A stretch of DNA of 64,000 nucleotides. Source: Bacteroidia bacterium. GTDB taxonomy: Bacteria > Bacteroidota > Bacteroidia > M30B66. The position numbers and the translations under genes are program-made. The notes beneath the pieces are model-generated. The model was not told where the DNA came from and made no database searches. It was given only the letters and a program-made list of their open reading frames with translations. Location: NCBI GenBank assembly GCA_019695235.1, contig JAIBAI010000008.1, positions 2,607 to 66,606 on the forward strand. The letters run 5' to 3'. This document shows positions 1 through 64,000 of this stretch, piece by piece; the first letter of the stretch is position 1, and the number at the start of each line of letters is the position of its first letter.

Positions 1-618
1 CTTATCTGTGTTATCGTTTCGGGTGGCTGCCAGTAAGGCGCCCTGTACAGAGGCCGAAACCCAATAGGGAATATTGGCAAAATTAATGGCCCGGTTGGCA
101 CTGAAATAGTCGCTCCAGTCGCCGGGAGTGGTGGTTTTACTAATCCAGTATGCATAGCTCTTGCGGCCAACCAGGGTGGCCATGAGCAAAGGAGCCTGTT
201 CTTTTAGGCTCAGGCGTGAATTGGTTATGTTATCTTCCACATCCGAAAGATAACTGTCAATAGCATTTACGGGAACATTTGATAAACCGTTCAGCATGAT
301 CTCGACAAATATCTGCTGTCGGTTGTTAAACACACTGGCTTTGGACGTTTTGTTTCCAAGCCAGCCTGCAGAGCGGATCAACTGGTTGCCAAAGCCATTC
401 AGCGCCTTGTATATCACCGCTTTCAACTCATTTTCCACGGTTGATGCCGATGCAGGGTAGGGATAGTACAGGGGCTGCACGTAATCGTACACCGCCTGTA
501 CAACATCATCTACCGTCGGGTCGGCAGCAACAACCGCATCCAGTCCCGCAGTAAACTGGGTGCCGATTAACGGGTACGGGTTGATGCGTATGACAGGGTA
601 TTCGATCAAAGAAGGCAT
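1..618 (-). CDS. N-terminal part (about 205 aa) of a paralog of the 1035..2045 protein; the gene runs off the window start
   Basis: Reverse-strand ORF starting at the ATG at 618 (MPSLIEYPVIRINPYPLIGTQ...). About 95% nucleotide identity to 1430..2045, with roughly 10 aa substitutions. The C-terminus, including any Cys tail, lies outside the window. Confidence 0.5.
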   Translation of the reverse strand, partial: MPSLIEYPVIRINPYPLIGTQFTAGLDAVVAADPTVDDVVQAVYDYVQPLYYPYPASASTVENELKAVIYKALNGFGNQLIRSAGWLGNKTSKASVFNNRQQIFVEIMLNGLSNVPVNAIDSYLSDVEDNITNSRLSLKEQAPLLMATLVGRKSYAYWISKTTTPGDWSDYFSANRAINFANIPYWVSASVQGALLAATRNDNTDK

Positions 619-700
619 ATTTTATAAAGAGCAAAAACTATACAAATGGACAACACCGATTATCAATAATTTATTCTTATTTGTCCATACTTTAAGAGAG
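1..700. repeat. Copy A of a tandem duplication covering the gene 5' region plus about 80 bp of upstream sequence
   Basis: 1..700 aligns almost base-for-base with 1415..2120. The upstream stretch is conserved (catattttataaagagcaaaaactatacaaatggacaacaccgattatcaataatttattcttatttgtccatacttt). Confidence 0.8.
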
Positions 701-704
701 GGGT

Positions 705-1022
705 TCACCCGCCCATAAACCACCAAAATAAACGAATGAGAGCAGACATCCCAAAAACAAGGACCATAAAAGCGTATAGTTTTTCGTTAAACAAAGATGC
801 TCTTTTAATTTTTGGAGCAAGAACCGGTATAGAAAGCAGGCACAGGGTCAGCAACAATATGTTCATTCCCTGAGGAGAAATCAGGTTAAGGTAGGATATT
901 CTAAACATATCCATTCGATCTTCAAATGTTTCTGTATTTTTTGTTATTATGTAACCTAAAATAAAATCATAAATATTCAGGAGAAATACTATAAATGTAA
1001 ATCGAATCAAATTAGCCCTCAT
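705..1022 (-). CDS. Small hydrophobic protein (105 aa, about 3 TM helices), possibly an immunity or accessory membrane protein
   Basis: ATG at 1022, 12 nt downstream of the stop of the 1035..2045 gene on the same strand. Three hydrophobic segments (FTFIVFLLNIYDFILGYII, ILLLTLCLLSIPVLA, YAFMVLVFGMSALIRLFWWF). Confidence 0.45.
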   Translation of the reverse strand: MRANLIRFTFIVFLLNIYDFILGYIITKNTETFEDRMDMFRISYLNLISPQGMNILLLTLCLLSIPVLAPKIKRASLFNEKLYAFMVLVFGMSALIRLFWWFMGG

Positions 1023-1034
1023 CTTTTTTATATG

Positions 1035-2045
1035 TTAACCGGGTTGGCAGAATGGCCCCCCGCAAAGAATATAATGACCACAGTTAAAACATGCAGCATC
1101 ATGGTACCAGCATACCTCATGCCACAGATAACAACAACCCTTATAATTACCGCAACACCCCCAGTCCTTACCTAAGCCTAATTTGCATGTTGCTGTCGGT
1201 TTTGGTTTTGGTTTCCATCTTCCGGAATCTTCTCCACCATTCCCGGTTTCTTCAACTTGGTTTATCCTATTGCCTCCGAAAATTTCATTTAGCCGTTCTG
1301 TTTCCAACTTTGCTAGTTCAAAATGAATTTTAGGTCTTCTGGATATGTAATTCAACATCACCCTACTGGCAGCAACTGCCAAACTGGAGGCCAGGGCATG
1401 CGCCGGATCAATGCTTACATTTTGGGGCTTATCTGCATTATCGTTTCGGGTGGCTGCAAGTAAGGCGCCCTGTACAGAGGCCGAAACCCAATAGGGAATA
1501 TTGGCAAAATTAATGGCCCGGTTCGCATTGAAATAGCCGCTCCAGTCGCCGGGAGTGGTCGTTTTACTAATCCAGTATGCATAGCTCTTGCGGCCAACCA
1601 GGGTGGCCATGAGTAAAGGAGCCTGCTCTTTTAGGCTCAGGCGTGAATTGGTTATGTTATCTTCCACATCCGAAAGATAACTGTCAATAGCATTTACGGG
1701 AACATTTGATAAACCGTTAAGCATGATTTCGACAAATACCTGCTGTCGGTTGTTAAACACATTGGCTTTGGACGTTTTGTTTCCAGGCCAGCCTGCAGAG
1801 CGGATCATCTGGTTGCCAAAGCCATTCAGCGCCTTGTATATCACCGCTTTCAACTCATTTTCCACGGCTGATGCCGATGCCGGGTAGGGATAGTACAGGG
1901 GCTGCACGTAATCGTACACCGCCTGTACAACATCATCTACCGTCGAATCAGCAGCAACAACCGCATCCAGTCCTGCGGTAAACTGGGTACCGATTAACGG
2001 GTACGGGTTGATGCGTATGACAGGGTATTCGATCAAATAAGCCAT
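1035..2045 (-). CDS. 336-aa protein with no signal peptide: about 257-aa N-domain ending in a double-glycine leader-like motif (LAKLETERLNEIFGG), then a Gly/Pro/Lys linker and a 10-Cys C-terminal tail
   Basis: Complete ORF. Motif L(-12)/E(-9)/L(-7)/I(-4)/GG(-2,-1) at aa 246-258; second GG at aa 270-271. Ten Cys in the last 50 aa (CKLGLGKDWGCCGNYKGCCYLWHEVCWYHDAACFNCGHYILCGGPFC). A tandem paralog lies upstream. Confidence 0.6.
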   Translation of the reverse strand: MAYLIEYPVIRINPYPLIGTQFTAGLDAVVAADSTVDDVVQAVYDYVQPLYYPYPASASAVENELKAVIYKALNGFGNQMIRSAGWPGNKTSKANVFNNRQQVFVEIMLNGLSNVPVNAIDSYLSDVEDNITNSRLSLKEQAPLLMATLVGRKSYAYWISKTTTPGDWSGYFNANRAINFANIPYWVSASVQGALLAATRNDNADKPQNVSIDPAHALASSLAVAASRVMLNYISRRPKIHFELAKLETERLNEIFGGNRINQVEETGNGGEDSGRWKPKPKPTATCKLGLGKDWGCCGNYKGCCYLWHEVCWYHDAACFNCGHYILCGGPFCQPG

Positions 2046-2120
2046 ATTTTATAAAGAGCAAAAACTATACAAATGGACAACACCGATTATCAATAATTTA
2101 TTCTTATTTGTCCATACTTT
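1415..2120. repeat. Copy B of the tandem duplication, period about 1414 bp
   Basis: Direct comparison with 1..700. Confidence 0.8.
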
Positions 2121-2355
2121 AAGAAAAGGGTGGAGGGTGTAGAATAACAGAAATCAAAGTTAATAAGTTAAGCTATAAAACCAAAATGATTAAATTTAAC
2201 ATTGATGGTAGAATAAATAAAGAAGTATGACAAGGGGTTTGACTTAAAAAAGAATTCAGCATTTTGGGTAATCAACAACCCGAAAAGCATATCTCAAAGA
2301 GCAGGTACACAAAACTGTTAAAAGGCGACCCTTCCCGGGTTGTCTTTTATTCTTC

Positions 2356-3195
2356 TTACCCTAATTCCTCTAATGAAAATGTTTCTTTCACCCGGATGCC
2401 TTTTTCAGTCATCTGCAATGTGGCGCAGGCATTGTTCTTGTCATGCTCGAAGAAAAGGACATAATTATCCTCTACACAACGATTAAGGATACGTTCTTTT
2501 TCCTGCAGGGTTTCCAGTGGGCGCATGTCATAAGCCATCACCCAGGGAAGCGGCAGATGTGCTGTTGAGGGGCACAGGTCGGCCATATAAAGTATTTTCC
2601 GGCCATTGTAAGTAATCAGCGGAAGCATCATCGCTTCTGTATGGCCAAAAACATATTCAATCTGAAAGCCAAGCGGGGTATCGTTTTCTTTGATAAATTC
2701 AAGCTGTCCGGATTCTTGTATAGGCAGTATGTTTTCTTTCAGAAACGAGGCCTTTTCGCGGGCATTGGGGTGTATTGCCCAGTTCCAGTGTTTTTCGTTG
2801 CTCCAGTACCTGGCGTTTTTAAATGCAGGGCGATAGCCTTCACGCATTTTATCCCATTCGATAGCACCACCGCAATGGTCAAAATGCAGATGGGTTAAAA
2901 ACACATCTGTAATATCTTCACGGTGAAAGCCAGCTTTCTGAAGTGAAGCATCGAGGTTGTCATCACCATGCAGGTAGTAATGGGAGAAGAATTTCTCTGA
3001 TTGTTTGTTTCCCATACCGGTATCAATCAGCATTAAGCGTTCCTGGTCTTCAATGAGCAAACAACGCATCGCCCATGAGCACATATTGTTTTCATCAGCC
3101 GGATAAAGTGGATGCCACAAAGATTTGGGAACAACGCCAAACATAGCGCCGCCGTCGAGTTTAAACCTTCCGGTTTCGATGGTATACAGTTTCAT
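2356..3195 (-). CDS. MBL-fold metallo-hydrolase
   Basis: HLHFDHCGG (HxHxDH) metallo-beta-lactamase signature. Probable start MKLYTIETG at 3195. Confidence 0.85.
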   Translation of the reverse strand: MKLYTIETGRFKLDGGAMFGVVPKSLWHPLYPADENNMCSWAMRCLLIEDQERLMLIDTGMGNKQSEKFFSHYYLHGDDNLDASLQKAGFHREDITDVFLTHLHFDHCGGAIEWDKMREGYRPAFKNARYWSNEKHWNWAIHPNAREKASFLKENILPIQESGQLEFIKENDTPLGFQIEYVFGHTEAMMLPLITYNGRKILYMADLCPSTAHLPLPWVMAYDMRPLETLQEKERILNRCVEDNYVLFFEHDKNNACATLQMTEKGIRVKETFSLEELG

Positions 3196-3302
3196 GATTG
3201 TTTGAATTAGCCTTACACAGCAACATTGCCATGTTGACAAATATAAACCCAACACTTTATCCGGCAGGCAGCAACATTTATTTTTACCCTAAATTATTTG
3301 CG

Positions 3303-4667
3303 ATGAATATTCACCTTATTGCCATCGGCGGCAGTGCTATGCACAACCTGGCGATTGCCATGCACCAAAAAGGATATATTGTAACTGGCTCGGATGATGA
3401 AATTGTTGAACCTTCCAGAACACGATTGCAAGGCCTTGGGCTGCTTCCTGCGCAGGATGGATGGTTTCCGGAAAAAATTCATCCGGCATTAGATGCGGTT
3501 ATTTTAGGGATGCATGCCCGTGCCGACAACCCGGAGCTTGCAAGGGCTAAGGAACTGGGTATTCCGGTGTATTCTTATCCGGGTTATATTTTTGAACAAA
3601 GTCGTAATAAAACCCGGATTGTAATAGGCGGGAGCCACGGTAAAACATCTATCACCGCCATGATACTTCATGTGATGCACCAATGCGGCAAAGACTGTGA
3701 TTACCTTGTGGGGGCGCAGTTAAAAGGTTTTAACACCATGGTTCGGCTTACGGATGCGCCTGTGATTCTGCTTGAGGGAGATGAATACCTAAGTTCAGCG
3801 CTTGAACCAATCCCGAAATTTCATCTGTATCATCCTCATATTGCTCTTCTGAGTGGTGTTGCCTGGGATCACATCAATGTATTTCCAACTTTTGATAACT
3901 ACCTTGAACAATTCCGTATCTTTATTGACAAGATAGCATCCGGGGGTAGTCTGATCTATTACGAAGGCGATGAACACTTAGTGAATCTGGCTAAAAATGC
4001 ACCATCCGGCATAGAACTTTTGCCATACAAAGAACATCCGGCAAAGATTGAAAATGGGCGCACCTTTCTCATAAAGCCAGATGGCACTACGGCTCAGATT
4101 CGTGTTTTCGGCAAACATAACCTTCAGAATATCAATGGTGCACTGCATGTGTGTGTTGCTTCAGGAATATCGGAAGCTGAATTTTACGAGCATATTCAAA
4201 GCTTTACCGGTGCTGCGCGCCGACTTGAGGTAATATTCGAAAAAGATGATTTTACCCTTTTCAAAGACTTTGCCCATTCGCCTTCAAAGTTAAAAGCAAC
4301 GACAGAAGCTGTACGCGAACAATTTCCGGGCAGGAAGCTCATTGCCTGCATGGAATTGCACACTTTTAGCAGTTTAAATGAGCAGTTTCTTGAGGAGTAC
4401 CAAGGTGCAATGAACATGGCTGATGAGGCCTTCGTTTATTTCAACCCTCATACTGTGGAACATAAGAAGCTGAAACCTATCAGTAAAGAACAGGTGTCTG
4501 CTGCTTTTGGCCGAAGTGACTTACGTGTATTCAACCATTCAGGCCTTATGCTTGATGCGTTGAAGCAGCAATCGTGGAATAATGCCAATTTACTGATGAT
4601 GAGCTCAGGTAATTTCGATGGCATTCAAATTGAGGACTTGCCCCAATTACTCCATCTCACCCAATAG
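3303..4667 (+). CDS. mpl: UDP-N-acetylmuramate:L-alanyl-gamma-D-glutamyl-meso-diaminopimelate ligase (Mur ligase family)
   Basis: Mur ligase N-terminus MNIHLIAIGGSAMHNLA plus P-loop GGSHGKTSITAM. ATG at 3303 is preferred over the upstream ORF start. Confidence 0.8.
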   Translation: MNIHLIAIGGSAMHNLAIAMHQKGYIVTGSDDEIVEPSRTRLQGLGLLPAQDGWFPEKIHPALDAVILGMHARADNPELARAKELGIPVYSYPGYIFEQSRNKTRIVIGGSHGKTSITAMILHVMHQCGKDCDYLVGAQLKGFNTMVRLTDAPVILLEGDEYLSSALEPIPKFHLYHPHIALLSGVAWDHINVFPTFDNYLEQFRIFIDKIASGGSLIYYEGDEHLVNLAKNAPSGIELLPYKEHPAKIENGRTFLIKPDGTTAQIRVFGKHNLQNINGALHVCVASGISEAEFYEHIQSFTGAARRLEVIFEKDDFTLFKDFAHSPSKLKATTEAVREQFPGRKLIACMELHTFSSLNEQFLEEYQGAMNMADEAFVYFNPHTVEHKKLKPISKEQVSAAFGRSDLRVFNHSGLMLDALKQQSWNNANLLMMSSGNFDGIQIEDLPQLLHLTQ

Positions 4668-4676
4668 GCTACAAGG

Positions 4677-6308
4677 TTGTTGACCCCGGCAAAGCCACAA
4701 CTGTTTCAATATAAGCAACTTACACAGTTGGTTCTTTGTGTAGCGTTTCTGCTTTATGGCCTGTGGTCGGTGCCACTTGCCTGGTTTGAGCACGACTGGA
4801 ATATGATTCCTGGCGATTGGGGAGACGTTCGTTTTAACAATTACCTTCTGGAGCACGGATACCGGTGTCTGCGTGGCTTAGAAGATAGTTTTTGGGATGC
4901 TCCGTTCATGTATCCTTTTGCGAACGTGATTGCATTTTCAGACAATTTATTAGGCACCATGCCATTCTATGCGGCATTTCGTTTTGCAGGCTTAGACCGG
5001 GAAACAAGTTTGCAATGCTGGATTCTGGTGCTATTTATACTGAATTACCTCAGTGCCTATTGGGTTTTACAGCGTTGGTTTGGCAATTTGGCACTTTCTA
5101 TCGCAGGGGCATGGGTGTTTGCATTTGGAATCATTCTGACCGGGCATGTAAACCACCTCCAGGTGTTTCCCAGATTTATGGTTCCTTTGGTAATGTATGG
5201 TACCTGGCAGTTTTTTAAAAACGGGAAGGTTCAGATGTTTGCCTTGTTGTCAATTGGCCTGCTATACCAGTTCTATTGTGCTGTTTATCTGGGGTTTATA
5301 TTGTTTTTCTGTCAGCTTTGCCTGCTTTTTGCCTATAAAATTGTCTTTGGGCGGCCTGATGGTTTTCGCAAGCTTCGACCATTGTTCTTTTGGGGGGCAT
5401 TGTCGGTTATCCTGATGTTACCATTGATGCTGCCATACATGGAAATATCAGCTATTACAGGTATGCGGACTTTTGAATCGCTGCAATCAACCATCCCCCG
5501 GCCGGTTTCCTATTTCTTTTCCCATCCGGCAGCAACAACCTGGAAAGGCATTTTGTCGGATCACAGTCAGTTTGCCTTTGACGATTGGTGGTTTCATTTT
5601 CAATTCACCGGGGCTTTGCCCTGGCTGGGGCTTTTGGCATGTGTTGTTTTTCTTTTCCGGTACAAAAAGGAGGTATTTGCGAAAGAAGCTACTGCCTTGT
5701 TGCTGGCACTGATATTTAGTCTGGCATTCACTACCCAATTTGGCAATTTCTCACTGTATCACTTGATTCATGCCATACCGGGTTTTTCATCCATGCGTTC
5801 AATTGATCGTTTTATGGTTGTGATTGTGTTTTCATTTGTATTGGTGATGGTAGCAGGGTTTGTGCAGGTTTTTTCGCAAATAAAGTACGGGAAGTACCTT
5901 GTTTTTCTGATACCGCTTGCTGTGGTAGTTGACAATAGAATAGAGCCCTGGGAACTGAAAAGGATTTACAAACAGGAGGCCCGGGATGAACGCAATGCCG
6001 TGAAGGAAGTGCTTGAGAACAATTATGATGGTCATTCAAAAGCCGTGGCTTATATGGTGACCAATGTTAATATGGATTTACCAAGTTATCACGATAAGCT
6101 TATACGTGATCATTTAAGTATCATGACAGCAGCTCAGGATTTGGGTATCAAGGTGGTGAATGCTTATTCCGGCCATTACCCACCGGGATATATGGATTTT
6201 TTTGATTACCGCGATGAAGCAACACTTCACGCCTGGTTACAGGCTAATCAAATAAATGACGCGGACGTCCAGCGAATTTATGCGCCCGTAGGCACAATCA
6301 ATCAGTAA
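4677..6308 (+). CDS. Polytopic membrane protein of about 12 or more TM helices, possibly a PMT/ArnT-like glycosyltransferase
   Basis: Many hydrophobic helices throughout. No specific catalytic motif recognised. Confidence 0.45.
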   Translation: MLTPAKPQLFQYKQLTQLVLCVAFLLYGLWSVPLAWFEHDWNMIPGDWGDVRFNNYLLEHGYRCLRGLEDSFWDAPFMYPFANVIAFSDNLLGTMPFYAAFRFAGLDRETSLQCWILVLFILNYLSAYWVLQRWFGNLALSIAGAWVFAFGIILTGHVNHLQVFPRFMVPLVMYGTWQFFKNGKVQMFALLSIGLLYQFYCAVYLGFILFFCQLCLLFAYKIVFGRPDGFRKLRPLFFWGALSVILMLPLMLPYMEISAITGMRTFESLQSTIPRPVSYFFSHPAATTWKGILSDHSQFAFDDWWFHFQFTGALPWLGLLACVVFLFRYKKEVFAKEATALLLALIFSLAFTTQFGNFSLYHLIHAIPGFSSMRSIDRFMVVIVFSFVLVMVAGFVQVFSQIKYGKYLVFLIPLAVVVDNRIEPWELKRIYKQEARDERNAVKEVLENNYDGHSKAVAYMVTNVNMDLPSYHDKLIRDHLSIMTAAQDLGIKVVNAYSGHYPPGYMDFFDYRDEATLHAWLQANQINDADVQRIYAPVGTINQ

Positions 6309-6343
6309 GTTACCTGAGAGGGCGGCAGGCTGTTGCTATCAAG

Positions 6344-6856
6344 TTATACCTTGCGGGAGAGCGGATATTTCTTTAGCATCAGTCGGCCAATAACCAAAGC
6401 ATAAACAAAGCCAATTAAAGCCAAACCAATGAAGGTAAATAAGATCCAGGCTGTTGTAAAAGGGAAAGTTTGTGTTGACTGTATCCAGGCTTCGATATCT
6501 GCCGGATTCGAGCCGTTTGTTTTTAAATCTTCGATACGGTTGGCAACAAACCTTGCTTTAAAATCAACATCAAGGTAGTTGAGATACACATACAGAAACA
6601 GGGTATAAATGAGGGATGCCAACAAGGCAATCGAAATGGCAGGTTTAAACGCATCTAAAAAGCCCATTCCATTAGGATGCGACAGTTTCCTGCGCTCCTC
6701 TACACCCCGGTACATTCCAATCAGCATAAAGCCCAATACCGGCAATAAGGGGTACTTGCCCAGCAAGCCCTCTGCCTGCCCGCTGAGGAGCAGGCCTGTT
6801 TTCCAAATCACAGAGAGCCCCAGAATGAGGAGGCTGTACTTTGTTTCCGGCTTCAT
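6344..6856 (-). CDS. Small 4-TM membrane protein (DUF4199-like)
   Basis: 170 aa with four hydrophobic segments. Its start overlaps the rho stop (ATGA). Confidence 0.4.
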   Translation of the reverse strand: MKPETKYSLLILGLSVIWKTGLLLSGQAEGLLGKYPLLPVLGFMLIGMYRGVEERRKLSHPNGMGFLDAFKPAISIALLASLIYTLFLYVYLNYLDVDFKARFVANRIEDLKTNGSNPADIEAWIQSTQTFPFTTAWILFTFIGLALIGFVYALVIGRLMLKKYPLSRKV

Positions 6857-8673
6857 CAGGAGTTCATCGAGATGAGAAACTCTTCATTGCTTCTGGTGCC
6901 CTGCATCTGTTTGCTAATGAATTCCATAGCTTCAACAGTATTCATGTCGCTCAGGTGGTTTCTAAGAATCCACATTCTTTGCATGGTTTCTTTGTCAACC
7001 AGCAAGTCGTCTCTTCTGGTACCTGACGACATGAGGTCAATCGCCGGGAACACCCGTTTGTTGGCCAACTTACGGTCGAGCTGTAATTCCATGTTACCGG
7101 TTCCTTTGAACTCTTCGAAGATTACTTCATCCATTTTCGAGCCGGTATCAATCAATGCTGTAGCAAGGATGGTCAGAGAGCCGCCTTTTTCAATTTTCCG
7201 TGCTGCTCCGAAGAAGCGTTTGGGTTTGTGAAGGGCATTTGCATCTACCCCGCCGGAGAGTACTTTTCCGGAGGCAGGTTGCACCGTATTGTATGCTCTG
7301 GCAAGGCGGGTAATTGAATCTAACAGGATGACTACATCATGGCCGCACTCTACCAGTCGTTTTGATTTTTCTAATACGATATTGGCAATTTTCACGTGGC
7401 GGTCGGCAGGTTCATCAAAAGTAGATGCAATCACCTCGGCTCTAACGCTTCGTGCCATATCGGTTACCTCTTCCGGCCGCTCATCAACCAATAAAATAAT
7501 CAGGTACACTTCCGGATGGTTGTCTGCGATGGCGTTTGCCACCTCTTTGAGTAAAACGGTTTTTCCGGTTTTTGGCTGCGCTACAATCAGGCCCCGCTGG
7601 CCTTTACCGATGGGGGCGAACAAATCAAGGACGCGGGTAGAAAGTGTTCCGTGTCGGTGGTTGGCGAGTTTTAATTTCTCATCAGGGAACATTGGTGTGA
7701 GGAAATCAAAAGGCACCCGATCACGTACAAACGATGGGTCGCGTCCGTTAATTTTCTCAATTTTCACCAGCGGGAAGTATTTCTCACCCTCTTTGGGTGG
7801 TCTTACAAATCCGTTGACGGTATCGCCTGTTTTCAGTCCGTGGAGTTTGATTTGCCCGGCAGCCACATACACATCATCTGGTGAGGCAAGGTAATTATAG
7901 TCGGATGAGCGCATAAACCCATAGCCTTCGGGCATGATTTCCATGACACCTTCAGCCTGCACCAACAGGTCAGGAACTGGTATTTCGGGCTGGTTCGGCT
8001 GGTTTTGTTGATTCTGTTGGCTTTGTTGTGGATTTCTTGGCAGGTTCTGGCGATTACCCGGAGGAATATTTTGCCAGTTGTTACGTTGCTCGTGTTGTCT
8101 TTGTTGTTGCTGTTGAACCTGTGGAGCAGGGGCCGGGTTGGGGCCGGGTGCACTTACTGCACCTTCTACTGCCTGGGGTGGCTGGTAGTCGGCCAGGTTA
8201 TCGCCTCGTTTGTCAAAGGTCACCCTGTTAGTTCTCTCTTCGCCCGAACGGTGTTTTGGATGTGGTTTCCTGAAGGGAGCTGGCGGCTCTTTTAGTTCTC
8301 TTGCCGGTTCTTTGCTTAGGGGTGCAGTCTGAGCAGGTTTCTCTGTCTTTTCCGGCATGGGTCGTCTGGGCTTGCGCTCCACACGGGGCTGGGCTTTTTC
8401 AGGACTTGTCTGCACCAAAGGCTTGACCTCAGCTTCTAAAGCGGGGGCGGGTGGTGCTGGTTCTTCGCCTGTTACTTTTACCGGCGTTGGTGCTGGTGTA
8501 CTGCTTCGCTTTAATTTTGAAGCCATTTCCGGTTTTACGGCCTGTTCATCGAGGATTTTGTAAACCAGTTCGCTTTTTTTCAGTGATTCCGATTTAGGAA
8601 TCTCAAGTTGCTTGGCAATGTCGCGTAATTCACCAACGAGCTTTGCATTCAACTCTGTAATATCATACATCAT
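6856..8673 (-). CDS. rho: Transcription termination factor Rho with a large Q/N/P-rich N-terminal insertion
   Basis: Rho N-terminus [24 protein letters not shown]. Walker [26 protein letters not shown]. About 190-aa low-complexity insert ([18 protein letters not shown]...[14 protein letters not shown]). Confidence 0.95.
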
Positions 8674-8861
8674 TTAAGGTGTTTCAATAAATTTTATCTA
8701 CTGGGAATAGTCCTGATTTGAGGAGCAGTAAGGTACCCGGGGAAATCCGACTAAAGGAAAGTAATTCTTTGGAAGTAAAGAGAACTGCTGCAATAATACA
8801 ACAAAAACGACGATGTCAATAGGCTTTAACATTTTTTTAACCGATATCGGTTCTGGTTGCC

Positions 8862-8869
8862 TATTTTTG
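8862..8869 (+). promoter_or_regulatory. Candidate Bacteroidetes -7 promoter element TAttTTTG
   Basis: TATTTTTG matches the TAnnTTTG consensus and sits 18 nt upstream of the ATG at 8887. Confidence 0.3.
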
Positions 8870-8886
8870 CCTCCCTTTCTTATACT

Positions 8887-9312
8887 ATGGTTCAACGAAT
8901 TCAAAGTATCTGGCTTTTGCTTTCCGCGCTATGTGCGGGTTTAGTGTTTTTGGTGCCTATGGGGCAAAGTCCTGATGGATTAAGCCTTTATGTATATGGA
9001 TGGCTCAGCAAGGGTACCACAACAAACCAAACAGATGCGTTATGGTTGCTTTCTCTTGCCTGTACCTTACTCCCACTGCCGATAATCTTTCAGTTTAGAA
9101 AGAGGGCACGTCAAAAAAGGATGGTACTTGTTCTGGGCGTGCTGAATATTGTACTTGCCGCACTTTTGTATTTTGAGGTATCGCTTGTAGCTCAGGCGAC
9201 CATTTCAATGGGCATATTGCTGATACCTTCCTCGGTTATTTTTTTGGTACTGGCATATTTAGCAATAAGTAAAGACGAGAAACTAATTCGTTCAGCCGAC
9301 CGGCTCCGGTAA
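8887..9312 (+). CDS. Small membrane protein (hypothetical, 4 TM)
   Basis: Hydrophobic ORF. ATG at 8887 is preferred over the TTG at 8857. Confidence 0.45.
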   Translation: MVQRIQSIWLLLSALCAGLVFLVPMGQSPDGLSLYVYGWLSKGTTTNQTDALWLLSLACTLLPLPIIFQFRKRARQKRMVLVLGVLNIVLAALLYFEVSLVAQATISMGILLIPSSVIFLVLAYLAISKDEKLIRSADRLR

Positions 9313-9320
9313 AACCTTTT

Positions 9321-10760
9321 ATGCAGAAAACCTTCATCCAAAACCTGATACTGCTGCTGACGCTTAATCTACTGATAAAGCCGTTTTGGGTATTTGGTAT
9401 TGAAGCCGAGGTTCAGCGCCAGGTAGGAACTGAGAGTTATGGCTTGTATTTCGCGCTATTTAACTTTTCATTCTTATTGAATATTCTGCTTGATTTTGGT
9501 ATTACCAATTTCAACAACAAAAACATTGCGCAAAACAACCACCTGATTACCAAGCACTTTTCGAGCATTTTGTTTTTAAAGTTGTTACTGGGTTGCATTT
9601 TCATGCTGGTTACCATGATAATTGGGTTTACTGTTGGGTACAATAAGAAAGAACTGGGTTTACTGGCCATGATGGGCTTCAACCAATTTCTTTCATTCAT
9701 GATTATGTACCTGCGATCAAATCTGGCCGGATTGCACCTATTTAAGACCGACAGTATCATATCTGTATTAGACCGGAGCCTGATGATTATTTTATGCGGA
9801 GCCGTCTTGTGGGGTCACGTATTGGATGAACCAATGACTATCGAATTGTTTGTATATACCCAAACACTTTCATACTTAATTGCTACCGGCATTACCCTGG
9901 CTATTGTTATCAGAAAGGCACACTTTAAACGGCTCAAATGGAATTATCCTTTTTTTCTGCTAATTCTTAAGAAGAGTTTCCCGTATGCGATTCTGGTGCT
10001 GTTGATGACATTTTATAACCGGATAGATGCGGTGATGCTTGAGCGTATGTTACCTGACGGCAAGTTAGAGAGCGGATTATATGCGGCAGCGTATCGCGTT
10101 CTTGACTCGGCAAATATGTTCTCGTTCCTGTTTGCCGGATTATTACTTCCGATGTTTTCAAGGATGCTTCGCTTTAAAGAACCTGTGGAACACCTTGTGA
10201 AGCTGGCATTTACCATATTAATTACGCCTGCCGTGATTGCTGTATGTGCAGCATTATTTTTCAGTCAGGAAATTATGGGGCTACTGTACAATGCCCATGT
10301 TGATGAATCTGCTGCGGTTTTTCGCATCATCATGGGTTGCTTTATTGCCTCTTCGCTTACCTATATTTTTGGTACCCTGTTGACCGCCAATGGCAACCTT
10401 AGGCAACTCAATGTTCTGGCAGCTTCAGGCATGGCAATTAACCTGCTTCTTAATCTCATTCTTATTCCAAGATTCCATGCCACCGGAGCAGCTTTTTCAA
10501 GTCTTATCACCCAAAGCACCTCTGCTATACTTCAAATGCTATTGGCACAAAAACTTTTTGGGTTCAGGATTAACAAACGCTTAATCGCACAAGTAACTGT
10601 TTTCATTCCTGCATGTTTGCTTATCGCATGGCTCTGCAGTAATCTATTCGACAATTGGGTATCAGGCTTTTTTCTGCTTGTTTTCCTGGGTACCGGGCTG
10701 GCATTTTCTATTGGCCTGTTGCATATTAAGTCAATCTATCGCATTTTAAAATACGGATAA
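9321..10760 (+). CDS. Wzx-like polysaccharide/oligosaccharide flippase (MATE-like polysaccharide biosynthesis protein)
   Basis: 479 aa with about 12-14 TM helices. Its N-terminal pattern (K P F W V F G I E A E V ...) is typical of the Bacteroidetes polysaccharide biosynthesis family. Confidence 0.65.
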   Translation: MQKTFIQNLILLLTLNLLIKPFWVFGIEAEVQRQVGTESYGLYFALFNFSFLLNILLDFGITNFNNKNIAQNNHLITKHFSSILFLKLLLGCIFMLVTMIIGFTVGYNKKELGLLAMMGFNQFLSFMIMYLRSNLAGLHLFKTDSIISVLDRSLMIILCGAVLWGHVLDEPMTIELFVYTQTLSYLIATGITLAIVIRKAHFKRLKWNYPFFLLILKKSFPYAILVLLMTFYNRIDAVMLERMLPDGKLESGLYAAAYRVLDSANMFSFLFAGLLLPMFSRMLRFKEPVEHLVKLAFTILITPAVIAVCAALFFSQEIMGLLYNAHVDESAAVFRIIMGCFIASSLTYIFGTLLTANGNLRQLNVLAASGMAINLLLNLILIPRFHATGAAFSSLITQSTSAILQMLLAQKLFGFRINKRLIAQVTVFIPACLLIAWLCSNLFDNWVSGFFLLVFLGTGLAFSIGLLHIKSIYRILKYG

Positions 10761-10773
10761 ACCATTCGCATCT

Positions 10774-11817
10774 ATGGAAACTCCCAATGAAAAAAGTCTC
10801 TTTGATTCAACACAATTGCTGTTGTTTATATGGACAAAACGTAAGATAATACTCATTGCCACCGCCATTTCAATGGTAGGTTCAATTGTGTTTTCTTCAC
10901 CCTTTTTCATAAAACCCAAGTTTCGTTCTTCGGTTATTTTATTTCCAACAACCAACAGCTCAATTTCTCGCTCTCTTTTAAGTGAAGCTACATTTGAGAA
11001 TGAGAACATCATGCAGTTTGGAGCAGAAGAGCAGGTTGAACAAATGATGCAGATTCTGCATTCTGACGAAGTAAGAGACCGGGTTATAAAGAAATACAAC
11101 CTGATGGATCACTACCGTATCAATCCAAATAGTACGTACCCACGTACAGAATTGAACCGGAAGATTGATGAAAACATTTCATTCAGTCGTACAGAGTATT
11201 TATCAGTTCGTATTGATGTTATGGACGAAGACCCTCAGATGGCTGCAAACATTGCCAATACCATTGGTGATCTACTTGACTCTGTAAAGACACGCATGCA
11301 GCAAGATCGGGCAAAAAAGGCACTTGCCATTGTTGAGAAAGAGTATTTTGATTTTCTGCACTACATGAATGCACGTGAGGATACCCTCAATAAACTTAGG
11401 ATGTTAGGGGTATTAAACTATGATGCACAGGTTGAACGTTTGAGCGAAGCCTATGGTAAAGCGGTAATGGCAGGCAATGCATCAGCCACAAAAATCATTG
11501 AGGATAAGATGAATATCCTGGTGCAATATGGTGGTATTTATACCGCAATTATTCAAGACATGGAACATGACCGGTTAGCCTTAAGCCGTTTGAAAACGAA
11601 ATACGAAGAAGCAAAAGTGGATGCCAGTCAGGAGCTGCCAAATAAGTTTGTTGTGAACGTTGCAACACCTGCTGAAAAGAAGGCCTATCCTGTGCGATGG
11701 CTTATCGTGGTGGTATCTACGCTTGGAGCCTTCCTGCTCTCAATTATTGCTGTTATCCTGCTCGAAAACTTAAATAGAATAAGGTTTGCCAGGTATTCTG
11801 AATCAACGCACCAGTAA
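10774..11817 (+). CDS. Wzz-like polysaccharide chain-length determinant
   Basis: N-terminal TM (IILIATAISMVGSIVF), large soluble coiled-coil region, and C-terminal TM (WLIVVVSTLGAFLLSIIAVILL). This is the Wzz topology. Confidence 0.5.
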   Translation: METPNEKSLFDSTQLLLFIWTKRKIILIATAISMVGSIVFSSPFFIKPKFRSSVILFPTTNSSISRSLLSEATFENENIMQFGAEEQVEQMMQILHSDEVRDRVIKKYNLMDHYRINPNSTYPRTELNRKIDENISFSRTEYLSVRIDVMDEDPQMAANIANTIGDLLDSVKTRMQQDRAKKALAIVEKEYFDFLHYMNAREDTLNKLRMLGVLNYDAQVERLSEAYGKAVMAGNASATKIIEDKMNILVQYGGIYTAIIQDMEHDRLALSRLKTKYEEAKVDASQELPNKFVVNVATPAEKKAYPVRWLIVVVSTLGAFLLSIIAVILLENLNRIRFARYSESTHQ

Positions 11818-13237
11818 ATGGTTTGAGCGCTGGTTCTTATTGATAACCGGCCTCTTTATTGTTGCCAACAGTCTGCTGATTTGGCAGGGGATTTTTTATT
11901 TCTCTGCGCTGCCGCTTGTTGTTCTCATCTTGTTGGCCGCTCTGTTTGCACTCGACAAACTGGTATATTTTATTGTATTTTTTGTACCCTTCTCCCTCAC
12001 GCTCGAATTCAGTGAATACGCGGCTTTGTCGGTACCCAGCGAGCCGCTTTTATTTGGGGTATTGCTCATTTTTATTTTCCGGATAGTTTACGCAGGAGGG
12101 TTTGACCGACAGGTGACCCGGCACCCCATTACAGTTCTTATTTTACTCTACCTCGCGTGGATGGTGATAACCTCCCTGACCAGTACGATGCCAATGGTAT
12201 CATTGAAATATACCTTAGCCCGTATCTGGTTTATGGTGAGCTTCTACTTTATCGCAACGCAGGTATTCAGGTCGGCAAAAAATATTCGCTTTTGGATTTG
12301 GCTGTTTACTGTTCCGCTTTCTATCGTAATCATTTACTCTATCGTCCAGTTTTTTAATTACAACATTGACAAAAATGCGCTGTACTGGGTAATGCAGCCG
12401 TTTTTCAAAGACCATACCATTTATGGTGCAGTAATTGCCATGATGCTTCCGGTGATGATAGTTTTCAGTTTTGACAAATCGTATCTTCCCAAATACAGAT
12501 TAATTTCAGGGGCTTTTTTCATAATCATTTTTGCCGGAATTGTTGTTTCTTATACACGGGCTGCATGGTTAAGTATTGTTGCCGCTTGGGGTGTTTACCT
12601 GCTGTTTCGTTATAGAATAAGCTGGAAATTGATTTTAGCTGCATTTGTACTGGGCATGGTGCTGCTTTTTCAATATCAGCATGAAATAATGTTGCGCATT
12701 GGCCAAAACCGTCAAAGTTCTTCAAAAGACCTTGCTGAGCATTTGCAATCTGTTTCAAATATTCGAAACGATGCATCCAACCTTGAACGCATTAACCGCT
12801 GGAGCTCGGCCATTAGGATGTTTAAAGATAAGCCTGTTCTCGGATTTGGTCCGGGAACATATCGCTTTCAATATGCCCCCTATCAGCGCTCTTATGAGCA
12901 AACCTATGTAAGTACAAATTCGGGTTCGCTCGGAAATGCACACAGCGAATATCTGGGGCCCCTTTCTGAGATGGGATTTCCGGGACTGTTGCTCTTTCTG
13001 TTGATTATTGCTTATACTATCTACTGTGCCTCAAGGGTGTACAATGCAAACCGTGGGAAACCTAATGGCTATTTGGTTATTGGCATATTAATGGGTCTTA
13101 TGACTTATTTCTTTCATGGAATCCTGAATAATTTCCTTGATCAGGACAAGGCTGCATTGCCTTTCTGGTCAATGATAGCCATGATTGTTGCACTCGACGT
13201 TTACCATCGCCACCCTGCGCAAGAAAAGCAGGTTTGA
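11786..13237 (+). CDS. O-antigen ligase/polymerase family membrane protein (WaaL/Wzy-like)
   Basis: Multi-TM protein with a large loop and YTRAAWLS-like motif region. Start is uncertain (TTG at 11786 overlaps the previous gene by 32 nt; no in-frame ATG before the first TM helix). Confidence 0.55.
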   Translation: MPGILNQRTSKWFERWFLLITGLFIVANSLLIWQGIFYFSALPLVVLILLAALFALDKLVYFIVFFVPFSLTLEFSEYAALSVPSEPLLFGVLLIFIFRIVYAGGFDRQVTRHPITVLILLYLAWMVITSLTSTMPMVSLKYTLARIWFMVSFYFIATQVFRSAKNIRFWIWLFTVPLSIVIIYSIVQFFNYNIDKNALYWVMQPFFKDHTIYGAVIAMMLPVMIVFSFDKSYLPKYRLISGAFFIIIFAGIVVSYTRAAWLSIVAAWGVYLLFRYRISWKLILAAFVLGMVLLFQYQHEIMLRIGQNRQSSSKDLAEHLQSVSNIRNDASNLERINRWSSAIRMFKDKPVLGFGPGTYRFQYAPYQRSYEQTYVSTNSGSLGNAHSEYLGPLSEMGFPGLLLFLLIIAYTIYCASRVYNANRGKPNGYLVIGILMGLMTYFFHGILNNFLDQDKAALPFWSMIAMIVALDVYHRHPAQEKQV

Positions 13238-13514
13238 ATTTTCTAACAGACAAAATAGCGGCCCTTATGTGATAGGGCATGTTTGTAAAAGCTTGTACGA
13301 AAGGGACATTCACTCCTCCGGATACAAGTAAGTAGTAAATTCTTACACGAAATTTACTTCTGTTTTGAGTCGTTTTTCGGTGATTCTGCCAGCGGCATCG
13401 CCACCTGCGGTATCACGTCTGTGTTAAATCTTACATCTGTAACCTGTAGCTGCTTTAAGGCAAAGCCAAAGGCAACCGATGATTGAAATTTGTCGTTGAG
13501 CAAATAAAAAATAC

Positions 13515-14021
13515 ATGACTCAGACCTCTACACACAAATTTACCGGGCTTTTTCCACTACTTATTGGTACTTTAATGTTGCTTGCTATTGTGCAGCAAAG
13601 CTCAGCACAGACAACACATACCTTTAAGGTAGAAAGCCCGAGCCAGGCACAACCGTTGGTAAAAGACTCGGTAGATAATTTCTTGTCATTTGCCCCAGTG
13701 TTCGCAGATGGCAAAACATTCCTGCGTTGGCTGGTAGAAAACGACCAAAAAGATGGTGTGTTTATTATTGAACGTTCAACTGACGGAAGCACCTTCGAAG
13801 CCCTTGGTTTCAAAGACAGAGTAGGTACCGACAAAAAGGTTAACCTGTTTTATTCGTATGTCGACAGTGAACCTCCTGCGGGTTATGCTCACTATAGGAT
13901 TATGCAGGTTGGTACAGACCGTAGTTTTAATTATTCATCTATTGAGCGTGTAAAGACTGGTCCTGCGTCAAATTCGGGTGGGAACGCTATCAATAGCGAA
14001 GAAAATAAGGAAGCAAAATAA
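13515..14021 (+). CDS. Small secreted protein (signal peptide plus about 90-aa beta-module), cassette 1
   Basis: Signal peptide ...AIVQQSSAQ. Module VDNFLSFAPVFADGKTFLRWLVENDQKDGVFIIERSTDGSTFEALGFKDRVG...YRIMQVG. Paralogs at 16031 and 18433. Confidence 0.65.
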   Translation: MTQTSTHKFTGLFPLLIGTLMLLAIVQQSSAQTTHTFKVESPSQAQPLVKDSVDNFLSFAPVFADGKTFLRWLVENDQKDGVFIIERSTDGSTFEALGFKDRVGTDKKVNLFYSYVDSEPPAGYAHYRIMQVGTDRSFNYSSIERVKTGPASNSGGNAINSEENKEAK

Positions 14022-14033
14022 TCCCTTTCAAAC

Positions 14034-15749
14034 ATGAAAAAACGTCAGGAAATAAGGCGAAAGATTCAGCTCAACCAAAGGGTACTATTAAAACGCCTTC
14101 CGGTTTATATACTGCTGGGGCTGACTGGAGTTGCGCTATGGTTCACCTACCTATTTACAATCAATGGTGTTAAAAGCTATGGCGCTATAACAGCCGATAC
14201 CACACAGTCGAACCTGCTTAACGTAACAATTAACCGGGATTTTCCTGTTCAGTCATTGCAAAATGATCTGGTTCCATTTTTGATATGCTATACCCATGAA
14301 GAGCTTCGGCACACCGATCAGGGTGGCAAAGTAATCAGCCGTGATGGTGCTGATATTCATTTTTTTGGTTTTGATAAGTCTCCGCTGGTTTATGAAATCG
14401 AACGCTATGAGCCTTTCACAGGCAGGGTTTGGGCTTGGGTTCACCTGAATCATGAGCTGGCAAAACAAGGCAAAATATTTATTGGCTATGGAGAAGCTTC
14501 TGATGAAATGCTTACCGGTTTTGGGTACCCCTACTTCTCGGTTTGGCACCTCAATGGAGGTTTTCAGTCTTCTGCTGCCTATCCACTTGCAGGAGAATAC
14601 CGGATGATAAAAGATGGTGAGGGGAAGATTTGTGGAGCAAAAGAATTCAACGCTTCAAGCCAGGCATCCATTTCTTTTGACCGGCCTGTTTCGTTTCCAA
14701 CGCATGGAAATATACAGGTGTCGGCTTGGTTTAAACCAAACACTACCGGAGATGTACAATATCTTTTTACCGACAAGAACAATAAAGGAGGTATAAGTCT
14801 TTTTATTGACCGGAATAATCGTCCTGCTTTTGAACTTTATAAAGGAAGTAAAAAACAAAGTGTCAAGGGTTCAACACCAATCTCTGCTGGTGTATGGTAT
14901 AAGTTTACAGCCGGTATTGACACCATAAAACAACAACTTTATATCTATGTCAACAATCAATTGGTAGGTGTAAGCCAAACCAACTGGTCGTACCAAAATG
15001 GCGGGAGGTTGGTAATTGGTGCTGTATCTGAGCGCTGCCACAGCTTCCTCGACGGAACACTTGATGAATTGCGTGTGTCTTCTTTGGGTAATGATTCTTT
15101 GCTAATTGGTTCCCAATTCCTATGTGAAAACAATCCACAATATCTGCTTGGTTCATCTGCACTTGTTTCTGAAAAGAAAGAAGGTGCAAAAATTTCAGAT
15201 CTTGAAGCTGAGGCAAAAAACGAGTACGTGGCAGTACGTTGGTTTAGTGAGAACGAACACCTCGCCGAATATTATATGCTTGAAAGAGCTTCCGGCAAAG
15301 ACTCATTCAGAACCATTCAAACCTGTGAGGTAAGAAGTAACAGTGGCACTGGTGGTCAAAATTATGTTCTTCTTGATAAAGAACCCCTCCAGGGCGAATC
15401 TGTTTACCGCATCAGTACTTTTGGTCGGGCAGGAAAACAAACTCCTGAGCTAACCGCAAAAGTATTTTTCAGCAATTCAGGAAACCCGATTTCAATCCGG
15501 CAAGTATCACCTAACCCGTTTAAAAGCAGGTTTGATGTGAGTTTCAGCACACAAACCAAAGAAGCGGTACAAATAAGTCTGACGAGTATGAGTGGTGAAA
15601 CCGTACATAAATCTGCATTTACGCCAGAAGAAACAGGGGATCAACTTTTCCACTTCAATGGTTCAGATAAGCTGTCTCCGGGCGTTTATTTTCTCAATCT
15701 CAGGCAGTCTGACTACCAGCGCACACTTAAGTTGGTTAAAAGAGGATAA
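14034..15749 (+). CDS. N-anchored/secreted protein with DUF2341-like N-domain, LamG-like jellyroll, beta-module and T9SS C-terminal sorting domain (cassette 1)
   Basis: N-terminal basic region plus hydrophobic segment. GGKVISRDGADIHFFGF...YEIERYEP.TGRVWAWV. LamG signature LDGTLDELRVSS. Module VAVRWFSENEHLAEYYMLERAS.KDSF. T9SS CTD ...PGVYFLNLRQSDYQRTLKLVKRG. Confidence 0.7.
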   Translation: MKKRQEIRRKIQLNQRVLLKRLPVYILLGLTGVALWFTYLFTINGVKSYGAITADTTQSNLLNVTINRDFPVQSLQNDLVPFLICYTHEELRHTDQGGKVISRDGADIHFFGFDKSPLVYEIERYEPFTGRVWAWVHLNHELAKQGKIFIGYGEASDEMLTGFGYPYFSVWHLNGGFQSSAAYPLAGEYRMIKDGEGKICGAKEFNASSQASISFDRPVSFPTHGNIQVSAWFKPNTTGDVQYLFTDKNNKGGISLFIDRNNRPAFELYKGSKKQSVKGSTPISAGVWYKFTAGIDTIKQQLYIYVNNQLVGVSQTNWSYQNGGRLVIGAVSERCHSFLDGTLDELRVSSLGNDSLLIGSQFLCENNPQYLLGSSALVSEKKEGAKISDLEAEAKNEYVAVRWFSENEHLAEYYMLERASGKDSFRTIQTCEVRSNSGTGGQNYVLLDKEPLQGESVYRISTFGRAGKQTPELTAKVFFSNSGNPISIRQVSPNPFKSRFDVSFSTQTKEAVQISLTSMSGETVHKSAFTPEETGDQLFHFNGSDKLSPGVYFLNLRQSDYQRTLKLVKRG

Positions 15750-16030
15750 TATCATCCTTTTATATTCAATAAAAACATGTTGAATGCATTAATCCTGACA
15801 GGGCTAATGCATTTTTTAATTGTACAAAATTGAAATTTAGTTTAAGTGCAAATTCTTTCACACATAATTTCTGGGTGTTTTCACAAAACTCTTGTAAATA
15901 AAGGGTTTCAGCGTATGAAAACAAGGATTAGCCAAAAATCTTACATCTGCAAGAAAGTAAACAGCAAGGCAAGAAACAGGTATAACTGTAGCCTGGAGTT
16001 TACGTAACAGAAGCCATCAACCTTTTGAAC

Positions 16031-16507
16031 ATGAAACGGATTTATTTTAGTTTAGTACTGGCCGCCGGAATGGTTGCCTTCGCATCTTCAGATTTGAATG
16101 CGCAACAGGTATCAGCCACGAGCACCTCGATGCTTGGCAAGGGTAACCTTGTGCCGGATTCTGTAGATAATTTCATCTCCTTCTCACCGGTGTATATGGA
16201 GGGTAAAACCTATGTACGCTGGCTGGTAAAAAACGATCGTAAAGACGGTGTTTTCATTGTTGAGCGTTCTGGTGATGGTGCAGAATTTGAAGCCATGGGT
16301 TTTCGTGATCGCGTAGGCACTCAGCTTTCAGTAAATCTCTTCTATTCTTATGTAGATGAAGAACCACTGGCAGGCTATAATCATTACCGGATTTTACAGG
16401 TAGGAGCCGACAACACTTACCGCTACAGCCCTGTAGTTAAGGTAAAAACAAACATTCCTGAACGTCAGGCTGGCTCTGTTGCTATTGACCAACCTGAATC
16501 AAAATAA
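16031..16507 (+). CDS. Small secreted beta-module protein, cassette 2
   Basis: Signal peptide ...FASSDLNAQQ. Module KTYVRWLVKNDRKDGVFIVERSGDGAEFEAMGFRDRVG...YRILQVG. Confidence 0.65.
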   Translation: MKRIYFSLVLAAGMVAFASSDLNAQQVSATSTSMLGKGNLVPDSVDNFISFSPVYMEGKTYVRWLVKNDRKDGVFIVERSGDGAEFEAMGFRDRVGTQLSVNLFYSYVDEEPLAGYNHYRILQVGADNTYRYSPVVKVKTNIPERQAGSVAIDQPESK

Positions 16508-16544
16508 TCAGAAGGCACCTCCCTTTCTTAACAACATTTCATTT

Positions 16545-18317
16545 ATGAAGAAGAACTCTACACGCCTCGCACCCAAAACCAAAGTAAAGGTCAGCCTCCG
16601 GAACCGCTTACGGTATGTGACAATTGCCGGTGCTTTTGCCTTTGGTATTTTTTCAGTCACTATGGTGTACAACTCTTTGATTAACACTGAGGAGAGCCGC
16701 GCCAACAACCGTTTCAACGGTATGGAAACTTTGGCTGAATTCAAATTCAGAAAGCAATTGGTGCTCAACCAGGAATTGATCCCTGAAAACACTTTATTAC
16801 AAGATTTCCCCGTGATGGTTGCTTTGGCCGATCCGGATTTGAAATCTGCATCCAATGGCGGGAAAGTTCTCAGTGAAAAGGGTTTCGACATCCGTTTCAC
16901 CAAAGCCGATGGTGTTAGTTTACTTGAATACGAGATTGAAAAATACAATCCGGCAACAGGCGAATTAGTTGCCTGGGTGAACATGGACACCCTCAGCAGA
17001 GGTATTTCACGCCATGTTTATATGTATTTCAGCAATAAGTTTTCTGCTGATGAAAGCAGCCAGAATACTTGGAATAAGACTTACAAAGGTGTGTGGCATT
17101 TGAGAGGAATTCTCAGCTCAAAAACACCTTTCTCGACCCAGGTTGCCCAGAAAGCTGTAACACCAGTAACGCAGGATAAAGATGTATATGTTGCAGCTGA
17201 AAAGAATTCAAGCCGCTACCCTTGTCTGAATACCCCTGAGGATGTTGATATTACTGGCGACTTGAGCGTGTCTGCCTGGGTGTATATCACAGGAAGCAAA
17301 GAAATGACAATTCTTTCGAACCAGAACGGTTTTAACGGTGGCTATCGTCTTTCACTCAACAAGAATCAAAAACTCGAATTGTCGGTGAGTAACGAAAATG
17401 CTGAATCCGCTGCTATCAAAGGTAGCTCTGATGGCACCACACTCGAGAAAAACAAATGGTATCATGTTGCAGCGGTGTATTCTGACCGTGGTGATTCTAT
17501 GTGTACTTATGTAAATGGCAAGCGTGATCGCTTTCTTACAACATACGTAAGCATGGCGGGAAGCAGCAGCCCCCTTCAAATAGGCAGAGAACCCTCTAAG
17601 AAAATTTTCTACTTCGGTGGACAAATAGAGGAGGTACATGTCCGCAATGTGGTGATGAACAATCACTGGATTCAAACAGAATACGTCAATCAAAATAATC
17701 CGATGGAATTCATTAAACCGGGCATGACTGAAAATATCACCCAGCAAATTTCAATGAGCCTTTTGACGCTTGATGCAGAAACACAAGGACAAACAGTTGA
17801 GTTGAAATGGCTTACTGTAAACGAGAACAACAATGAACTTTTCACCATTGAACGTTCTACCGACGGGCTTACCTATGAAGTAATCGGCACCAAACCAGGA
17901 GCAGGGAACAGCATAGAAGTGTTAAGTTATCGTTTCAGAGACGAGAAACCGGTGGTAGGGAAAAACTTCTACCGTGTTAAATTAACCGACACGCAGGGAA
18001 ACAACGAATTTTCAATGATTACTCCGGCCAGCGTGGAAGCGATGGGCGAGGATAAAATTCAAATTGCCTCAGCGCAACCCAATCCATTCAATAAAGATTT
18101 CATGGTTGAATACCGGGTTCCAAAAACCGGAATGGCCAAAGTAAAACTTACAAGTGTTAAGGGAGATGTATTGCATGAGCAGGAAGTTGCCTGCGAAAAA
18201 TCAAAAGCTCAACACTTCCAGTACAAGGATGATGCCGGTATCCGTGCCGGTGTTTATTTCCTCACAATAGCACAGGAAACCGAATCCAAGACTATCAAAC
18301 TAATCAAGAAGCTGTAA
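16545..18317 (+). CDS. DUF2341-like/LamG-like protein with T9SS C-terminal domain, cassette 2
   Basis: ATG at 16545 (MKKNSTRLAPKTK) by analogy with its paralogs. GGKVLSEKGFDIRFTKADG..LEYEIEKYNPATGELVAWV. LamG GGQIEEVHVRNV. Module VELKWLTVNENNNELFTIERSTDGLTYE. CTD GVYFLTIAQETESKTIKLIKKL. Confidence 0.7.
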   Translation: MKKNSTRLAPKTKVKVSLRNRLRYVTIAGAFAFGIFSVTMVYNSLINTEESRANNRFNGMETLAEFKFRKQLVLNQELIPENTLLQDFPVMVALADPDLKSASNGGKVLSEKGFDIRFTKADGVSLLEYEIEKYNPATGELVAWVNMDTLSRGISRHVYMYFSNKFSADESSQNTWNKTYKGVWHLRGILSSKTPFSTQVAQKAVTPVTQDKDVYVAAEKNSSRYPCLNTPEDVDITGDLSVSAWVYITGSKEMTILSNQNGFNGGYRLSLNKNQKLELSVSNENAESAAIKGSSDGTTLEKNKWYHVAAVYSDRGDSMCTYVNGKRDRFLTTYVSMAGSSSPLQIGREPSKKIFYFGGQIEEVHVRNVVMNNHWIQTEYVNQNNPMEFIKPGMTENITQQISMSLLTLDAETQGQTVELKWLTVNENNNELFTIERSTDGLTYEVIGTKPGAGNSIEVLSYRFRDEKPVVGKNFYRVKLTDTQGNNEFSMITPASVEAMGEDKIQIASAQPNPFNKDFMVEYRVPKTGMAKVKLTSVKGDVLHEQEVACEKSKAQHFQYKDDAGIRAGVYFLTIAQETESKTIKLIKKL

Positions 18318-18336
18318 CCTAACCGTTACTTTTTAA

Positions 18337-18370
18337 CCCCGCGAGGACTTGTTCTGAGCGGGGTTTTTTA
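18337..18370 (+). terminator. Rho-independent terminator
   Basis: CCCCGCgaggacttgttctgaGCGGGG followed by TTTTTT, directly after the stop at 18317. Confidence 0.7.
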
Positions 18371-18432
18371 ACGCAACGTTTACGCTTAAATCAAAAATGA
18401 ATTTTTCTCCCGTTTAACCTAACCCTATCCGT

Positions 18433-18918
18433 ATGAATTTCTGTCATAAATATTCACAGCGAAAAAAATTACTCATCCTTTCTGCACTGATAGGTTTGAT
18501 ATTAAGCGGTACGGGCGATGCCGCTGCTCAGCAACAATACGGTGCAGGCCTTGTAGGTTCAGCCCGCTTGTATCAGGAAGAAAGCAACAATATTGTTTCG
18601 TTTTCGCCCGTTTATGCCGAAGGGAAATCTTATATCCGATGGCTTGTACAAAATGATGAAAAAGACGGCATCTTCATTGTGGAGCGTTCTTCTGACGGCA
18701 TTCTTTTCGAAGCGCTCGGCTTTAAAGACCGGATTGGTTCATCACTTTGTGTAAACCTTTTTTATTCGCTAACCGATGAAACCCCTTTTCCGGGCACCAC
18801 ATGGTATCGTATCATGGCTGTTAGTACCGACCAAACCTATTCATACAGTTCAGTGGTACGTGTGAAAACCCAGGCGGCGAAAGAACCCGGAAACGGAAAT
18901 ACCGTATTAGGAGAATAA
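18433..18918 (+). CDS. Small secreted beta-module protein, cassette 3
   Basis: Signal peptide ...GTGDAAAQQQ. Module KSYIRWLVQNDEKDGIFIVERSSDGILFEALGFKDRIG...YRIMAVS. Confidence 0.65.
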   Translation: MNFCHKYSQRKKLLILSALIGLILSGTGDAAAQQQYGAGLVGSARLYQEESNNIVSFSPVYAEGKSYIRWLVQNDEKDGIFIVERSSDGILFEALGFKDRIGSSLCVNLFYSLTDETPFPGTTWYRIMAVSTDQTYSYSSVVRVKTQAAKEPGNGNTVLGE

Positions 18919-18955
18919 GATTTCTCGTAAAACAAGAATAACCAGATAATCTATC

Positions 18956-20347
18956 ATGAAACCCAGGCTACACCTCAAACCAAAAAACAAGGTACGTGTA
19001 AGTGCTTCGGTTCGTCTGGTAGTTGCAGGAGCAGTGTTTGCAACACTCGTTGCTGTAGGCTTTCTGGTTTATTACAATTTCGGAACAAGTACCGATACGT
19101 GGGCATTTAACGAATCACGTTTTTCGGGTTATGCCTGGCGAAAAAAAATAAGTTTCGACAAAACGATATTACAGGGTAATGAGACTTTGTACAATTTCCC
19201 ATTATTAATTGAAGTGAAAGACCCTGATTTAAAACATATTAGCCGGGGCGGGAAAATGGTTCACCTTAAAGGTGGTGATATCCGGTTCAGTAAAGCAGAT
19301 GGTGAAACTGTTTTGATTTCACAAATTGAACACTATAATCCTGAATCCGGGAGGCTATTGGCCTGGGTACTTCTGGATACGCTGTCGGCAAAAAGTGCAT
19401 CTTCGATATACCTCTATTTCAGCCGTGCCGATATACCACCCTCTAATAATTCGCTCTTCTGGGAAGGTTCGTATCAGGCCATCTGGCATTTTAGCAATAG
19501 TCTCCAGGCCGACAATTCACGCCGAATTCGTGCTACCATGATGGGCACATCTGAAGCAAATGGTGTTGTTGGAAATGGGAGAAATTTTAGTGCTGCTAAT
19601 AGCGACTGTGCTCAATTTCCCTGGTTACAGGAACTTGATTTAAAGGCCGATATCAGTGTATCAGCATGGGTTCAGTTGCATTCAATTAACCGTCATCAGG
19701 TAATTCTATCAAATCAGGGCGACCAACCAGGTGGATACCGTTTGTATATTGACAAGAACAACAAAGTGGCATTTGATTTTATCAATTTGGCAGGAATGCA
19801 CCTAGGCACTGAAAGCAGCCCGGGTGGTCAGGAACTAGAAAACGGGCAATGGTACCATATCGCTGCTGTTTATTCTTTGGATGATAAAACCATTCGCACT
19901 TACCTCAACGGTCAATTAGACAAAGTAGCCGTGGTGAATGACTCCCCGGCGCCAACACCCGCTGCTTTGCAAATGGGGCGCGATCAGTTTGTTGCTGATA
20001 CATATCTTGATGGTACTATTGACGAGGTACGCTTAAGTAAAATGGTTAAATCATCAACCTGGCTTTTAACTGAATATTACACGATGAAAATGGCCGGAAG
20101 CCTTTTCCGGATGGGGCCTTCAGAAGCGTTGCAGATGCATGCATCTGCTGTGAAATCAAACAAAGAAGCCATGAATCTGCTTAGCCGAACCGAAGCAGAG
20201 CAGCAGGAAGCCGTCAACCAGTTACAGGCAAAGAAAAACTCCGGAACCGCACCAACACTCATCCCAATGAGCGAAAACAACGACGTAATAAAAGCCCGTC
20301 TTGAAAATATCCGCAGGGTGTCTAAAGACAATGCGAAGGCTGAATAA
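18956..20347 (+). CDS. DUF2341-like/LamG-like protein, cassette 3, with no beta-module or T9SS CTD; C-terminus is a coiled coil
   Basis: GGKMVHLKGGDIRFSKADGETVLISQIEHYNPESGRLLAWV. LamG DGTIDEVRLSK. C-terminus ...EAEQQEAVNQLQAKKNS...ARLENIRRVSKDNAKAE. Confidence 0.65.
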   Translation: MKPRLHLKPKNKVRVSASVRLVVAGAVFATLVAVGFLVYYNFGTSTDTWAFNESRFSGYAWRKKISFDKTILQGNETLYNFPLLIEVKDPDLKHISRGGKMVHLKGGDIRFSKADGETVLISQIEHYNPESGRLLAWVLLDTLSAKSASSIYLYFSRADIPPSNNSLFWEGSYQAIWHFSNSLQADNSRRIRATMMGTSEANGVVGNGRNFSAANSDCAQFPWLQELDLKADISVSAWVQLHSINRHQVILSNQGDQPGGYRLYIDKNNKVAFDFINLAGMHLGTESSPGGQELENGQWYHIAAVYSLDDKTIRTYLNGQLDKVAVVNDSPAPTPAALQMGRDQFVADTYLDGTIDEVRLSKMVKSSTWLLTEYYTMKMAGSLFRMGPSEALQMHASAVKSNKEAMNLLSRTEAEQQEAVNQLQAKKNSGTAPTLIPMSENNDVIKARLENIRRVSKDNAKAE

Positions 20348-20451
20348 GATAACGCAGCCGCTTTATTTTGCCATTTGTGCGCTATTAAAAGATTTATTAA
20401 GGCCTCATTGTATTAAGCAAATATGGCCTGCAAAAACCAGCTCTCTTAATT

Positions 20452-20478
20452 AGCGGCTAAAAGCAAAGCCGCTTTTTA
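20452..20478 (+). terminator. Rho-independent terminator
   Basis: AGCGGCTaaaagcaaAGCCGCT followed by TTTTT. Confidence 0.5.
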
Positions 20479-20604
20479 CTATTTTTGGGCATAATGTTCG
20501 CTAAGCAGGATGTTGTTAGCACCAGCAATCTGAACAGCTGTCATCAATCAATACTTGAGAATAAAAAGATATTGCAAATTTCATTATTACATTCAAAAAA
20601 ACGC

Positions 20605-21822
20605 ATGAAAGCGCTACAAACAATAACAATGGCATTATTTATCACGGTATTACTATCTTCATGTAAAAAAGAAGATGATGTTGTCCCTAATCATGATAAT
20701 CCAAATAATATAACACTACTCAATACGAGTCAATGGACAGTCGTTGCGAGCCATATTCAAAAGAAACAACAGGGCAATCTGGGCGGGCGTTTCGGTACTT
20801 CTGCGTTCAGTTTACAAAAGCAGGATGAGTTGCGTTGGTATCTATACTTTAGTCACATGACAGGCATTCAGGACCCGATAGAGATTGTTGTAAACAACCA
20901 AAATGCTGTAACTGTAACTAAGCCACCAGGAAATATGGCTTCAGATTTCAGAGACATAAAAACCATTTATGGAGCCGACACGTGGGAAACCCGCATATCT
21001 TCTACATCTTCCAATAATTCCATCAATATCAATTCGTATAAAAATGGGCAATATACAGACATTGGTTATTCAAACTTTACTATGCATAAATTACAAGCAT
21101 CCGAAGATGGACTTTTGACTTCTAAAGAGTTCTATGGTGGCAACAATAGCGTTTCCCATTATCATTATGGTAGCGGGCAGTGGAAAGATAATGTGTTTTG
21201 GGCTACCCAATTTGTATCAACCCGTTACAATGGTAAAACCTATGTTGCCACTTTACTAAATGACGGAACAACGGGTACTCAAGGAACCTTTACAGTATTT
21301 GAAGAATCTAACACTCCTGGCCCCTCCAATGTTTATGAGATGACCAATAAGAATGAAGTGATAATTCCAAATGCAGGATATATTATGCACTCAACTCGCC
21401 ATAATGAAAATCTTTTTGTTGCTATTAATGCTCAGTGGCAAAATAAATATGTGGTGTATAAAATCAATCTAAATAACTATTATGTACAAAAAGTAATGGA
21501 AGAAACGAAAGTAGAAAATTATGAGAATCCCGAATTTATTATAAAAAACCTTGCTTCATTAGCGGAGATAGACCCACAAGGAAATTTATATATGGTAGCC
21601 AATCGCGTGGAAAATATGGATTCACATTACAGCATCAGGAAATACAAAACTACCGGTGGCAGCGAAGTAATACTAAAAGAAGAAGGCCTTAAAAAGCTCA
21701 CACGAATTGATGCTGTTTATTTTTTCAATAATAAATTACATGCTGCAATTATTTACAGAGAAGAATTGGCCGGTAATAACGGAATGAACAATTACCACAT
21801 GCAAATAATTTGTCAAAAATAA
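20605..21822 (+). CDS. Hypothetical lipoprotein, the first gene of the AT-rich region
   Basis: Lipoprotein signal MKALQTITMALFITVLLSSC. AT-rich coding sequence with no recognisable catalytic motif. Confidence 0.5.
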   Translation: MKALQTITMALFITVLLSSCKKEDDVVPNHDNPNNITLLNTSQWTVVASHIQKKQQGNLGGRFGTSAFSLQKQDELRWYLYFSHMTGIQDPIEIVVNNQNAVTVTKPPGNMASDFRDIKTIYGADTWETRISSTSSNNSININSYKNGQYTDIGYSNFTMHKLQASEDGLLTSKEFYGGNNSVSHYHYGSGQWKDNVFWATQFVSTRYNGKTYVATLLNDGTTGTQGTFTVFEESNTPGPSNVYEMTNKNEVIIPNAGYIMHSTRHNENLFVAINAQWQNKYVVYKINLNNYYVQKVMEETKVENYENPEFIIKNLASLAEIDPQGNLYMVANRVENMDSHYSIRKYKTTGGSEVILKEEGLKKLTRIDAVYFFNNKLHAAIIYREELAGNNGMNNYHMQIICQK

Positions 21823-21864
21823 TTTTGAAGCAAAATTTAACTCACTCTTTAGTAGCATCAATCA

Positions 21865-22908
21865 ATGAAGAATTTATTAGGATACATACTACAGCTTTTG
21901 CTTTTATTAAATGTAACCGTTAGCAAAGCTCAAAGTACCAATTGGTATTATGACCAACAAACCCGCTATGGCACTTTTCGCCATTACTCTAACGGTGGTG
22001 CCAAACTTATAACTACATCCAGGGGTGGGCGTGATTATGCAGGAGAAATGGCAGCATCCTATCAGGAACTGGTACAGATGAAGGAAGAGCGGGAAAGGCA
22101 ACGGATGATTGAAATTGAGCGCATGAGAAGGGAAAGCTTGCAGCAAGGTAGCAGCGGTTCAACAAGTGCTGTTCAAAAAAACTATGGTCCCACGCCTGCA
22201 GACTTAGCCCGGCAAGAGCAGCAAGAAAAAGATCGTTTTTACAAGCAGTATGAAGAGCTTTTGCACAACGCAAATGGTCTGTCTAACCAGGCACTTATTC
22301 TTTCTGAAATGTACAAACTGCGACCTAATGATACTGTTGCGCTGCGACTGTTCGGCATATATGCAAAACTGGGGAGAGAAGAAGATATGGATAGGTTGAA
22401 TAAATCATTTTCAGCCTCCTTTATAGCTGAAAATCATGATATTATTTGGTCAGGATGGGGACACAAAAGCTATATAGCCGGCACTTACAAATTAGTATTA
22501 ATGTACTTGGCGAAAATAAATGAACCTGACCTGAATAGTTTTGCACAAACGCTTTGCAGCCACCTGAGGTTGCACAATTGGAATGAGCTACCAGTATTGC
22601 TTGAAAAATACAGCAGTCGCTTTCCGGAGCTTTTATCGGTTTCCCCGAAACTTACTTCTGCTTTTCGTTACTTGAGTGCCCGGCAAATTGGAACAACAGA
22701 AGCAAAAGCAACTGCCGCTGAACTGCATCAGTTTGCCGTGACCCGGCGTGAAAACCGTATAATGGATTTTGTCAATATTGTTGTTCTTGATGCCGCGGTA
22801 AGTCTTGATCCGGAAAACAGCATCTACCGTGAAGAACGATTTAATTCAAATTCTATTCTCCAACTCAAACCTGCGATGCAGGAGGATTACGATTTTTTCA
22901 GCAGATAG
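21865..22908 (+). CDS. Hypothetical secreted protein with a coiled-coil segment
   Basis: Signal peptide MKNLLGYILQLLLLLNVTVSKAQS. Charged coiled coil EERERQRMIEIERMRRESLQQ. Confidence 0.45.
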   Translation: MKNLLGYILQLLLLLNVTVSKAQSTNWYYDQQTRYGTFRHYSNGGAKLITTSRGGRDYAGEMAASYQELVQMKEERERQRMIEIERMRRESLQQGSSGSTSAVQKNYGPTPADLARQEQQEKDRFYKQYEELLHNANGLSNQALILSEMYKLRPNDTVALRLFGIYAKLGREEDMDRLNKSFSASFIAENHDIIWSGWGHKSYIAGTYKLVLMYLAKINEPDLNSFAQTLCSHLRLHNWNELPVLLEKYSSRFPELLSVSPKLTSAFRYLSARQIGTTEAKATAAELHQFAVTRRENRIMDFVNIVVLDAAVSLDPENSIYREERFNSNSILQLKPAMQEDYDFFSR

Positions 22909-22918
22909 AAACCCCATC

Positions 22919-23881
22919 ATGAAATATATTTTCTTTTGTTTGTGTGCAATAGGCACTTTGCTGCCACTTCACAGTACTGCGCAATATTATGTAGGATGGA
23001 ATCGTGTTTTCCCTGACCGTGCAGGTAAAGTGATTGCTTTTAAGGCAGTTTATTCGGGCGCTTCCGACACGATTTACTTTGTAGATGTTGCTACCGGCAC
23101 TATTACAGACAGGGTGGCCGACGGGAGTTTTGGCTTAGAGTTTAAAATGTTGAAGGCTAAAGTATTGAACCGTGAGAAGGAGATGAATAAAGCACTTGTT
23201 GCGTTTCATACTTTGTCTCATTTTGAAAGGGACAAGGGAAATATGGAAGAATACATTGTGCGTTGGAAAAATGATTCAACAATTGCCAGCGCATTTTTGC
23301 CTAAAGTAGAAGTGCACAGTTATGAACCAAGAGTCTTTTATAAACCAGACAAACCCCGAAAGGTGCTGCTGGGGGTACGGCTTAACGGCGTAGCAATGCT
23401 TTACGACATGCTGGATACAACCAAAAATGGAGCAGCTAAGCTGCTTTACAGTAAAGACATAAATAAGGCCGACTACGAGGACTGGGAACGTGGGTACTTC
23501 CAGCAGGCTGTTATTTCGCCCAGCGGGAACCACGTTTTCACAATGCCTGACGGCACAATGATAGACATTGTAAAAGGTAAGAAAATATGGGATTTCAACT
23601 ATAAGAAAACAGGCTCATCTGATGTGGTTTTTAGCGAAGACGGCACGCGCATCGCCATTGAACATCAAGACAAATCAGTATCGGTTTTCAACGTAAAGAA
23701 AGGCAAGAGGCTGTATAAGATTCCTGCTCCACCAACGTTCCCGGGTGAGTTGGAAGTTGACCATTTGCTGCCACTCCCCGATATGCAGAGCTGCTTTGTT
23801 TTCTACATGGATTATAAGAATAGTGTAGCGAAAGTATTGTTGTTGAATTCTGATGGAAACTATAAAGAGATTAAGTTTTAA
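22919..23881 (+). CDS. Hypothetical secreted protein
   Basis: Signal peptide MKYIFFCLCAIGTLLPLHSTAQ. Beta-rich sequence. Confidence 0.45.
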   Translation: MKYIFFCLCAIGTLLPLHSTAQYYVGWNRVFPDRAGKVIAFKAVYSGASDTIYFVDVATGTITDRVADGSFGLEFKMLKAKVLNREKEMNKALVAFHTLSHFERDKGNMEEYIVRWKNDSTIASAFLPKVEVHSYEPRVFYKPDKPRKVLLGVRLNGVAMLYDMLDTTKNGAAKLLYSKDINKADYEDWERGYFQQAVISPSGNHVFTMPDGTMIDIVKGKKIWDFNYKKTGSSDVVFSEDGTRIAIEHQDKSVSVFNVKKGKRLYKIPAPPTFPGELEVDHLLPLPDMQSCFVFYMDYKNSVAKVLLLNSDGNYKEIKF

Positions 23882-23939
23882 CCTTGTTGGATCAATCGTT
23901 CGAATGCCGCTTTTTATTAATTGCATTCAATAAGTTACC

Positions 23940-24182
23940 ATGCCAAAATTAAAACGCTGGCTTTATGCAATTGCGATCGCAATTTTTTCCACTTTACTGG
24001 TGGCTTATGCTTATGATATTGAAAAAGAAATACCCATCGAACCTTCGAGCACACAGGCAGGACGACAAGACATACTGATTACAGTAGCTGATGCATTAGG
24101 GCTTACAGGTAGTATTTTAGTGGCGTTGGTGGCTACTGGTATCGGACTGTATTATGCTATTCGCCAACACTTCACAAGATAA
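23940..24182 (+). CDS. Small 2-TM membrane protein
   Basis: 80 aa with two hydrophobic helices. Confidence 0.35.
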   Translation: MPKLKRWLYAIAIAIFSTLLVAYAYDIEKEIPIEPSSTQAGRQDILITVADALGLTGSILVALVATGIGLYYAIRQHFTR

Positions 24183-24657
24183 TATTTTAATGAAATTGAT
24201 TGGCACAATACTCATCTTCATCGGAATAATTTTCGGTGTGTTCGGCGCAAGGTCGTATTGGCACAATTATTTGTATAATCAGGCCAGTACTACAGTAAAA
24301 GCTACGGTGAAATCCGCTGAAATAAAACCCATGTCAGGAAAAGCGGTAGGCAGTATCCGGATTGTTCTTAGTTATAAGCGTGATGGCCTTACAGACAGTT
24401 TAGAATACAATTTTTCAGAGGCATATTCAAATAAAGAACCCCTGCCCAGCGAGGAAGAATTGAAATCCGCAACTTATTATGTGCGCTATGTACCAAAGGA
24501 AAAAACAAATAAAAACATACCCGATTGGGTTATGGTAAGCAAAAAAGGTGAATTTGAAGAATTTTACGGCATATCTACGTTTACACAAATGTTCACGTTT
24601 ATTTTGCTGGGAATTATGGTAAGGATGTTCGCACGAAAAAATCAGGCGACGTTATGA
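24154..24657 (+). CDS. Membrane protein (DUF3592-like; N- and C-terminal TM)
   Basis: TM near the N-terminus (LIGTILIFIGIIFGVF) and near the C-terminus (MFTFILLGIMV). Alternative ATG at 24190. Confidence 0.4.
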   Translation: MLFANTSQDNILMKLIGTILIFIGIIFGVFGARSYWHNYLYNQASTTVKATVKSAEIKPMSGKAVGSIRIVLSYKRDGLTDSLEYNFSEAYSNKEPLPSEEELKSATYYVRYVPKEKTNKNIPDWVMVSKKGEFEEFYGISTFTQMFTFILLGIMVRMFARKNQATL

Positions 24658-25031
24658 CAAAACTTTTCTTTTTAATAATTACGCTCCTTGTGACAAAAAA
24701 CATTGTCTGTCAGTCTGACAACAAGCTTCTTATTGGTGAGTTGACAATAAGCCAAACGACAATCGAAAGGGCAAAAGTTGGTGACACTCTGGCATTTATA
24801 TTCACTAAGAAAAAATTTGTTGGTAGTATTAAAATTCACTCCGACAGTTCAATTTACGCTTGGGCAACCTGTACTTTAGGGCAAAAAGGGTATTTTTGGT
24901 GTAAAATTGGAACGTGGGATAGAAAAAAATTTGTTATCTTAAATTTACATTGCAAGACTATCATTCTAAAAAACATAACAACAGACATTGGATTAGGGCA
25001 ACAAAAGTTAATAATTCAAGACATCTGGTAA
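24654..25031 (+). CDS. Hypothetical small secreted protein
   Basis: N-terminal hydrophobic signal MTKLFFLIITLLVTKNIVCQS. Confidence 0.35.
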   Translation: MTKLFFLIITLLVTKNIVCQSDNKLLIGELTISQTTIERAKVGDTLAFIFTKKKFVGSIKIHSDSSIYAWATCTLGQKGYFWCKIGTWDRKKFVILNLHCKTIILKNITTDIGLGQQKLIIQDIW

Positions 25032-25120
25032 AGAAATTATAGCAGACGCTTTAAGCAATATAGCGGTGTACTGCGACCAGACACCTAACAGCGACTATAT
25101 CTCAAACGGAAGGTGCTTAG

Positions 25121-25669
25121 ATAATAAAAATTTGTGTCTTTAATATAGACATTATTGCACAAAAGCAAGCCATTGACATTCCGGGTAGAAGAACGATATT
25201 TGACTTTGCCTGCAATATCGAAAGCAAACTTTTTGGATTTGATGTAAAAACCAAAGATTTAGATTCAACAAGCTATTCAGATGGTGGTGTCTGTGCCGTT
25301 GGTAATCTTCTTAAATTTCTTGCAAATGATAAAGGAGTCTTTATGATTGTAGAGTTTGGGCACGACAAATCAACAACAAAGAATAGTAGCCGGGATATTG
25401 AATACATTCGAGTAGCGCCATTTCATTGCCTGCCAGAGAACACATATCGAATAGAGAATTTGGGAACCGGGCAAGTAAGGCTAAACTACACCGTAAATCA
25501 GGTTTGGGATGAGATTGACTGGAACAGGTCTTACAGTGACTTTTTTGATATTTTTTGCCAACTTTCAATAACCCATTACAAGAGAGTAAAAGCAGACGCA
25601 GAAAAGCGCATTAAATCAATAGAACAGTTCAAAGATGGCGGATATGAAAACTTTCGATTTATCAGATAA
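25121..25669 (+). pseudogene. Start-less ORF remnant adjacent to the methyltransferase, possibly a decayed partner such as a restriction endonuclease
   Basis: Open frame from the stop at 25118 to 25669 with protein-like composition. The first ATG is at 25343 (108-aa ORF); no ATG/GTG/TTG upstream in frame. The frame overlaps the MTase start. Confidence 0.3.
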
Positions 25670-27179
25670 GGCCTTACAAATAGGTAATGTGTTCACCCCT
25701 CTTAAATGGGGTGAATTTGCTATTGCAAAATTTGACCTTTTTTCAAAATGGATCAACGGGGCTTCAATATTTGATCCGACAATGGGGGAAGGCAACTTAC
25801 TTGAAGCCTTGATAACTTATGGGGTATCGCAAGGATTTACCATCAATGAACTACCGACCCATAGCCTTTTTGGCAATGAATTAAATACGGTTTATTTCAA
25901 TAGAACCATAAATAAGTTTTCTGAGAAATATGGCTTGGATATGTCTCTAAACCTTACGAATGAAGATTTTCTTAGGCTTGCGTCAGCGAAATACGATATT
26001 GTTTTTGGCAATCCCCCTTGGCAAAACTTTGTTGATTTGCCCGAGAGCTATAAAGAACAAATAAAAAGCTATTTCTTCAAATTTGACTTAATTGGCAACA
26101 GTCAAAGCCTTTTATTAGGAGGGAGTAGAATTGATATAGCTGCCCTTATCATTCAGATTGCCATTAAAGATTTTATAAAACAAGATGGTGAAGCAATAAT
26201 ATTTATGCCGCTTTCACTATTCTTAAATGATGGGGCAAATAGAAATTTCAGAACATATAGCATCGGTACAGCAAATTATCGTGTTAATTCCATTTTCGAC
26301 TTCAATGATGAAGATGTTTTCGGTGGGATTGCAACACGTTATGGGTTGACACATTTCATTAGAGACAAAAAATCTCTATTCCCAATTCCATATTTCCACA
26401 ATGAAAATGGAAGTTGGCACGAGTTCCATGCTAAACCAATGTTTCATGAAACCGATCCATTGAACATCGTCCCAAAGAATGAAATTGGGGATTTTGAAGA
26501 CATAAAACCCGTTGTAATCAAAAAGGAATCAAGTCCAAGACAAGGAATTAATACGTGTGGCGCAAATGATGTTTATTTCTTTGATAAGCTTAGTGAAGTT
26601 AATGAAAACCTAGTGCGTGTTTCCAATAAGAGTAAAGTCAGCATCGAGCTCCCTAAGCAATTCATCTTTCCTCTTATTACAGCAAAAGAGTTTAGAACGG
26701 GAATAAAATCCCCTTCGAAATGGGTTCTCTTGCCCTACAACACCAATGGCAAACCACTAGAATGGAAGCAGATTCAAATGTTTCCTGAACTTAATCAATA
26801 CCTTGAATCAAACAAAGAGATATTGCAAAGAAGAAAAGGGGTAATGTTAAATGCTTTGCTTAATAGGGGGCATTGGTGGGCAATGTTGGGAGTTGGTGAA
26901 TATAACTTCTTCCCATACAAAGTAGTATGGGAAGCATACGGCAAAACTAGTTTTAATCCAACAGTGTTTGAAGGGTATTGGCAAGCGAACCAGTCACTAC
27001 AAGCATTTATACCAATTAAAACATTAACTGAAGCTCAAAAGGTTCAAGCTGAGTTGTCAAATAAACAAATAGAAAACTATCTACTGTCTTTAAAAATGGA
27101 AGGGACAATGAATTGGGCACAACCGGGCAAAATAAAAAGGATTATCAAATACGAAGAAGAAACACTGACCTTATTTTGA
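25635..27179 (+). CDS. N6-adenine-specific DNA methyltransferase, TaqI/Eco57I-like gamma class
   Basis: Motif I FDPTMGEGNLL. Motif IV IVFGNPPWQNF (NPPW). C-terminal TaqI_C-like RQGINTCGANDVYF. Confidence 0.75.
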   Translation: MADMKTFDLSDKALQIGNVFTPLKWGEFAIAKFDLFSKWINGASIFDPTMGEGNLLEALITYGVSQGFTINELPTHSLFGNELNTVYFNRTINKFSEKYGLDMSLNLTNEDFLRLASAKYDIVFGNPPWQNFVDLPESYKEQIKSYFFKFDLIGNSQSLLLGGSRIDIAALIIQIAIKDFIKQDGEAIIFMPLSLFLNDGANRNFRTYSIGTANYRVNSIFDFNDEDVFGGIATRYGLTHFIRDKKSLFPIPYFHNENGSWHEFHAKPMFHETDPLNIVPKNEIGDFEDIKPVVIKKESSPRQGINTCGANDVYFFDKLSEVNENLVRVSNKSKVSIELPKQFIFPLITAKEFRTGIKSPSKWVLLPYNTNGKPLEWKQIQMFPELNQYLESNKEILQRRKGVMLNALLNRGHWWAMLGVGEYNFFPYKVVWEAYGKTSFNPTVFEGYWQANQSLQAFIPIKTLTEAQKVQAELSNKQIENYLLSLKMEGTMNWAQPGKIKRIIKYEEETLTLF

Positions 27180-27270
27180 CTCTAAAACAGCAACTATTCA
27201 AATTGGCGGTGCTGTGGAAACATCAAGCCTTGTGACCTATTTATCAGATTGTCGCAGTAAGTACCCGAGT

Positions 27271-27308
27271 AAAAAAAAAGAGGCTGCCTTTTCAGGCAGC
27301 CTCTTTTG
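27271..27308. terminator. Bidirectional rho-independent terminator between the MTase (+) and gdh (-)
   Basis: aaaaaaaaGAGGCTGCCttttcaGGCAGCCTCttttg, with T-runs on both sides. Confidence 0.7.
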
Positions 27309-27326
27309 CATAGCATTCAAATCTGC

Positions 27327-28751
27327 TTATGGGAAAACTCCCAATGTGTCATAAGACTTCGCGATTTTCCTGATTGCTACCACAAATGCTGCGGTACGCA
27401 AATCCTTAATACCAGGCGTTGACTTAAACTCAGAACGGATGGTGTGGTAAGCGGTAATCATGGTTTCTTCAAGGCCTGAATACACCAGATCTAACTCATC
27501 TGCACCACGCTCTACCAGATTTTTCTGGGCGGCGGTAGCTGTTTTGCCGGTCATGTTTTCAACTACCGAAATCATATTTCTTCCGGAAGCTTCATCGTAG
27601 CGTTTGCCTAAACGTCCGAAACGAACATGGCTCAGGTTTTTCAGCCATTCGAAATAAGATACGGTCACCCCACCAGCATTTAAGAAAATGTCGGGAATTA
27701 CCATGATTCCTTTTTCATTCAGAACATCTTCAGCCTCCGGAGTTACCGGACCATTCGCTGCTTCTCCTACAATCTTACATTTAAGTCGGGCAGCATTGTC
27801 TTTGTTGATCTGGTTCTCTAAAGCTGCCGGAATCAACACATCACATTCAAGTTCTAATGCTTCGTATTTATCGTAAGGCTGCGTTCCGGCGAATCCGGTA
27901 ATACTTCCGGTTTTCTTACGGTGCTCGTCAAGAGCAATCGGGTCAATTCCATCCGGGTTGTATATTGCACCATCCCATTCTGCAATGGCGATGATGCGAC
28001 CGCCACCTTCGTGAACAAATTTCGCAGTATGGAACCCTACGTTACCAAAACCCTGAATGATAAAGGTTTTGCCGGGAAGACCGGTAGTAAGGCCTAGTTT
28101 TTCACAATCTTCAGCAATGCTAAGCGCTTCACGGATACCGAAGTAAACACCCAGCCCGGTTGCCTCTTTACGACCCCTGATTCCTCCCTGTGATACCGGT
28201 TTACCGGTTACACATGCCAAGGCATTGATTTCATTTGGGTAAAAAGTCGCATACGTATCAACAATCCAAGCCATTTCACGTTCGCCAGAACCATAATCAG
28301 GTGCCGGAACGTCTACGCCCGGCCCGATAAAGTTCTTTTTGATCAATTCAGAAGTGTACCTTCTGGTGATGCGCTCCATTTCTTCAACGGTAAGGTTGCG
28401 CGGACTGATATTAATCCCGCCTTTCGCCCCACCAAATGGAACATCTACAATAGCACACTTGTACGTCATCAACGCAGCAAGGGCCATCACCTCGTCCTGA
28501 TTCACGGTAGTACTAAAACGTATACCTCCTTTGGTTGGCACTTTGTGATGGCTGTGCTCGACCCTGAAGGCCTCAATAACCTCGAATTGCGACCCGATTT
28601 TCACCGGGAAACGCATTCTGTAAACACTGTTGCAATACTTGATTTGATCAAGAATGCCTGCGGGAACATCCACAAATGCTGCCGCGCGGTCGAAATACTT
28701 GAGAACATCTTCGTAGAAGGCATCCTCCCGCTTTTCGGTTAACTTAGACAT
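27327..28751 (-). CDS. gdh: Glutamate dehydrogenase (Glu/Leu/Phe/Val dehydrogenase family)
   Basis: Catalytic region KGGIRF...[11 protein letters not shown] and Rossmann GFGNVG. Start [10 protein letters not shown] at 28751. Confidence 0.9.
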
Positions 28752-28911
28752 GATAAATATTTTGGGGTTGTTGGGCGCAAACCTACGAAGAAGATTTGAT
28801 GTGCAACCATTCAAATAAATTCTTTTGCTTTCTAATTTAAAACAATGGGTTCGATTGTGGTTTCTCCTTTTGTTTTCTGGAAAAACATTTGTTGTTATCC
28901 ATAAAATCTTG

Positions 28912-30189
28912 CTACTCCGGCATCAGGTCTTTACCGATGTCGCGCCGAAAATACATTCCCTGGTACTGAATTCCTTCAATCGCTTTATAAACTTTTGCTC
29001 TTGCCTGCCGGATGTCTTCGGCAAGGACTGTACAGGCCAACACCCGTCCGCCGCTGGTGAGTACCTTATTCTCTTCACTTTTGGTACCTGCATGGTAAAT
29101 TTCTACTCCTGCTACCTGGTCAAGACCAGCAATGACAAAGCCTTTTTGAAATATTTCCGGATACCCGCCTGAAACACATACCACTGTGAGAGCAGTCAGG
29201 TCATCGGTTTCGATAGTGTGATTCTTCAGCTTGCCGGTTCCTGCTGCATATAATAAATCTACAAGGTCGTTTTTCAAACGTGGAATCACCACCTCGGTTT
29301 CCGGATCACCCATCCGGCAATTGTATTCAATTAAATAGGGTTCATGGTTCACCACCATCAGACCTAAAAAGATAAAACCGTTGTATAAGATCCCTTCTCG
29401 TTGCAGCCCGCGGATAGTAGGCTCAACCATTCTCTCTTTTACAAGCTGTGCAAGTTTTTCATCATAAAAAGGTACCGGAGAAACTGCCCCCATCCCCCCG
29501 GTATTCAAGCCGGTATCTCCCTCGCCTATTCTTTTGTAATCTTTGGCTTCCGGTAAAATAACGTAATCATGCCCATCTGTCAAAACAAACACTGAACATT
29601 CGATACCTTTCAAGAATTCTTCAATTACCACCTCCTGGCCTGCTGTTCCGAACTTCCCACCAAACATCTGCTCTAACTCCGAAACAGCCTCCTCAAAGGT
29701 GTTAGCTATTACTACCCCTTTACCAGCAGCAAGTCCGGACGCCTTTATTACATAAGGTGCGTTTAGCTGTTTCAGAAAGGCAATTGCCTCTTTCGCCTGG
29801 TGTTGTTGAAAGCTCTGATAACGGGCGGTAGGTATCCCATGCCGCTGCATAAATGCTTTTGAAAAGGCTTTACTGCCTTCGAGCATAGCACCTGCACTCC
29901 CTGGTCCGATAATCGCCATTTTCTCAAGACCCGGTATATTTTCAAGAAAATCTCTAATGCCTTTTACCAGCGGCTCCTCAGGGCCTGCCACCAGTAATTC
30001 AACACCCTGGCTCAGGCAAAAGGTACTTATTTGTTCAAAGTCAGTCAAACTTAAAGGCACATTTGTGCCAAACGCAGCCGTACCGGGGTTTCCCGGGGCA
30101 ATAAACAACTTGCTGCAATGTTTACTTTCTGACAATGATTTTGCCAATGCATTCTCGCGTGCTCCTGAACCGAGTAATAAGATATTCAT
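28912..30189 (-). CDS. purD: Phosphoribosylamine--glycine ligase
   Basis: [20 protein letters not shown]-terminus, then ATP-grasp region. ATG at 30189. Confidence 0.9.
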
Positions 30190-30310
30190 TTGGCAAACAT
30201 CCTGATTTTTTAGCCCTGACATATAATTATTGGCTAAAAAACTGAAAGCATGTTTATATCTCATTCATTATCCGGCATTTGCATATAATTAACACAAATT
30301 CAACACTTAG

Positions 30311-31540
30311 ATGTTTCCATTAGTAATTTTTCTACTTTTGCACCGCGATAAACAGCCCCTGTTCATGACAGCCGAAGCAAGGAAATTCTCTCTTAAACAC
30401 CTGATACCCTTACTATTTTGTCTGTTTAGCCTGCAATTGGCTGCACAGGATGAACATGCATCACATGCTGCAAGTCAGGCCACAGATAGCACTGCGGCTG
30501 CCCATACAAGCGATGCGCATGCTGCTGATTCTCATTCTGCAGCATTTGACCCGGGTAAAATGATTGTTGACCACATCACCGATACCCACGACTGGCATCT
30601 TTGGGGGCATACCCATGTTCCACTACCTGTTATTCTCTATACCCCTTCCGGCTTTGAGTGTTTTTCATCCGGTGTATTTAAAAATCACGAAACACATGCT
30701 TCACAGGCCCATACAGGCAAGCATCATACCTATGTGCTTGAAGATGAGAAAATTCTGGTGCTTGGTGTAAACGGTGAAGTTGATCCTACCCTGAGTGCTT
30801 CTATTATTGACGTTTCGATTACAAAAAATGTTCTAACTATTTTTATCGTTAGTGCCATCATGTTATTGGTATTCTTATCGGTAGCAAGGGCATATACACG
30901 CAAGCCCGGTCAGGCTCCCAAAGGACTTCAGAGTTTCATGGAGCCCCTGATAATCTTTGTGCGTGACGATATTGCAAAACCCAGTATCGGCCCGAAGTAT
31001 GAAAAATTCATGCCTTACCTGCTGACTGTTTTCTTCTTTATATGGATTGCCAACTTATTAGGTCTTGTACCTGTTATCCCTGGTGGCGCCAACATGACTG
31101 GTAACATCGCAGTAACTTTTTCACTTGCTGTATTAACTTTTATTATTACAACAGTAAATGGTAACGGGCATTACTGGCGACATATTCTTGCAATGCCCGG
31201 TGTGCCTGTTTGGGCATTGGTATTGCTTTCACCCATTGAGGTGCTGGGGATGTTTCTTCGTCCTTTCGTACTGATGATCCGATTGTTTGCCAACATTTCA
31301 GCCGGGCACATCATTGCCCTGGCATTTTTCAGCCTTATCTTTATCTTCGGCGATGGTGGAAAAAGTGTTGGTGGTGGTCTGGGCGTTGGTGTTGCTTCCT
31401 GGCTCTTTACAACTTTCATGATGTGTCTTGAATTGCTGATTGCATTTTTGCAAGCTTACGTGTTCACGCTGCTCTCGGCAATATATTTTGGCTCGGCTGT
31501 TGAAGACCATCATCATGAAGCACACGCCTCTCACAGCTAA
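30311..31540 (+). CDS. atpB: F0F1 ATP synthase subunit a with a His-rich N-terminal extension and a His-rich C-terminus
   Basis: Conserved a-subunit C-terminal helices (LRPFVLMIRLFANISAGHI...LQAYVFTLLSAIYF). About 150-aa His-rich extension after a signal-like segment. Tail EDHHHEAHASHS. Alternative start at 30365. Confidence 0.85.
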   Translation: MFPLVIFLLLHRDKQPLFMTAEARKFSLKHLIPLLFCLFSLQLAAQDEHASHAASQATDSTAAAHTSDAHAADSHSAAFDPGKMIVDHITDTHDWHLWGHTHVPLPVILYTPSGFECFSSGVFKNHETHASQAHTGKHHTYVLEDEKILVLGVNGEVDPTLSASIIDVSITKNVLTIFIVSAIMLLVFLSVARAYTRKPGQAPKGLQSFMEPLIIFVRDDIAKPSIGPKYEKFMPYLLTVFFFIWIANLLGLVPVIPGGANMTGNIAVTFSLAVLTFIITTVNGNGHYWRHILAMPGVPVWALVLLSPIEVLGMFLRPFVLMIRLFANISAGHIIALAFFSLIFIFGDGGKSVGGGLGVGVASWLFTTFMMCLELLIAFLQAYVFTLLSAIYFGSAVEDHHHEAHASHS

Positions 31541-31562
31541 TTTTAAATGAATTTTTGTTTAA

Positions 31563-31826
<264 letters not shown>

Positions 31827-31909
31827 TCGCCAATTTGAACGATCTGCCGGTTATGCGGTTGGCCTAACTGGCAGATCTTTTTTAAGCAAGAAAAACGTAA
31901 AACAAAAAC

Positions 31910-32404
31910 ATGAAACTCGTTACCCCTGACATAGGTCTGATAATCTGGATGAGCTTAACCTTTCTTACGGTGCTCTTCCTGCTCAGCAAATTCGCATGGA
32001 AACCGATTCTTAAAATGATTCGTGAACGCGAAAAGTCTATTGAAGATGCCCTTGGTGCCGCCGAACAGGCCAAAGTGGAAATGAAAAAATTGTATGCCGG
32101 AAACGAGCAGTTGCTGCGCGAAGCCATGAATGAGCGTGATCAGATCCTGAAAATCGCACGTGAAACAAAAGAGCAAATTGTAGCTGAAGCCCGCCAGAAA
32201 GCAGCGGAAGAAGCTGAACGCATCGTTGCATCAGCCCGTGAAACTATCCGGCACGAAAAAATGGCTGCCGTTATTGACCTGAAAAATCAGGTGGCCAGCC
32301 TTTCGTTAGAAGTCGCAGAAAAACTGGTACGACAGCAACTTTCTTCTGACGATAAGCAAAAAGAACTTGCCGCGAAACTGGTTGCAGATGCCAAACTGAA
32401 TTAA
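31910..32404 (+). CDS. atpF: ATP synthase subunit b
   Basis: Single N-terminal TM then a long charged helix, between atpE and atpH. Confidence 0.8.
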   Translation: MKLVTPDIGLIIWMSLTFLTVLFLLSKFAWKPILKMIREREKSIEDALGAAEQAKVEMKKLYAGNEQLLREAMNERDQILKIARETKEQIVAEARQKAAEEAERIVASARETIRHEKMAAVIDLKNQVASLSLEVAEKLVRQQLSSDDKQKELAAKLVADAKLN

Positions 32405-32410
32405 TCAGCC

Positions 32411-32968
32411 ATGCACGATACCCGCTCTGCCATAAGATATGCCCGCTCACTCTTCCTGCTTGCGCTTGAAAGAAGTGAAATTGAAGTGGTTTTCGCTGAT
32501 ATGACCCTTATTGGTAATACCATACGCGAAAACAAAGAGCTTGACAACCTGCTTAAAAGCCCTATTATCAAAGCCGACCGGAAGATAAGCATCCTCAATG
32601 CTATTTTCAAAGGTAAAATAGGCCAACTCAGCAACGCATTTCTCGAACTACTTGTGAAAAAAAGAAGAGAGATGCATGTGGGTCAAATTGCCCGTAGCTT
32701 TATGCAGTTGTATTTCGAAAACAACGGTATCGAAGAGGCACAGCTCATTACTGCTTTCCCCGTGGATGAAGAGTTCAGACAAACCATCATCGCATTGGTT
32801 GCAAAACAAACACATCAAAAAGTTGAATTGCAGGAGACTATTGATAACACTGTAATTGGTGGCTTTGTACTTCGTTTTGGTAACAAGCAGATTGATGCCA
32901 GCATAAGTACCGAAATGGCTGAACTTCGCCGCGAATTCGAACAAAACCTTTATATTAAAGACTATTGA
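32411..32968 (+). CDS. atpH: ATP synthase subunit delta
   Basis: 185-aa OSCP-like protein. Position lies between atpF and atpA. Confidence 0.75.
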   Translation: MHDTRSAIRYARSLFLLALERSEIEVVFADMTLIGNTIRENKELDNLLKSPIIKADRKISILNAIFKGKIGQLSNAFLELLVKKRREMHVGQIARSFMQLYFENNGIEEAQLITAFPVDEEFRQTIIALVAKQTHQKVELQETIDNTVIGGFVLRFGNKQIDASISTEMAELRREFEQNLYIKDY

Positions 32969-32992
32969 TTACCCCAATCAAACTGAAACGAA

Positions 32993-34573
32993 ATGGCTGA
33001 AATCAAACCTGCAGAAGTTTCTGCGATCCTTAAACAACAACTATCCGGCTTTACCACAGAAGCACAACTTGAAGAAGTAGGTACCGTATTACAGGTGGGC
33101 GATGGTATTGCCCGTATTTACGGACTGAATCACGTACAATCAGGTGAGCTTATTGAGTTCTCCAATGGACTTCAGGGCATCGTGCTAAACCTTGAAGAAG
33201 ATAATGTGGGTGCTGTATTACTTGGCTCTTCCAGTGGCATCCGTGAAGGTGATATCGCAAAGCGTACCCGTCGTATTGCCTCTTTGAAAGTGGGCGAAGG
33301 AATGCTTGGCCGTGTAGTTGATACCACCGGTACCCCTATTGATGGGAAAGGGCCTATTGCAGGTGAAACTTTTGAAATGCCCTTTGAAAGAAAAGCTCCG
33401 GGGGTAATTTACCGCCAGCCTGTTAACGAGCCGCTGCAAACGGGTATCAAAGCAATTGATGCGATGATTCCTATTGGGCGTGGGCAAAGGGAGTTGGTAA
33501 TTGGTGACCGCCAGACTGGAAAAACAGCTGTTTGTATTGACACCATCATCAATCAGAAAGAATTCTATGATGCAGGAAACCCTGTTTACTGTATCTATGT
33601 TGCTATCGGACAAAAAGGTTCTACGGTAGCCAATATTGTTAAAACCCTCGAGGAGAACGGTGCAATGGCATATACAGTTGTTGTTTCGGCAACAGCTTCT
33701 GACCCTGCCCCTATGCAGTTCTACGCTCCATTCTCAGGTGCTGCAATCGGTGAATACTTCCGTGATACTGGTAGGCCGGCACTGATTATCTATGATGACC
33801 TTTCTAAGCAAGCCGTTGCTTACCGTGAGGTGTCGCTTTTGCTGCGTCGTCCACCCGGACGTGAGGCATACCCTGGTGACGTATTTTACCTGCACAGCCG
33901 TTTGCTTGAAAGAGCCGCTAAAATCAATGCCTCTGATGACATTGCAAAGCAAATGAACGATTTGCCTACTTCACTACAAGGCAAAGTGAAAGGGGGAGGC
34001 TCGCTTACCGCATTGCCAATCATCGAAACCCAGGCAGGTGACGTATCTGCTTATATCCCAACCAACGTAATTTCGATTACCGATGGTCAGATTTTCCTTG
34101 AGTCGAATCTGTTCAACGCAGGGGTGCGCCCGGCGATTAACGTAGGTATCTCCGTATCAAGGGTTGGTGGTAACGCACAGATTAAATCAATGAAGAAGGT
34201 GGCCGGAACCCTGAAACTCGATCAGGCCCAGTACCGTGAATTGGAAGCCTTTGCGAAGTTTGGTTCAGATTTGGATGCTGCTACCAAAAACGTACTCGAC
34301 AAAGGGGTGCGTAACGTGGAAATCTTAAAACAACCACAGTACACACCATTTAAAGTTCAGGACCAGATTGCCATTATTTATGCTGGTGTAAAAGGTCTTC
34401 TTCGTCAGGTGCCGGTAAATAAGGTGAAAGAGTTTGAACACGATTACCTGGCTATGCTGAATACACAACACTCGCAGGTAATGAACGACCTGAAAGCAGG
34501 TAAATTTACCGACGAAATCACTGAAGTACTTGAAAAAGTGGCTCGTGAACTGTCAAAAAGATATAACGCCTGA
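32993..34573 (+). CDS. atpA: ATP synthase subunit alpha
   Basis: P-loop [10 protein letters not shown]; highly conserved alpha-subunit sequence. Confidence 0.95.
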
Positions 34574-34594
34574 TAAACCCTCTTTTTTCTCCCA

Positions 34595-35482
34595 ATGGCC
34601 AGTCTGAAGGAAGTTAGAAACCGTATTACCTCTGTAAGCTCAACACAGCAGATTACAAATGCCATGAAAATGGTGTCTGCCGCTAAATTGCGCAGGGCAC
34701 AAGACGCCATTCTTCGGTTAAGGCCTTATGCTGAAAAATTGCAGGAGATTCTGGGCAACCTGAGCACCAGTGCCGAAAATGCTGAAAGTGGAGTATATAC
34801 TGCCCAAAGAGAACCTAAGAAAGTTCTGATGGTGGTTATATCTTCAAACAGAGGTCTTGCAGGGGCTTTCAACGCCAACGTAATGAAAGAAGCCCGGAAA
34901 ATAGTCAACACACGTTATGCCAGCCAATTGGCCGAAGGCAATGTGTCATGGATGTCAATTGGAAAGAAGTCGGGTGATATCATCACAAAAAGTCAGTTCA
35001 ATTTGCTAAGCAGCCACAATGAACTTTTTGATGGCTTAAGCTTTGAGAAGGTATCCCTGCTGGCCCAACGCATCATGGATGGCTTTGTTGCCAAGGAGTT
35101 TGACCGGGTCGAAATTGTGTATAACCGCTTTAAGAATGCAGCGGTACAAATACTTACTACTGAGCAATTCTTACCGGTTCCACCTCCTGTTGCATCAAGT
35201 GAAGGTACAAAATCACAAAGTTTCGACTATATCTTCGAACCAGACCAGCAAACGATTGTAGAAGAATTGATTCCCAAATCACTCAAAACACAATTGTACA
35301 AAGCAATTTTAGATTCTTTTGCTGCTGAACATGGTGCCCGTATGACTGCCATGAACAAAGCAACCGACAATGCCCGTGAGTTACTCAAAGAACTTCGTTT
35401 GACTTACAACAAAGCCCGTCAGGCATCTATTACTAACGAAATCCTCGAGATTGTTGGTGGCGCTGAAGCCTTAAACGGCTAA
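34595..35482 (+). CDS. atpG: ATP synthase subunit gamma
   Basis: MASLKEVRNRITSVSSTQQITNAMKMVSAAKLRRAQ N-terminus. C-terminus ...ITNEILEIVGGAEALNG. Confidence 0.9.
   Translation: MASLKEVRNRITSVSSTQQITNAMKMVSAAKLRRAQDAILRLRPYAEKLQEILGNLSTSAENAESGVYTAQREPKKVLMVVISSNRGLAGAFNANVMKEARKIVNTRYASQLAEGNVSWMSIGKKSGDIITKSQFNLLSSHNELFDGLSFEKVSLLAQRIMDGFVAKEFDRVEIVYNRFKNAAVQILTTEQFLPVPPPVASSEGTKSQSFDYIFEPDQQTIVEELIPKSLKTQLYKAILDSFAAEHGARMTAMNKATDNARELLKELRLTYNKARQASITNEILEIVGGAEALNG
35397..35480. repeat. Left copy of an 84-bp perfect direct repeat (the 3' end of atpG)
   Basis: gtttgacttacaacaaagcccgtcaggcatctattactaacgaaatcctcgagattgttggtggcgctgaagccttaaacggct is identical to 36124..36207. Confidence 0.85.
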
Positions 35483-35510
35483 GGTTCATACGTGATTGCA
35501 GAAAAAAGGT

Positions 35511-35864
35511 TTAAGGCTGTACCCGCCTGACAATTTCAAGACAGCCCTCTTTGCGGTTAGTGTCTGAAATAAAATCTCTGATATCTTGGAAATGGGCTAA
35601 TAATAAAGCTACAATGCTTTTAGTGCCAGTATTTCCGGTTCGCAACCAAATTATCTTAGGTGGGTAACCATATAGTGTCAAAAGGTCGAAGAAATCAGCA
35701 TCAAAAGTTACAATGATACATTGATTTTCTTTTGCAAATTGCCAAATTTGGCTATCAGAAGCAGCAGCAAGGTCAAAGTCTTTAACATGCTTTGCTTCCG
35801 GAAATTTATCTTTTATCTCCTGCAGAACTCTGAAAGAAATATTTTGATCAAGCAATAATTTCAC
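35511..35864 (-). CDS. DUF5615/PIN-like putative toxin
   Basis: 117 aa (MKLLLDQNISFRVLQEIKDKFPEAKHVKDF...). It forms the usual pair with the DUF433 gene and overlaps its stop. GTG start. Confidence 0.5.
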   Translation of the reverse strand: MKLLLDQNISFRVLQEIKDKFPEAKHVKDFDLAAASDSQIWQFAKENQCIIVTFDADFFDLLTLYGYPPKIIWLRTGNTGTKSIVALLLAHFQDIRDFISDTNRKEGCLEIVRRVQP

Positions 35865-36085
35865 AATGCAATTCTAAGCATGTGCTCCCGTTCAGCGGCA
35901 TAGGCCAAAACAGCCTGTATATCTTCAATGGTCAACTCAGGAAAATCTGAAACAATCTCATCACGAGTCATACCCGAAGCCAGCCACCCTAAAATGTCAT
36001 AAACCGTAATTCTCAGGCCACGTACACATGGCCTGCCAAAACGAACCTGAGGGTTAATGGTTATGATTTCTGTATAATGTTTCAT
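35861..36085 (-). CDS. DUF433 domain protein, putative antitoxin
   Basis: DUF433 signature ...RFGRPCVRGLRITVYDILGWLASGMTRDEIVSDFPELTIEDIQAVLAYA. ATG at 36085. Confidence 0.55.
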   Translation of the reverse strand: MKHYTEIITINPQVRFGRPCVRGLRITVYDILGWLASGMTRDEIVSDFPELTIEDIQAVLAYAAEREHMLRIAL

Positions 36086-36123
36086 GCAACTAAGATACAA
36101 AAATTTGCTGCGATTCGCAAGCT

Positions 36124-36207
36124 GTTTGACTTACAACAAAGCCCGTCAGGCATCTATTACTAACGAAATCCTCGAGATTGTTGGTGGCGCTGAAGCCTTA
36201 AACGGCT
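36124..36207. repeat. Right copy of the 84-bp direct repeat, a duplicated atpG 3' fragment
   Basis: Identical to 35397..35480 and followed by TGA rather than TAA. Confidence 0.85.
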
Positions 36208-36226
36208 GATTCTCTATCTTTGGAGA

Positions 36227-37288
36227 ATGAATGTTGATTTTATCCTGGCAGGAAGAGGTCTGGCGGGCTCGGTATTAGCTTTGCAGCTTTTACGAGCGGG
36301 CTACTCGGTGGTTTCGATTGACGACCCTTCGATTTCAAATTGTTCAAGAGTCTCGGCCGGAATGATCAACCCTTTGGGTTTTAGGAAGATTTCGCATTCA
36401 TGGCGCGCTTTAGAAGCACTGGAGATTGCACAAAAGTTTTATCAGCAACTCGAAGAATTTTCAGGAAGAAGGTTTTTTCACCAGACGGGGATGGGACGCA
36501 TCTTCGGCACAGAACACGAAGCCATACACTGGAACAGCTTTGCCTTACAGGATGAATTTTCAGCAGATCTTGGCCTGGCTGGCTCTTTTGAGCCCGGACC
36601 ACATGTAAATGCTCCGTTTGGCGCGGCAATGATTAAAACTGCCGCCTCTGTTGACATGCTTGCTTTTCTTGCTGCTGCACAGGAAGTTCTTGCTCCAAAC
36701 ACCCAACTGGTACAGGATAAGTTTGTTGCCGATGAAGTTGAATTTTCCCATAATGGTGTGATATACCGTGAGTTTACTGCACGTGGCCTGGTACTTTGTG
36801 AAGGTTGGAGAAACACAGAGAACAAATGGTTCGCAGATTTACCACTCCGTCCGGCGAAAGGGGAGATTTTGACCGTGAAAGCCGAAGGATTGCCAGACAT
36901 TCCCTTCAGCGGAGGTGTCTTTGTGTTGCCTGCCGGTAACAACGTATATAAAATTGGTTCAACCTACGAATGGGGGCAAAAGGATGAAATTCCCACCCCG
37001 CACCAAAGAGCTGACCTCGAGAAACGCCTGGCCCACCTGATACGCATACCATTTGAGGTAGTATCGCAGGAAGCCGGTATCCGCCCCACGGTAAGTGATC
37101 GCCGCCCTCTGGTTGGACGCCACCCACGCATACCGCAGCTGTATATCTTTAACGGACTCGGCACCCGTGGTACCATGCTCGCCCCAATGCTCGCAAGCCA
37201 AATGGTTGAATTTATGGGTAACAACACCCCCGTATCTTCCGAGTGTTCGATTGGCAGATTCAAGCAACACCATGAAACGGTGGGCTAA
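36227..37288 (+). CDS. FAD-dependent oxidoreductase (DAO family)
   Basis: N-terminal dinucleotide-binding motif DFILAGRGLAGSVLALQL. Confidence 0.7.
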   Translation: MNVDFILAGRGLAGSVLALQLLRAGYSVVSIDDPSISNCSRVSAGMINPLGFRKISHSWRALEALEIAQKFYQQLEEFSGRRFFHQTGMGRIFGTEHEAIHWNSFALQDEFSADLGLAGSFEPGPHVNAPFGAAMIKTAASVDMLAFLAAAQEVLAPNTQLVQDKFVADEVEFSHNGVIYREFTARGLVLCEGWRNTENKWFADLPLRPAKGEILTVKAEGLPDIPFSGGVFVLPAGNNVYKIGSTYEWGQKDEIPTPHQRADLEKRLAHLIRIPFEVVSQEAGIRPTVSDRRPLVGRHPRIPQLYIFNGLGTRGTMLAPMLASQMVEFMGNNTPVSSECSIGRFKQHHETVG

Positions 37289-38405
37289 GCCGAAAAACGT
37301 TGCAATCGAACGTACCTGGTTCGAGAATTTAGATGCTACCCGTTTCTTTGGGTTTTTTCATGTTTTTCTGGCACATTGTTTCTTTAGCAATTCGCCGGTT
37401 ATTCGTGATACTGGTACTTTTCAGTTTTTAAACGCTCACCTTAAATCCGGCTTTTTAGGTCTTGACTATTTCTTTGTTCTGTCGGCCTTTCTACTCACCT
37501 GGCTTGGGTTAGAAGAAATAAAAAATACAGGAGCATTTCATCCTTTAAAATTTATCATTAGAAGAGGTTTGCGGCTATGGCCACTTTATTTTCTGCTTGT
37601 AGGGGCTGTGTATATTGTTGCTGTATTTGTGCCTGATATTTCTTCTTTGCCCCCTTTACAAGTGTTTCTCCTCTTTTACGCCAACATCTGGATGGCTGAA
37701 CAGGGGCAAAATTTTCTATTTATTTTGGTTTTCTTCTGGTCTATTTCAGCAGAAGAACAATTTTACCTGCTGTGGGCACTGGTCTTGAAATGGCTTCCGA
37801 AAGCCTTGCCCTGGCTGTGCCTGCTGATGATGGTAGGTTCAATTCTATTCAGATACCAGTACGTGCACGAAAACAATACCCTTTCATTCCACACACTGAG
37901 TATCCTTGGCAATTTTGGCACCGGAGGACTTGCCGCCTGGCTGACTTTTAACTTTGAAACCATCAGAAATTGGCTGCGTAATCTTAGTCGCCTGTTTATT
38001 GCATTGCTTTATAGCACCCTTATTTTTCTTACGGTGTTTTATTTCTGGCTCTTTTCAGGGGTTCAGGGCACAGTGATTGAAAAACAGGTGTTTGCCTTGC
38101 TCTTTGCTTTTATTATCCTTGAACAATGTTTTTCAGCGCGCTCTTTTATCAAATTCGGGCAATTCAGCATTTTCAATTATCTGGGTAGAATTTCTCTGGG
38201 CTTGTATTGCTATCACGGGCTTGTGCTGACCTTTGCAACAAAGTATCTTGCGCAAAACAACGCATTTCGGGTGTTTCTGCTCAATCCTTTGATTATTCTG
38301 GCGCTTACGCTGCTGCTTTCAATTCTCAGCTACGAATTATTTGAGAAACGGGTACACGGATTGCGCAGGTTTTTCTACCCAAAAATAAATTTAACAAAGC
38401 ACTGA
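37272..38405 (+). CDS. Acyltransferase family 3 membrane protein (O-acyltransferase)
   Basis: MKRWAKP...RFFGFFHVFLAHCF plus multiple TM helices, which is the acyltransferase_3 pattern. Overlaps the upstream gene by 17 nt. Confidence 0.65.
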   Translation: MKRWAKPKNVAIERTWFENLDATRFFGFFHVFLAHCFFSNSPVIRDTGTFQFLNAHLKSGFLGLDYFFVLSAFLLTWLGLEEIKNTGAFHPLKFIIRRGLRLWPLYFLLVGAVYIVAVFVPDISSLPPLQVFLLFYANIWMAEQGQNFLFILVFFWSISAEEQFYLLWALVLKWLPKALPWLCLLMMVGSILFRYQYVHENNTLSFHTLSILGNFGTGGLAAWLTFNFETIRNWLRNLSRLFIALLYSTLIFLTVFYFWLFSGVQGTVIEKQVFALLFAFIILEQCFSARSFIKFGQFSIFNYLGRISLGLYCYHGLVLTFATKYLAQNNAFRVFLLNPLIILALTLLLSILSYELFEKRVHGLRRFFYPKINLTKH

Positions 38406-38568
38406 TTCACCACTTTCGCGCTTATTAAACCCAGGCTTTACAAATAAATCTCAGGTCAAAACATGGTCTTTATTTTCAAATTACCCATAATAAACCGCTT
38501 AATGTGTAGTTTTGTATTTCGTCCTTTTCTGTTTTGCCGGATAAGGATTGGGTATTAACTTAGGAGAG

Positions 38569-39723
38569 ATGGCTTGTAATGGATGTTCTTCCGGAAGGGG
38601 TGGCATGCCCGCCGGATGCAATAATAACGGGAGTTGTGGAAGTGGAGATTGTGGCTCTAAGCTTGCAGTTTTCGACTGGCTTGCCGGCATGGCTTTGCCT
38701 GATGGTATGGCTCCGTTTGATATTATAGAGGTGCGTTTTAAAAACAGCCGGAAGGAGTTTTTCAAAACAAACGGCATTGCCGGGCTTGTAGTGGGCGATG
38801 CAGTAGTTGTTGAGGCAGCAAGTGGCCACGATTTAGGCATGGTCAGCCTGTCGGGTGAGCTGGTAAAATTACAGTTAAAAAAACTGGGTATCGCCCTTGA
38901 TGAGGTGGTACGCAAAACCTACCGCAAAGCAAAACAATCAGATATTGATAAATGGCAAATCGCCGTTGATCGTGAAAATGCAACCATGATGCGTAGCCGT
39001 GCCATTGCCAATGAGCTTAAGCTCGATATGAAAATCTCTGATGTTGAGTTTCAGGGAGATGGAGCACGTGCCATCTTTTACTATACCGCCGACGGACGGG
39101 TTGATTTCCGGGAGCTCATCAAGCATCTTGCCGATGAATTTAAGGTACGCATTGAGATGAAACAAATCGGCGCCCGTCAGGAGAGCAGCCGCCTGGGCGG
39201 TATCGGCACCTGTGGCCGTGAACTGTGTTGCTCTACCTGGCTCCGTGATTTTCGTAAAGTTGGCAACAGTGCCGCCCGCTATCAGCAATTATCACTCAAT
39301 CCTCAAAAGCTTGCCGGGCAATGTGGTAAACTTAAGTGCTGCCTGAACTTTGAGCTGGATGCTTATTTGGATGCTATAAAAGAGTTCCCACCGGCAAACC
39401 ATAAGCTTGAAACAGCACAGGGTATAGCCAGCCCACAGAAAACTGATATTTTCAGAAAACAAATTTTCTACACCTTTGCTGATGACCCCGGGAATTTTAT
39501 TGCGGTACCCTTAAAACGTGTAAAGCATATTTTCGAACTGAATAAAAAAGGTGAAAAAGCTGAAACCCTGCTTACAGCTAAAGAAATTCCGCAAAAAGAG
39601 GTAATGCCTGATTATGAAAACGTGGTGGGGCAAGACAGCCTGACACGTTTCGACCATAAAAAGAAAAAGAAGAAGAAGAAGCCCGCCCATCATGACAAGC
39701 AAAAACCTGCTCAGAAAAAATAA
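38569..39723 (+). CDS. PSP1 domain protein (YaaT/RicT-like) with a Cys-rich N-terminus and a poly-Lys tail
   Basis: MACNGCSSGRGG...CGSGDCGS, then the PSP1 region RFKNSRKEFFKTNG. C-terminus KKKKKKKKPAHH. A ggagag RBS-like element precedes the ATG at 38569. Confidence 0.7.
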   Translation: MACNGCSSGRGGMPAGCNNNGSCGSGDCGSKLAVFDWLAGMALPDGMAPFDIIEVRFKNSRKEFFKTNGIAGLVVGDAVVVEAASGHDLGMVSLSGELVKLQLKKLGIALDEVVRKTYRKAKQSDIDKWQIAVDRENATMMRSRAIANELKLDMKISDVEFQGDGARAIFYYTADGRVDFRELIKHLADEFKVRIEMKQIGARQESSRLGGIGTCGRELCCSTWLRDFRKVGNSAARYQQLSLNPQKLAGQCGKLKCCLNFELDAYLDAIKEFPPANHKLETAQGIASPQKTDIFRKQIFYTFADDPGNFIAVPLKRVKHIFELNKKGEKAETLLTAKEIPQKEVMPDYENVVGQDSLTRFDHKKKKKKKKPAHHDKQKPAQKK

Positions 39724-40186
39724 ACTGTTGTTTGTGTTGCTTCTCGCACTCCCACTGGTCGCATGCGACAAGGCAAGGGTGTTTGAAGAAAATACAGCGG
39801 TTGACAAAGCCGGATGGGAACAAAACAAACCCGTGAATTTTGAGGTAAATATTGATGACACCTTAAGCAGCTATCGTTTTTTCATGAATGTCAGGCATGC
39901 TGAGGCGTACCCTTACAGCAACCTTTATGTTTTCATGCATACCAGGCTGCCTGATGGGCAAATGGCAAGAGATACCGTTGAACTGATGTTGCAGGATCAG
40001 GAAGGCAACTGGACAGGCTCCGGTTTGGGCGACATCTTCGACCACCAGATAATGTTCCGGAAAAATCTGCGCTTCCCCCGTAAAGGAACTTATCAGTTCT
40101 CACTCGAACAAGCAATGAGAACTCCCATATTGCCTTTTGTGATGGAGATGGGTCTGCGAATTGAAAAAGAACCTCTTGCTAAATAA
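39692..40186 (+). CDS. gldH: Gliding motility lipoprotein GldH-like
   Basis: Lipoprotein signal LLLALPLVAC. Size and position downstream of the PSP1 gene are consistent with GldH. Function not verifiable from sequence alone. Confidence 0.5.
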   Translation: MTSKNLLRKNKLLFVLLLALPLVACDKARVFEENTAVDKAGWEQNKPVNFEVNIDDTLSSYRFFMNVRHAEAYPYSNLYVFMHTRLPDGQMARDTVELMLQDQEGNWTGSGLGDIFDHQIMFRKNLRFPRKGTYQFSLEQAMRTPILPFVMEMGLRIEKEPLAK

Positions 40187-40215
40187 CAGTGTCCCCTTTT
40201 TGGTCGAAATTTCTA

Positions 40216-40668
40216 ATGAACCTTTATCCTCCTCCGCTCTTCAACAGAGTAAGGATACGCAAGGTTAGCCACGACTTCATGGAAGTGGATGTAAGAGTGT
40301 ACAAATCATTGCTGAACCGTAACCTGAACCGCTCAATTTTTGGAGGGTCAATCTTTAGTGCCGCCGACCCTATCCACTCAATGATGTATTGGAAAGCCCT
40401 GAGAAAGCGTAACGTTAAATGCATCGTTTGGCTGAAATCAGCCTATATACGTTACAGAAAACCTGCACGCACCAGTCTTGATTATCATTTTCATCTTTCA
40501 GAAGAAGACCTGCAAAAAGCAATATCCGGTTTACGTCAGGATGGTCGCTATGAGATAGAACATTACGTGAATGCTATAGACCAAACCGGTGATGTGTGTG
40601 CAGAAGTAAGAGCATGTGTGCACATACGCATCGTTCAAAAAGAAGAAGAATCTCTCGGTGCTTTCTGA
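40216..40668 (+). CDS. Hotdog-fold thioesterase-like protein (DUF4442-like)
   Basis: About 150 aa with the pattern IFGGSIFSAADP...; a GTG alternative start lies at 40189. Confidence 0.4.
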   Translation: MNLYPPPLFNRVRIRKVSHDFMEVDVRVYKSLLNRNLNRSIFGGSIFSAADPIHSMMYWKALRKRNVKCIVWLKSAYIRYRKPARTSLDYHFHLSEEDLQKAISGLRQDGRYEIEHYVNAIDQTGDVCAEVRACVHIRIVQKEEESLGAF

Positions 40669-40676
40669 TGACAAAT

Positions 40677-40700
40677 AAAAGACTAACGGGTCTTTTATTT
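40677..40700. terminator. Hairpin plus T-run between convergent genes
   Basis: AAAGACtaacggGTCTTTTATTT. Confidence 0.4.
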
Positions 40701-41561
40701 ACACCCGAATTTTAAAATATAATCCTGGTCAACGCGGTCTGCCCCTGTCTGAAACACCTTCTTCATAGCTACCGCTTTAAGCGAGAGAATATGCTGGTTC
40801 TCATTCAGGTTAAAAAACAAACGGGGGATAAATGTCTTCGCATAAGAACCACTGCCCGTTGCTGTTTCGGTAAGTTTTAACTCAGGATTATTGCCCACTT
40901 GGAAAAAGCCGCTGGGCTTAAGTACCGTACTATCCGTGAGAGTAGCTTCAAGATACAGATACACCTCATCGGGGTTTAACTGCTGCATAGAAGTCTTGGT
41001 TTCTTTATAGTTATCGTAGGTGATGGTGAGTAAATCATCTTCCTGTACCTTCATCGGGAAACCATATACAATGCTCCGTTCAACATTGGGCGGGTTTACT
41101 TCTAACTTTAAATCATCTGACTTGCGATCAGGGTCACCGTAACCTCCGCCATCTTTCGGTTTAACCAGAAACTGAATGTCTTCTTTAAAAACCGTCGCAG
41201 CATCTACCTCATAAAACTGGGTAGGTATCATAGTATAGCTGTAAAGATGGTTGGCTTCTTTTGTCAATTTCAGCAATTCATTGCTGTTTTTCCAGGGGGC
41301 ACCACCTTCACCATTTGCTTTAGGTGAGCCTATCGGGAACTCAAATGGCTTCCATGTCCAGATGTACAGGTCAAGCCCTGCATCTGCGTCGGCTATCAGA
41401 TTTAGCACATAATCCTTACTTTGGTCAAGCTGGTCAAGATTTATCAATATCTTCACTTCGCTGGTTGGGTCATTGTACTCCGCCGGAACCGATGTGACCG
41501 CTTGCCCAAAAGCTGCTACTGTGGTACTTATAAAAAACAAACTCGATAGTATCTTTTTCAT
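40695..41561 (-). CDS. Secreted SusE/SusF-like accessory protein of the starch locus (hypothetical)
   Basis: Signal peptide MKKILSSLFFISTTVAAFGQ. Last gene of the susC-susD operon. Confidence 0.4.
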   Translation of the reverse strand: MKKILSSLFFISTTVAAFGQAVTSVPAEYNDPTSEVKILINLDQLDQSKDYVLNLIADADAGLDLYIWTWKPFEFPIGSPKANGEGGAPWKNSNELLKLTKEANHLYSYTMIPTQFYEVDAATVFKEDIQFLVKPKDGGGYGDPDRKSDDLKLEVNPPNVERSIVYGFPMKVQEDDLLTITYDNYKETKTSMQQLNPDEVYLYLEATLTDSTVLKPSGFFQVGNNPELKLTETATGSGSYAKTFIPRLFFNLNENQHILSLKAVAMKKVFQTGADRVDQDYILKFGCK

Positions 41562-41570
41562 CGTGCTGAA

Positions 41571-42062
41571 TTATTGGCGTGAAAAGGTGAAATCATAAGT
41601 TAAATAGGCTTTCCCACATGTGTCCTTCCGGGTAATAGAAAATCCAAAAACCTGGTCAATCTCCCTGGGCATATTACGCAGTGGCGCCTTTACCGTATCA
41701 CCATTACCGGGCATAAAAAACAAGGTACTGGGGTATGGCAGTGTGTCATACTTCCACGTACCGGCACTGCCTAATAAGCGGGGAAGGTAACCTGCCTGAA
41801 TTACTGCATAAGTACCTCCTTCTTTGTCAAAACGAACAATCATTTTCCTTGATGCATCACTTTGAAAAAACGCAGAAATATCCTTTGCTTCAGGCAATGG
41901 TGGTGATAAATCGGTTTGCTTTACACCTTCAACCTGCCAGGTACCATAAATCCCTTCGCCTGATGCATAAGCCTCACCCATTTCTTTTAATTCTGGCTTG
42001 CAGGAGCTAAGAACCACTCCTGTCAAAAAACCCATGGATAACTGAAAAAATCTGATTTTCAT
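41571..42062 (-). CDS. Small lipoprotein (SusE-like position)
   Basis: Lipobox ...GVVLSSC. Lies immediately downstream of susD. Confidence 0.4.
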   Translation of the reverse strand: MKIRFFQLSMGFLTGVVLSSCKPELKEMGEAYASGEGIYGTWQVEGVKQTDLSPPLPEAKDISAFFQSDASRKMIVRFDKEGGTYAVIQAGYLPRLLGSAGTWKYDTLPYPSTLFFMPGNGDTVKAPLRNMPREIDQVFGFSITRKDTCGKAYLTYDFTFSRQ

Positions 42063-42073
42063 ATTCTGTTATT

Positions 42074-43459
42074 TTATTCACACCCTCCGGTGGGATTTAA
42101 TTGAAAGCCTATTACACTGTTCTCTGCTCCGGGAAATTGAAGAACCATACCCGGACAGTTCCAAATCGCACCTCTTGACTGCGAATCATACCCCAACACC
42201 CCTTTCCGTTTGATTTGCATGGTTCTGTCACCCTCAAAACACATTTCTTTCCTGCGTTCATCACGTATAGCATTTACCAAATCAACACCTGATATGCCCG
42301 ACAACGAATCCAGGCCTGCCCGGTGACGTATTTCGTTCAGGTCATTGAGTGCAGTTGAAACATCTGTTCCTAATGCTGCCAGGGCTTCGGCTCTGGTAAG
42401 TTTCATTTCCGTCAGGTGGAGAATTGGAATCCACATAAATGAACGATCGAACTTCTTTACCGCGTATGTTACAATCCCGGCCTTATCAATCACACGAAAC
42501 CAATTGTCTTTTCTTTTATCCAGCGTGTCAAAAGCAATGAAATTATACAATTCTTCACTTGCCCTCATTGAAGGGTTGTCGTTGTTATCTGAACGATAAC
42601 GCAAGAAATCCCCACCTCTTTCATCACTAATCTTGTCTTGAACAAAGGTACTTACAGTATAAAAGATTTGCTCTGAATTCGCCCCCGCTGTAAAGCGGTT
42701 CAGACTGTCGAGCAAGGCAAACTTACCACTGTTGAGCACTTCTCCGGCAAACTGGGCTGCTTCAGCAAATTTATTCTGATCAAGGTAAAACCTTGCCTTT
42801 AATGCTTTTGCCGACCATTTTGTGGCATAAGCCCCATTGTCATCGGGCAGGTTTTGTTCAGCAAAATCAAGATCTGATAGAATTAATGCCAAACATTCAG
42901 CCAGGGTCGAGCGTACGCCAGCATCCTGTGAATATTTCATGCGCATCACAATTCCAGGGTGACTATTGTTTGCTGTAAATCCGGGTGGTTGGGCAAACAT
43001 GCGCAAAATGGCGTGATGATTCAAAGCCCTGAGAAACCTCGCTTCTGCTTCGATTTTTATCTTCTCTGCTTCTGAAATTTCACTCACTTCATCTTTTTTC
43101 ATGATCAATACATTTGCCCGATAAATTGACAAATATGCGTCTTTGTAACGCCCACCAATCGTACCGTTAAAAATGTCAGATTTGCGGTAATACACCGGTA
43201 AATAATCTGTCTGGCTCACAGGTAAACCCACATCATCACCTAATAATTCCATGAGATTTTGCGCCTGGCCACCATACAGGTTAGCAGCTACATCATACAC
43301 TGAATTCAGCAGTTCACGCAAATCCTGCGCCGTTTTAATCGCCTCGTCGCTGTTGATTTGCGTATCAGTTGACTCCGGTTTTTTCTCCAAAAATTCTTTG
43401 GAGCATGAATACAAAACCGAAAGTAAAATTATTGCAGAAAGTATTTTGCTACGTTTCAT
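42074..43459 (-). CDS. susD: SusD/RagB family nutrient-binding outer membrane lipoprotein
   Basis: Lipobox LSVLYSCSKEF. TPR-like SusD architecture. Follows the susC-like gene. Confidence 0.85.
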   Translation of the reverse strand: MKRSKILSAIILLSVLYSCSKEFLEKKPESTDTQINSDEAIKTAQDLRELLNSVYDVAANLYGGQAQNLMELLGDDVGLPVSQTDYLPVYYRKSDIFNGTIGGRYKDAYLSIYRANVLIMKKDEVSEISEAEKIKIEAEARFLRALNHHAILRMFAQPPGFTANNSHPGIVMRMKYSQDAGVRSTLAECLALILSDLDFAEQNLPDDNGAYATKWSAKALKARFYLDQNKFAEAAQFAGEVLNSGKFALLDSLNRFTAGANSEQIFYTVSTFVQDKISDERGGDFLRYRSDNNDNPSMRASEELYNFIAFDTLDKRKDNWFRVIDKAGIVTYAVKKFDRSFMWIPILHLTEMKLTRAEALAALGTDVSTALNDLNEIRHRAGLDSLSGISGVDLVNAIRDERRKEMCFEGDRTMQIKRKGVLGYDSQSRGAIWNCPGMVLQFPGAENSVIGFQLNPTGGCE

Positions 43460-43470
43460 GTTTCCGGATA

Positions 43471-46400
43471 TTAAAAGCCAATGTCAACAGAGATGCTAAA
43501 GGTCTTCTGCTGGGGTGAAGTTAAATAGGTGATGTTCGGACTCATATTCCTGTCGGTGGCATTCTCAAAATCACGGGCAATTTCAGGATCAAGACCGGGG
43601 AATTTAGTGAGTGTGATAAGGTTGGTGCCTACCAAGGAAATACGTGCGCTTCCCAGCTTCGACTTCTCTAACATTTTTGCCGGAAAAGTGTAGCCAATAG
43701 ACAATGACCGCAACCGTGCAAAGGTTCCGTCGTGTACCCATAAGGTAGTGTTAATCCAGGGTGTACCCGACCCATACGCTGTTGAACTGGTGGTTAACAA
43801 CGGATACTTGGCTTCATCGCCCGGCTGACGCCAGCGGTCAAACTGGTCGGTGCGGTGATTCCAGCCATCCGTATCAAAGGTTCCTAACTGCCGCTTTGAT
43901 GATGAATCATAAATATCACCTCCCAGTACAAACACCCAGAACATGCTCAGGTCGAACGGACCGTATCTGAAATCGTTCTTTACACTTCCGAAGGCATCCG
44001 GCAAAATTGAACCCGCAGAAACCCTGTTCGCTACATCCCAGGTATAGGTTTCGTTGCCGTTTTTGTCGAAATATACTGGTTTCCCATTGGCAGGATCAAC
44101 ATGGCTGAACTGCACCAGGTAATTGTTGCCAATGGGGCGTCCAACAACTAGGCGGGTATCGTTGGTTCCGCCGGAAACTGCATCTTCGGTGTAATCGCCA
44201 AGGCTCGTCAGTTCATTCACGTTGCGGGCAATATTGAAATCAACATTCCACTTAAATTTCCGGTCAATAATATGGGCTTTCAGGCTGAACTCAATCCCGC
44301 GGTTGTTCACCTTGCCCACATTCGCCCATGCATTGGTAAAGCCCGTATTGTTTTGTGCAGAGATATACAGCAGCATATCACGGGTATCCTTATTGTAAAT
44401 GCCAATGTCGCCGGATATCCTGTCGTTGAGCAATCCAAATTCTAAAGCAGCATCAAATGTCAGATTGGTTTCCCATTTTAAATCCGGGTTACTTGGTGAT
44501 GCAGCATCCGGGAAAAAGATGGTTTCTCCATTGTATGCATTTGCCTTTTTGTAAAACACATTGTATTGCGCATAGGCCGGAATATTTGAATTGCCGGTAA
44601 GCCCGTAACTACTGCGTACTTTCAGAAACGAAATAATTTTGTTTCCTTTTAAAAACGCCTCCTCTGATAAAATCCAGCCAAGAGAAGCTGAGGGGAAGAA
44701 ACCATATTTGTTGTTTTTACCAAACTTGCTTGAACCATCGCGACGGCCTACCAGTTCAGCCAAATAACGCTTTTTGTAACTGTATTTTACCCGCCCGAAA
44801 TAGGATATGAAATTCCACTCTTCCTGCTTGGCATTGTTGTCGCTCACTGCCAGCGGGTCATCAGAAGAGAGGTACCCGGTAGCAGAAGTTTCATTCTTGG
44901 TGCTTGAGAAATGCTTTGTTTTTGAATCCTGATACTCTGTACCTAACATGAAATTAAAATCATGCTTTTCTTTCAGTGTCTTCAGGTAATTTGCCACCAG
45001 ATTCATGTTAAAATTCGCAACATCAAAACTCCTGCGATAGGCTTTGGTAAGTAATGGATTGTTCGCATCATAGCCGGCCTTTTGGTATTCATCCTGACGC
45101 CATGCCATATAATCAAGCGAGCCCGTACCACGGATGTATAAATCTTTGATAGGTTGAATCTCTAAACTGATATTATTTAAGGTACGTGTTTCACGACTGC
45201 GCCAATCACGCAATTCACGCATGGCTACAGGGTTGCGGCTGATATCATTGCTCGGCAGAAAATAATCACCGGCCTTATGTATAACCAACCCATCATCATT
45301 CAATACATCTTTCTCATAGTAAATCGGATAGATAGGCAAAGCAGTACTCATTGCAGCCCCCAAACCTCCACTCCAGCCCATGCCTTGTAACAGGTTGGTA
45401 CCCTGAGAAAGCGATGTTCCCAAAGAAACTTTACCCCATTTGGCAAATTTGTAATCACCATTCACCCGCCCGGAGGTACGATTGTATGCATTACCCAACA
45501 TGTACGACTTGTCATTCTGCTGTGCAAAAGAGCCGAAAATATTATAGTTGTCTGCTCCCTTGCCCATACTCAGGCTTGTATTCTGCTGGTATCCTACCCC
45601 AATTGCTTCCTTTACCCAATCGGTATTGGTGCGCCTTGCATCTTCCCATGATATGTTTCCGGGCAAAGCCGGAACGCCTAAACGACCATCATTGACATAG
45701 GCTTCTTCGTACATCTGAAGAAACTCAGTATTGTTCATCATATTTGGCAAGGCCGTAGGTGTTGATACCCCCTGACGTGTTGAAAGGTCAACATGAAACC
45801 CTTTCTTTTTACCTCTTTTAGTTGTGATGAGTATAACCCCATTGGCTCCACGTGAACCGTAAATACCGGTTGCAGCAGCATCTTTGAGCACCTCCACACT
45901 TTCAATGTCGCTTGGCGCAATACTTGCCAGTGGATTGTTGTTTTGACCACCTGAATTGCCATTTAAGAAATAATCCTGCGTGATAGGAATCCCATCTACC
46001 ACATACAAAGGGTCACCTCCGGCAGAAGCTGATGCTACCCCCCGGATGCGTATAACAGAGCTGCTGCCTGCTGCTCCTGAACCGGTAATCACCTGCAAAC
46101 CTGACGCTTTTCCCTGAAGCCCGTTCTCAAAACTCGGTGTGGGCAGTTCGGTCAAATCTTTACCGCTGATGCTTACAATAGAGCCGGTAACCTCTCTTTT
46201 ACGTTGCACACCATACCCAACAACTACCACCTCGTTCATCAACTTCACATTGGGTTTAAGTGACAGGTTTACTGTTTCATCCTTCCCGGCAACAAGGTTC
46301 AAGCTTCGGTATTCTTTGGTATAGCCCATAAAAGAAACTTCAAGGGTTACCTTTCCGGTTTTTCCGGGTTTAAAAGAAAACTTTCCCTGAAGGTCGGTTG

Positions 46401-46551
46401 CTGCTCCGATGCTGGTGCCCTGTAACTTTACCGCCGCACCAATCAATGGCTGACCTGTTTCATCAGAAATAACACCACTGATGGTTTGTGCCGCAAGGGG
46501 CAAGTGCAACAGGCAGAAACAAATGAACGCAAATTGTAGAAGTCTTTTCAT
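43471..46551 (-). CDS. susC: SusC/RagA family TonB-dependent outer membrane transporter
   Basis: 1026 aa with signal peptide, carboxypeptidase-like N-domain, TonB plug (DGIPI...), and a terminal beta-strand ending in F. Confidence 0.9.
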   Translation of the reverse strand: MKRLLQFAFICFCLLHLPLAAQTISGVISDETGQPLIGAAVKLQGTSIGAATDLQGKFSFKPGKTGKVTLEVSFMGYTKEYRSLNLVAGKDETVNLSLKPNVKLMNEVVVVGYGVQRKREVTGSIVSISGKDLTELPTPSFENGLQGKASGLQVITGSGAAGSSSVIRIRGVASASAGGDPLYVVDGIPITQDYFLNGNSGGQNNNPLASIAPSDIESVEVLKDAAATGIYGSRGANGVILITTKRGKKKGFHVDLSTRQGVSTPTALPNMMNNTEFLQMYEEAYVNDGRLGVPALPGNISWEDARRTNTDWVKEAIGVGYQQNTSLSMGKGADNYNIFGSFAQQNDKSYMLGNAYNRTSGRVNGDYKFAKWGKVSLGTSLSQGTNLLQGMGWSGGLGAAMSTALPIYPIYYEKDVLNDDGLVIHKAGDYFLPSNDISRNPVAMRELRDWRSRETRTLNNISLEIQPIKDLYIRGTGSLDYMAWRQDEYQKAGYDANNPLLTKAYRRSFDVANFNMNLVANYLKTLKEKHDFNFMLGTEYQDSKTKHFSSTKNETSATGYLSSDDPLAVSDNNAKQEEWNFISYFGRVKYSYKKRYLAELVGRRDGSSKFGKNNKYGFFPSASLGWILSEEAFLKGNKIISFLKVRSSYGLTGNSNIPAYAQYNVFYKKANAYNGETIFFPDAASPSNPDLKWETNLTFDAALEFGLLNDRISGDIGIYNKDTRDMLLYISAQNNTGFTNAWANVGKVNNRGIEFSLKAHIIDRKFKWNVDFNIARNVNELTSLGDYTEDAVSGGTNDTRLVVGRPIGNNYLVQFSHVDPANGKPVYFDKNGNETYTWDVANRVSAGSILPDAFGSVKNDFRYGPFDLSMFWVFVLGGDIYDSSSKRQLGTFDTDGWNHRTDQFDRWRQPGDEAKYPLLTTSSTAYGSGTPWINTTLWVHDGTFARLRSLSIGYTFPAKMLEKSKLGSARISLVGTNLITLTKFPGLDPEIARDFENATDRNMSPNITYLTSPQQKTFSISVDIGF

Positions 46552-46568
46552 AGGTGTTATGCTGCTTT

Positions 46569-49451
46569 TTAGTTTTTAATCAGTTTGCCATTATACATCC
46601 GTCCTTTTTCAAGCAAGGTATATAAATACATGCCGGATGGCAAATCATTCAAGTTAATTTTTATCTCAGCCTCGCCCGAAAATTGCTGACGAAGCAACAA
46701 CTTACCAAACAGGTCGTATAGCACAACTTCTACTGTTTGCTGCACGCCTGAAGGCAAATTAAAGTGCACGATACCGGATGTGGGATTGGGATAGGCCTGC
46801 AGTGTATTCATGGTAAATGCATTTCCGGATATACCCGCCGGAATACCATCGAATGTATTGGGAGGCGGGATTACTTTTTTATTCAGATAAACGTGGTACT
46901 CGCCGGGAGCAAATGAAAGTGGGGCATTAACATCCTGCACCACAATGCTGTCACCAGTCAAATAGTCATACCACACACCGGGCGCTTGAAACCCTGGATT
47001 CATCTGTTCAGCAACTACATTGAAATTTCCCAGAATCACTGCATTGAGCTCATTGCCGGTAAAGCGCAACACCTTGCGGTAAAGCCCCAGGTCGAAGTAA
47101 TGGTTCAAATCACGAAAAACCGGGAAAGTCTTTTTCAGATAATTCAGCTTGCGAAACACTTCAAACAAATTCCGGCGATTGGCGTCATTGTAATACTCCC
47201 ACTTTACCGGCTTCGCATCTATCCGGCACTGCTCTTTGTAAGTAACACCATCACTGCACCGTTCTATAGAATAATCATAGCCTAATTCACCAAACTCATA
47301 AATCATTTTCGCACTGGGCAGCGGAATGAAAAAACAAGCCGCCAATGCCATCCGGTCGAGAGCCGTTGCTAAATCTTTCACTGAATAGCCTCCTGAGCTA
47401 TTACCGTATTTCAGGTTCTTGTACATCAGCCTTTCTTCATCATGACTCTCCATATATGCCACCAGCCCGTAATTCTGAGGGCCGGCAGAACTATTCCAGC
47501 CACGCCGCTGAATGGTGTTGTCATAGATATTAGACGCATAGCCCATCGTTGCTTCATTATATATATCGGTGCCCTTAGCCCACGACATCATGCCATAATT
47601 GGCCAATTGATACTCTTCATTCCAATCGGCAAAATGCTCGAGAATGATATACGCATCTGAAACAGTACGCCTGATTGAATCTGAAATAGCCTTCAGTATA
47701 TTTATCCGGCTTTGGTCAAACTGCCCCCAGGTACCCACGTCGGCTCCTGAATTCTTCTGCGTAAAACCCTTGCTCAGGTCGAACCGGTAACCATCAATCT
47801 TGTATTCTTCAAGCCAGTGGCGCAATACCTTGGATACAAAATAGCGTGTTGCCGGGCTTTCATGGTTAAAATCATAACCAACATTAAAAGGGTGTTTTGC
47901 CACCTGATTGAACCACGGACTTTGGGCGGTGGTCTGGCCGTACTGACCAGCATCCGGGTCAAAATACATCTTCACCATCGGATTAAGACCGAAGGCATGG
48001 TTTAATACCACATCAACTACCACGGCAATGCCCCGGCTATGACATGAATCAACCAGGCGTTTTAATTCGTTGGCAGGCCCGTAAGCTTTGTCAACCGCCA
48101 TAAAAAACATGGGGTTATATCCCCAGCTGTCATTCCCTTCAAATTCTGCCAGAGGCATCAGCTCAATTGCATTAACACCAAGCGCGGTTAGATAGGGCAA
48201 CTTCTGAATTACCTCATCAAAGGTGCGCTGGTTAGAAAAATCTCTTACAAGCAACTCATAAACAATAAGGTCTTCTTTGGGTGGCCTGGTGTACTGGTAG
48301 GTCTCATCCCATTGATAAGGGTCTTTCTGACACTGAAGCACCCCTACAATGCCGTCGGCCTTTCCTGCCGGATAAGGAAGCAAATCGGGATAGGTACTCT
48401 GCTGAATCCACTGGTCATTCCAGGGGTCTATGATTTTTTCAACATAAGGGTCAGTAACCCGCAAGCCTTCCCGGTCAATAAAATACTGAAAACGATATTC
48501 TTTCTGTGGTTCAAGCCCGGTAATTTCAATCCAGAAAAACTGCCCATCCGGACTCTTCTTCATTCTGTAATCCGGCAAGAATGCCCAGTTGTTAAAGTCG
48601 CCTACCACATAAATAAATTCTTTATATGGAGCCCGAAGCTGTAAATAAACACTTTGCTGGTCGGGGTAAAATATGCCTTCTGTTCTTCCGGAAGGAATAG
48701 CCTCAACAACACCTGCACCATGCCTTGTAATTAATAAGGTGTCATAGATAGTATCGCCAGCATATATTGCCGAAAACACCAGCGTGTGAAGCCCCTCTGC
48801 AATTTGATCTGCATTAATGGTATCATTTAAAGCAACTGATGCTACCTGGCTTTTACGCACCGTGTTATCAAGTGAAAAACTGAGCGCTGCAGCTGCCGAT
48901 GCTTGCCCCGTTACCACCAGATTTTGCCCGCTAAACAGCAATACCCCACTTTGATAATGGGATGTTATACTTGCCGAAAATGAGCCTGTAGCCAGGTCCA
49001 TAAAAACATCCTGCCCACCGGTAGCTTTTCCTTCCTTGCTGCCATTGGCATTTCTGAACACCATGCAAAGCTGTGTTACCGAAGCCCCTGAAGCAATACT
49101 CTGACCACTATTGGTAGCATACCATTCACGAATATCTGGTGCTATTTCAATGGTATAAATGTTGCTATTGCCTACACGGGTCATCAGCCCCTTTCCGTTA
49201 TCCTGCCCCCAATCTCCTACCACATTGTGCCATTTCTGGCCATTCACTGTAAGCCCGGTATGCACATAAACTTTCTCCTGTGGCCCTAAGTTCGCTAAAC
49301 CTCCAGTACCCTGTGAAGCATCGAAGGTAATCAGCACGGCATCATGAGAAGTAGGAAAAGCAGGTGTAAGTGATACGATGGCCTGGCCCTGCACCTGCCC
49401 ATAAATTAACCCTACAATCGTAGCCAAAACATTGCGTAAATACACCGACAT
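46569..49451 (-). CDS. GH13 alpha-amylase with N-terminal beta domains and a T9SS C-terminal sorting domain
   Basis: GH13 regions VVDVVLNHAF, GYRFDLSKGF, YMESHDE. CTD ...VEVVLYDLFGKLLLRQQFSGEAEIKINLNDLPSGMYLYTL. Confidence 0.85.
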   Translation of the reverse strand: MSVYLRNVLATIVGLIYGQVQGQAIVSLTPAFPTSHDAVLITFDASQGTGGLANLGPQEKVYVHTGLTVNGQKWHNVVGDWGQDNGKGLMTRVGNSNIYTIEIAPDIREWYATNSGQSIASGASVTQLCMVFRNANGSKEGKATGGQDVFMDLATGSFSASITSHYQSGVLLFSGQNLVVTGQASAAAALSFSLDNTVRKSQVASVALNDTINADQIAEGLHTLVFSAIYAGDTIYDTLLITRHGAGVVEAIPSGRTEGIFYPDQQSVYLQLRAPYKEFIYVVGDFNNWAFLPDYRMKKSPDGQFFWIEITGLEPQKEYRFQYFIDREGLRVTDPYVEKIIDPWNDQWIQQSTYPDLLPYPAGKADGIVGVLQCQKDPYQWDETYQYTRPPKEDLIVYELLVRDFSNQRTFDEVIQKLPYLTALGVNAIELMPLAEFEGNDSWGYNPMFFMAVDKAYGPANELKRLVDSCHSRGIAVVVDVVLNHAFGLNPMVKMYFDPDAGQYGQTTAQSPWFNQVAKHPFNVGYDFNHESPATRYFVSKVLRHWLEEYKIDGYRFDLSKGFTQKNSGADVGTWGQFDQSRINILKAISDSIRRTVSDAYIILEHFADWNEEYQLANYGMMSWAKGTDIYNEATMGYASNIYDNTIQRRGWNSSAGPQNYGLVAYMESHDEERLMYKNLKYGNSSGGYSVKDLATALDRMALAACFFIPLPSAKMIYEFGELGYDYSIERCSDGVTYKEQCRIDAKPVKWEYYNDANRRNLFEVFRKLNYLKKTFPVFRDLNHYFDLGLYRKVLRFTGNELNAVILGNFNVVAEQMNPGFQAPGVWYDYLTGDSIVVQDVNAPLSFAPGEYHVYLNKKVIPPPNTFDGIPAGISGNAFTMNTLQAYPNPTSGIVHFNLPSGVQQTVEVVLYDLFGKLLLRQQFSGEAEIKINLNDLPSGMYLYTLLEKGRMYNGKLIKN

Positions 49452-49824
49452 ATATTCTAAAAAATTATGCTTACGAACCCCGAAGGTAAAATTTGAGTGT
49501 TACTTTAACACTATTAAAAACTTTAAAGAATACAATCTCTTGCTAATACCCTCATTATCTGTATATTAAAATTTTCACGCAAAAGGGCTTCGTTTTTTGA
49601 AGTCAACACCCCTCAGTAACCATCCTATATGATTGTATTTGAGGTAAGTATAAGGTCTGGTGAACCAAATACAAACATTGTTCAATTTGACCTCAGCATT
49701 TCATCAAATTTTAATGCGTTGTTTTATAGCCACTTACATATCATGGCGTATAAATGACACTCTCGAAGCCATTCAAAAAGCAAACAATTTGTAATTTCGA
49801 TTTTCAAAACAACACATAACCTCT

Positions 49825-51177
49825 ATGAAAAAACTGCTACCCGCCTTTGTAGGCTGTTTTCTGCTTTGGCTCCTGCCAGCAGGGGCTCAAAATTACAATG
49901 TAACTTTTACGGTTGATTTAGGAACAGCCGTTACCCCGCATGCAAATGGGGTGCATATTGCCGGAGATTTTCAGTCAGAGGCTGGGTTTCCTAACGATTG
50001 GGAACCAGGAACCACCGCTTTGACCAATGTACAAGGTACCAACAAATACACTGTTACTGTTCAGATTCCGGCAGGTACCTATAACTACAAATTCGTTAAT
50101 GGTGACAACTGGGGCAATGGCATGGAAGAATCTATTCCAAGTGAATGTGCTTCGGGAGGTAACCGCACACTTGAAGTGAGTGGCGATGTTACCGCTGCTT
50201 TCTGCTATGGCAGCTGCCTGAACGAATGCCCTGCTTCGATTACATACCACACCCTGACGCTGAATATTGACATGCGTTACAACTGTAAATTCAATACCGA
50301 TGGCTCTGATTCGGTTGATTTTGCAGGCCCATACAACAACTGGGCTGGTGGTGATTACCTGTCGGATATTGATGGTGATGGTATTTTCAGCATTGAGCTT
50401 GACAGTGTTCCTGAAGGTGAATTCCAGTACAAAGCCCGTATCATTAAAAACCTATCGCCCGACTGGGAATCAGGCAGCAACAAAACAATTATGGTGAACA
50501 GCGATACCGTTGCTGCAACACGTTGTTTCGGAGCTGATGTAGCCGGTCAGTGCAGCCCTATTCCTGCACCTGGCGATGTAACATTCAGGGTTGACCTTAC
50601 CGAGGAGGTGCCTGCTGCCAATATTTACCTGATTGGCGACTTCACCAACCCTCCGTGGCAAGGTGGTGCTATTGAGTTGTCGCCTGTTTCCGGAAGTCCT
50701 GGGGTGTACGAAGCAACCGTAGAAGATATTTGCCCTGGTACTATCGCCTTTAAATTCGTTAACGGTGATGTGAACACTCCAGCGAACGAGGAAGCCATTA
50801 CTGATTCTACTTGTTCTGCAGACAATGGCGTAGGTGGCAGAAACAGAGTGTTTACCCGTCCAAGCGCTGACCCACAGCTGATTTACTACAAATACAACAC
50901 ATGTACCGACTTAACAGTTGGTATGGTTGACTTCCAGACTGAACAAGCCCGTATGATTCCAAATCCGGCCAGCAATGGTACACAACTTATTTTCGGTAAC
51001 AGTACTGATATCTATACTGTATCACTGTTCAATCTGGTTGGTAAAAAGCATTTTGAGAAATCTGGTGTTTCTGGTAACCTGACTATCGAAAGAGGTACGC
51101 TTAACGCAGGCATCTATTTTGTTCAAATTACCAATGCCAAAGGCCAGAAATCAGTGCAAAAACTGATTTTCAACTAA
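49825..51177 (+). CDS. Secreted protein with three CBM20/25/26-like starch-binding repeats and a T9SS CTD
   Basis: Signal peptide LLWLLPAGAQ. Three repeats of the pattern VTFTVDL...GDF...W....Y.YKFVNGD. CTD IYTVSLFNLVGKK...GIYFVQITNAKGQKSVQKLIFN. Confidence 0.6.
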   Translation: MKKLLPAFVGCFLLWLLPAGAQNYNVTFTVDLGTAVTPHANGVHIAGDFQSEAGFPNDWEPGTTALTNVQGTNKYTVTVQIPAGTYNYKFVNGDNWGNGMEESIPSECASGGNRTLEVSGDVTAAFCYGSCLNECPASITYHTLTLNIDMRYNCKFNTDGSDSVDFAGPYNNWAGGDYLSDIDGDGIFSIELDSVPEGEFQYKARIIKNLSPDWESGSNKTIMVNSDTVAATRCFGADVAGQCSPIPAPGDVTFRVDLTEEVPAANIYLIGDFTNPPWQGGAIELSPVSGSPGVYEATVEDICPGTIAFKFVNGDVNTPANEEAITDSTCSADNGVGGRNRVFTRPSADPQLIYYKYNTCTDLTVGMVDFQTEQARMIPNPASNGTQLIFGNSTDIYTVSLFNLVGKKHFEKSGVSGNLTIERGTLNAGIYFVQITNAKGQKSVQKLIFN

Positions 51178-51202
51178 GCAATTTGTGCTGAAAACATAAA
51201 GC

Positions 51203-51240
51203 AAAAGCCCCTTGCCATATTGGCAAGGGGCTTTTGCTTT
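51203..51240 (+). terminator. Rho-independent terminator
   Basis: AAAGCCCCTTGCCatatTGGCAAGGGGCTTT followed by TGCTTT. Confidence 0.7.
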
Positions 51241-51325
51241 ATATGCACCTTCAAAATACCTACTTTTGCACCTTCATTGTTCAGAGCATCGAACAGCCTG
51301 AACATCATGAGTTTTATTTTCAAAA

Positions 51326-52189
51326 GTGAAGCGTTACTCTCAACTACTTAAACTACGCCTTTCATGGCTGGTGGTTTTCAGTGCAGTGATTACCTACCTG
51401 ATGGCCGATATGCGCACCAACACCCCACACGACTGGTGGAGGGTGCTTATGCTTACCATCGGTGGTTTTATGGTTACCGGCTCATCAAATGCTTTTAACC
51501 AAATCATCGAGCGAAACCTCGACCGGATGATGAGTCGTACGGAAAAACGCCCTATGCCACTAAGAGAAATTTCTATGCCTGCAGCGCTCACTTTCGCTAC
51601 GCTAACCTCTCTGGGGGGCATTGTTATTCTCTGGGTTTTCCTCAATCCACTCTCAGGCATTCTGGGCCTGGTAGCCTTGCTGCTTTATGTGCTTGTTTAC
51701 ACTCCCATGAAACGTATCAGCCCTTTCGCTGTATTTATGGGAGCGTTCCCAGGTGCAGTCCCCCCGCTTTTAGGATGGGCTGCTTCAACAGGTGCAATGG
51801 ATTTTGAAGGATGGGTGCTGTTTGCTATTCAGTTCCTTTGGCAATTGCCCCACTTCTGGGCACTTGCATGGATGCTGCACGATGACTATCTGAAAGCAGG
51901 TTTCTGGATGTTACCCGCCGCCGACGGACGTTCAAAAACATCTGCCCTGCAAATCATGATTTATACCGCCGGAATAATTCCTGTCGGCTTGCTTCCTTAC
52001 CTCTTCGGGTTTGCAGGTGTTGTTTCAGCAGTTATCGTAACCCTGTGCGGTATTTATTTCCTGTTTCGCTCTGTAAAGCTGCACAAGAGCCTCTCTGTGC
52101 AAGATGGAAAGCAACTTTTATTCGCATCACTTATCTACCTCCCGGTGGTGCAACTTGCACTGATGTTTGATACCATACCCCTTCAATGA
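51326..52189 (+). CDS. cyoE: Protoheme IX farnesyltransferase (heme O synthase)
   Basis: UbiA-family polytopic protein. GTG start at 51326. Followed by a cox3-like gene. Confidence 0.75.
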   Translation: MKRYSQLLKLRLSWLVVFSAVITYLMADMRTNTPHDWWRVLMLTIGGFMVTGSSNAFNQIIERNLDRMMSRTEKRPMPLREISMPAALTFATLTSLGGIVILWVFLNPLSGILGLVALLLYVLVYTPMKRISPFAVFMGAFPGAVPPLLGWAASTGAMDFEGWVLFAIQFLWQLPHFWALAWMLHDDYLKAGFWMLPAADGRSKTSALQIMIYTAGIIPVGLLPYLFGFAGVVSAVIVTLCGIYFLFRSVKLHKSLSVQDGKQLLFASLIYLPVVQLALMFDTIPLQ

Positions 52190-52779
52190 TGACGAATTAC
52201 GAACCAATATCCGATTCACCTCTGCTCCGTGAAAAAGTCAACCGGAACATGCTTTATATCGGCATCTTTACGGTTGTAATGCTCTTTGCAGCACTGACCT
52301 CTGCAGTTATTCTGCGCTCTGCTGATACTGGCTGGGCTCCCATTGCAATGCCAAATATGTTTTGGTTTAGCACCGGTGTCATCCTTTTCTCAAGCCTTAC
52401 ACTGAATATGGCCTTTAGTGCTGCCCGAAAAAATGCTTTTAACCAAGTGAAAATATACCTTTCTGTAACACTGGTGCTGGGTATCCTTTTTGGCGTATTC
52501 CAGGTTTTAGGATGGCAACAAATGGTTCACAACCAAATCTTCATGGCAGGCCCCAACGCAAGCCCCGCCGGAAGCTATGTGTACTTCATTTCATTTCTGC
52601 ACCTGGTTCATATCCTGGCCGGACTGCTTTACCTGATGGTTATTTGGACAAAATCACTTCGAAATACATATAATTCCGGTAACCTGATGGGAATAAAACA
52701 TGCTGCTATCTTCTGGCACTTCCTTGATGGACTGTGGATTTACTTGTTTTTGTTCCTCCTGCTTTCGATGAACTTCTGA
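52186..52779 (+). CDS. Cytochrome c oxidase subunit III family protein
   Basis: FWHFLDGLWIYLFLFL and other COX3-like helices. Confidence 0.7.
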   Translation: MMTNYEPISDSPLLREKVNRNMLYIGIFTVVMLFAALTSAVILRSADTGWAPIAMPNMFWFSTGVILFSSLTLNMAFSAARKNAFNQVKIYLSVTLVLGILFGVFQVLGWQQMVHNQIFMAGPNASPAGSYVYFISFLHLVHILAGLLYLMVIWTKSLRNTYNSGNLMGIKHAAIFWHFLDGLWIYLFLFLLLSMNF

Positions 52780-52786
52780 TCAACGT

Positions 52787-55219
52787 ATGAAGATTTCCTA
52801 TAACTGGCTGGGTAAATACATTCAACCCCTCCCCCCCGCTGAACAAACTGCTGAACTGCTTACCAATTGTGGACTCGAGGTTGAATCCTCACAAACTTAC
52901 GAGAACTTCCGGGGCGGACTCGAAGGCCTCGTTGTTGGCTATGTGGTTGAATGTGAGAAACATCCACAGGCCGACCGCTTATCGCTCACCAAAACCGATT
53001 GCGGTGCTTTCGGGCTAAAACAAATTGTTTGTGGGGCTCCAAATGTTAAAGTCGGTCAGCATGTTATCGTAGCCCTGCCGGGTGTTACGCTTTACCCTTC
53101 TCAGGGCGAGCCCTTTACCATTAAAGAAAGTAAGATAAGAGGCGAACTTTCTCAGGGAATGTTGTGTGCTGAAGATGAAATCGGATTGGGAGGCGCTCAC
53201 GAAGGAATTATGGTTTTACCTGGTGCACCTCAACCGGGAACCCCCTTAACAGCACTTTTTCAGGTTTACCAGGATACTGTTTTTGAAATTGGCCTCACAC
53301 CTAACAGGATTGACGCTGCCTCTCACTTCGGCGTTGCCCGTGACTTAAGAGCGGTACTTTACAAAAATCCGGAAATAACCTTAACCCGTCCGGCTGTTGC
53401 AAACACATTCGCTTCGAATGAACCAGGCCCGGTAAAAGTTGAGGTCAGGTGCCATGAAGCTCTTAGCCGATACAGTGGCGTTTGTGTTGATAATGTTAGC
53501 GTTGCCGAAAGCCCCGACTGGTTAAAAAACGCTTTAAAGACAATCGGCCTCAAACCGATTAACAATGTAGTTGACATCAGCAATTACGTATTGCATGAAA
53601 CTGGCCAGCCGCTGCATATTTTTGATTTAGATGCGATTGATTCGGGTGTGGTGCGGGTACAAACGCTTCCCGCAGGCACTTCGTTTCAGACATTAGATGG
53701 TGCACAAAGAACACTGCAGGAAAGTGACCTGATGATTTGCAACGCTGATCAACCAATGTGCATCGCCGGGGTCTTTGGCGGCTTAAAATCAGGTGTTCAG
53801 CAAGAAACCAAACGACTCTTTATTGAGTCAGCACGGTTCAATCCTACCTGGGTGCGAAAAACGGCACGCCATCATAACCTGAATACCGATGCTTCCTTCA
53901 GATTTGAACGGGGTTCTGATCCGGAAATAACCATCTACGCCCTTCAAAGGACACTCGATTTGCTCTTTGAACTCACAGGTGGCAAGCAACTTGGTGCCAT
54001 TGCCGACTGGTATCCGGAACCACAGCCATGGACAGCCTTCTTCTATCCCTGGTGGAAGTTAGACCGATTGGTGGGTTTTACTATACCCCGCAATGAGGCT
54101 GTAGAAATTCTGAGACGTCTTGAGATTGAAATTGTTGACGAAACACCGGAGGGCCTTAGCTTGCGTATTCCACCGTTTAAAGCAGATGTTACCACAGAAG
54201 CAGATGTCACCGAAGAGATTCTAAGAATATATGGCTATAACCAGATTCCACTGCCAGAGAAACTAACGGGTTCTTTCCCTTCTGTTGAGCGGCCGGATGT
54301 CTGGAAACTTAAAAATCACCTGAGCGACCACCTTGCAGCGATAGGCTTTGCTGAAGTGCTTAATAACTCCCTTGCCCCGTCGGCACTCGCAGATTTGCTT
54401 GCCAACGAGCAGCAAAAACCGGTTTTTGTGCTCAACCCTTTAAGCCAGGAGCTAAACGTGCTGCGCAACAGTGCCTTTTACGGACTCTGTGAAACCATCA
54501 GCTGGAATCGCAACCGTCAGCAACAGGACCTTGCAATTTTTGAATGGGGTAAAACCTACCTGATGAATCAGGAAGGTAAATACACAGAAAGCCAGTTCCT
54601 GGCTATCGCTCAAAGCGGATTTACCTCAGAAGAGAATTGGAACCGCCCGCAACAGAAATCAGCTTTTACCCATTTGAAAGGCGCACTTGAAAGGCTTTTT
54701 GAACTTCTGGGAATTGGTAAATCTCAGGTTGATTTTGAATCTTTCAGCCACGCCCTCTTAGAAGAGGCCCTGAGCATACGTTTTGAAGGCAAAACCCTTG
54801 GCTGCATCGGACGTATAGGCCGTGAACTTTCAAAAAGATTCGACCTTGACGAACCTGTATGGACAGCAGAATTAAACTGGGAAATGCTTTTACAGGTTTA
54901 CCAGTTGTATCGCATTAAATACACAGAAGTATCGAAATTCCCGCAGGTACGCCGCGACCTTTCACTACTGCTGAACCAGGATGTGAGCTTTTCTGAACTG
55001 AGAAAAGCAGCACAAAATTCAGAGAAAAAACTCCTTCAGGAAGTTCAGTTATTCGATGTCTATTCCGGAAAGAACCTGCCCCCTGAAAAGAAATCCTATG
55101 CCATCTCATTCACCTTCCTCGACCCGGAAAAGACACTCACCGACGAGCAGGTAAATAAGGCCATGCAGCGCATCATTCAAAGCTACAACAAGCAGTTTGG
55201 CGCAGAGCTAAGAGGTTAG
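52787..55219 (+). CDS. pheT: Phenylalanine--tRNA ligase beta subunit
   Basis: MKISYNWLGKYI N-terminus. tRNA-binding, B3/B4, B5 and FDX-ACB domain order. 810 aa. Confidence 0.95.
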   Translation: MKISYNWLGKYIQPLPPAEQTAELLTNCGLEVESSQTYENFRGGLEGLVVGYVVECEKHPQADRLSLTKTDCGAFGLKQIVCGAPNVKVGQHVIVALPGVTLYPSQGEPFTIKESKIRGELSQGMLCAEDEIGLGGAHEGIMVLPGAPQPGTPLTALFQVYQDTVFEIGLTPNRIDAASHFGVARDLRAVLYKNPEITLTRPAVANTFASNEPGPVKVEVRCHEALSRYSGVCVDNVSVAESPDWLKNALKTIGLKPINNVVDISNYVLHETGQPLHIFDLDAIDSGVVRVQTLPAGTSFQTLDGAQRTLQESDLMICNADQPMCIAGVFGGLKSGVQQETKRLFIESARFNPTWVRKTARHHNLNTDASFRFERGSDPEITIYALQRTLDLLFELTGGKQLGAIADWYPEPQPWTAFFYPWWKLDRLVGFTIPRNEAVEILRRLEIEIVDETPEGLSLRIPPFKADVTTEADVTEEILRIYGYNQIPLPEKLTGSFPSVERPDVWKLKNHLSDHLAAIGFAEVLNNSLAPSALADLLANEQQKPVFVLNPLSQELNVLRNSAFYGLCETISWNRNRQQQDLAIFEWGKTYLMNQEGKYTESQFLAIAQSGFTSEENWNRPQQKSAFTHLKGALERLFELLGIGKSQVDFESFSHALLEEALSIRFEGKTLGCIGRIGRELSKRFDLDEPVWTAELNWEMLLQVYQLYRIKYTEVSKFPQVRRDLSLLLNQDVSFSELRKAAQNSEKKLLQEVQLFDVYSGKNLPPEKKSYAISFTFLDPEKTLTDEQVNKAMQRIIQSYNKQFGAELRG

Positions 55220-55397
55220 ACCGCAGGTACTGATGCTGTTTTGTGCTAAGCTGCTTCAGTGTACTTAGTGTTAAAGAGCCCCTTGAGGGGCCAACGAACT
55301 TCAGAAAAATTAACTTAGGCGACTCCCCGTTCTGTGGCCTCTCATAGGCTGCCCAGCTTTGCTTCTTTGATTTTGCGATGTGTGTACTCGTTCATGA

Positions 55398-55417
55398 TTA
55401 GTCAAATTTATGACTAA
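55398..55417. promoter_or_regulatory. Perfect inverted repeat TTAGTCA-N6-TGACTAA upstream of the KilA-N gene; candidate operator
   Basis: ttagtcaaatttatgactaa. Confidence 0.25.
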
Positions 55418-55511
55418 ACTTGTCTGAGTATTTAGTAGGGCAGAACAAAATTGCCTTCATTGAAAGTATGATACGCCCAATGGAATAAACTGCCAATGAA
55501 AGTGAATAGGT

Positions 55512-56245
55512 ATGAGGAAACAAAATGAAATAAAAGTTAAAGATGTTTTGCTCAGGACGCTTCGTGTTGATAATGAAGACTATATAAGCATTACGGACAT
55601 TGCGAAACAAAAAATCCCATTGAGCCAAAAGATGTGGTAAAAAACTGGATGAGGTTAAAAAACACCATAGAGTATCTTGGACTTTGGGAGCAATTGAACA
55701 ATCCATCGTTTAAAGGGGTCGAATTCGCCCCCCTTTTGAAAGATGCTGGGAGTAACGCATTTACTATGAGCCCGAGCCGTTGGGTAGAGCTAACAGATGC
55801 AAGAGGGATTATTACAAAAAATGGAGCTGGAGGTGGAACTTATGCACAACGTGATATTGCATTCAAATTTGCAAGTTGGGTTTCTGTCGAATTTGAATTG
55901 TACTTGATTAAAGAATTCCAACGCCTCAAACAAGAAGAACAAAAGCTCATTGGATGGTCAGCAAAGCGTGAACTGACTAAAATCAACTACCATATTCATA
56001 CTGACGCAATTCAACAAAACCTTATCCCGAAAGAACTTACACCTGCTCAAACATCCATTGTTTATGCCAATGAAGCCGATGTTCTCAATATTGCTCTCTT
56101 TGGAATTACAGCCAAACAATGGAGAGATGCCAACCCTGATTTGAAAGGAAATATTCGCGACTATGCTTCCATTAATGAACTAATCTGTTTGACTAATTTA
56201 GAAAGCTTGAATGCCGTATTTATCAACGAGAAAATGACGCAATAA
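55512..56245 (+). pseudogene. KilA-N domain gene disrupted by a -1 frameshift in an A6 tract near codon 35
   Basis: Frame A (ATG at 55512): MRKQNEIKVKDVLLRTLRVDNEDYISITDIAKQK, then a stop. Frame B continues NPIEPKDVVKNWMRLKNTIEYLGLWE...GGTYAQRDIAFKFASW. One extra A in caaaaaatc would fuse the two frames. Confidence 0.6.
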
Positions 56246-56383
56246 GAACGGCTCCTTCGCTTGAATAATACTGCTATTCAGCAGATGAAAATTTTACAAG
56301 AAGTGGAAAAAAGAAAGCTGTTGAAATGAGTAAAAAAGAGTTCAGACGGTGTGGTTGCTAACTCCTGGCTGAACCATTGAAAT

Positions 56384-56417
56384 AAAAAAACCGGAAAGAA
56401 AGCTTCTCTCCGGTTTT
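56384..56417 (-). terminator. Rho-independent terminator of hsp20
   Basis: CCGGAaagaaagcttctcTCCGG, with a T-run on the minus strand (plus strand: aaaaaaa at 56384-56390). Confidence 0.6.
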
Positions 56418-56449
56418 ACCCTATGAAAATAACCCTTTGACTAATTTGC

Positions 56450-56899
56450 TTATTGTAACTGAATTTTTCGGCCTGTTTTTTCTTCAACCTTCTTCTTAGG
56501 CAGGTCAAGCGATAAGATGCCATTTTCAAAACGGGCACTGATGCTTTCTTGTGCTACTCCTTCAGGCAAATAAAAACTACGCTGGAAATTTTGCCTGGTG
56601 AACTCTTTACGGGTGTATTTCTTCGTGCTTTCCTGGTTCTCGGTTTTCTTTTCTCCGCTTATAACCAGATGATCATCTTCAACCGAAATGCTGATTTCAT
56701 CTTTTACAAAGCCCGGTGCAGTTAACTCTATGGTAAACAGCGTTTCACTTTCGGCAATGTTCACCGAGGGCATGCTGGTGTTGGCTATTCCTCTGAGGGT
56801 GCCGCCATTGAAGTTATCGAACATCTCATTGAACAGTTGGCCGAAGGTAGGTGCAACGCCACGCATCGTAGCTGGTTTGTTATACTTGATCATTGTCAT
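56450..56899 (-). CDS. Hsp20/alpha-crystallin family small heat-shock protein
   Basis: Alpha-crystallin domain ...LPGFVKDEISISVEDDHLVISGEKK... Confidence 0.9.
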   Translation of the reverse strand: MTMIKYNKPATMRGVAPTFGQLFNEMFDNFNGGTLRGIANTSMPSVNIAESETLFTIELTAPGFVKDEISISVEDDHLVISGEKKTENQESTKKYTRKEFTRQNFQRSFYLPEGVAQESISARFENGILSLDLPKKKVEEKTGRKIQLQ

Positions 56900-57109
56900 G
56901 GTGTGTGTATTGAATTGGTTTGTACAGGTTCCATTTCAAAGAACATTCCACTTGTAAAAACCGGTCATTATGTCGCTTTTTGCTCTGCCCTGCTGTCATT
57001 GTGGCATTTTTGCTTATTTATAACATCCCTGATTGATTATTTTTGTCAGAATCCTTTTAAGGAACGTAATTTGTAAGCAGAATAAGCGTTAAACGAAAAA
57101 TCTAAAAAA

Positions 57110-57790
57110 ATGCCTGGAATCTATTTGTTTCTGATCTTAATTATGGCGGCCAGTTGGTTTGTGAGCTACCGCCTGAAAAGTAAGTTTAAATTATATGGTG
57201 AGATTCCTGTTTCATCCGGTATGTCGGGAAGAGAGATTGCCGAAAAAATGCTGCGCGACAACCAGATTTACGATGTTCAGGTAACTTCTGTAGAAGGTTT
57301 TATGACCGACCATTACGACCCGACTAAAAAAACCGTGAACCTTAGTCCTGAAGTGTACAACGGACGCAGTGTTGCTTCGGCTGCTGTTGCTGCTCATGAA
57401 TGTGGTCATGCCGTTCAGCATGCAACTGCATACTCCTGGTTGAAAATGCGCTCAGCTTTGGTGCCAGTGGTAAGCTTCAGCTCCAATATCGTTCAATGGA
57501 TTCTCCTGATTGGCGTTTTCACCATTCAGGCTGTTCCACAGATTTTGCTGGCCGGAATTGTATTGTTTGCCTTCACAACCTTGTTTAGCTTTATTACCCT
57601 GCCTGTTGAGTTTGATGCCTCGCGTCGCGCCCTGGCCTGGTTAAACAGCACCCGCCTTACTTATGGTGAAGAGCATGAAAAAGCCAAAGATGCCCTGCAA
57701 TGGGCAGCCGGAACTTATGTTATTGCAGCCATCGGCTCACTGGGTACGCTTTTATACTACGTATCCATCTTCCTTGGCCGAAGGGAGTAA
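57110..57790 (+). CDS. Membrane zinc metallopeptidase (YugP-like, HExxH)
   Basis: AAHECGHAVQHA motif plus TM helices. Confidence 0.75.
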   Translation: MPGIYLFLILIMAASWFVSYRLKSKFKLYGEIPVSSGMSGREIAEKMLRDNQIYDVQVTSVEGFMTDHYDPTKKTVNLSPEVYNGRSVASAAVAAHECGHAVQHATAYSWLKMRSALVPVVSFSSNIVQWILLIGVFTIQAVPQILLAGIVLFAFTTLFSFITLPVEFDASRRALAWLNSTRLTYGEEHEKAKDALQWAAGTYVIAAIGSLGTLLYYVSIFLGRRE

Positions 57791-57982
57791 TTGAGCCTCC
57801 TCTTTTTTGAGGAAAGCTTTTCTGACAATATTTTATGAAGGCCTCGGCAAAGCCGTTATAAAGCTTTCATTCATCGGGTTTCTGCGAAAAAACCTTTCAT
57901 CGAACGGTTCCATGTGCTTGCTTGCCCACACGCACCCATTCTTTGCCGGAAAGGACGCTTCGCCGGGGATGTTCCCAAATGC

Positions 57983-58513
57983 TTACCTGTCTTTCCTGGC
58001 AGTAATGTCAATGCGGTGTGCCGCATCTACCCCTTCAACCAGCTTGTCTTTGCCAAATATGAAGTCTTCTCTCTCATAATTGGCTTTGGTGATGCGGGGG
58101 GTGAGGAAAATGGCCTCCTTGGGGCAGGCCTCTTCACACAATCCGCAGAAAATGCAGCGCAGCATATTGATTTCATACTTAGCCGCATACTTCTCTTCAC
58201 GGTAGAGGTGCTTTTCTTCCGGCTTACGTTCAGCAGCCACCATTGAAATAGCCTCAGCCGGACAAGCAACAGCGCAAAGGCCGCATGCTGTGCAGCGTTC
58301 TCTTCCCTGATCATCGCGTTTAAGCACATGTTGGCCCCGATACACCGCTGTAAAAGGCCTTAATTGCTCAGGATATTGTACCGTTGCAGGCTTCCTGAAA
58401 AAATGTTTCAGGGTGATACCTAAACCAACGGCAATACCCGGCAGATAAAGTTTCTCGCCAAGGGTGTACTGTTTGTTTGAAACTACTTTTGAACGATTGG
58501 TAAGCGGCTGCAT
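57983..58513 (-). CDS. nuoI: NADH-quinone oxidoreductase subunit I
   Basis: Two 4Fe-4S motifs CTACGLCAVACP and CIFCGLCEEACP. Confidence 0.9.
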   Translation of the reverse strand: MQPLTNRSKVVSNKQYTLGEKLYLPGIAVGLGITLKHFFRKPATVQYPEQLRPFTAVYRGQHVLKRDDQGRERCTACGLCAVACPAEAISMVAAERKPEEKHLYREEKYAAKYEINMLRCIFCGLCEEACPKEAIFLTPRITKANYEREDFIFGKDKLVEGVDAAHRIDITARKDR

Positions 58514-58526
58514 GAATCAGAATGTT

Positions 58527-59555
58527 TTAGTTATCAATCCAGAGCAAAACTCCTCCGGTGAGAAATATGTTTAACAATGCCAGCGGAAGCATCACCTGCC
58601 AACCCAGACGCATCAACTGATCATATCTGAATCGTGGCAGGGTCCACCTAACCCACATAAAGAAAAAGATAAAGGCAAAAATCTTCAGGAAGAAAATTAA
58701 TGTGCCTAAAAGTACAGTTACATTCTGCGAAAGTCCTAAGCTGTCAATAAAGGGGAATTGATAACCCCCAAAGAACAGACTTGCCATAAATGCAGAACTT
58801 ACAAACATATTTACATACTCGGCAAACATGTAAAAACCCAATTTCATCGAACTGTATTCGGTATGGTAGCCTCCAACCAGCTCAGCCTCACATTCAGGCA
58901 AATCAAACGGCGTACGGTTACACTCAGCAAAGGCGCAAACCATAAATATAAAGAATGCGAGTGGCTGCTTAAACACATACCAATTGAAACCCTGTTGTTG
59001 CTCTACAATCTCACCCAGACTTAATGTGCCGCTTACCATGACTAATGAAATCAATGAAAGCCCCATGCCCAGTTCGTAGCTAATCATCTGTGAAGATGCA
59101 CGTATAGCACCCAGCAAACCGTATTTGTTGTTACTGGCCCATCCACCTATCATAATGCCATATACGCCCAGCGAAACCACCCCAAACACGTACAATACCC
59201 CGATGTTCAAATCAGCCACCTGTAAGGGAATGTCTCTTCCGGCAATGTTTAAAGTGCCACCCCAGGGAATCACTACACTTGTCATCAATGAAGTGAACAT
59301 TGCCAGGCCAGGACCCAAAATGAACAAAAATTTATTCGCTGCACTGGGAATAATTTCTTCTTTGAAAAAGAACTTTCCACCATCAGCCAGCGGTTGTAAA
59401 ATTCCGAAGGGGCCAGCCCGGTTCGGTCCTACACGGTCTTGCATAAAAGCCGCTACTTTCCTTTCGGCATAAGTTGAATACATGGCAATCAGCAGTGAAA
59501 TCAAAAAGATTACCACAACAATTACCGATTTATCTATCAGATATAAGAAATCCAT
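58527..59555 (-). CDS. nuoH: NADH-quinone oxidoreductase subunit H
   Basis: Polytopic NuoH/ND1-like sequence. Start MDFLYLIDKS at 59555. Confidence 0.9.
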   Translation of the reverse strand: MDFLYLIDKSVIVVVIFLISLLIAMYSTYAERKVAAFMQDRVGPNRAGPFGILQPLADGGKFFFKEEIIPSAANKFLFILGPGLAMFTSLMTSVVIPWGGTLNIAGRDIPLQVADLNIGVLYVFGVVSLGVYGIMIGGWASNNKYGLLGAIRASSQMISYELGMGLSLISLVMVSGTLSLGEIVEQQQGFNWYVFKQPLAFFIFMVCAFAECNRTPFDLPECEAELVGGYHTEYSSMKLGFYMFAEYVNMFVSSAFMASLFFGGYQFPFIDSLGLSQNVTVLLGTLIFFLKIFAFIFFFMWVRWTLPRFRYDQLMRLGWQVMLPLALLNIFLTGGVLLWIDN

Positions 59556-59556
59556 G

Positions 59557-60528
59557 TTACTTGAGTTCTTTGGCTGGTAAGGCTTCCGGAGAAGCAACGA
59601 ATTGAGTTCCTTTCAAATAATGGTTTTGTGAAATCACCGAATGACGGTCAATCTTCCTCGGCCCTTCTTCTATCCAATCACTCAGGTCTTTTTTCTCAAA
59701 ACGACAAGTATTGCAAATCCATTCGGCTACTTCACCCCACTGGTCTTTGCGGCCTGTAACACGGTAAATGTCATTGCCGAACTTCCATATTACAGCCTTA
59801 CCAGCGCAGTCAGGGCAATCACGATGCGCATCATAAGGTTTTAGGAACCATACGCGGCTTTTGAACCTGAATGTGCGGTCGGTCAAGGCTCCTACCGGGC
59901 AAACATCTATCATATTACCGGAGAAGTTATTGTTCACAGCACCTTCGATATATGTGCTGATTTCCGAATCCCAGCCCCGGTTCATTACACCGTGTACCCT
60001 TTGTGGTGTCAGCTGATCTGCAACTTTCACGCAACGATAGCACAGAATGCAACGATTCATGTTAAGCTTAATCGTAGGCCCGATATCTATTTCGTCAAAA
60101 GTGCGCTTCTCATAATCGTACCTCGACTGGCTTTTCCCCCGGTCGTATGAAAGGTCCTGAAGATGACACTCTCCGGCCTGATCGCAAATCGGGCAATCAA
60201 TTGGATGGTTTATTAGCAGGAACTCAGTAACCGCTTTTCTAACATCTTTTACCTCTTCAGATGTATAGTTTTGTACCTCCATGCCATCCATGACCGGTGT
60301 ACGGCAGGAGGCAACCAGTTTGGGCATAGGACGCGGATCTTTCTCAGAACCCTTACTCACCTTTACCAGGCAGGTACGGCAGTAACCACCTGATGTTTCA
60401 AGGGTAGAATAATAACACATAGCGGGCGGGGTCACACCCGGTCCGATCATCCGGGCAGCCTGTAAAATAGTGGTTCCCGGTTCGACCTCTATGGTCTGGT
60501 TATCAATGGTAATTTTTATCAGGCTCAT
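59557..60528 (-). CDS. nuoG: NADH-quinone oxidoreductase subunit G, short form with the N-terminal Fe-S domains only
   Basis: 2Fe-2S and 4Fe-4S cysteine clusters (CYYS...CRTC; CPICDQAGEC; CILCYRCV). Only 323 aa, with no molybdopterin-like domain. Confidence 0.8.
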   Translation of the reverse strand: MSLIKITIDNQTIEVEPGTTILQAARMIGPGVTPPAMCYYSTLETSGGYCRTCLVKVSKGSEKDPRPMPKLVASCRTPVMDGMEVQNYTSEEVKDVRKAVTEFLLINHPIDCPICDQAGECHLQDLSYDRGKSQSRYDYEKRTFDEIDIGPTIKLNMNRCILCYRCVKVADQLTPQRVHGVMNRGWDSEISTYIEGAVNNNFSGNMIDVCPVGALTDRTFRFKSRVWFLKPYDAHRDCPDCAGKAVIWKFGNDIYRVTGRKDQWGEVAEWICNTCRFEKKDLSDWIEEGPRKIDRHSVISQNHYLKGTQFVASPEALPAKELK

Positions 60529-60538
60529 GGCAATTCAA

Positions 60539-61900
60539 TTAGGCAACCACAGGGGCAGGTTTAACAGGCATGATAGGCTCTTTATGGCCGTGTTTTGGGT
60601 CTTTCACCTTCTCGGCATGCAGTACATGGTACTCAAACTCATGCCTGAAGTGTCTTATGGCGGCAGCAACTGGCCAGGCAGCTGCGTCTCCCAGCGGACA
60701 AATTGTATTTCCTTCGATTTTTTTAGCAACCCCAACCAGTAAGTCAATATCATCAAGATTGCCCATGCCTTTTTCGAGGCGGCGCAATACTGTTTCCATC
60801 CACCCGGTTCCTTCGCGGCAGGGACTGCATTGCCCGCAGCTTTCATGCCGGTAGAAACGGCTGAAGTTCCAGGTGTTACGTACAACGCATTGGTTTTCAT
60901 CATAAACGATAAAACCACCGGAACCTAACATTGACCCGGTAGCGAATCCGCCATCCGACAATGATTCATAAGTCATCAAACGGTCATCACCTGTTGCTGT
61001 TTTACAAACCAAGTACTCAGGCAAAATGGGCACTGATGAACCGCCAGGTACACAGGCTTTTAAACGTTTGCCATTGGCAATACCTCCACAATATTCATCA
61101 GAGAATAAAAATTCTTCTACCGGTAAACCTAACTCAATTTCGTACACACCGGGTTTATTGATATTGCCGGATGCAGAAATCAATTTAGTACCTGTTGAAC
61201 GCCCGATACCTATTGCAGCATAAGCCTCACCACCATCATTTACAATCGGCACTACGGCGGCTATGGTTTCAACATTGTTAACCACCGTTGGGCAGCGGTA
61301 AAGTCCTTCAACTGCCGGAAAAGGAGGCTTTATTCTGGGGTTGCCCCTTTTGCCTTCCAATGATTCAAGCAGGGCTGTTTCTTCTCCACAGATATAGGCT
61401 CCCGCCCCTACTTGTACATATAAATCAAGGTCATAACCCGAACCCAAGATGTTTTTACCCAGCCAGCCATTGGCATACGCCTCAGCAATAGCCTGTTCTA
61501 AAATTCTTGAAACGTAGAAATATTCGCCCCTGATGTATATAAACGACGTATTAGCACCCAGCGCAAAACTTGAAGTAATCATCCCTTCCACCAACAGATG
61601 CGGGATGCGCTCCATCAGATAGCGGTCTTTGAAGGTGCCTGGTTCTGATTCGTCGGCATTGCATACCAAATAGCGTGGCACACCTTCAGGTTTTGCCAGA
61701 AAGCTCCATTTCATGCCGGTTGGGAAACCAGCCCCTCCACGCCCGCGCAGACCTGATTTCTTCACTTCTTCAGTTACCGCTTCCGGACTCATTGTTTTCA
61801 GCGCCTTCTCAACCGAAGCATAACCTCCGTTTGCACGGTACACATCATAAGACCGGATTCCCGGAACATGATCTTTTGCCAATAATAATTTCCTGCTCAT
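60539..61900 (-). CDS. nuoF: NADH-quinone oxidoreductase subunit F
   Basis: GRGGAGFPTGMKW FMN-binding site and ESCGQCSPCREG 4Fe-4S motif. Confidence 0.95.
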   Translation of the reverse strand: MSRKLLLAKDHVPGIRSYDVYRANGGYASVEKALKTMSPEAVTEEVKKSGLRGRGGAGFPTGMKWSFLAKPEGVPRYLVCNADESEPGTFKDRYLMERIPHLLVEGMITSSFALGANTSFIYIRGEYFYVSRILEQAIAEAYANGWLGKNILGSGYDLDLYVQVGAGAYICGEETALLESLEGKRGNPRIKPPFPAVEGLYRCPTVVNNVETIAAVVPIVNDGGEAYAAIGIGRSTGTKLISASGNINKPGVYEIELGLPVEEFLFSDEYCGGIANGKRLKACVPGGSSVPILPEYLVCKTATGDDRLMTYESLSDGGFATGSMLGSGGFIVYDENQCVVRNTWNFSRFYRHESCGQCSPCREGTGWMETVLRRLEKGMGNLDDIDLLVGVAKKIEGNTICPLGDAAAWPVAAAIRHFRHEFEYHVLHAEKVKDPKHGHKEPIMPVKPAPVVA

Positions 61901-61905
61901 ACCGA

Positions 61906-62484
61906 TTAGTTGCTGTTAACAAAATCCAGGTCTGTATAATTTCTCCGGCGGTCTTCCTTACGATACCGCTCTATCAGGTTATCAATGCGCTCTTCGGTGA
62001 GATTCTCATGGTACTCTGCACCACATTGCAACATAGGTGCGGTTCCACATGAACCCAGGCATTCTACCGTTTTTAAAGTAAACATGCCATCGCTGGTGGT
62101 TTCGCCTGCCTTGATGTTCAGTTTTTTTCCAATGTATTCTACCACATCCTCAGCGCCACGGGTCCAGCATGAAGAGGTCTGACACACCTCTAATACACAT
62201 TTACCAACGGGTTTCAGGTTGTACATTGAATAGAAAGAGGCTACCTCATAAACCTCAACAGGCAAAAGCCCCAAAATCTCCGCGACATAATCGAGTACTT
62301 CCGGACTTAACCAGCCATCTGATTCAGCCTGGGCAATATGTAAAACCGGGAGCATCGCTGATTTTTGCTTTCCTGCCGGATAACGTTGAATGATTTTTTG
62401 GATGCTTTCCAAAGCCGGTTCGCTAAAACGTATCGTCTTGCGTTTTTCCGGGTCAAATTTCTTTACTCCTTGCTCGTTTGACAT
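61906..62484 (-). CDS. nuoE: NADH-quinone oxidoreductase subunit E
   Basis: Thioredoxin-like 2Fe-2S motifs CQTSSC...CLGSCGTAP. Confidence 0.9.
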   Translation of the reverse strand: MSNEQGVKKFDPEKRKTIRFSEPALESIQKIIQRYPAGKQKSAMLPVLHIAQAESDGWLSPEVLDYVAEILGLLPVEVYEVASFYSMYNLKPVGKCVLEVCQTSSCWTRGAEDVVEYIGKKLNIKAGETTSDGMFTLKTVECLGSCGTAPMLQCGAEYHENLTEERIDNLIERYRKEDRRRNYTDLDFVNSN

Positions 62485-62495
62485 AATTAACAGTT

Positions 62496-63707
62496 TTATG
62501 CGTCTAACTCTCCGGCGATGACGTTCATACTTGACATTGTCATAATCGCATCTGAAAGCATTTGCCCTCTGATTAACTCCGGATACGCCTGGTAATAAAT
62601 AAAACAGGGCCTTCTGAAATGCAGGCGGTAGGGCTGTCGGCCACCATCAGAAATGAGGTAAAAGCCCAGCTCCCCGTTTGCACCCTCTACAGAATGGTAA
62701 ACTTCACCTTTTGGCAGGTCAACCTCACCCATGATAATCTTAAAGTGCCAAATCAGTGCCTCAATGGTGGTATATACCTCTTGTTTTTTTGGCAGGTAAA
62801 ACTCCGGACAGTCAGCATAGTGATTGCCCTCCGGCATACCCTCATAAGCTGCTTTGATAATCTTTAAACTTTCTCTGATTTCATTTTGACGCACCATGTA
62901 GCGATCAAACGTATCACCGTCGGTTCCAACCGGAATCACAAAATCAAAATCCTGATAAGATGAATAGGGTGTCATCACGCGTACATCGTAATCAACACCC
63001 GCAGCACGCAGGTTTGGTCCGGCAAAACTATATTCTAGTGCCCTTTCTGCTGAAATCTTGCCCACCCCGATTACACGATCCATAAAAATCCTGTTTCGGG
63101 TAAGTAAACGGTCAAATTCTTCGAAGCGCGCCGGAAACTCTTTCAAAAATGTTTCAAGTTTTTTCCGGAAATCTTTATTGAAGTCTCTTTCAAAGCCACC
63201 TATCCGGCCAATATTAGTTGTAAGCCTTGCACCACAAACCTCCTCATACATGTCGTAAATGCGCTCACGCTCCTGAAACATATAAGTAAAACCCGTAAGT
63301 GCCCCTGAGTCTACCCCTAAAACCGTATTGCAAACAAGGTGGTCTGCAATTCGTGCCAACTCCATGATAATCACACGCATATAGTCAACCTTCTTGGGCA
63401 TCTCTACCTGCAGTAATTTTTCAACCGTCATGTGCCAGCCAATATTGTTTATTGGGGCCGAACAGTAGTTCATCCGGTCGGTTAATGGTGTAACCTGGTA
63501 ATAAGGCCGCTTTTCTGCAATCTTCTCAAACGCACGGTGTATGTACCCAATCGTAGGTTCTGCATCAACAATGATTTCACCATCTAACTTGAGAACATTC
63601 TGAAAAATACCATGTGTCGAGGGGTGGGTAGGCCCCAAATTGAGCGTGTTATAGACCTTGTCGTTGCCAGTGGCCTGATCCTCTCCAAATATTGTTGCTT
63701 CTTTCAT
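62496..63707 (-). CDS. nuoD: NADH-quinone oxidoreductase subunit D
   Basis: LNLGPTHPSTHGI and conserved 49-kDa subunit sequence. ATG at 63707. Confidence 0.95.
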   Translation of the reverse strand: MKEATIFGEDQATGNDKVYNTLNLGPTHPSTHGIFQNVLKLDGEIIVDAEPTIGYIHRAFEKIAEKRPYYQVTPLTDRMNYCSAPINNIGWHMTVEKLLQVEMPKKVDYMRVIIMELARIADHLVCNTVLGVDSGALTGFTYMFQERERIYDMYEEVCGARLTTNIGRIGGFERDFNKDFRKKLETFLKEFPARFEEFDRLLTRNRIFMDRVIGVGKISAERALEYSFAGPNLRAAGVDYDVRVMTPYSSYQDFDFVIPVGTDGDTFDRYMVRQNEIRESLKIIKAAYEGMPEGNHYADCPEFYLPKKQEVYTTIEALIWHFKIIMGEVDLPKGEVYHSVEGANGELGFYLISDGGRQPYRLHFRRPCFIYYQAYPELIRGQMLSDAIMTMSSMNVIAGELDA

Positions 63708-63716
63708 GATGTACAA

Positions 63717-64000
63717 TTATCTACCAAAGAATCTGTCGTCTTTATCTTCCCTTGATGAATCTTCCAACGGAAACTCCTTCCTTAAAGGAAACATCTCCAT
63801 GTGGTCAACATTGAGAATACGTTTTAAATTCGGATGCCCTGTAAAAATTACCCCAAAAAAATCATAGGTCTCACGCTCCATCCAATTTGCCCCGGTCCAG
63901 ATATCTGTAACTGAATCAACCTCAGGATTTGTTACCGGCAACCAGGTTTTAACCCGAAGCCTGTAGTTGGCAACCAGATTGTGCAGGTGGTAAACAACGC
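63717..64000 (-). CDS. nuoC: NADH-quinone oxidoreductase subunit C (C-terminal part; the gene continues past the window end)
   Basis: ...WMERETYDFFGVIFTGHPNLKRIL matches the 30-kDa subunit C-terminus. The ORF is open to the window edge. Confidence 0.8.
   Translation of the reverse strand, partial: VVYHLHNLVANYRLRVKTWLPVTNPEVDSVTDIWTGANWMERETYDFFGVIFTGHPNLKRILNVDHMEMFPLRKEFPLEDSSREDKDDRFFGR

What the first reader, a model, noticed from the sequence alone, without database searches (positions are those of the whole stretch)
1..2120. Recent tandem duplication of the gene plus about 80 bp of its upstream region, with substitutions concentrated in the protein
1..700 and 1415..2120 are nearly identical, including an exactly conserved upstream stretch with a candidate promoter. 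The two encoded N-domains differ at about 10 of 205 residues (for example S34P, A60T, M80L, P87L, N95S, V103I, G170D, N173S, A204T). That is a high nonsynonymous fraction for such a recent duplicate, which suggests diversifying selection or gene conversion in a variable effector array. Copy A's C-terminus lies outside the window, so whether it carries a different tail is unknown.
Basis: seen in the sequence. Interest (0 to 1): 0.55.

Follow-up and report, generated by a model that had tools for sequence, protein, structure and literature searches.

The report
Tandem bacteriocin-precursor genes, swappable tails
The repeat is real: two neighbouring genes share a promoter and a large, uncatalogued N-terminal domain but most likely carry different cysteine-rich toxin-like tails with their own membrane "immunity" genes, and the shared part is kept alike by purifying selection and gene conversion, not diversified.

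Summary
The duplication is confirmed. Window 1-704 matches 1428-2131 at 96.2% identity, and the 79 nt upstream of each ATG are identical. Both genes lie on the minus strand.

Of 25 coding differences, 14 are synonymous and 11 are not, giving dN/dS = 0.23 (purifying selection).

The shared part is a soluble, all-helical domain of about 235 aa. It has no Pfam, NCBIfam, PDB or Foldseek relative. HMMER finds 278 clusters of it among 1.84 billion representatives, mostly traceable to Bacteroidota.

In copy B this domain is followed by a Bacteroidetes-type leader motif (FxLxKx5L...GG), a 78-aa core with 10 Cys, and then a 105-aa gene with three predicted transmembrane segments.

A 98%-identical contig from another sample runs past the window edge. 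It shows copy A with a different, hydrophobic Cys-rich tail. In close relatives that tail type is followed by an SdpI-like membrane gene.

Related loci carry N-truncated "orphan" tail-plus-immunity cassettes. Strain comparisons show mosaic A/B alleles, which indicates gene conversion. Distant members sit beside LanB/LanC or an ATP-grasp enzyme, or carry a fulvocin-like tail.

Best reading: part of a polymorphic bacteriocin/RiPP-precursor array with a new protein-sized leader or carrier domain. Toxicity, processing and immunity are all inferred, not tested.

The parts
1..618 (-). Copy A, N-terminal 206 codons of the conserved N-domain. The ORF is open and runs off the window start, so its tail is not in the window.
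   Evidence: Translation. It is 94.7% aa and 96% nt identical to copy B. The orthologous scaffold L009 (98.2% nt) continues into a type-2 tail.
619..704 (-). Upstream repeat of copy A (86 nt). Positions 619-697 are identical to 2046-2124. It carries sigma70-like hexamers and an 8-bp inverted repeat, ATGGACAA-N27-TTGTCCAT. It starts directly after the stop codon of the 105-aa gene.
705..1022 (-). 105-aa ORF with three predicted transmembrane segments, 12 nt downstream of copy B. It is the candidate immunity protein for the copy-B (type-1) tail.
   Evidence: ORF. Kyte-Doolittle scan finds 3 TM segments. It is 52% identical (E 1e-37) to the gene directly after the only other type-1 tail on a different contig (L001 17239-17580), and 60% identical to the C-half of L001 19052-19753. 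No Pfam, NCBIfam, PADLOC or PHROG match.
1038..1271 (-). Copy B putative core or mature peptide, residues 259-336 (78 aa, 10 Cys). The stop codon is at 1035-1037.
   Evidence: Sequence and composition. All 10 Cys are conserved in P0005. No PDB sequence relative. AF2 pLDDT is below 50 here.
1272..1322 (-). Copy B leader-like motif FELAKLETERLNEIFGG (residues 242-258). It has the form FxLxKx5L followed by Gly-Gly.
   Evidence: Regex scan. The LxLxKx5L + GG motif is described for Bacteroidetes class I LanA leaders in PMC7268733. The same position in relative P0013 reaches the NCBIfam lant_leader_L1a cut-off.
1335..2045 (-). Copy B conserved N-domain, residues 1-237. It is a soluble all-alpha domain of about 11 helices.
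   Evidence: AF2 with 54 sequences gives pLDDT mostly above 90 over residues 11-235 and pTM 0.72. Maximum Kyte-Doolittle value is 1.19, so no TM segment is predicted. The family has 278 clusters by HMMER. No Pfam or NCBIfam family. No PDB or BFVD fold match.
2046..2131 (-). Upstream repeat of copy B (86 nt), with the same promoter-like hexamers and inverted repeat as 619-704.

Best explanation
Window 1-2131 is the promoter-proximal end of a polymorphic bacteriocin/RiPP-precursor array in a Bacteroidota chromosome, read on the minus strand. Each unit has a promoter region, then a gene for a conserved, soluble, all-helical N-domain of about 235 aa, then a short Bacteroidetes-type leader motif (LxLxKx5L, often ending in GG), then a hypervariable Cys-rich C-terminal peptide. 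A small polytopic membrane protein gene follows, and it co-varies with the tail type. Copy B carries a type-1 tail (78 aa after the GG, 10 Cys) and is followed by the 105-aa gene with three predicted TM segments. Copy A shares the promoter and N-domain. By inference from a 98%-identical scaffold, it carries a type-2 tail with one hydrophobic glycine-rich helix flanked by Cys clusters. In close relatives that tail type is followed by an SdpI-like gene. Inferred mechanism, not shown: the N-domain acts as a protein-sized leader or carrier that keeps the peptide inactive and directs processing and export. The tail is cut off near the GG and acts on the membrane of competitors. The downstream membrane protein protects the producer. 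The conserved promoter plus N-domain also serves as a homology handle. Gene conversion keeps the paralogues alike (concerted evolution). Recombination with N-truncated orphan cassettes can exchange tails, as in CDI/Rhs polymorphic toxin loci.
For: Shown directly:
- The repeat and its extent.
- Purifying selection on the shared domain, dN/dS = 0.23.
- The homology between copies ends at about codon 233, the junction between N-domain and tail.
- L009 (98.2% identical to copy A, same upstream junction with the 105-aa gene) continues into a tail unrelated to copy B's. It is homologous to the P0002, P0008 and L012 tails.
- Tail and downstream gene co-vary. Type-1 tails are followed by the 105/113-aa family in the window and in L001. 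Type-2a tails are followed by SdpI-like genes in L001, L008 and L011/L012. The divergent type-2b tail in L010 is followed by an unrelated membrane protein.
- N-truncated orphan cassettes exist: P0005 and an 87-aa fragment in L001, P0008 in L008, P0079 in L011/L012. In L010, 501 nt that are 100% identical to window 1003-1503 sit behind another tail-immunity pair.
- Alleles are mosaic between strains, P = 5e-4.

Family level:
- 278 clusters with one N-domain and tails ranging from 0 to 360 aa.
- Members lie next to LanC and full-length LanB in L005 and L003 (plus JmjC in L005; plus a second LanC, S41 peptidase and FGE-sulfatase in L003), with no motif-bearing short LanA ORF in the fetched DNA.
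- One member lies next to an MvdD-like ATP-grasp gene and has a Cys-free tail containing Thr, Ser, Lys, Asp and Glu.
- One tail is a fulvocin C-related bacteriocin domain, E = 4.9e-28.
- One linker reaches the class I lanthipeptide leader model cut-off.
- The LxLxKx5L-GG motif is the published Bacteroidetes LanA leader type (PMC7268733).
Against: - No toxicity, processing, export or immunity has been tested.
- Among the 20 larger window ORFs scanned there is no C39/ABC exporter, LanB/C or other maturase. The neighbours are housekeeping genes. The side beyond position 1 is unknown.
- The GG motif is absent from several close relatives (P0005, P0002, P0006).
- 7 of 54 members have no tail, and some carry C-terminal domains of 300 aa or more, which fits a leader role poorly.
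- P0003 in L001 has no obvious immunity gene downstream.
- Copy A's tail is inferred from other samples, not read in this assembly.
- Mosaic alleles in short-read contigs could partly be assembly chimeras.
- The SdpI matches re-scored here (L012 827-1180 and the L001 19052-19753 fusion) are below Pfam's gathering score. The stronger SdpI hits on L001 11099-11440 and L008 990-1361 are precomputed listings only.
Confidence: 0.68

Rival explanations
1. Colicin-like or polymorphic toxin proper. The whole 336-aa protein is released. The N-domain is a trafficking, receptor-binding or translocation domain that stays attached, and the Cys-rich tail is the toxic module. There is no leader cleavage and no post-translational modification.
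For: The architecture and the orphan cassettes match polymorphic toxin logic. Some members carry large C-terminal domains of 190-360 aa (P0025, P0032, P0035, P0046). No exporter or peptidase was found nearby. GG is missing in several relatives.
Against: There is no signal peptide or known secretion-system domain (sequence). A lanthipeptide-type leader motif lies between domain and tail. Distant members are the only plausible substrates of adjacent LanB/LanC or ATP-grasp enzymes, which act on leader-bearing precursors inside the cell. Many tails are only 10-17 aa long.
Confidence: 0.2
2. The tails of the window genes are true RiPP cores, modified for example by thioether, rSAM or other chemistry. 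The responsible enzymes are encoded beyond window position 1 or elsewhere, so the products are not disulfide-only bacteriocins.
For: The family is associated with LanB/LanC and ATP-grasp enzymes in L003, L005 and L004. The leader motif is of LanA type. Unclustered maturation genes are known for lanthipeptides (title and abstract of PMC8960859, listed).
Against: The copy-B core has 10 Cys but only 5 Ser/Thr. No maturase appears among the 20 larger window ORFs scanned or within 10 kb either side in L001. The arrays are organised as toxin-immunity cassettes rather than biosynthetic clusters.
Confidence: 0.25
3. One reading: a recent duplicate whose N-domain is under diversifying selection.
For: 11 amino-acid differences in 206 residues between adjacent copies.
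Against: 14 synonymous differences accompany them. dN/dS = 0.23, significantly below 1. The N-domain is the conserved part across 278 clusters.
Confidence: 0.03
4. Assembly artefact: one gene was expanded into two copies.
For: The window starts inside the repeat. MAG contig L002 also breaks inside copy A, as repeats often cause.
Against: The copies differ at 27 of 704 positions, with copy-specific flanks. Two independent assemblies span the B, 105-aa gene, A junction and the 105-aa gene, A, tail junction.
Confidence: 0.02

Closest known systems
Polymorphic toxin systems (CdiA-CT/CdiI, Rhs, MafB type), as surveyed by Zhang et al. 2012, Biol Direct 7:18 (PMC3482391; abstract seen)
   Same: A conserved N-terminal region is joined to hypervariable C-terminal modules. 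A small cognate gene follows each module. Downstream there are N-truncated orphan cassettes that keep a stretch of the conserved region. There is evidence of recombination between copies.
   Different: No known secretion-system domain (T5, T6, T7, PrsW and so on) is present. The tails are short Cys-rich peptides rather than enzymatic toxin domains. A RiPP-type leader motif lies at the junction. Some relatives sit in lanthipeptide or graspetide gene clusters.
NHLP and Nif11 'protein-like' leader families of RiPP precursors (Haft et al. 2010, cited in PMC12537861; structural work in PMC12537861)
   Same: A long, folded leader precedes a GG-type cleavage motif and a hypervariable core. The leader is used across several RiPP classes and often occurs in multi-copy arrays with near-identical leaders.
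   Different: No sequence match to the NHLP or Nif11 models (NCBIfam). The domain is far larger than those leaders (by my recollection they are about 70-100 aa; not checked here), at about 235 aa and about 11 helices. It is traced so far mainly to Bacteroidota. It is arranged with immunity genes and orphan cassettes.
Bacteroidetes class I lanthipeptide precursors with the LxLxKx5L...GG leader (Walker et al. 2020, PMC7268733)
   Same: Copy B has FxLxKx5L followed by GG six residues later. The relatives P0013, P0034 and P0024 have the exact or a close form of the motif. Members in L003 and L005 lie next to LanB/LanC.
   Different: Here the motif is internal, preceded by a 235-aa domain. The window has no LanB/LanC among the 20 larger ORFs scanned. 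The copy-B core is Cys-rich but poor in Ser/Thr.
SdpC/SdpI cannibalism toxin and immunity pair of Bacillus subtilis (from general knowledge), and fulvocin C-type Cys-rich bacteriocins (NCBIfam NF033852)
   Same: A peptide toxin is cut from a larger pro-protein and paired with a polytopic membrane immunity protein. Type-2 tails in relatives are followed by genes with SdpI-family matches. One family member (P0046) carries a fulvocin-related tail.
   Different: The 105-aa protein in the window matches no family. The re-scored SdpI hits are sub-threshold. Copy B's tail does not match the fulvocin model.

Membership tests
Polymorphic toxin system | Conserved N-terminal region with unrelated C-terminal modules among paralogues or strains | tested here: met
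   The N-domain is 96% nt identical between A and B. Copy B's tail differs from the tail of the copy-A orthologue L009. The same pattern appears among six members or fragments in L001.
Polymorphic toxin system | Cognate immunity gene immediately downstream that co-varies with the tail | tested here: met
   Co-variation by sequence holds for type 1, type 2a and type 2b. Protective function was not tested. P0003 is an exception.
Polymorphic toxin system | Orphan C-terminal cassettes that retain part of the conserved region | tested here: met
   Seen in L001 (P0005 and an 87-aa fragment), L008, L010 and L011/L012. None is visible inside the window itself.
Polymorphic toxin system | Recognisable N-terminal secretion or trafficking domain of a known pathway | tested here: not met
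   No Pfam, NCBIfam, PADLOC or PHROG family and no PDB or BFVD fold match for the N-domain.
Polymorphic toxin system | Toxic activity of the C-terminal module, neutralised by the immunity protein | not testable with these tools
   Requires expression and competition assays.
NHLP / Nif11 leader RiPP precursors | Sequence membership in the NHLP or Nif11 models | tested here: not met
   NCBIfam scan of copy B and of 54 family members gave no such hit.
NHLP / Nif11 leader RiPP precursors | Long folded leader followed by a GG motif and a hypervariable core | tested here: met
   AF2 model of a folded helical domain. Motif and tail survey. This is analogy of architecture, not homology.
NHLP / Nif11 leader RiPP precursors | Co-location with RiPP maturases and a C39 peptidase/ABC exporter | tested here: inconclusive
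   Maturases lie next to distant members (L003, L005, L004). None was found among the 20 larger window ORFs scanned. No C39 exporter was seen in any fetched locus.
Class I lanthipeptide precursor (Bacteroidetes type) | LxLxKx5L leader motif ending in GG | tested here: met
   Copy B residues 242-258, FELAKLETERLNEIFGG. Motif definition from PMC7268733. Copy B itself is below NCBIfam detection.
Class I lanthipeptide precursor (Bacteroidetes type) | Adjacent LanB dehydratase and LanC cyclase | tested here: not met
   Absent from the 20 larger window ORFs scanned. Present only beside distant relatives.
Fulvocin C-related bacteriocins (NF033852) | Match to the family model | tested here: not met
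   Copy B gives no hit. Only relative P0046 matches, E = 4.9e-28.

The most novel reading that the evidence does not exclude
The shared 235-aa domain is a previously undescribed, class-independent, protein-sized leader or carrier domain of Bacteroidota. It is fused to lanthipeptide, graspetide-like, fulvocin-like and plain Cys-rich cores. Its conservation also serves as the recombination handle of a cassette-switching system, so polymorphic-toxin genetics are applied to RiPP/bacteriocin precursors.
Probability: 0.45. Interest if true: 0.72.

Novelty: new variant of a known kind. Interest (0 to 1): 0.58.

Why it matters
If this reading is right, the locus joins two fields that are usually treated apart. 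One is RiPP/bacteriocin precursors with folded 'protein-like' leaders. The other is polymorphic toxin arrays with orphan cassettes.

It would add a third large leader family, structurally unrelated to NHLP and Nif11. That family is invisible to current precursor-mining tools, because it has no Pfam or NCBIfam model and its precursors (about 300 aa) are well above typical short-precursor sizes.

It would give genome miners a handle, the N-domain profile, for finding many Cys-rich peptides and their immunity genes in Bacteroidota.

It would also offer a tractable case for asking what a large folded leader actually does: enzyme recruitment, export, self-protection, or simply providing homology for tail switching.

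For the narrow finding, the result is sobering. The duplicated segment is conserved and homogenised, not diversifying.

Tried and rejected
- AF2 with the 8 close homologues failed (pLDDT 35). It worked only with the 54-sequence alignment.
- Foldseek against PDB and BFVD, a PDB sequence-profile search, and a PDB search with the tail alone all gave nothing significant.
- Pfam, NCBIfam, PADLOC and PHROGs gave nothing for copy B or the 105-aa ORF.
- Rfam on 1-2400 gave only two sub-threshold miRNA chance hits inside the coding repeat.
- A word-indexed protein search with the 54-sequence profile added only two proteins. With the tail alone it returned only the identical P0154.
- The genome-contig scan did not recover the window's own genome, so the assembly could not be extended directly. 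The metagenome scan gave only short contigs.
- Upstream regions of paralogues in other species share no conserved motif with the window's 86 nt. No exact Bacteroidetes TAnnTTTG box lies within the 86-nt repeat; copy B has one only at -117, outside it. Only sigma70-like matches were found, and these may not apply to this phylum.
- A membrane-anchored N-domain was rejected (maximum hydropathy 1.19).
- A search for short conventional LanA ORFs beside LanB/LanC in L003 and L005 found none.
- Five literature searches found no description of this domain. Subscription-only papers are not covered.
Full report
**1. The observation**

The window aligned to itself gives one large internal repeat: 1-704 against 1428-2131, 704 nt, 96.2% identical, ungapped (alignment).

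Both copies are read on the minus strand.
- Copy B is a complete ORF, 2045..1035, 336 aa.
- Copy A starts at 618 and is still open at position 1 after 206 codons.

The 79 nt upstream of each ATG are identical. Homology runs to -86, with two mismatches at -80 and -82. The repeat upstream of copy A begins exactly after the stop codon of the intervening 105-aa ORF (705-1022).

The proteins differ at 11 of 206 residues.

The arrangement is not an assembly artefact.
- A MAG contig from a different assembly (L002, GCA_020848765.1, 13 mismatches in 1972 nt) spans copy B, the 105-aa gene and 476 nt of copy A.
- An ENA scaffold (L009) spans the end of the 105-aa gene, copy A and what follows.

**2. Selection and conversion**

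Of the 25 coding differences, 14 are synonymous and 11 nonsynonymous. Nei-Gojobori gives dS = 0.104, dN = 0.024 and dN/dS = 0.23. This is significantly below 1 (Fisher p = 3e-4). The duplicated domain is therefore under purifying selection.

The perfect upstream identity is not significantly different from the coding divergence (0/79 against 25/618, p = 0.10). In L002 and L009 the copy-A upstream stretch carries two changes that the window lacks.

At the 25 discriminating coding sites, L009 (the copy-A orthologue) has this pattern:
- a copy-B allele at codon 2;
- copy-A alleles at codons 3-109;
- copy-B alleles at all six sites in codons 140-174;
- copy-A alleles again at codons 196-204.

A permutation test gives P = 5e-4. 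L002's copy A shows a different patchwork, which is not significant on its own. The simplest reading is gene conversion between the paralogues, with the caveat that short-read contigs can be chimeric.

**3. What the genes encode**

Copy B has no Pfam, NCBIfam, PADLOC or PHROG match. Only eight clusters among 5.8 billion share words with it.

A full HMMER scan with a profile of these sequences found 278 clusters at E <= 1e-3 among 1.84 billion representatives, 215 of them at E <= 1e-10.

All share one N-terminal domain of about 225-235 aa, ending in a motif like AGKVIFKWIPRIQ. What follows that motif varies widely. Among the 54 members examined:
- seven have no tail;
- about nine have 9-17 residues, most of them ending in CxC, often CxCGH;
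- about thirty have 28-100 residues, mostly rich in Cys and/or Ser/Thr;
- seven have 126-360 residues.

AlphaFold2 with 54 sequences gives a confident model: pTM 0.72, and pLDDT mostly above 90 for residues 11-235. It is all-helical, with about 11 helices, and the tail is unstructured. The domain is not hydrophobic enough to be membrane-embedded.

It has no fold match in PDB or BFVD. The best E-values were 0.65 and 0.05, with TM-scores below 0.2. A PDB sequence-profile search also found nothing significant.

**4. The junction and the tails**

In copy B the N-domain is followed by FELAKLETERLNEIFGG (residues 242-258). This is the LxLxKx5L...GG pattern that Walker et al. describe for Bacteroidetes class I lanthipeptide leaders, which are often paired with a C39 protease (PMC7268733). 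Several relatives have the exact or a close form of the motif. In P0013 it reaches the cut-off of the NCBIfam class I lanthipeptide leader model.

After the GG come 78 residues with 10 Cys. All ten are conserved in the only homologous tail from another contig, P0005.

Other members tie the family to peptide natural products:
- In L005 the member is followed by LanC (E = 7.6e-40), a full LanB (E = 3.6e-117) and a JmjC-type enzyme.
- In L003 it sits among two LanC genes, LanB, an S41 peptidase and an FGE-sulfatase.
- Neither locus holds a conventional short LanA with the leader motif.
- In L004 a member with a Cys-free tail containing Thr, Ser, Lys, Asp and Glu precedes an MvdD-like ATP-grasp gene. 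This match is weak and below the gathering score.
- P0046 carries a fulvocin C-related bacteriocin domain, E = 4.9e-28.
- In L007 a tail-poor member is followed by a separate 87-aa ORF containing ...KVNGG.

**5. The array logic**

L009 is 98.2% identical to copy A and shares its upstream junction. It runs past the window edge into ...NYVERISGAEIDSINKIVNILNDKIVSPKPEINIGRHDRPD. This is unrelated to copy B's tail and homologous to the tails of P0002, P0008 and L011/L012. That type-2 tail has Cys clusters flanking one strongly hydrophobic, Gly/Ala-rich helix.

The tail type predicts the next gene.

| Tail type | Where seen | Gene that follows |
|---|---|---|
| Type 1 | Window copy B; L001 (P0005) | 105/113-aa family with three predicted TM segments, 52% identical, E = 1e-37 |
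| Type 2a | L001, L008, L011/L012 | Mutually homologous SdpI-like proteins with three predicted TM segments |
| Type 2b (divergent) | L010 | An unrelated membrane protein |

Supporting calls are 13, 28, 37, 71 and 77. L001 even has a fusion of the two immunity types.

Several loci carry N-truncated orphan copies. These begin at residues 144-182 of the N-domain and keep a tail plus a downstream gene. Examples are P0005 and an 87-aa fragment in L001, P0008 in L008, and P0079 in L011/L012, which lies next to an IS66 element.

In L010, 501 nt that are 100% identical to window 1003-1503 (copy B from about codon 182 through its tail) lie as such an orphan behind a different tail-immunity pair.

Homology between copy A's orthologue and copy B stops at about codon 233, the junction between domain and tail.

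This is the anatomy of a polymorphic toxin locus. It has a conserved 5' region, exchangeable 3' modules with cognate immunity genes, and silent cassettes that can recombine through the conserved segment.

**6. Context**

The rest of the window is ordinary Bacteroidota chromosome. It includes an MBL-fold hydrolase, a Mur ligase family gene, Rho, polysaccharide biosynthesis genes, T9SS cargo proteins, SusC/SusD, ATP synthase, PheT and Nuo. No exporter or maturase was found among the 20 larger ORFs scanned. The array continues beyond position 1, where the window has no data.

**7. Mechanism: what is shown and what is inferred**

Shown:
- the repeat and purifying selection on the shared domain;
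- the different tail on the orthologue of copy A;
- tail-immunity co-variation, orphan cassettes and mosaic alleles;
- association of family members with RiPP enzymes and with a known bacteriocin domain;
- a folded helical domain with no known relative.

Inferred:
- The N-domain acts as a large leader or carrier.
- The tail is released near the GG and exported.
- The tail acts on the membrane of competitors. This is suggested by the polytopic membrane immunity candidates and by the hydrophobic type-2 tail.
- The 105-aa protein confers immunity.
- Conversion and cassette exchange use the N-domain as the homology region.

The main rival is that the whole protein is the toxin and the N-domain is a delivery module. 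It is favoured by members with large C-terminal domains and by the lack of a nearby exporter. It is disfavoured by the internal leader motif and by the LanB/LanC and ATP-grasp contexts.

**8. Comparison and novelty**

The locus works like a polymorphic toxin system and like NHLP/Nif11 precursor arrays, but it is a sequence member of neither. No known trafficking domain is present, and the NHLP and Nif11 models do not match. It shares the leader motif of Bacteroidetes class I lanthipeptides but lacks LanB/LanC in the window.

I found no description of the N-domain in Pfam (2025), NCBIfam (June 2026) or the searchable literature. Subscription-only journals could not be checked.

I therefore rate it a new variant of a known kind. 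The tandem duplication itself is an expected feature of such arrays. The interest lies in the uncatalogued, protein-sized leader or carrier domain and in its combination with cassette genetics.

Noticed in passing
window 35397-35480 and 36124-36207 (insert 35481-36123): An exact 84-nt direct repeat duplicates the 3' end of atpG (34595-35482, PF00231). It flanks a 643-nt insert carrying a DUF433 (35861-36100, minus strand) and DUF5615/PIN-like (35511-35864, minus strand) toxin-antitoxin-like pair. It looks like an insertion that regenerated the gene's end.
   Followed up: partly
window 2073-2080 / 2108-2115 and 646-653 / 681-688 (minus strand): An 8-bp perfect inverted repeat, ATGGACAA-N27-TTGTCCAT, lies inside both copies of the conserved upstream stretch and is kept in L009. 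It overlaps sigma70-like hexamers (TGGACA-17-GATAAT, TTGATA-18-TATAGT). It could be an operator, but the chance expectation is about 0.05 per 86 nt (my own rough estimate).
   Followed up: partly
L001 19052-19753: A 233-aa protein whose N-half is SdpI-like (Pfam 26 bits, below the gathering score). Its C-half is 60% identical to the window's 105-aa ORF. It appears to be a fused double immunity protein at the end of the array.
   Followed up: partly
L007 9986-11031: A distant member (25% identity) has almost no tail. It is followed 38 nt later by a separate 87-aa ORF with a ...KVNGG leader-like motif. This may be a split version in which the domain and the peptide are separate genes.
   Followed up: no
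family members P0010, P0012, P0016, P0030, P0031, P0059, P0006: Many members end in a very short tail with a C-terminal CxC motif, often CxCGH. Examples are GCNCGH, GCGCGH, NCGCH and CNCHD. This looks like a metal-binding or modification site, and no explanation was tested.
   Followed up: no
L001 11514-13884 and 16517-16640: The first 40 or so residues of the orphan P0005 resemble the start of a 108-aa gene (L001 11514-11840, 50% identity over 40 aa). That gene precedes a 125-aa ORF with a PHROG hit of unknown function and a 544-aa repeat protein with no family. This suggests that part of another operon's 5' end was copied in front of the orphan.
   Followed up: partly
window 51196-51242: A 48-nt near-perfect palindrome (95.8% self-complementary) lies between ORFs 49825-51177 and 51326-52189.
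   Followed up: no
window 6856-8673 (minus strand): The ORF at this position reads as Rho with a long, low-complexity N-terminal extension rich in Pro, Gln and Ala (about 230 aa). This is typical of Bacteroidota. The identification was read from the translation and was not run against any family library.
   Followed up: no
L003/L006 record title: The contig carrying P0007 with LanB/LanC is labelled 'uncultured Bifidobacteriaceae' (a TPA MAG), whereas the other traceable members are Bacteroidota. It may be a mis-binned contig.
   Followed up: no

Follow-up and report, generated by a model that had tools for sequence, protein, structure and literature searches.

Recent literature (discussed in PMC12537861) recognises just two families of RiPP leaders that are both long and structured, the nitrile-hydratase-like (NHLP) and the Nif11 families (Haft, Basu & Mitchell, 2010). 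In both, a protein-like leader of about 70–90 aa ends at a junction of the GG type, behind which the core is hypervariable; one leader family serves several maturase classes, multiple paralogous precursors occur per genome, and the families are mainly cyanobacterial or proteobacterial. The class I lanthipeptide precursors (LanA) of Bacteroidetes are proteins of 30–120 aa with an N-terminal leader of the motif LxLxKx5L...GG (Walker et al., 2020; PMC7268733). In class II bacteriocins whose export depends on C39-peptidase ABC transporters (PCATs), a double-glycine leader, with hydrophobic residues at -4, -7, -12 and -15, precedes a cationic, Cys-rich cargo of about 7 kDa, and a small membrane immunity gene lies directly 3′. 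Polymorphic toxin systems such as Rhs, CdiA and LXG reportedly possess orphan toxin/immunity cassettes. Here, we describe a locus that resembles each of these systems in part. Our analysis suggests that its 336-aa protein is probably a Bacteroidota-type precursor in which a protein-sized leader carries a disulfide-rich bacteriocin, encoded together with an immunity gene in an array that swaps cassettes.

The features described below all lie on the minus strand of the window, the whole stretch of 64,000 nucleotides that was analysed. The 336-aa ORF (1035..2045), a candidate precursor, and a 105-aa ORF located 12 nt 3′ of it (705..1022) both exist as they were first described. Direct reading divides the larger product into an N-terminal carrier domain (aa 1–233; 1347..2045), a leader-like segment (aa 241–258, HFELAKLETERLNEIFGG; 1272..1325), an acidic spacer with a second GG at its end (aa 259–271, NRINQVEETGNGG; 1233..1271) and a candidate mature peptide of 65 aa (aa 272–336; 1038..1232), in which KPKPKP precedes 10 Cys within 47 residues. 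The second GG (270–271), the KPKPKP linker (278–283) and the 10-Cys tail are thus all present as claimed; residues 1–286 contain no Cys and residues 287–333 contain all ten. No N-terminal hydrophobic segment was detected in the hydropathy profile (19-residue Kyte-Doolittle maximum of 1.19), which agrees with the absence of a signal peptide. The region 5′ of the ORF (2046..2127) is a candidate promoter/UTR of the unit and is repeated 5′ of a second gene copy (619..~700); sigma-70-like consensus matches, which are pattern matches only, are duplicated with it (2093-2064 and 666-637). Neither window protein had a match in PHROGs or PADLOC, and phage-structural and defence-system readings were dropped for this reason.

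The carrier domain is conserved in at least 267 representative proteins at E ≤ 1e-3 and is N-terminal in every one of them. A profile search of a 5.8-billion-protein set gave at least 11 matches, and metagenomic loci were searched with a 24-sequence subset of the family alignment. None of 108 family members has a Pfam or NCBIfam model covering the domain, in agreement with the preliminary description, which knew of no described family with such a layout. That description had also taken the long N-terminal part to be of folded size; the AlphaFold2 model built from the 108-sequence alignment agrees, predicting with confidence (pLDDT 89.8, about 90) an all-alpha domain of approximately 10 helices. 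Its sequence has neither Cys nor an apparent signal peptide. The full-length protein modelled with an 8-sequence MSA reached a pLDDT of 37. A fold search with the N-domain model found no relative in the PDB. Membership of the NHLP or Nif11 families was rejected, as neither the window protein nor the 108 members matched TIGR03793, TIGR03798 or Pfam Nif11. As in these families, the carrier is long, structured and protein-like, and a junction of the GG type and then a hypervariable core come after it. In contrast, it is about three times larger (235 aa versus their ~70–90 aa), its predicted fold is different and has no PDB match, and its context is Bacteroidota-like.

The last helix of the model ends at aa 231, so that the GG motif would lie just past it and outside the fold. 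The motif itself, LAKLETERLNEIFGG, was originally placed at residues 246–258; the double-glycine pattern is real, but its position is 244–258. Upstream of G257-G258, and counted from G258, I254 stands at -4, L251 at -7, L246 at -12 and L243 at -15, as in the class II PCAT bacteriocins; the Glu occupies position -9, not -8. The same stretch, read as F242-E-L-A-K-LETER-L252...G257G258, fits the Bacteroidetes LanA motif in the equivalent position, with F replacing the first L. Unlike the leader of a known LanA, it begins at aa 241 behind a folded 233-aa domain, so that 240 residues come first, and it is thus not a short (15–30 aa) N-terminal extension. Across the family, a GG occurs within 45 aa past the domain end in 43 of 74 mid-length tails (shuffles, 27 ± 3.7, maximum 38), and LxLxKx5[LIVMF] in 6 of 74 (0.08 in shuffles). 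Two relatives exceed the curated cutoff (22 bits) of the lanthipeptide leader model NF038153 (lant_leader_L1a) directly past the domain (P0081, 24.1 bits; P0015, 22.3 bits). The window protein has no NCBIfam match, NF038153 included, even at E ≤ 1. The GG is also missing from P0005, the closest homolog with the same tail, and from two other tails of the same array (B and C, see below), and P0005 does not keep the acidic spacer. The proposed GG leader is supported as to its location outside the folded domain, but not as to its conservation in these copies.

Further indications of a precursor role come from the neighbourhoods of the relatives. LanB/LanC genes adjoin family genes at four distinct loci, including L002 (order: LanC, FGE-like, precursor, S41, LanC, LanB) and L042 (precursor, S41, LanC, LanB), the others being L019 and L035; no short LanA or precursor ORF was found in the flanks of L042. 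At seven loci, rSAM/SPASM peptide-maturase homologs lie directly 3′ of the family gene, whose tail has one Cys per ~5–6 residues. Judged from gene order, relatives of the carrier-domain protein occupy what appears to be the precursor slot in LanBC and rSAM/SPASM operons. As for NHLP and Nif11, a single leader family would serve several maturase classes, its contexts being LanBC, rSAM/SPASM and enzyme-free, and the resemblance to Bacteroidetes LanA extends to relatives that pass the NF038153 cutoff and adjoin LanB and LanC. The peptidases clustered with these genes (S41, M1) and the FGE-like proteins bear signal peptides and so favour processing in the periplasm over a cytoplasmic step of the C39 type.

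The window copy differs from a Bacteroidetes LanA in that LanBC are not nearby (its neighbours include an MBL-fold hydrolase, a Mur ligase and Rho, with no LanB/LanC), that it falls below the HMM cutoff and that its core (aa 272–336) holds only three Ser/Thr beside 10 Cys. Since no maturase is close and Ser/Thr are almost lacking, the window peptide is most likely an unmodified, disulfide-only member of the family. Its candidate mature form would have a mass of 7.26 kDa and a pI of 8.1, and is comparable in its cationic, Cys-rich nature to class II bacteriocins. Searched alone, the tail returned only the window's own sequence. The conservation of the Cys residues, a check proposed at the outset, could be followed in the one homologous tail, that of P0005, where 15 of 63 aligned residues are substituted and none of the 10 Cys (P=0.05). 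In another member, P0037, a fulvocin C-related bacteriocin domain (NF033852) directly follows the carrier domain (98.8 bits, cutoff 35), and membrane proteins of the SdpI family, known from SdpC/SdpI of Bacillus subtilis, are encoded after tail B in the same arrays. The window tail itself matches neither the SdpC/SdpI nor the NF033852 family.

It was initially proposed that a C39-peptidase ABC exporter cleaves and exports the peptide. Linkage does not support this proposal: neither the 64-kb window, beyond whose edge the left side of the array lies, nor the genes flanking some 25 related loci include a PCAT, an HlyD or any other ABC exporter, the search having found no ABC signature and no ABC protein of PCAT size, and the GG is not universal. 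A 733-aa neighbour in L017, suspected by its size of being a PCAT, turned out to be a hybrid histidine kinase. In addition to this lack of a linked PCAT or accessory gene at any locus, the internal position of the leader and the sibling tails without GG set the family apart from class II PCAT bacteriocins. Because no exporter is linked and the GG is not universal, the specific mechanism of cleavage and export is one that we infer. The cytoplasmic, helical carrier domain of 233 aa would act as a protein-sized leader. Next would come the 18-aa leader segment, of the Bacteroidota lanthipeptide/double-glycine kind, and then the cargo, formed by the last ~65–78 residues. The cargo might be cut behind GG258 or GG271 and cross the inner membrane via an exporter encoded away from the locus. 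Up to five disulfides could then form in the periplasm, and the peptide would act on neighbouring cells, the producer being protected by the 105-aa protein encoded 12 nt 3′.

The expectation that the gene sits in a tandem array was borne out by a second copy, with a spacing (tandem unit) of 1427 nt. This copy (1..618) is a paralogous N-domain gene of which the opening 206 codons fall within the window, its tail lying past the edge. In DNA it is 96–97% identical to the first copy over the common 5′ region and these 206 codons; the proteins differ at 11 amino acids, and the codons show 14 synonymous and 11 nonsynonymous changes. To the left of the window, every public contig or assembly breaks inside the repeat. 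On contigs of the same population, N-domains near-identical to that of the window carry two other tails, so that one N-domain is combined with three unrelated tails: A (window), B (L049) and C (L013). DNA identity between the window and L013 or L049 remains at 27–30/30 (>90%) up to nt ~690 and then drops to ~10/30 (random), placing the swap point at codon ~231 (nt ~691), the end of the carrier domain. The gene that follows changes with the tail. A 105/115-aa TM protein comes after tail A both in the window and in L001, an SdpI-like TM protein after tail B and a 134-aa TM protein after tail C. The 105-aa window protein has three hydropathy peaks (about aa 4–28, 47–73 and 81–104) and has no SdpI match itself. 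It shares 52% identity with the protein encoded immediately 3′ of the L001 gene that bears the same tail, and 60% with the C-terminal half of an SdpI-like fusion protein from the L001 array. Tail and small TM protein thus appear to co-vary as a toxin/immunity pair would, which backs the earlier view of the small 3-TM neighbour as a candidate cognate immunity protein. Orphan or 5′-truncated cassettes also occur, namely the chimeric P0005, an 87-aa fragment in L001 and the orphan P0105 in L048/L049. Recombination at codon ~231, exchanging tail-plus-immunity cassettes between array units, would best explain these comparisons. Multiple paralogous precursors per genome are also typical of NHLP and Nif11, but their swapping in such arrays, in the absence of a linked PCAT, is not. 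Rhs toxin genes are found near two arrays.

The preliminary description had likened this behaviour to that of polymorphic toxins or bacteriocins, and the sharp junction, the unrelated C-terminal modules, the co-varying downstream gene and the orphan cassettes justify the comparison. A conserved N-terminal part with variable C-terminal modules, a matched downstream gene for candidate immunity, 5′-truncated orphan cassettes and the exchange of modules at one locus from strain to strain are all shared with polymorphic toxins. One can therefore ask whether the N-domain is instead a secretion handle for a non-Sec route (contact-dependent delivery, T6SS-like export, vesicles or lysis), in which case the protein would be delivered entire, uncleaved at the GG, with the tail as its toxic tip and the TM protein as immunity. 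The chimeric copies, the members with C-domains of 200–430 aa, the Rhs genes near two arrays and the lack of both a PCAT (window and ~25 loci) and a universal GG are in line with this scenario. Nevertheless, neither secretion-system genes nor known trafficking domains were found with the family, and most tails are Cys-rich peptides of 30–100 aa rather than enzymatic toxin domains. In addition, some members appear to be substrates of RiPP maturases: lanthipeptide leaders above cutoff and LanBC/rSAM operons imply a leader-type processing, and secreted peptidases cluster with the precursor genes. Delivery of the whole protein as a polymorphic toxin thus seems unlikely to us.

The distribution of tail lengths raises another question. 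Among 147 representatives, the tail after the domain measures at most 5 aa in 32, 6–25 aa in 30, 26–110 aa in 74 and more than 110 aa in 11, the latter with C-domains of 110–430 aa. Cys makes up 0.44% of the domain and 5.8% of the mid-length tails, a ~13-fold enrichment. As 32 of 147 proteins consist of the domain only and 11 carry such C-domains, the carrier is not solely a peptide leader. Furthermore, C-x-C-(G)-(H/K/S), metal-binding in look, is a frequent ending of the short tails, and the predicted fold is well packed, with residues invariant in the family alignment (N13-P14-Y15, N74, Q101, Y157-W158, W168 and W186). These features could suit an autonomous cytoplasmic scaffold, binding protein or cis-acting enzyme of the borosin type, with Cys tails that are metal-binding or regulatory and never released, and an unrelated TM protein. 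The enzyme version was judged unlikely, because the family alignment reveals no conserved catalytic-type set of Cys, His, Asp or Ser and the model has no structural relative. More generally, the tails are hypervariable beside a conserved domain and co-vary with TM proteins, lanthipeptide leaders and a bacteriocin family are found fused to the domain, and the genes share operons with signal-peptide-bearing peptidases. All this makes an autonomous N-domain quite improbable. Finally, a decaying or mis-assembled repeat, in which the ORF would be a non-functional recombination product, is suggested by the breaks of all public assemblies inside the array and by the frameshifted or chimeric copies P0004 and P0005, but is scarcely credible given an intact 336-aa ORF with its own conserved 5′ region, an identical 105-aa protein on eight independent contigs from different samples and sources (four examined), the retention of 10/10 Cys in P0005 and window copies that diverge synonymously at 14 codons and nonsynonymously at 11.

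Returning to the precursor reading, we lean slightly towards the broader idea that the carrier, seen here in gene contexts of the Bacteroidota type, adds a third class to the protein-sized leaders of RiPPs and bacteriocins: a domain of 235 aa whose fold has no solved relative, common to LanBC, rSAM/SPASM and disulfide-only peptides, diversifying by tail-plus-immunity swaps in tandem arrays and exported without a linked PCAT. Miners such as RODEO take only 30–120-aa ORFs outside annotated genes, and this precursor class, together with the products of 'precursor-less' clusters, would therefore have been overlooked. If this idea is correct, it would explain LanBC and rSAM/SPASM clusters of Bacteroidota that seemingly have no precursor, and would make a pool of Cys-rich peptides, in at least 267 sequence clusters, accessible to discovery. 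The domain could also provide a natural soluble carrier for peptide expression. The family would raise the question of how export and cleavage of such a cargo proceed when no C39-ABC transporter is linked. It would add a third long-leader family, unrelated to and much larger than the NHLP and Nif11 leaders, and would connect the biosynthesis of RiPPs to the logic by which polymorphic toxins swap cassettes.

The 336-aa ORF (1035..2045, minus strand) and the 105-aa ORF 12 nt downstream of it (705..1022, minus strand) are laid out as in the preliminary description, apart from an offset of two residues: the proposed double-glycine leader motif is present, at aa 244-258 (LAKLETERLNEIFGG) rather than at aa 246-258. 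The first GG (257-258) is followed, as described, by a second one (270-271), by KPKPKP (278-283) and by a tail that holds all 10 cysteines of the protein (aa 287-333; none in aa 1-286). The N-terminus is non-hydrophobic (19-residue Kyte-Doolittle maximum 1.19), in agreement with the claimed lack of a signal peptide, and the neighbour, reported to be a 3-TM protein, has three hydrophobic segments. The tandem array is also real: its unit recurs every 1427 nt, a second copy starting at 618 (minus strand) and running off the window edge. What the two copies have in common is ~85 nt of 5' region plus 206 codons, with 96-97% DNA identity and 11 amino acid differences over these codons. Public assemblies of this population (window 1-2130; L003-L006, L011-L015) all break inside the array, either as contigs of 1-2 kb or at contig ends just beyond the MBL gene.

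The N-terminal part of the protein represents a genuine domain family with no earlier description. Pfam, NCBIfam, PHROGs and PADLOC gave no match to either window protein, and a word-indexed search returned only 8 relatives. The homology search of the N-part that had been proposed, performed with a five-sequence profile (aa 1-242) on 1.84 billion representatives, retrieved 267 proteins at E<=1e-3 (215 at E<=1e-10) of 226-663 aa; in nearly all full-length matches the start of the domain falls among the first dozen residues, and in 108 members no Pfam or NCBIfam model covers it. The AF2 model (108-sequence alignment; pLDDT 89.8, pTM 0.88) is all-alpha with about 10 helices, as suspected for a domain of folded size, and its last predicted helix ends at aa 231, which leaves the GG motif C-terminal of the fold. 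This predicted fold appears to have no solved relative, the best Foldseek hit being at E 0.77 and a PDB-sequence profile search yielding nothing below E 0.1. Nearly invariant residues are N13-P14-Y15, N74, Q101, P143-L144, Y157-W158, W168 and W186, among which no catalytic-looking Cys/His/Asp/Ser set was seen.

The domain closes with a conserved (F/Y)xW(I/V)P(R/K)(I/V), and sequences are unrelated beyond it. Among 147 representatives, the tail measures at most 5 aa in 32, 6-25 aa in 30, 26-110 aa (mid-length) in 74 and more than 110 aa in 11. Cysteine accounts for 0.44% of domain residues versus 5.8% of those in mid-length tails, 58 of which (out of 74) have at least two. GG occurs in the first 45 residues of 43/74 mid-length tails, above shuffled sequences (27 +/- 3.7, maximum 38 in 500), although it is not universal. 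LxLxKx5[LIVMF] is found in six of the 74, against 0.08 expected; the leaders of Bacteroidetes class I LanAs carry the same motif (LxLxKx5L...GG; Walker et al., PMC7268733). Right behind the domain, NF038153 (lant_leader_L1a) scores above cutoff in two family proteins, P0081 (aa 234-249) and P0015 (aa 243-259); these NCBIfam matches confirm the resemblance of the tails to the LanA leader. In the window protein, F242-x-L-x-K-x5-L252...G257G258 agrees with the motif, and the NF038153 HMM gives no match. Another member, P0037, contains a fulvocin C-related bacteriocin region (aa 262-408; 98.8 bits, cutoff 35). A C-x-C-(G)-(H/K/S) ending is found on ten of the 30 short tails (6-25 aa; CNCGH, GCSCGS, GCGCGH, KKCNCHD; examples are P0027, P0010, P0029, P0056 and P0006) and could be a metal-binding or a minimal modification site.

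Tails have been exchanged on near-identical domains. In the sister contig L013, which has the MBL-Mpl-Rho synteny of the window, the array opens with a gene that matches the window gene almost completely up to aa ~230 and then continues into an unrelated tail (C); the gene after it encodes a different 4-TM protein, of 134 aa. In L049, from a sample that also yielded window-identical contigs, a near-identical N-domain bears a Cys-rich tail B with a Gly/Ala-rich hydrophobic stretch. The gene for an SdpI-like membrane protein of 117 aa begins 2 nt further on, and after it comes an orphan fragment of tail C. Ungapped DNA identity of the window to either contig is 27-30/30 up to nt ~690 and ~10/30 beyond, which places the swap point at codon ~231, where the last helix ends. 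L001, the sole JGI contig with several paralogs, encodes the only other copy of the window tail (P0005, a 5'-chimeric orphan); the protein encoded next to it downstream has 115 aa and shares 52% identity with the 105-aa one. This TM module occurs once more, as a fusion with an SdpI-like domain, and tail-B genes there precede SdpI-like proteins. Between the window and P0005, 15 of 63 tail positions differ but none of the 10 cysteines (P=0.05); in P0005 the leader-like stretch has diverged and both GGs are absent. P0005 is a recombination chimera, as its first ~40 residues copy the start of a 108-aa gene of L001. Together with a 125-aa and a 544-aa gene, this 108-aa gene forms a trio inserted in the array (L001 11514-13884 and 16517-17218 for trio and chimera); the 125-aa protein matches phrog_35197 (function unknown) and has a weaker hit to phrog_10330 (virion structural protein). 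The window array thus behaves like a toxin/immunity cassette system, as the comparison with polymorphic toxins and bacteriocins had suggested.

We gathered about 25 loci with flanks and called their ORFs anew; the domain HMM served to flag family members, and neighbouring proteins were grouped by clustering. In seven loci an immediate neighbour is a radical-SAM/SPASM protein of ~445 aa, its best NCBIfam similarities being to Cys-rich-peptide, CefB, PapB or QhpD-type peptide maturases, all under family cutoffs; tails there read SGGFSDVIGE...CTNKRKCSNSGTNTCSNSGTCSNSCTNNC. LanB and LanC adjoin family genes in L002, L019, L035 and L042, S41 peptidases occur in L002, L019 and L042, and an M1 peptidase in L036. 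L042 presents a tight operon in which a 292-aa family protein, with the tail ...NVIHVTGG followed by NALDMDDKLSKRRCGTGRCCENTNQGYSTCRTDYCPGGSKRRCI, precedes S41, LanC and LanB genes; no conventional short LanA ORF was found in its flanks. This operon lies in an ICE-like element (1-20879; TraG, TrwC relaxase, integrase, IS). The MAG containing L002 and L007 (GCA_964424455.1), titled 'uncultured Bifidobacteriaceae', has a contig with precursor-S41-LanC-LanB and is probably mis-binned or mislabelled, since this gene set is shared with other family loci. In six loci the immediate neighbour is a ~230-aa FGE-sulfatase-like protein (L021 1999-2691; L002 1647-2399; homologs in L023, L024, L025 and L039), whose strongest resemblance in NCBIfam is to GldK/PorK and GldJ, T9SS/gliding lipoproteins, rather than to formylglycine enzymes of the cytoplasm. 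All S41, M1 and FGE-like partners start with signal peptides.

Beta-propeller or other proteins (RCC1, DUF5122, Kelch) that end in a T9SS sorting domain are encoded one to three genes away from some members free of RiPP enzymes (L017 12100-13452; L001 15453-16505; L034 8371-9900; L044 8641-11156; L008 12234-13679; L009 3341-4807; L032 11404-12711). This proximity recurs in at least six independent loci and may be due to chance, such proteins being common in Bacteroidota. One Bacteroidales MAG carries twice (L008 8662-13679; L009 2-4807) a conserved four-gene cassette, in which a 266-308-aa unknown and a T9SS-tail protein accompany two domain genes, one domain-only and ending KINLGGM(Y/F)LR, the other extended by a C-domain of ~220-240 aa. 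Two arrays have Rhs/YD-repeat C-terminal toxin genes and their small partners at a distance of a few kb (L048 4927-6090 and 4313-4930, minus strand; L010 2589-4067), and an IS66 element adjoins the array of L048.

The most economical reading makes the window protein a precursor whose leader is of protein size. Its carrier domain, in the cytoplasm, would be followed by a short Bacteroidota-type leader and by a cargo rich in Cys, of either 65 aa (7.26 kDa, after GG271) or 78 aa (8.63 kDa, after GG258); the membrane protein would be the cognate immunity partner, and the unit would be embedded in a recombining array. Judging from its core, with only three Ser/Thr and no maturases nearby, the window copy is probably a disulfide-only bacteriocin-like peptide. 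Alternatively, a polymorphic toxin could be delivered whole, with the N-domain as a trafficking handle, as the large C-domains of 11 members, the orphan cassettes and the nearby Rhs genes might indicate; however, lanthipeptide leaders and maturase operons speak for processing of the leader type, as do the small, peptide-sized tails. If the protein were instead autonomous and cytoplasmic, with tails that bind metal, the domain-only members and the C-x-C termini would fit, but not the hypervariable tails that co-vary with TM proteins, nor the bacteriocin fusion of P0037. Repeat debris is contradicted by the intact ORF and by identical 105-aa proteins on eight independent contigs from several different samples. 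Within the precursor model, the weakest link is cleavage and export by a C39-ABC (PCAT) transporter, as first proposed: neither a C39-ABC nor any other ABC exporter adjoins family genes in the ~25 loci or occurs in the 64 kb of the window (where rSAM and LanBC genes are missing as well), GG is not universal and the clustered peptidases are periplasmic.

NHLP and Nif11 leaders are reportedly associated with several maturase classes (Haft et al. 2010; PMC12537861), and the present family resembles them in that one leader family would serve several such classes. In contrast, its domain is unrelated to theirs, has roughly three times their size and shows a predicted fold without solved relative. 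NHLP and Nif11 are still the only long structured leaders listed in recent work (PMC12537861), and we found no description of the domain or layout in Pfam (2025), NCBIfam (2026) or a full-text literature search. The window system could be classed as extending both large-leader RiPP/bacteriocin precursors and polymorphic toxin arrays. RODEO considers only ORFs of 30-120 aa outside annotated genes, so that precursors of this family would go unseen. The family should be of high interest to specialists, as it would expose a precursor class invisible to current mining and poses a clear puzzle, namely how the cargo would leave the cell without a linked exporter.

Follow-up and report, generated by a model that had tools for sequence, protein, structure and literature searches.

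The window, the whole 64-kb stretch of DNA analysed here, carries at 13515-20347 three head-to-tail gene pairs, S1/L1, S2/L2 and S3/L3, each made up of a gene for a small protein (S) followed by one for a large protein (L). All six open reading frames lie on the + strand, in agreement with the three tandem two-gene cassettes described in an earlier sequence-only reading of the locus. The small proteins are encoded by S1 (13515-14021, 168 aa), S2 (16031-16507, 158 aa from its ATG, with an alternative TTG start at 16025) and S3 (18433-18918, 161 aa). L1 (14034-15749) encodes 571 aa, L2 (16545-18317) 590 aa and L3 (18956-20347) 463 aa; the L2 frame is open from 16479, and its conserved start, MKKNST, is at 16545. 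A terminator-like hairpin read from the sequence, CCCCGC...GCGGGG followed by TTTTTT (18337-18369, + strand), lies 3' of L2 and is also found in two related genomes, L005 and L006; an intrinsic-terminator-like hairpin with a T-run (20452-20483, + strand) closes the array. The locus is a self-contained, vertically inherited six-gene unit of an uncultured Bacteroidota clade. Source records of this clade are labelled Flavobacteriales or Bacteroidia.

Each S protein consists of a Sec signal peptide, a conserved N-terminal peptide specific to its group, and one FN3-like module. The peptides are QTFKVxPPSEAKPL in S1, VSxxSxxLLxxGNL (the consensus across orthologs) in S2 and GxGLxGSAxL in S3, all with cleavage at A|Q. 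The A24-Q25 pair is invariant after a variable hydrophobic leader, which agrees with the Bacteroidetes Q-rule (PMC5837995). Domain searches gave no sorting-domain match for the S proteins, and they have no lipobox; with Q-rule cleavage, they should therefore stay in the periplasm. The AF2 model of S2, the only S protein modelled, is a beta sandwich with pLDDT >90 for residues 40-140, and the conserved N-terminal peptide is disordered in it. About 99 S homologs fall into three orthologous groups. The S frames are real genes under strong purifying selection, with dN/dS of 0.03-0.10 where measurable (S1, 0.10 against L005; S2, 0.03-0.07); against their closest relatives dN is 0.07-0.30 and dS is saturated.

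The large proteins all match Laminin_G_3 (E 7e-18 to 2e-24), at 14661-15080 in L1, 17226-17675 in L2 and 19610-20053 in L3, bearing out the LamG-like fold previously read as common to them. The DUF2341-like region likewise proposed for all three is above the Pfam cut-off in L2 (16881-17063) and L3 (19271-19450), and the weak L1 match (14343-14501) falls below it (17.4 versus 23.4 bits). A T9SS type A sorting domain (TIGR04183, cut-off 23 bits) is found in L1 (15504-15743, 37.1 bits) and L2 (18078-18311, 31.3 bits), and the same search gave none in L3, so that two of the three are T9SS-targeted, as had been predicted. L1 and L2 end in an FN3-like module (15195-15497 and 17763-18065, respectively) followed by this sorting domain and are therefore taken to be cargo delivered to the cell surface. 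L3 has neither and carries a conserved C-terminal helix, NDVIKARLENIRRV (20279-20320). An earlier estimate of 40-60% identity among paralogs holds for the S proteins (44-50%) but not for the L proteins, which are only 20-24% identical to one another; L1 is diverging fast, with 30-45% identity between genomes. The L proteins are anciently diverged envelope proteins that combine a DUF2341 beta-sandwich with a LamG/CBM40-type lectin fold.

The N-terminus shared by the L proteins combines a polybasic segment (about 20 aa) with a hydrophobic stretch (19-22 aa) and, 9-11 residues on, a small-x-small site (S/T/G/A-x-A/G). This site is kept in all 26 L sequences; Q occupies +1 in several L1 orthologs, and the L proteins of the window itself have no Q after the candidate cleavage site. 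In the model of L2, the only L protein modelled, the hydrophobic stretch lies within one long helix (residues 14-46), and the entire N-terminal region ranks with the most conserved parts of L3. Such conservation, far above that of an ordinary signal peptide, argues for a retained anchor and fits T9SS export poorly. Distant DUF2341-LamG relatives carry ordinary leaders, so an N-terminus of this kind sets the clade apart. It may represent a cleavable signal peptide of unusual length; the earlier description of the L proteins as N-anchored is not established, since an extended cleavable signal peptide and a signal anchor fit alike.

Searched with a profile built from the S family, L2 gave a match at residues 397-490 (E=1.7e-10), L1 one at residues 399-466 (E=3.7e-5) and L3 none, so the recurrence of the S module within L1 and L2 is statistically real. 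The module is predicted to fold as a sandwich of 7-8 strands and has the signature W..N...F.(I/V)ERS.DG, then Y.F.D..P..G..YYR, and the best PDB matches in a structure search with the S2 model are FN3 domains (target-normalised TM 0.66-0.71). Searches of Pfam (fn3 models included), NCBIfam and PDB sequences were all blank, so the module still belongs to no characterised family. The family is nevertheless very large (63,723 cluster representatives, with up to 17 tandem copies), and its usual position is just N-terminal of the sorting domain in T9SS cargo; the module is not peculiar to this locus and is among the commonest unannotated domains of such cargo. The sequence-only reading had taken a free domain copy beside a protein with the same domain as a sign of complementation. 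That argument is not supported: the module is generic and FN3-like and widespread in T9SS cargo, L3 lacks it yet retains S3, the S modules show no greater similarity to the module of their own partner than to the other L module, and many stand-alone module proteins elsewhere have other neighbours.

Seven other genomes (L001, L002, L004, L005, L087, L088 and L090) share the identical order S1-L1-S2-L2-S3-L3, with flanks that differ or are unrelated. L006, a close relative, is without exactly cassette 1, S1 and L1 being missing together at a syntenic site with the same upstream genes as in the window (Rho, DUF4293, flippase, Wzz and Wzy_C, at 54-93% identity). In every genome each L gene directly follows its S gene, 12-60 nt separating the two wherever the start codon is unambiguous. 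The six genes all resolve into clean orthologous clades, with congruent species topologies across the six, as expected of the old, maintained array that had been proposed; the three copies predate the divergence of all sampled genomes. Together, these observations support the S-L pair as a conserved functional unit. A mirror-tree test in eight genomes gave no clear cognate signal (S1-L1, 0.42; S2-L2, 0.28; S3 with L1, 0.88).

Most S genes are preceded by a composite element: a box, CTTACAnnTGTAA, then 31 nt and a candidate ECF-type promoter, AAC-N16/17-CGT. These promoter assignments are sequence patterns only. Before S1, on the + strand, the box CTTACATCTGTAA (13430-13442) contains the dyad TTACA-N2-TGTAA and is also one mismatch off the Bacteroidota sigma-A -7 box TAnnTTTG; the promoter candidate (AAC-N17-CGT, 13474-13496) ends 18 nt before the S1 ATG. 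Before S2, on the same strand, the box CTTACATCTGCAA (15940-15952) is followed by AAC-N16-CGT (15984-16005), ending 25 nt before the S2 ATG. With up to three mismatches, the box occurs before 21 of 26 S genes (chance, 0.04 per 200 nt), and in 20 of 23 promoters exactly 31 nt separate it from the AAC element downstream. The S1 candidate is at the same position in 8/8 genomes (GGCAACC-N16-CGTTGAG; background, 0.05 per 130 nt). AAC-N16/17-CGT was found before S1 in 8/8 genomes, S2 in 9/9 and S3 in 6/9, and before L1 or L2 in 0/17 cases. Neither box nor AAC/CGT promoter was found before S3 in the window, L005 or L006; given also the terminator after L2, regulation in the window's clade is therefore not uniform. 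A weakly evidenced AAC-N16-CGT candidate (18884-18905, + strand) begins 72 nt ahead of the L3 ATG, within the 3' end of S3, and a similar element precedes L3 in 5/9 genomes. Within 150 nt of gene starts, this site and those of cassettes 1 and 2 are essentially the only AAC/CGT matches in the window. In L005, an ECF sigma gene lies directly upstream of S1.

Our best reading, held tentatively at a probability of roughly 0.4, is that the locus encodes co-regulated lectin-type envelope proteins, each with a dedicated putative periplasmic partner. The cassettes would be switched on jointly by an ECF sigma factor, perhaps with a dimeric regulator at the box. S and L would be co-transcribed and both exported by Sec; in the periplasm S would act as an escort or masking partner that binds its own L, probably via the group-specific N-terminal peptide. 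The T9SS would then take over L1 and L2, which would be presented on an FN3-like stalk as glycan-binding adhesins, L3 and S3 would remain within the envelope, and the unusual L N-terminus would most likely be an extended signal peptide. The organism has a T9SS, since GldH and two other sorting-domain cargo proteins are encoded in the window. Also in favour of this reading are the substitution rates of S, which do not exceed those of L, and the conserved peptide peculiar to each S group. The other T9SS cargo of the window has no S-like partner gene, and no cargo-specific small periplasmic T9SS partner was found in the literature consulted, the one chaperone-like component described there being the general SkpA (PMC10994853). 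Stand-alone relatives of the S module in unrelated contexts count against the S-L partner reading.

It is possible, if rather unlikely, that the genes are co-regulated and their products independent, S belonging to a wide family of small, periplasmic, single-module proteins whose target is not L but a conserved envelope component (putatively peptidoglycan, a polysaccharide intermediate or a T9SS part). Among the best 146 new representatives in the module search, 69 are shorter than 250 aa, 59 of them with a signal-peptide or Q-type motif, and small module proteins occur in contexts as varied as an orphan gene, a holin-like neighbour and a secreted partner of 146-148 aa. S evolves no faster than L in the pairs compared (dN, 0.25 for S1 versus 0.51 for L1; 0.07 for S2 versus 0.16 for L2; 0.30 for S3 versus 0.31 for L3), and with conservation equal to or above that of L it could equally bind another invariant envelope component; the mirror-tree result points the same way. 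Such independence sits uneasily, however, with the strict one-to-one S-L adjacency, the joint loss of S1 and L1 in L006 and the lack of a promoter between S and L1 or L2, and three separately kept S groups with different N-terminal peptides are hard to square with one common target.

We consider it less probable again that the L N-terminus is kept as an inner-membrane anchor in a lectin assembly that crosses the envelope and is tied to the T9SS, with S proteins as periplasmic struts or adaptors; the periplasm would then be spanned by L3, and perhaps also by L1 and L2, either before they are released or in place of release. The hydrophobic stretch has the length of a transmembrane helix and is part of the long helix modelled in L2, and the signal peptides of S and other cargo are short and variable; the conserved L3 N-terminus, the window's L proteins without Q and the ordinary leaders of distant relatives fit as well. 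T9SS cargo must, however, be unattached in the periplasm if it is to go through the translocon (PMC10994853); the small-x-small site is kept throughout the L sequences, and the Q at +1 in several L1 orthologs is as for signal peptidase I substrates in the phylum. An ordinary expansion of adhesin paralogs for ligand or antigenic diversity, with S genes as functionless, decaying cargo-gene fragments holding a leftover stalk module, would suit the fast divergence of L1 and the module's role as a common stalk element, but is very improbable. Every genome has intact S genes, each encoding a signal peptide of its own, a conserved promoter sits before them, and the three copies are older than the divergence of all sampled genomes; decay is contradicted by the selection and synteny data.

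The component parts of the locus are familiar, and the S-L pairing and its purpose are undescribed. In Flavobacterium johnsoniae, the lectin RemA is mobile on the cell surface and dependent on self-made polysaccharide, and the SprB operon includes accessory genes such as sprF. The cassettes share with such T9SS type A cargo adhesins and lectins of gliding Bacteroidota a C-terminal type A sorting domain, a lectin-type domain on a beta-sandwich stalk and accessory genes within the same operon, and polysaccharide genes (flippase, Wzz and Wzy_C) adjoin the locus in the window's clade. They differ in their binding unit, DUF2341 plus a LamG/CBM40-like fold in place of SUEL-type lectins or SprB repeats, and in their accessory gene, which encodes a small soluble FN3-like protein rather than a PorP/SprF-type outer-membrane protein; the unit is also triplicated, with one copy lacking the sorting domain, and has an atypical N-terminus. 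Autotransporters (type V secretion) have an extended signal peptide region, a long, conserved, positively charged extension before the leader's hydrophobic core. The L N-terminus resembles it as a charged, conserved extension on large surface proteins but shares no sequence similarity with it and belongs to another secretion pathway, and cleavage of L is putative.

The promoter candidates resemble those of P. gingivalis PorXY-SigP and the F. psychrophilum SM6 'CGT box' in their AAC -35, CGT -10, spacing of 16-17 nt and T9SS-related genes (PMC4800418, PMC9723704); in F. psychrophilum, gldN and porU are transcribed from CGT-box ECF promoters (PMC9723704). The extra dyad box at a fixed 31 nt is particular to these cassettes. 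By Pfam, the L proteins have the same two-domain core as proteins annotated MshQ in loci for MSHA type IV pili, appendages at the N-terminus of ExbB/TolQ-like channel subunits and proteins of archaeal pilus loci, with 23-29% identity to relatives in many phyla, and reports on DUF2341 describe no more than a domain of unknown function joined to envelope machines (PMC12505986, PMC4858521). Unlike those proteins, this locus has no pilin signal, MotA/ExbB domain or pilus genes, and the distant relatives examined, with their ordinary leaders, have no small module gene adjoining. FN3 domains, which serve as stalks or spacers in secreted bacterial proteins, have the predicted sandwich fold of the module and are its best PDB matches; the module differs from them in having no Pfam fn3 match or PDB sequence relative, and it has a signature of its own and is also secreted as a stand-alone protein.

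The six open reading frames of the array (13515-20347) lie where the sequence-only reading had placed them, all on the + strand. They form three gene pairs, S1/L1, S2/L2, and S3/L3, in which S denotes a small exported protein of a single module and L a large envelope protein with DUF2341 and LamG domains. This unit is conserved: the order S1-L1-S2-L2-S3-L3 is complete in seven other contigs, including two NCBI MAGs, a 4.2-Mb contig, and JGI metagenomes, with S-to-L gaps of 12 to 60 nt (where the starts are clear) and L-to-S gaps of 115 to 400 nt. The L2 frame in the window is open from a TTG at 16479, and the stretch 16479-16544 would give it a 29-nt overlap with the end of S2; all L2 orthologs begin at a conserved MKKNST or MKKRST equivalent to 16545, so the longer ORF is probably an artefact of ORF calling. 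The flanks differ among loci, with gyrB upstream and a 7TMR-DISM/LuxR/HisKA_3 set downstream in some and Wzy_C upstream in the clade of the window, and the six-gene block is thus self-contained.

All six genes form clean clades with an identical species topology, which places the triplication before the sampled lineage, indicates vertical inheritance, and agrees with the earlier view of an old array. That view had put paralog identity at 40-60%, a figure that holds for the small genes alone (44-50%), since the large paralogs are just 20-24% identical. The question had also been raised of whether cassette number varies in relatives, and a Flavobacteriales MAG (locus L006) shows that it does, by whole pairs: its upstream genes are those of the window (Rho 93%, flippase 88%, Wzz 81%, and Wzy_C 77% identity), Wzy_C is followed directly by S2, and S1 and L1 are missing together. 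Close orthologs of L3 occur in only two species representatives of a 185,579-genome collection. No small module gene sits beside a distant DUF2341-LamG gene in about 150 other loci, most of which carry such relatives. Among these loci, the 178-aa gene upstream of the DUF2341-LamG gene of Pedobacter sp. ok626 encodes a GAF protein, and the same pairing was not found for two further DUF2341-LamG relatives.

Directly upstream of the array, the window encodes a polysaccharide flippase, a Wzz-type chain-length protein, and a Wzy_C/O-antigen-ligase-type protein (9321-13237). These neighbors are conserved in L006, and Wzy_C also in another syntenic locus, L005, but not in more distant genomes; a link between the lectin-like proteins of the array and a self-made glycan is possible. 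On the other side, about 7 kb (20485-27179) separate L3 from a GDH/GARS/ATP-synthase block that in L005 comes directly after L3. This segment, with GC down to 0.37, contains ORFs of 445 aa (with a lipoprotein-like leader), 347 aa, and 358 aa (sub-threshold WD40-type only) that have no significant Pfam match, a 167-aa ORF, and an Eco57I-type methylase (25635-27179), and it is probably an acquired island.

The small ORFs are real genes under selection. Compared with their nearest relatives they have dN of 0.07 to 0.30 with saturated dS, and dN/dS is 0.03 to 0.10 where dS is measurable. The 99 homologs found by searching with S2 all come from uncultured Bacteroidota and fall into three groups, one each for S1, S2, and S3; none of the three proteins has a family match in Pfam or NCBIfam. 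Their leaders are variable and hydrophobic, and in every S protein they end in an invariant A|Q, as expected for signal peptidase I cleavage under the Q-rule of this phylum (PMC5837995). Neither S nor L proteins have a lipobox cysteine, and S proteins also have no sorting domain, so mature S should be soluble and periplasmic. The cleavage site is followed by a conserved peptide that differs from group to group: QTFKVxPPSEAKPL in S1, VSxxSxxLLxxGNL in S2, and GxGLxGSAxL in S3. In the AlphaFold model of S2, the only S protein modelled, this N-terminal peptide is disordered and the next ~100 residues have pLDDT >90.

The S2 model is a sandwich of seven to eight strands, and its best PDB matches are FN3 domains; the top Foldseek match of the AF2 core is Ihog FN3 (E 6e-4, target-normalised TM 0.66-0.71). 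As modelled, the module common to S1-S3, L1, and L2 has an FN3-type beta-sandwich fold. No Pfam or NCBIfam model, those for FN3 included, matches it at E<=1, and it has no sequence relatives in the PDB, in agreement with the earlier view that it could not be assigned to a characterised family. A profile search of 1.84 billion cluster representatives returned 63,723 proteins at E<=1e-3, and 10,504 at E<=1e-10. Among the carriers are giant PKD/SprB/VWA proteins, a "DUF2341 domain-containing protein" of Pedobacter flavus that has eight module copies, and some proteins of several thousand residues with up to 17 tandem copies; many other matches are module-only proteins of 140 to 240 aa. When 13 multi-domain carriers were scanned, Por_Secre_tail was matched at E<=0.01 in 10, seven of them above the gathering score, and no Pfam model covered the module itself. 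The module is a generic, very common, as yet unmodelled stalk element of T9SS cargo.

The S module does recur in L1 and L2 directly ahead of the sorting domain, as had been noted by eye (S-family profile, E=3.7e-5 and E=1.7e-10, respectively; no match in L3). The sequence-only reading took such a free copy beside a protein with the same domain to suggest a possible complementation, chaperone, or co-assembly relationship, an argument that is not supported, since the presence of so common a module in L1 and L2 is no evidence of a special relation to S. Stand-alone module genes elsewhere in general have no L-like gene next downstream. A second type of pair was seen in two other loci, L168 (3596-4506) and L172 (8001-8899), where a module-only small protein overlaps a secreted protein of 146 to 148 aa, with a divergent LuxR-type response regulator upstream and, nearby, a YHYH protein that carries a sorting domain.

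Type A sorting domains (TIGR04183/PF18962; cut-off, 23) are present in L1 (37.1 bits) and L2 (31.3 bits), with no match in L3, so that two of the three large proteins are predicted to be T9SS targeted, as proposed; orthologs in the loci L001, L002, L004, and L005 also match PF18962. By sequence, L1 and L2 fit the definition of T9SS type A cargo, and both are likely displayed on the cell surface. DUF2341 (PF10102; gathering cut-off, 23.4) is matched by L2 (29.7 bits) and L3 (31.4 bits) and falls under the cut-off in L1 (17.4 bits), where the same conserved block, GGK..G.DIRF...Y.P.TG...AWV, aligns. The LamG-like domain claimed for all three proteins was found in each as Laminin_G_3 (PF13385, ConA-like lectin fold; Pfam/NCBIfam), with a jelly-roll fold; the fold is of lectin type, and carbohydrate binding is putative. 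A homolog search with L1 gave five proteins only, and the L2 model (mean pLDDT 81) therefore leaned on L3 and L1 relatives. It has an N-terminal helix (residues 14-46), the DUF2341 sandwich (60-185), a poorly predicted stretch (188-225), the LamG domain (230-397), the FN3-like module (405-497), and the sorting domain (506-588). In place of the module and sorting domain, L3 has ~90 residues with a conserved helix at the end.

That the organism is a T9SS-bearing member of the Bacteroidota is confirmed by GldH, a lipoprotein component of gliding and the T9SS encoded at 39692-40186, adjoining a PSP1-domain protein (38548-39723); of the core gldKLMN/sprA genes, none falls within the 64 kb of the window. 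The window encodes two further sorting-domain proteins. A starch-utilisation locus (42074-51177) comprises a SusD-like protein (42074-43459, - strand), a SusC-like protein (43471-46551, - strand), an alpha-amylase with a T9SS sorting domain (46569-49451, - strand), and an X25/CBM20/CBM48 protein with a sorting domain (49825-51177, + strand). The alpha-amylase and X25/CBM20/CBM48 cargo have ordinary short leaders with Q at +1, and neither has the module or a small partner.

The N terminus of the L proteins is of another kind. In all three groups and in every genome, ~20 mostly basic residues are followed by 19 to 22 hydrophobic ones and then by G(T/N)SxDS(I/R)A or a close variant. Unlike this conserved region, ordinary leaders in the same genomes are variable. 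The leaders of the other T9SS cargo in the window, of 12 other module-bearing proteins, and of distant DUF2341-LamG relatives are of the ordinary kind. A hydrophobic stretch of this length, in a region that is strongly conserved throughout, points to a retained anchor, whereas a small-x-small site (S/T/G/A-x-A/G) kept in 26 of 26 sequences, with Q after it in some L1 orthologs, points to leader cleavage. Since T9SS cargo has to be free in the periplasm, the N terminus of L1 and L2 is more probably an extended signal peptide that is cleaved off.

A sigma-70 scan and an exact TAnnTTTG scan of the intergenic regions gave nothing above chance, and an Rfam scan of the window found no RNA family. 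Aligning S-gene upstream regions across genomes revealed two cis-elements, new relative to the sequence-only reading, in the composite pattern CTTACAnnTGTAA-N31-AAC-N16/17-CGT. The box CTTACA(N2)TGTAA is a dyad, such as LuxR-type regulators bind, and it also departs from the sigma-A -7 consensus TAnnTTTG by a single mismatch. Exactly 31 nt downstream of it lies AAC-N16/17-CGT, the hallmark of an ECF-sigma promoter. This AAC (-35)/CGT (-10) element, with a spacing of 16 to 17 nt and a chance rate of ~0.05 per 130 nt, precedes 23 of 26 S genes (S1, 8/8 genomes; S2, 9/9; S3, 6/9), ending 18 to 58 nt before the ATG; the count is 0/17 for L1/L2 and 5/9 for L3. Within 150 nt of gene starts in the whole window it occurs only at S1, at S2, and once inside the S3 end. 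In the clade of the window, S3 has no AAC/CGT element before it, and a terminator-like hairpin is conserved behind L2.

F. psychrophilum promoters whose -10 box is CGT have been assigned to ECF sigma factors and drive gldN, porU, and other T9SS-related genes (PMC9723704), and T9SS genes of P. gingivalis are under the ECF sigma SigP (PMC4800418). These putative promoters suggest that the cassettes may likewise be under ECF control, with each S gene probably co-transcribed with its L gene. Only in L005 is S1 directly preceded by an ECF sigma gene, a candidate regulator of the AAC/CGT promoters; none is adjacent in the window. In L005 it shares the interval between Wzy_C and S1 (1165-4298) with genes for a 403-aa protein without a Pfam match and a DUF2807 protein, all three being absent from the window. 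A CTTACAT..G box at about -80 also precedes two unrelated stand-alone small module genes, P0172 (~83 nt, locus L171) and P0156 (~80 nt, locus L166), both without the AAC/CGT element, so the box may be a promoter or operator of a wider small-protein family. In the more distant genomes L001 and L002, the genes downstream of L3 encode a 7TMR-DISM membrane protein, a LuxR-type response regulator, a HisKA_3 kinase, a cNMP-binding protein, and a Band_7 protein; the CGT-box regulon of F. psychrophilum includes Band 7 genes (PMC9723704).

That S and L genes are strictly adjacent, that a pair has been lost as a whole, and that each S group has its own disordered peptide suggest that each S protein pairs physically with its own L protein. 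A mirror-tree analysis of co-evolution, underpowered at eight genomes, gave no cognate-specific signal and does not support the pairing, and the S and L duplication trees, with three groups each, leave nothing to compare for congruence. The chief alternative has the S proteins acting on another conserved envelope target, and here the many stand-alone S relatives with unrelated neighbors count in its favor, set against the adjacency and joint loss of S and L within the array. In its fullest form, physical pairing would mean that S proteins know their own lectin cargo via the short N-terminal peptide and that the polybasic/hydrophobic L N terminus tethers the cargo to the inner membrane until it is handed over, so that the six would together make up a lectin delivery device that spans the envelope under ECF control and has L3/S3 as a non-secreted base; we put the probability of this at roughly 0.12. 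Were it true, the module would represent a very large uncharacterised family (>60,000 sequence clusters) that does more than serve as a spacer. If S and L do not interact, the locus is an ordinary, though neatly organised, adhesin family.

Several other identities were considered and rejected. A donor-strand system of the chaperone-usher or type V pilus kind does not fit, as S and L have no lipobox cysteine and no usher or pilin families occur in or beside the array. An MshQ-like type IV pilus accessory role was discarded because no pilus genes flank any of the eight arrays and the N termini have no G|F..E prepilin motif. L1-L3 have no MotA_ExbB Pfam match, as an ExbB/TolQ-DUF2341 fusion would, and the cytoplasmic part of L, merely ~20 residues, speaks against an anti-sigma factor.

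On the general view, T9SS cargo requires no more than a Sec leader plus a sorting domain at the C terminus; if particular cargo did have a small periplasmic partner of its own, conserved and dedicated to it, this would be a new layer in the pathway. The array offers a compact test system, with three natural pairs, one of them without a sorting domain. It gives the DUF2341-LamG proteins, widespread in bacteria and archaea and of no known function, a concrete cellular setting, and it exposes a very large FN3-like domain family missed by current family libraries. The sharply conserved composite promoter may be the signature of a larger ECF regulon among these uncultured Bacteroidota of freshwater and wastewater. 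Closest in function are the surface lectins and adhesins of gliding Bacteroidota and their operon-encoded helpers. From these the array differs in that its binding unit is DUF2341-LamG, its companion is a small soluble FN3-like protein, the N terminus of its L proteins is atypical and conserved, and it is present as three anciently fixed copies, one of them non-secreted.

Follow-up and report, generated by a model that had tools for sequence, protein, structure and literature searches.

We identify positions 25166-27234 of the window (the whole 64,000-nt stretch of DNA analyzed) as, very probably, the remains of a recently decayed, horizontally mobile two-gene type II restriction-modification (R-M) module; the locus is an ordinary decaying defense system. 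On the + strand it contains the remnant of a restriction endonuclease gene (R; 25166-25669), which retains codons 56-222 and the stop codon of a type II family 222 aa long, then the gene of a solitary gamma-class N6-adenine DNA methyltransferase (M; 25635-27179), whose 514 aa are intact in the window, and a 3' tail (27180-27234) that marks the end of DNA homology to other modules.

A preliminary description had pointed to a start-less frame at 25121-25669 overlapping the methyltransferase start in another frame, and had offered three readings of it: a degraded restriction endonuclease, a decayed R-M system with an orphan methyltransferase, or a new small partner protein. The frame is as described: it opens after a TAG at 25118-25120, its earliest canonical start (ATG, GTG, or TTG) is the ATG at 25343, and it overlaps the methyltransferase gene by 35 nt in a different frame. 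Its translation matches residues 56-222 of the full-length protein P0001 at 96% identity (tblastn), and tblastn finds no trace of residues 1-55 in the entire 64-kb window. A full-length, start-bearing endonuclease gene is thus absent from the window, codons 1-55 and the promoter region being gone. At the DNA level, homology to the modules of two other loci (L001 and L089) runs from 25166 to 27234, and the alignment breaks sharply at 25165/25166. The 134-nt spacer that ends at this junction (25032-25165), which contains the nonhomologous 5' part of the open frame (25121-25165), has no similarity to intact modules and no Rfam hit, and a longer query (23901-25165) has no match in the fetched loci outside this lineage.

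The protein family to which the remnant belongs is conserved and unannotated, with no Pfam or NCBIfam model. We found 624 proteins matching it, the best 120 of which are 72-96% identical and nearly all 222 aa long. Searches with the family against Pfam (EcoRV, HincII, and PvuII models included), NCBIfam, and PDB sequences gave no match; neither did the open frame against Pfam at E <= 10 nor the family profile against PDB sequences at E <= 10. The AlphaFold model of full-length P0001, rather than of the window remnant, has a pLDDT of 85 and a pTM of 0.85, and in a Foldseek search of the PDB it retrieves SwaI (E 1e-07, TM 0.64-0.67) and then HincII and EcoRV (TM ~0.5-0.57), with a probability of 1.00 each. 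The family alignment shows no variation at D68, D81, and K83 and hardly any at E39 and W46; D68 lies just ahead of strand 69-73 and D81-V-K83 within strand 76-86, giving a candidate catalytic motif. The family is accordingly a predicted PD-(D/E)XK type II endonuclease with an EcoRV/HincII/SwaI-like fold, whose core would carry the candidate catalytic D68 and D81-x-K83 and whose conserved N-terminal helix would carry E39 and W46. The likeness to these type IIP blunt cutters covers the fold over its whole length, the size (~220-250 aa), and the order of secondary structure (a long helix and then beta strands, with an invariant D just ahead of one strand and an invariant D-x-K in the next), whereas sequence identity is just 9-16% and the window holds residues 56-222 alone. 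We regard it as doubtful that the family is an uncharacterized type II endonuclease prototype under unusually strong constraint (dN/dS ~0.02); were this so, the endonuclease might have a new specificity, or an extra constraint or function beyond ordinary restriction.

The R gene lies directly upstream of, or overlaps, a methyltransferase gene of the window type in ~84 other loci, and the order R then M is found in all fetched loci with enough downstream DNA. Both genes are intact in 56 loci, and the 35-nt overlap recurs in L001 and L089, the former carrying the module in an unrelated genomic context. The module reaches from ~50 nt ahead of R to ~55 nt past the end of M, and the pair makes up a compact mobile R-M module of ~2.3 kb. 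In EcoRI-type systems R lies upstream of M and there is no C protein, and in EcoRI itself M is driven by its own promoter within R. The present module resembles these in having R ahead of M on one strand, and among the loci with inspected gene tables none showed a controller (HTH) gene; it differs in the 35-nt overlap of the two genes. Homology to the full-length family, its predicted fold, and its strict linkage to M elsewhere together bear out the first two readings of the start-less frame, namely a degraded endonuclease and a decayed R-M system that leaves an orphan methyltransferase.

Independent disruption of R beside an intact M is seen elsewhere as well, by a TGA at codon 41 (L085), a TGG to TAG change at codon 46 (L086), and further lesions in L098/L099, L102, and L139. 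Four loci (L105, L111, L132, and L161) have the opposite pattern, R intact and M broken, unexpected for an active toxic endonuclease; errors in sequencing or assembly, protection by a second methyltransferase, or an R less toxic than assumed are suggested by it. Some variants have a third gene, for a PvuII-like or TaqI-like endonuclease, beside the same methyltransferase, and may reflect partner swapping around one M. As a possible sign of strong constraint on the family, R is more identical to its own reference than the neighboring M is to its own in 56/56 intact pairs (median 69% vs. 41%); restriction enzymes are usually pictured as diverging faster than their methylases, and the order in this family is the reverse.

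The third reading, a functional small protein encoded by the 108-aa ORF at 25343-25669 (an AbrB/VapB-like regulator or methyltransferase partner, or else a dominant-negative fragment), is highly improbable. Single-sequence phmmer does return VapB antitoxins for residues 80-143 of the open frame (E from 3e-4 to 4e-3), the ORF retains its 35-nt overlap with the methyltransferase start, and the remnant has a dN/dS of 0.02, although a recent truncation would lead one to expect so low a value. However, the family profile matches no PDB sequence and the Pfam search gives no domain, AbrB/SpoVT/MazE included (both at E <= 10), the full-length P0001 model resembles restriction endonucleases and not AbrB barrels, and the short forms in L085 and L086 come from in-frame stop codons rather than separate genes. 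The ORF starts, at ATG 25343, with the codon for family residue 115, and its 108 aa are no more than the stretch 115-222 of the 222-aa endonuclease; it lacks every candidate catalytic residue, D68, D81, and K83 all lying upstream. We therefore reject a new small partner protein and return to an endonuclease gene cut short.

This truncation appears to be recent, the remnant still having the character of a gene under purifying selection. Compared with intact relatives, the remnant has a dN/dS of 0.017-0.024 at a dS of ~1.2-1.7; comparisons of intact pairs with each other give the same level (0.017-0.040), and residues 56-222 contain zero changes at conserved columns. Continuing selection on the fragment itself would also fit so low a dN/dS, but recent truncation accounts for it equally well. 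That chimeric assembly created the 25165/25166 junction, the real genome having a full-length endonuclease gene, is vanishingly unlikely. The source does seem to be metagenome-derived, since its matches are metagenome contigs and MAGs only and GDH identity to the nearest species representative is 88%; yet the junction recurs in four other, independent assemblies from ENA, JGI, and Logan (L088, L122, L170, and L171), and the truncation is common to all five assemblies that cover it.

The methyltransferase was described at the outset as an N6-adenine enzyme with FDPTMGEGNLL and IVFGNPPWQNF, and this assignment stands. Motif I (DPTMGEGNLL, residues 47-56) and motif IV (NPPW, residues 126-129) are both family-invariant and are followed by a large C-terminal target-recognition region; the protein matches Pfam Eco57I (PF07669; 2e-09, 38.2 bits, cut-off 25.3) and the PADLOC type II/IIG methyltransferase models, and its profile matches M.BseCI at 2e-08. 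Its structural model (pLDDT 86) matches CamA and M.BseCI at E ~1e-18 and M.TaqI at 6e-11. The epithet "TaqI-like" thus holds in the broad sense of a gamma-class enzyme with an M.TaqI fold match, although M.TaqI is a weaker match than CamA or M.BseCI; the narrower label "TaqI_C-like" fails, no Pfam TaqI_C match being found at E <= 1 in the C-terminal 284 aa. In motif order, Eco57I match, and model fold the enzyme is like M.TaqI, M.BseCI, and CamA; in sequence it is unlike them, with 12-18% identity to the solved structures and no Pfam TaqI_C match. CamA is described as a solitary methyltransferase, whereas the enzyme found here usually belongs to an R-M pair and is a leftover in the window.

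Methyltransferase genes of near-identical contigs point to the fate of this leftover. In L088, 99.81% identical to the window, the gene has K332* at position 26628, and in L170, 99.90% identical, it has a 1-nt deletion at 26022, directly after NPPW; both null alleles were read from assembled metagenomes, the L170 contig occurring in two samples and the L088 nonsense change in a single contig, where it could be an assembly or read error. The gene is intact in L004, and in L122 up to the contig end (aa 323). On the face of these sequences, the methylase seems to be undergoing inactivation in sister strains, in two variants independently.

This bears on whether the methyltransferase is a domesticated orphan, kept by selection for a host role in gene regulation or replication control as are Dam, CcrM, and CamA, which we consider quite unlikely. 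Its intactness in the window, in L004, and over the part covered in L122 would fit such a role, as would the deviation of just 3/167 conserved columns in the window copy, all conservative, and the presence of CamA among its best structural matches; the pristine sequence is, however, accounted for by the loss of R being so recent. Against domestication stand the independent K332* and post-NPPW frameshift in contigs 99.8-99.9% identical to the window, the lack of the gene at this position in the organism's closest relatives, and the almost invariable pairing of the same family with an R gene elsewhere.

We therefore favor decay of an R-M system, which very probably ran as follows. The intact module consists of the 222-aa endonuclease gene overlapping by 35 nt the 514-aa gamma-class N6-adenine methyltransferase gene. 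The endonuclease would have acted as a homodimer on a short palindrome, probably leaving blunt ends, and would have cut unmethylated sites, while the methylase would have protected the host through adenine methylation within the site. The lineage of the window then lost the first 55 endonuclease codons and the upstream region, through a deletion or rearrangement with a sharp junction at 25165/25166. Because no candidate catalytic residue lies downstream of ATG 25343, restriction should be dead, and because the endonuclease gene has lost its first 55 codons, the partner methylase has been left alone. The methylase gene has lost its own upstream promoter region, and its transcription presumably depends on read-through out of the same-strand genes ahead of it or on a promoter within what is left of R; a Bacteroidota-type TAnnTTTG promoter motif is absent from the + strand over 24899-26941. 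With no toxic partner to neutralize, the methylase would be dispensable, and two nearly identical population variants have apparently inactivated it already, each independently. Comparative-genomics work on solitary methyltransferases has described a pattern in which orphans arise by R-M decay. The present case shows no essential difference from it: R is lost first, M is kept, and M then erodes, with both steps represented in this lineage as a population-level snapshot of the trajectory, the truncation being common to the lineage and the null alleles private to two of the assemblies that span the methyltransferase.

The R-M remnant is the right-hand part of a longer AT-rich region, 20400-27300, which the preliminary description had taken to hold secreted and membrane proteins as possible cargo of the same acquired element. 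The compositional contrast it noted is real, though mosaic: by GC and tetranucleotide profile, the region has a GC of 0.383 vs. 0.435 in 1-20400 and 0.448 in 27301-64000, the minimum-GC 6.9-kb segment of the whole 64 kb begins at 20301, and tetranucleotide distance reaches z = 9. GC is 0.36 over 20605-21822, 0.425 over 21865-23881, and 0.37 over 23940-27234, the middle segment having a flank-like GC and a tetranucleotide z of ~0.6. All eight ORFs (20605-21822, 21865-22908, 22919-23881, 23940-24182, 24154-24657, 24654-25031, 25343-25669, and 25635-27179) lie on the + strand, as reported, and terminator-like hairpins are present at both edges (20452-20473 and 27276-27307). The left one, on the + strand (20452-20478, 7-bp stem and T-run), ends the upstream DUF2341/LamG gene and marks the left edge of the AT-rich region. 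The right one (27271-27308, - strand, A-run/hairpin/T-run) is the native terminator of GDH: its hairpin, 27276-27307, also follows GDH in L011, the closest relative, where it is conserved, and it is therefore native DNA outside the acquired DNA.

It is unlikely that the whole of 20.4-27.3 kb arrived at once as one genomic island with the secreted and membrane proteins as cargo. Such an event would fit the AT-rich stretch having the lowest GC of any 6.9-kb segment in the 64 kb, the single-strand arrangement of the island genes, and the end of synteny with L011 at the end of GDH; this break weighs little, because that nearest relative is just 88% identical in GDH. The island genes are also found in 0/80 GDH-anchored loci from relatives (nearest 88% identical in GDH), whereas all same-lineage contigs carry the region. 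Speaking against one acquisition, the middle 2 kb (21865-23881) are native in composition, the R-M module ends at boundaries of its own and turns up by itself in ~84 loci, and homologs of the first, fourth, and fifth genes (isl1, isl4, and isl5) cluster in two other loci that have no R or M match. The window has no tRNA and no meaningful flanking direct repeats, the island ORFs include no integrase or recombinase domain, and a variable locus, with surface-polysaccharide and DUF2341/LamG genes, makes up the left flank. The cargo proposal is thus unsupported, and 20605-25031 is a separate accessory envelope-protein cluster, a neighbor of the R-M remnant.

The six genes of this cluster are all on the + strand. 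The last, isl6 (24654-25031), encodes a 125-aa secreted protein with no homolog among the fetched loci apart from the same lineage. Two genes of native-like composition, isl2 (21865-22908, 347 aa, GC 0.425) and isl3 (22919-23881, 320 aa, GC 0.424), encode secreted proteins, the former without a domain and the latter with weak beta-propeller/WD40-type matches (best E 1e-4) under Pfam cut-offs. The membrane protein isl5 (24154-24657) has a longest ORF of 167 aa, called as 139-155 aa with a start at 24238 or 24190 in other assemblies (L088 and L170), and 37 homologs in Bacteroidota; its earlier labeling as DUF3592-like does not hold, Pfam being silent even at E <= 10, and has as its sole source a homolog from Pedobacter flavus, 55% identical, that UniRef names DUF3592. 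The first gene, isl1 (20605-21822, GC 0.36), encodes a predicted 405-aa lipoprotein without a Pfam domain, whose signal peptide ends in LLSSC, and belongs to a rare Bacteroidota family with just 23 representative clusters among 1.84e9 proteins. In L173 (Pedobacter flavus) and in L176 its homologs adjoin genes resembling isl4 and isl5, and tblastn over the 8-9 kb fetched there gives no R or M match. The isl4 product (23940-24182, 80 aa) has two hydrophobic segments and is 58% identical to its homologs in these two loci, and its gene carries a 17-nt deletion in the sister contig L122.

The start-less frame that ends at 25669 is a truncated endonuclease gene, one member of a protein family that we call R. 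The frame is open from 25121, after a TAG at 25118-25120, has its first ATG, GTG or TTG at 25343, and shares its last 35 nt with the beginning of the gene that follows (25635). Searching a protein collection with the 182-codon translation returned 624 matches, the best 120 of which are 72-96% identical and almost all 222 amino acids long; the family is found in Raineya, Rhodoflexus, Hugenholtzia, Saprospiraceae, Chitinophagaceae, Flavobacteriales, and many unclassified metagenome contigs. Its members are labelled "hypothetical protein" by their sources, the sole exception being one UniProt entry named "Restriction endonuclease". The window aligns with residues 56-222 of the family only (25166-25666, 96% identity to P0001, the full-length reference member whose residue numbering we follow), and DNA homology to intact R copies begins abruptly at 25166, the first 45 nt of the open frame, ahead of that point, being unrelated sequence. 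We judged a faint likeness just 5' of this junction (ATAATAAAAATTTGTG in the window, ATAACGGAAAATTGGG in relatives) to be chance in AT-rich DNA, since the next 30 nt cannot be aligned and the length differs.

Residues 1-55 are absent from all frames of the 64 kb by tblastn, and displacement of the missing 55 codons by a frameshift or inversion was rejected because a tblastn search with the N-terminal 60 residues found none, even at E <= 100. The nearly invariant block REDSRAFGAMIEKRIT-NW falls within the absent residues, and the ATG at 25343, the first usable start codon, corresponds to R residue 115; the remnant is most probably inactive. The preliminary description had also offered a new small partner protein as a reading of this frame, which its identity with residues 56-222 of a 222-residue protein contradicts. 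A VapB/AbrB antitoxin was suggested for ORF 25343-25669 by single-sequence phmmer against the PDB and was not reproduced: neither the family profile nor Pfam nor the predicted fold supports it, and the phmmer matches are regarded as chance. The annotation is corrected accordingly, the 108-amino acid ORF called in other assemblies being a pseudogene fragment of a restriction enzyme.

Neither single-sequence nor profile searches with the R family gave a Pfam, NCBIfam, or PDB sequence match. An AlphaFold2 model of full-length P0001, built from a 37-sequence alignment (pLDDT 85, pTM 0.85), was compared with the PDB by Foldseek, and restriction endonucleases are among the top matches, with SwaI best (E 1e-07, TM 0.64-0.67, about 230 aligned columns), followed by HincII and EcoRV (Foldseek probability 1.00 for all three). 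The predicted order of elements is a long helix (31-52) and then strands at 56-58, 69-73, and 76-86, with an invariant D68 just before the second strand and an invariant D81-V-K83 inside the third. PD-(D/E)XK cores are usually arranged in this way, and by analogy D68, D81, and K83 are candidate catalytic residues. SwaI, HincII, and EcoRV cut to blunt ends, as the R family probably does too, and an intact R would be a site-specific, probably blunt-cutting, homodimeric endonuclease. By predicted fold R is structural kin to these enzymes, yet it lies outside any described sequence family. This endonuclease family is unannotated, occurs widely and is very conserved, with a predicted fold like those of EcoRV and SwaI, and its specificity could be determined from cultured carriers such as Raineya orbicola (family member WP_101357358) or Hugenholtzia roseola.

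The overlapping downstream gene (25635-27179) encodes a 514-amino acid protein that carries DPTMGEGNLL as motif I and NPPW as motif IV. Its Pfam Eco57I match exceeds the cut-off, its profile matches M.BseCI, and it alone among the proteins encoded at 20400-27300 matches, strongly, the type II/IIG methyltransferase models of PADLOC. Its model (pLDDT 86) is structurally closest to CamA and M.BseCI (E about 1e-18), with MmeI, BpuSI, and M.TaqI (6e-11) next. On these combined grounds it is a gamma-class N6-adenine methyltransferase (M), grouping with M.BseCI, CamA, and M.TaqI; the label "TaqI-like" given to it earlier holds in this broad sense and fails in the narrow one, no Pfam TaqI_C domain being found. 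M presumably methylates an adenine in the same site that R cuts. Palindrome avoidance was tried as a source for the recognition site and set aside, the 64-kb sample being too small and its GATC signal not attributable to this restriction-modification (RM) system. GATC is scarce across the window (80 observed vs. 199 expected under a Markov model, z = -8.4), and over the 64 kb there are 0 CATATG vs. 11.8 expected, 2 GTATAC vs. 11.7, and 0 ATCGAT vs. 5.5; the low counts of GATC, CATATG, and GTATAC hint that other systems exert, or once exerted, restriction pressure.

The two genes recur together in other hosts. A Raineya sp. metagenome-assembled genome (L001) carries the 222-amino acid gene and a 514-amino acid methyltransferase, 83% identical to that of the window, with an identical 35-nt overlap and in a neighbourhood entirely unlike that of the window. 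We fetched 84 loci encoding the 222-amino acid R, and wherever the downstream DNA suffices the methyltransferase family follows directly or after one small gene; R and M are both intact in 56 of them. DNA similarity between hosts extends from about 50 nt before the R start to about 55 nt after the M stop, thus defining a compact module of about 2.3 kb, and no relative of it was found among the viral contigs scanned for phage carriage. R and M are therefore linked, and the module that they form is mobile. In every one of the 56 intact pairs, R identity to P0001 is higher than M identity to the methyltransferase of the window (median 69% vs. 41%), a comparison that uses a separate reference for each protein, and the dN/dS of R is about 0.02; the usual view is the reverse, with methylases better conserved than restriction enzymes. 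The loci compared (L001 and L089-L169) are outside the window, and the pattern leaves the conclusion on the window unchanged.

Variants of the module were also seen. In L001 (7663-9691) the intact module lies directly 3' of another RM pair, in which a D12-class (Dam-like) methyltransferase accompanies a SacI-like endonuclease, in what looks like a small defence cluster. A three-gene form has, between R and M, a 177-amino acid gene that matches the Pfam PvuII-endonuclease model weakly and below threshold (E 7.6e-5) (L085, 6509-7042; L103, 3110-3613; L104, 6677-7180; L110, 6687-7193; L123, 2859-3362). In L086 (5845-8693) a 224-amino acid gene above the Pfam RE_TaqI cut-off (E 1.6e-10) comes after the methyltransferase and overlaps it by 8 nt; this gene may be a replacement endonuclease around the same methyltransferase, R in this locus carrying W46*.

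Broken R genes beside an open methyltransferase are found in several other hosts, with a TGA at codon 41 in L085, TGG changed to TAG at codon 46 in L086, in-frame stops in L098/L099 and L139, and a frameshift at codon 39/40 in L102. Two contigs that end before the methyltransferase also have a broken R, L112 through an in-frame stop and L141 through the frameshift seen in L102. Loss of R with M still open is the expectation for a product dangerous to its host. The reverse pattern, an open R with M broken by a stop or frameshift, occurs in four loci (L105, L111, L132, and L161) and runs against what an active RM pair would lead one to expect; possible explanations are sequencing error, protection by a second methyltransferase, or an inactive R.

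Assemblies of the same lineage, 99.5-99.95% identical to the window (L004 and L088 from ENA, samples ERZ27286469 and ERZ27233592; L122 from JGI, sample Ga0209573; L170 and L171 from Logan, L170 from sample ERR14847255), show how far the module has decayed here. All four sister assemblies that cover the junction at 25165/25166 (L088, L122, L170, and L171) have the same truncation, and the junction is therefore real and was already present in their common ancestor. The window and L004 have an intact M, as does L122 up to its contig end. In L088 codon 332 of M is changed from AAG to TAG (position 26628), and in L170, a 31.5-kb contig from two samples, a 1-nt deletion at 26022 falls immediately after the NPPW codons. 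These two independent knock-outs, within a population whose members differ at roughly 0.1-0.2% of sites, are strong evidence that the solitary methyltransferase is no longer needed, and its loss would be neutral.

The R remnant itself has no conserved column altered in residues 56-222, and its dN/dS against intact relatives (0.017-0.024, at dS of about 1.2-1.7) is the same as between intact copies (0.017-0.040). Neutral drift over a few percent of that distance would visibly raise dN, and so the deletion is recent. The low dN/dS, without sign of decay, could also be read as selection still acting on the fragment, which we consider improbable beside a recent truncation. Endonuclease-first loss is the well-known standard path of RM decay, and the locus follows this path for a type II system, with the methylase eroding after the endonuclease. 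The reading of a decayed RM system in the preliminary description is thus borne out by the R family homology, the 55-codon truncation, the R-M linkage, and the methyltransferase null alleles, which together offer a clean population-level snapshot of RM decay from an uncultured freshwater-type Bacteroidota lineage.

The methyltransferase here is a leftover and not a component of a working defence system. The Bacteroidota -7 motif TAnnTTTG does not occur on the + strand between 24899 and 26941; across the window it is not enriched (58 found vs. 64 expected), with candidates 5' of the first two genes of the AT-rich stretch (20480 and 21820), and a sigma-70-type promoter scan performed no better than its shuffles. 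M would be transcribed by read-through or from within the R remnant.

GC, ORF, and hairpin checks confirmed the AT-rich stretch as it had been described, with every ORF at 20400-27300 on the + strand, the start-less frame among them, a hairpin at 20452-20473, and an A-run/hairpin/T-run at 27271-27308. Its GC content is 38.3% vs. 43.5% to the left and 44.8% to the right (window, 43.7%), the lowest-GC 6.9-kb segment of the 64 kb starts at 20301, and 2-kb tetranucleotide profiles within it reach z of up to 9 vs. the remainder. Its interpretation as a single island with envelope genes as cargo did not hold. Composition is mosaic: the gene at 20605-21822 has a GC of 0.36, in the genes at 21865-23881 GC is 0.425 and the tetranucleotide profile ordinary, and GC is about 0.37 throughout from 23940 to 27234. 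No tRNA, integrase, flanking repeat, or Rfam element bounds a 7-kb element at 20400-27300. The terminator hairpin of GDH, the native gene to the right, is kept in the nearest relative (L011), indicating that native DNA resumes at about 27271. Synteny with L011 runs from GDH rightwards only (27327-35482), with unrelated genes beyond GDH, and at 88% GDH identity this relative is not close enough for an empty site or insertion scar to be defined. The most economical reading is that the region next to GDH is variable and took in at least two separate pieces; the first 55 codons of R would have been deleted in the event that joined the RM module to its left-hand neighbour.

The six + strand genes 5' of the R remnant (isl1-isl6, 20605-25031) encode a 405-amino acid lipoprotein (isl1), two secreted proteins (isl2 and isl3, the latter matching beta-propellers below threshold), an 80-amino acid peptide with two TM segments (isl4), a membrane protein (isl5), and a small secreted protein (isl6), none of which has a PADLOC match. 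The isl1 family is rare (23 clusters among 1.84 billion representatives), and 37 Bacteroidota proteins are homologous to isl5. Counterparts of isl1, isl4, and isl5 (20605-21822, 23940-24182, and 24154-24657 in the window) are grouped within about 8 kb in Pedobacter flavus (L173, 468-8030) and about 5 kb in another Bacteroidota contig (L176, 3806-8456), in the latter near a HisKA_3/LuxR two-component system. As tblastn found no R or methyltransferase match in the 8-9 kb fetched for either locus, the three genes form a recurring envelope-protein cluster independent of the RM module, in what looks like a small conserved set without Pfam domains, and the annotation of the envelope genes beside the RM remnant is corrected to unrelated to the methyltransferase. 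In L122 a 17-nt deletion splits isl4, which may also be dispensable in the population. Further left, 9.3-20.3 kb is a variable surface locus with a flippase, a chain-length determinant, and an O-antigen-ligase-like protein (9321-13237). Downstream of these genes, at 13515-20347, it has three pairs in tandem, in each of which a secreted protein of about 160 amino acids precedes a large DUF2341/LamG (Laminin_G_3) protein, and two of these large proteins have weak or strong T9SS Por_Secre_tail matches in the gene tables of one sister contig.
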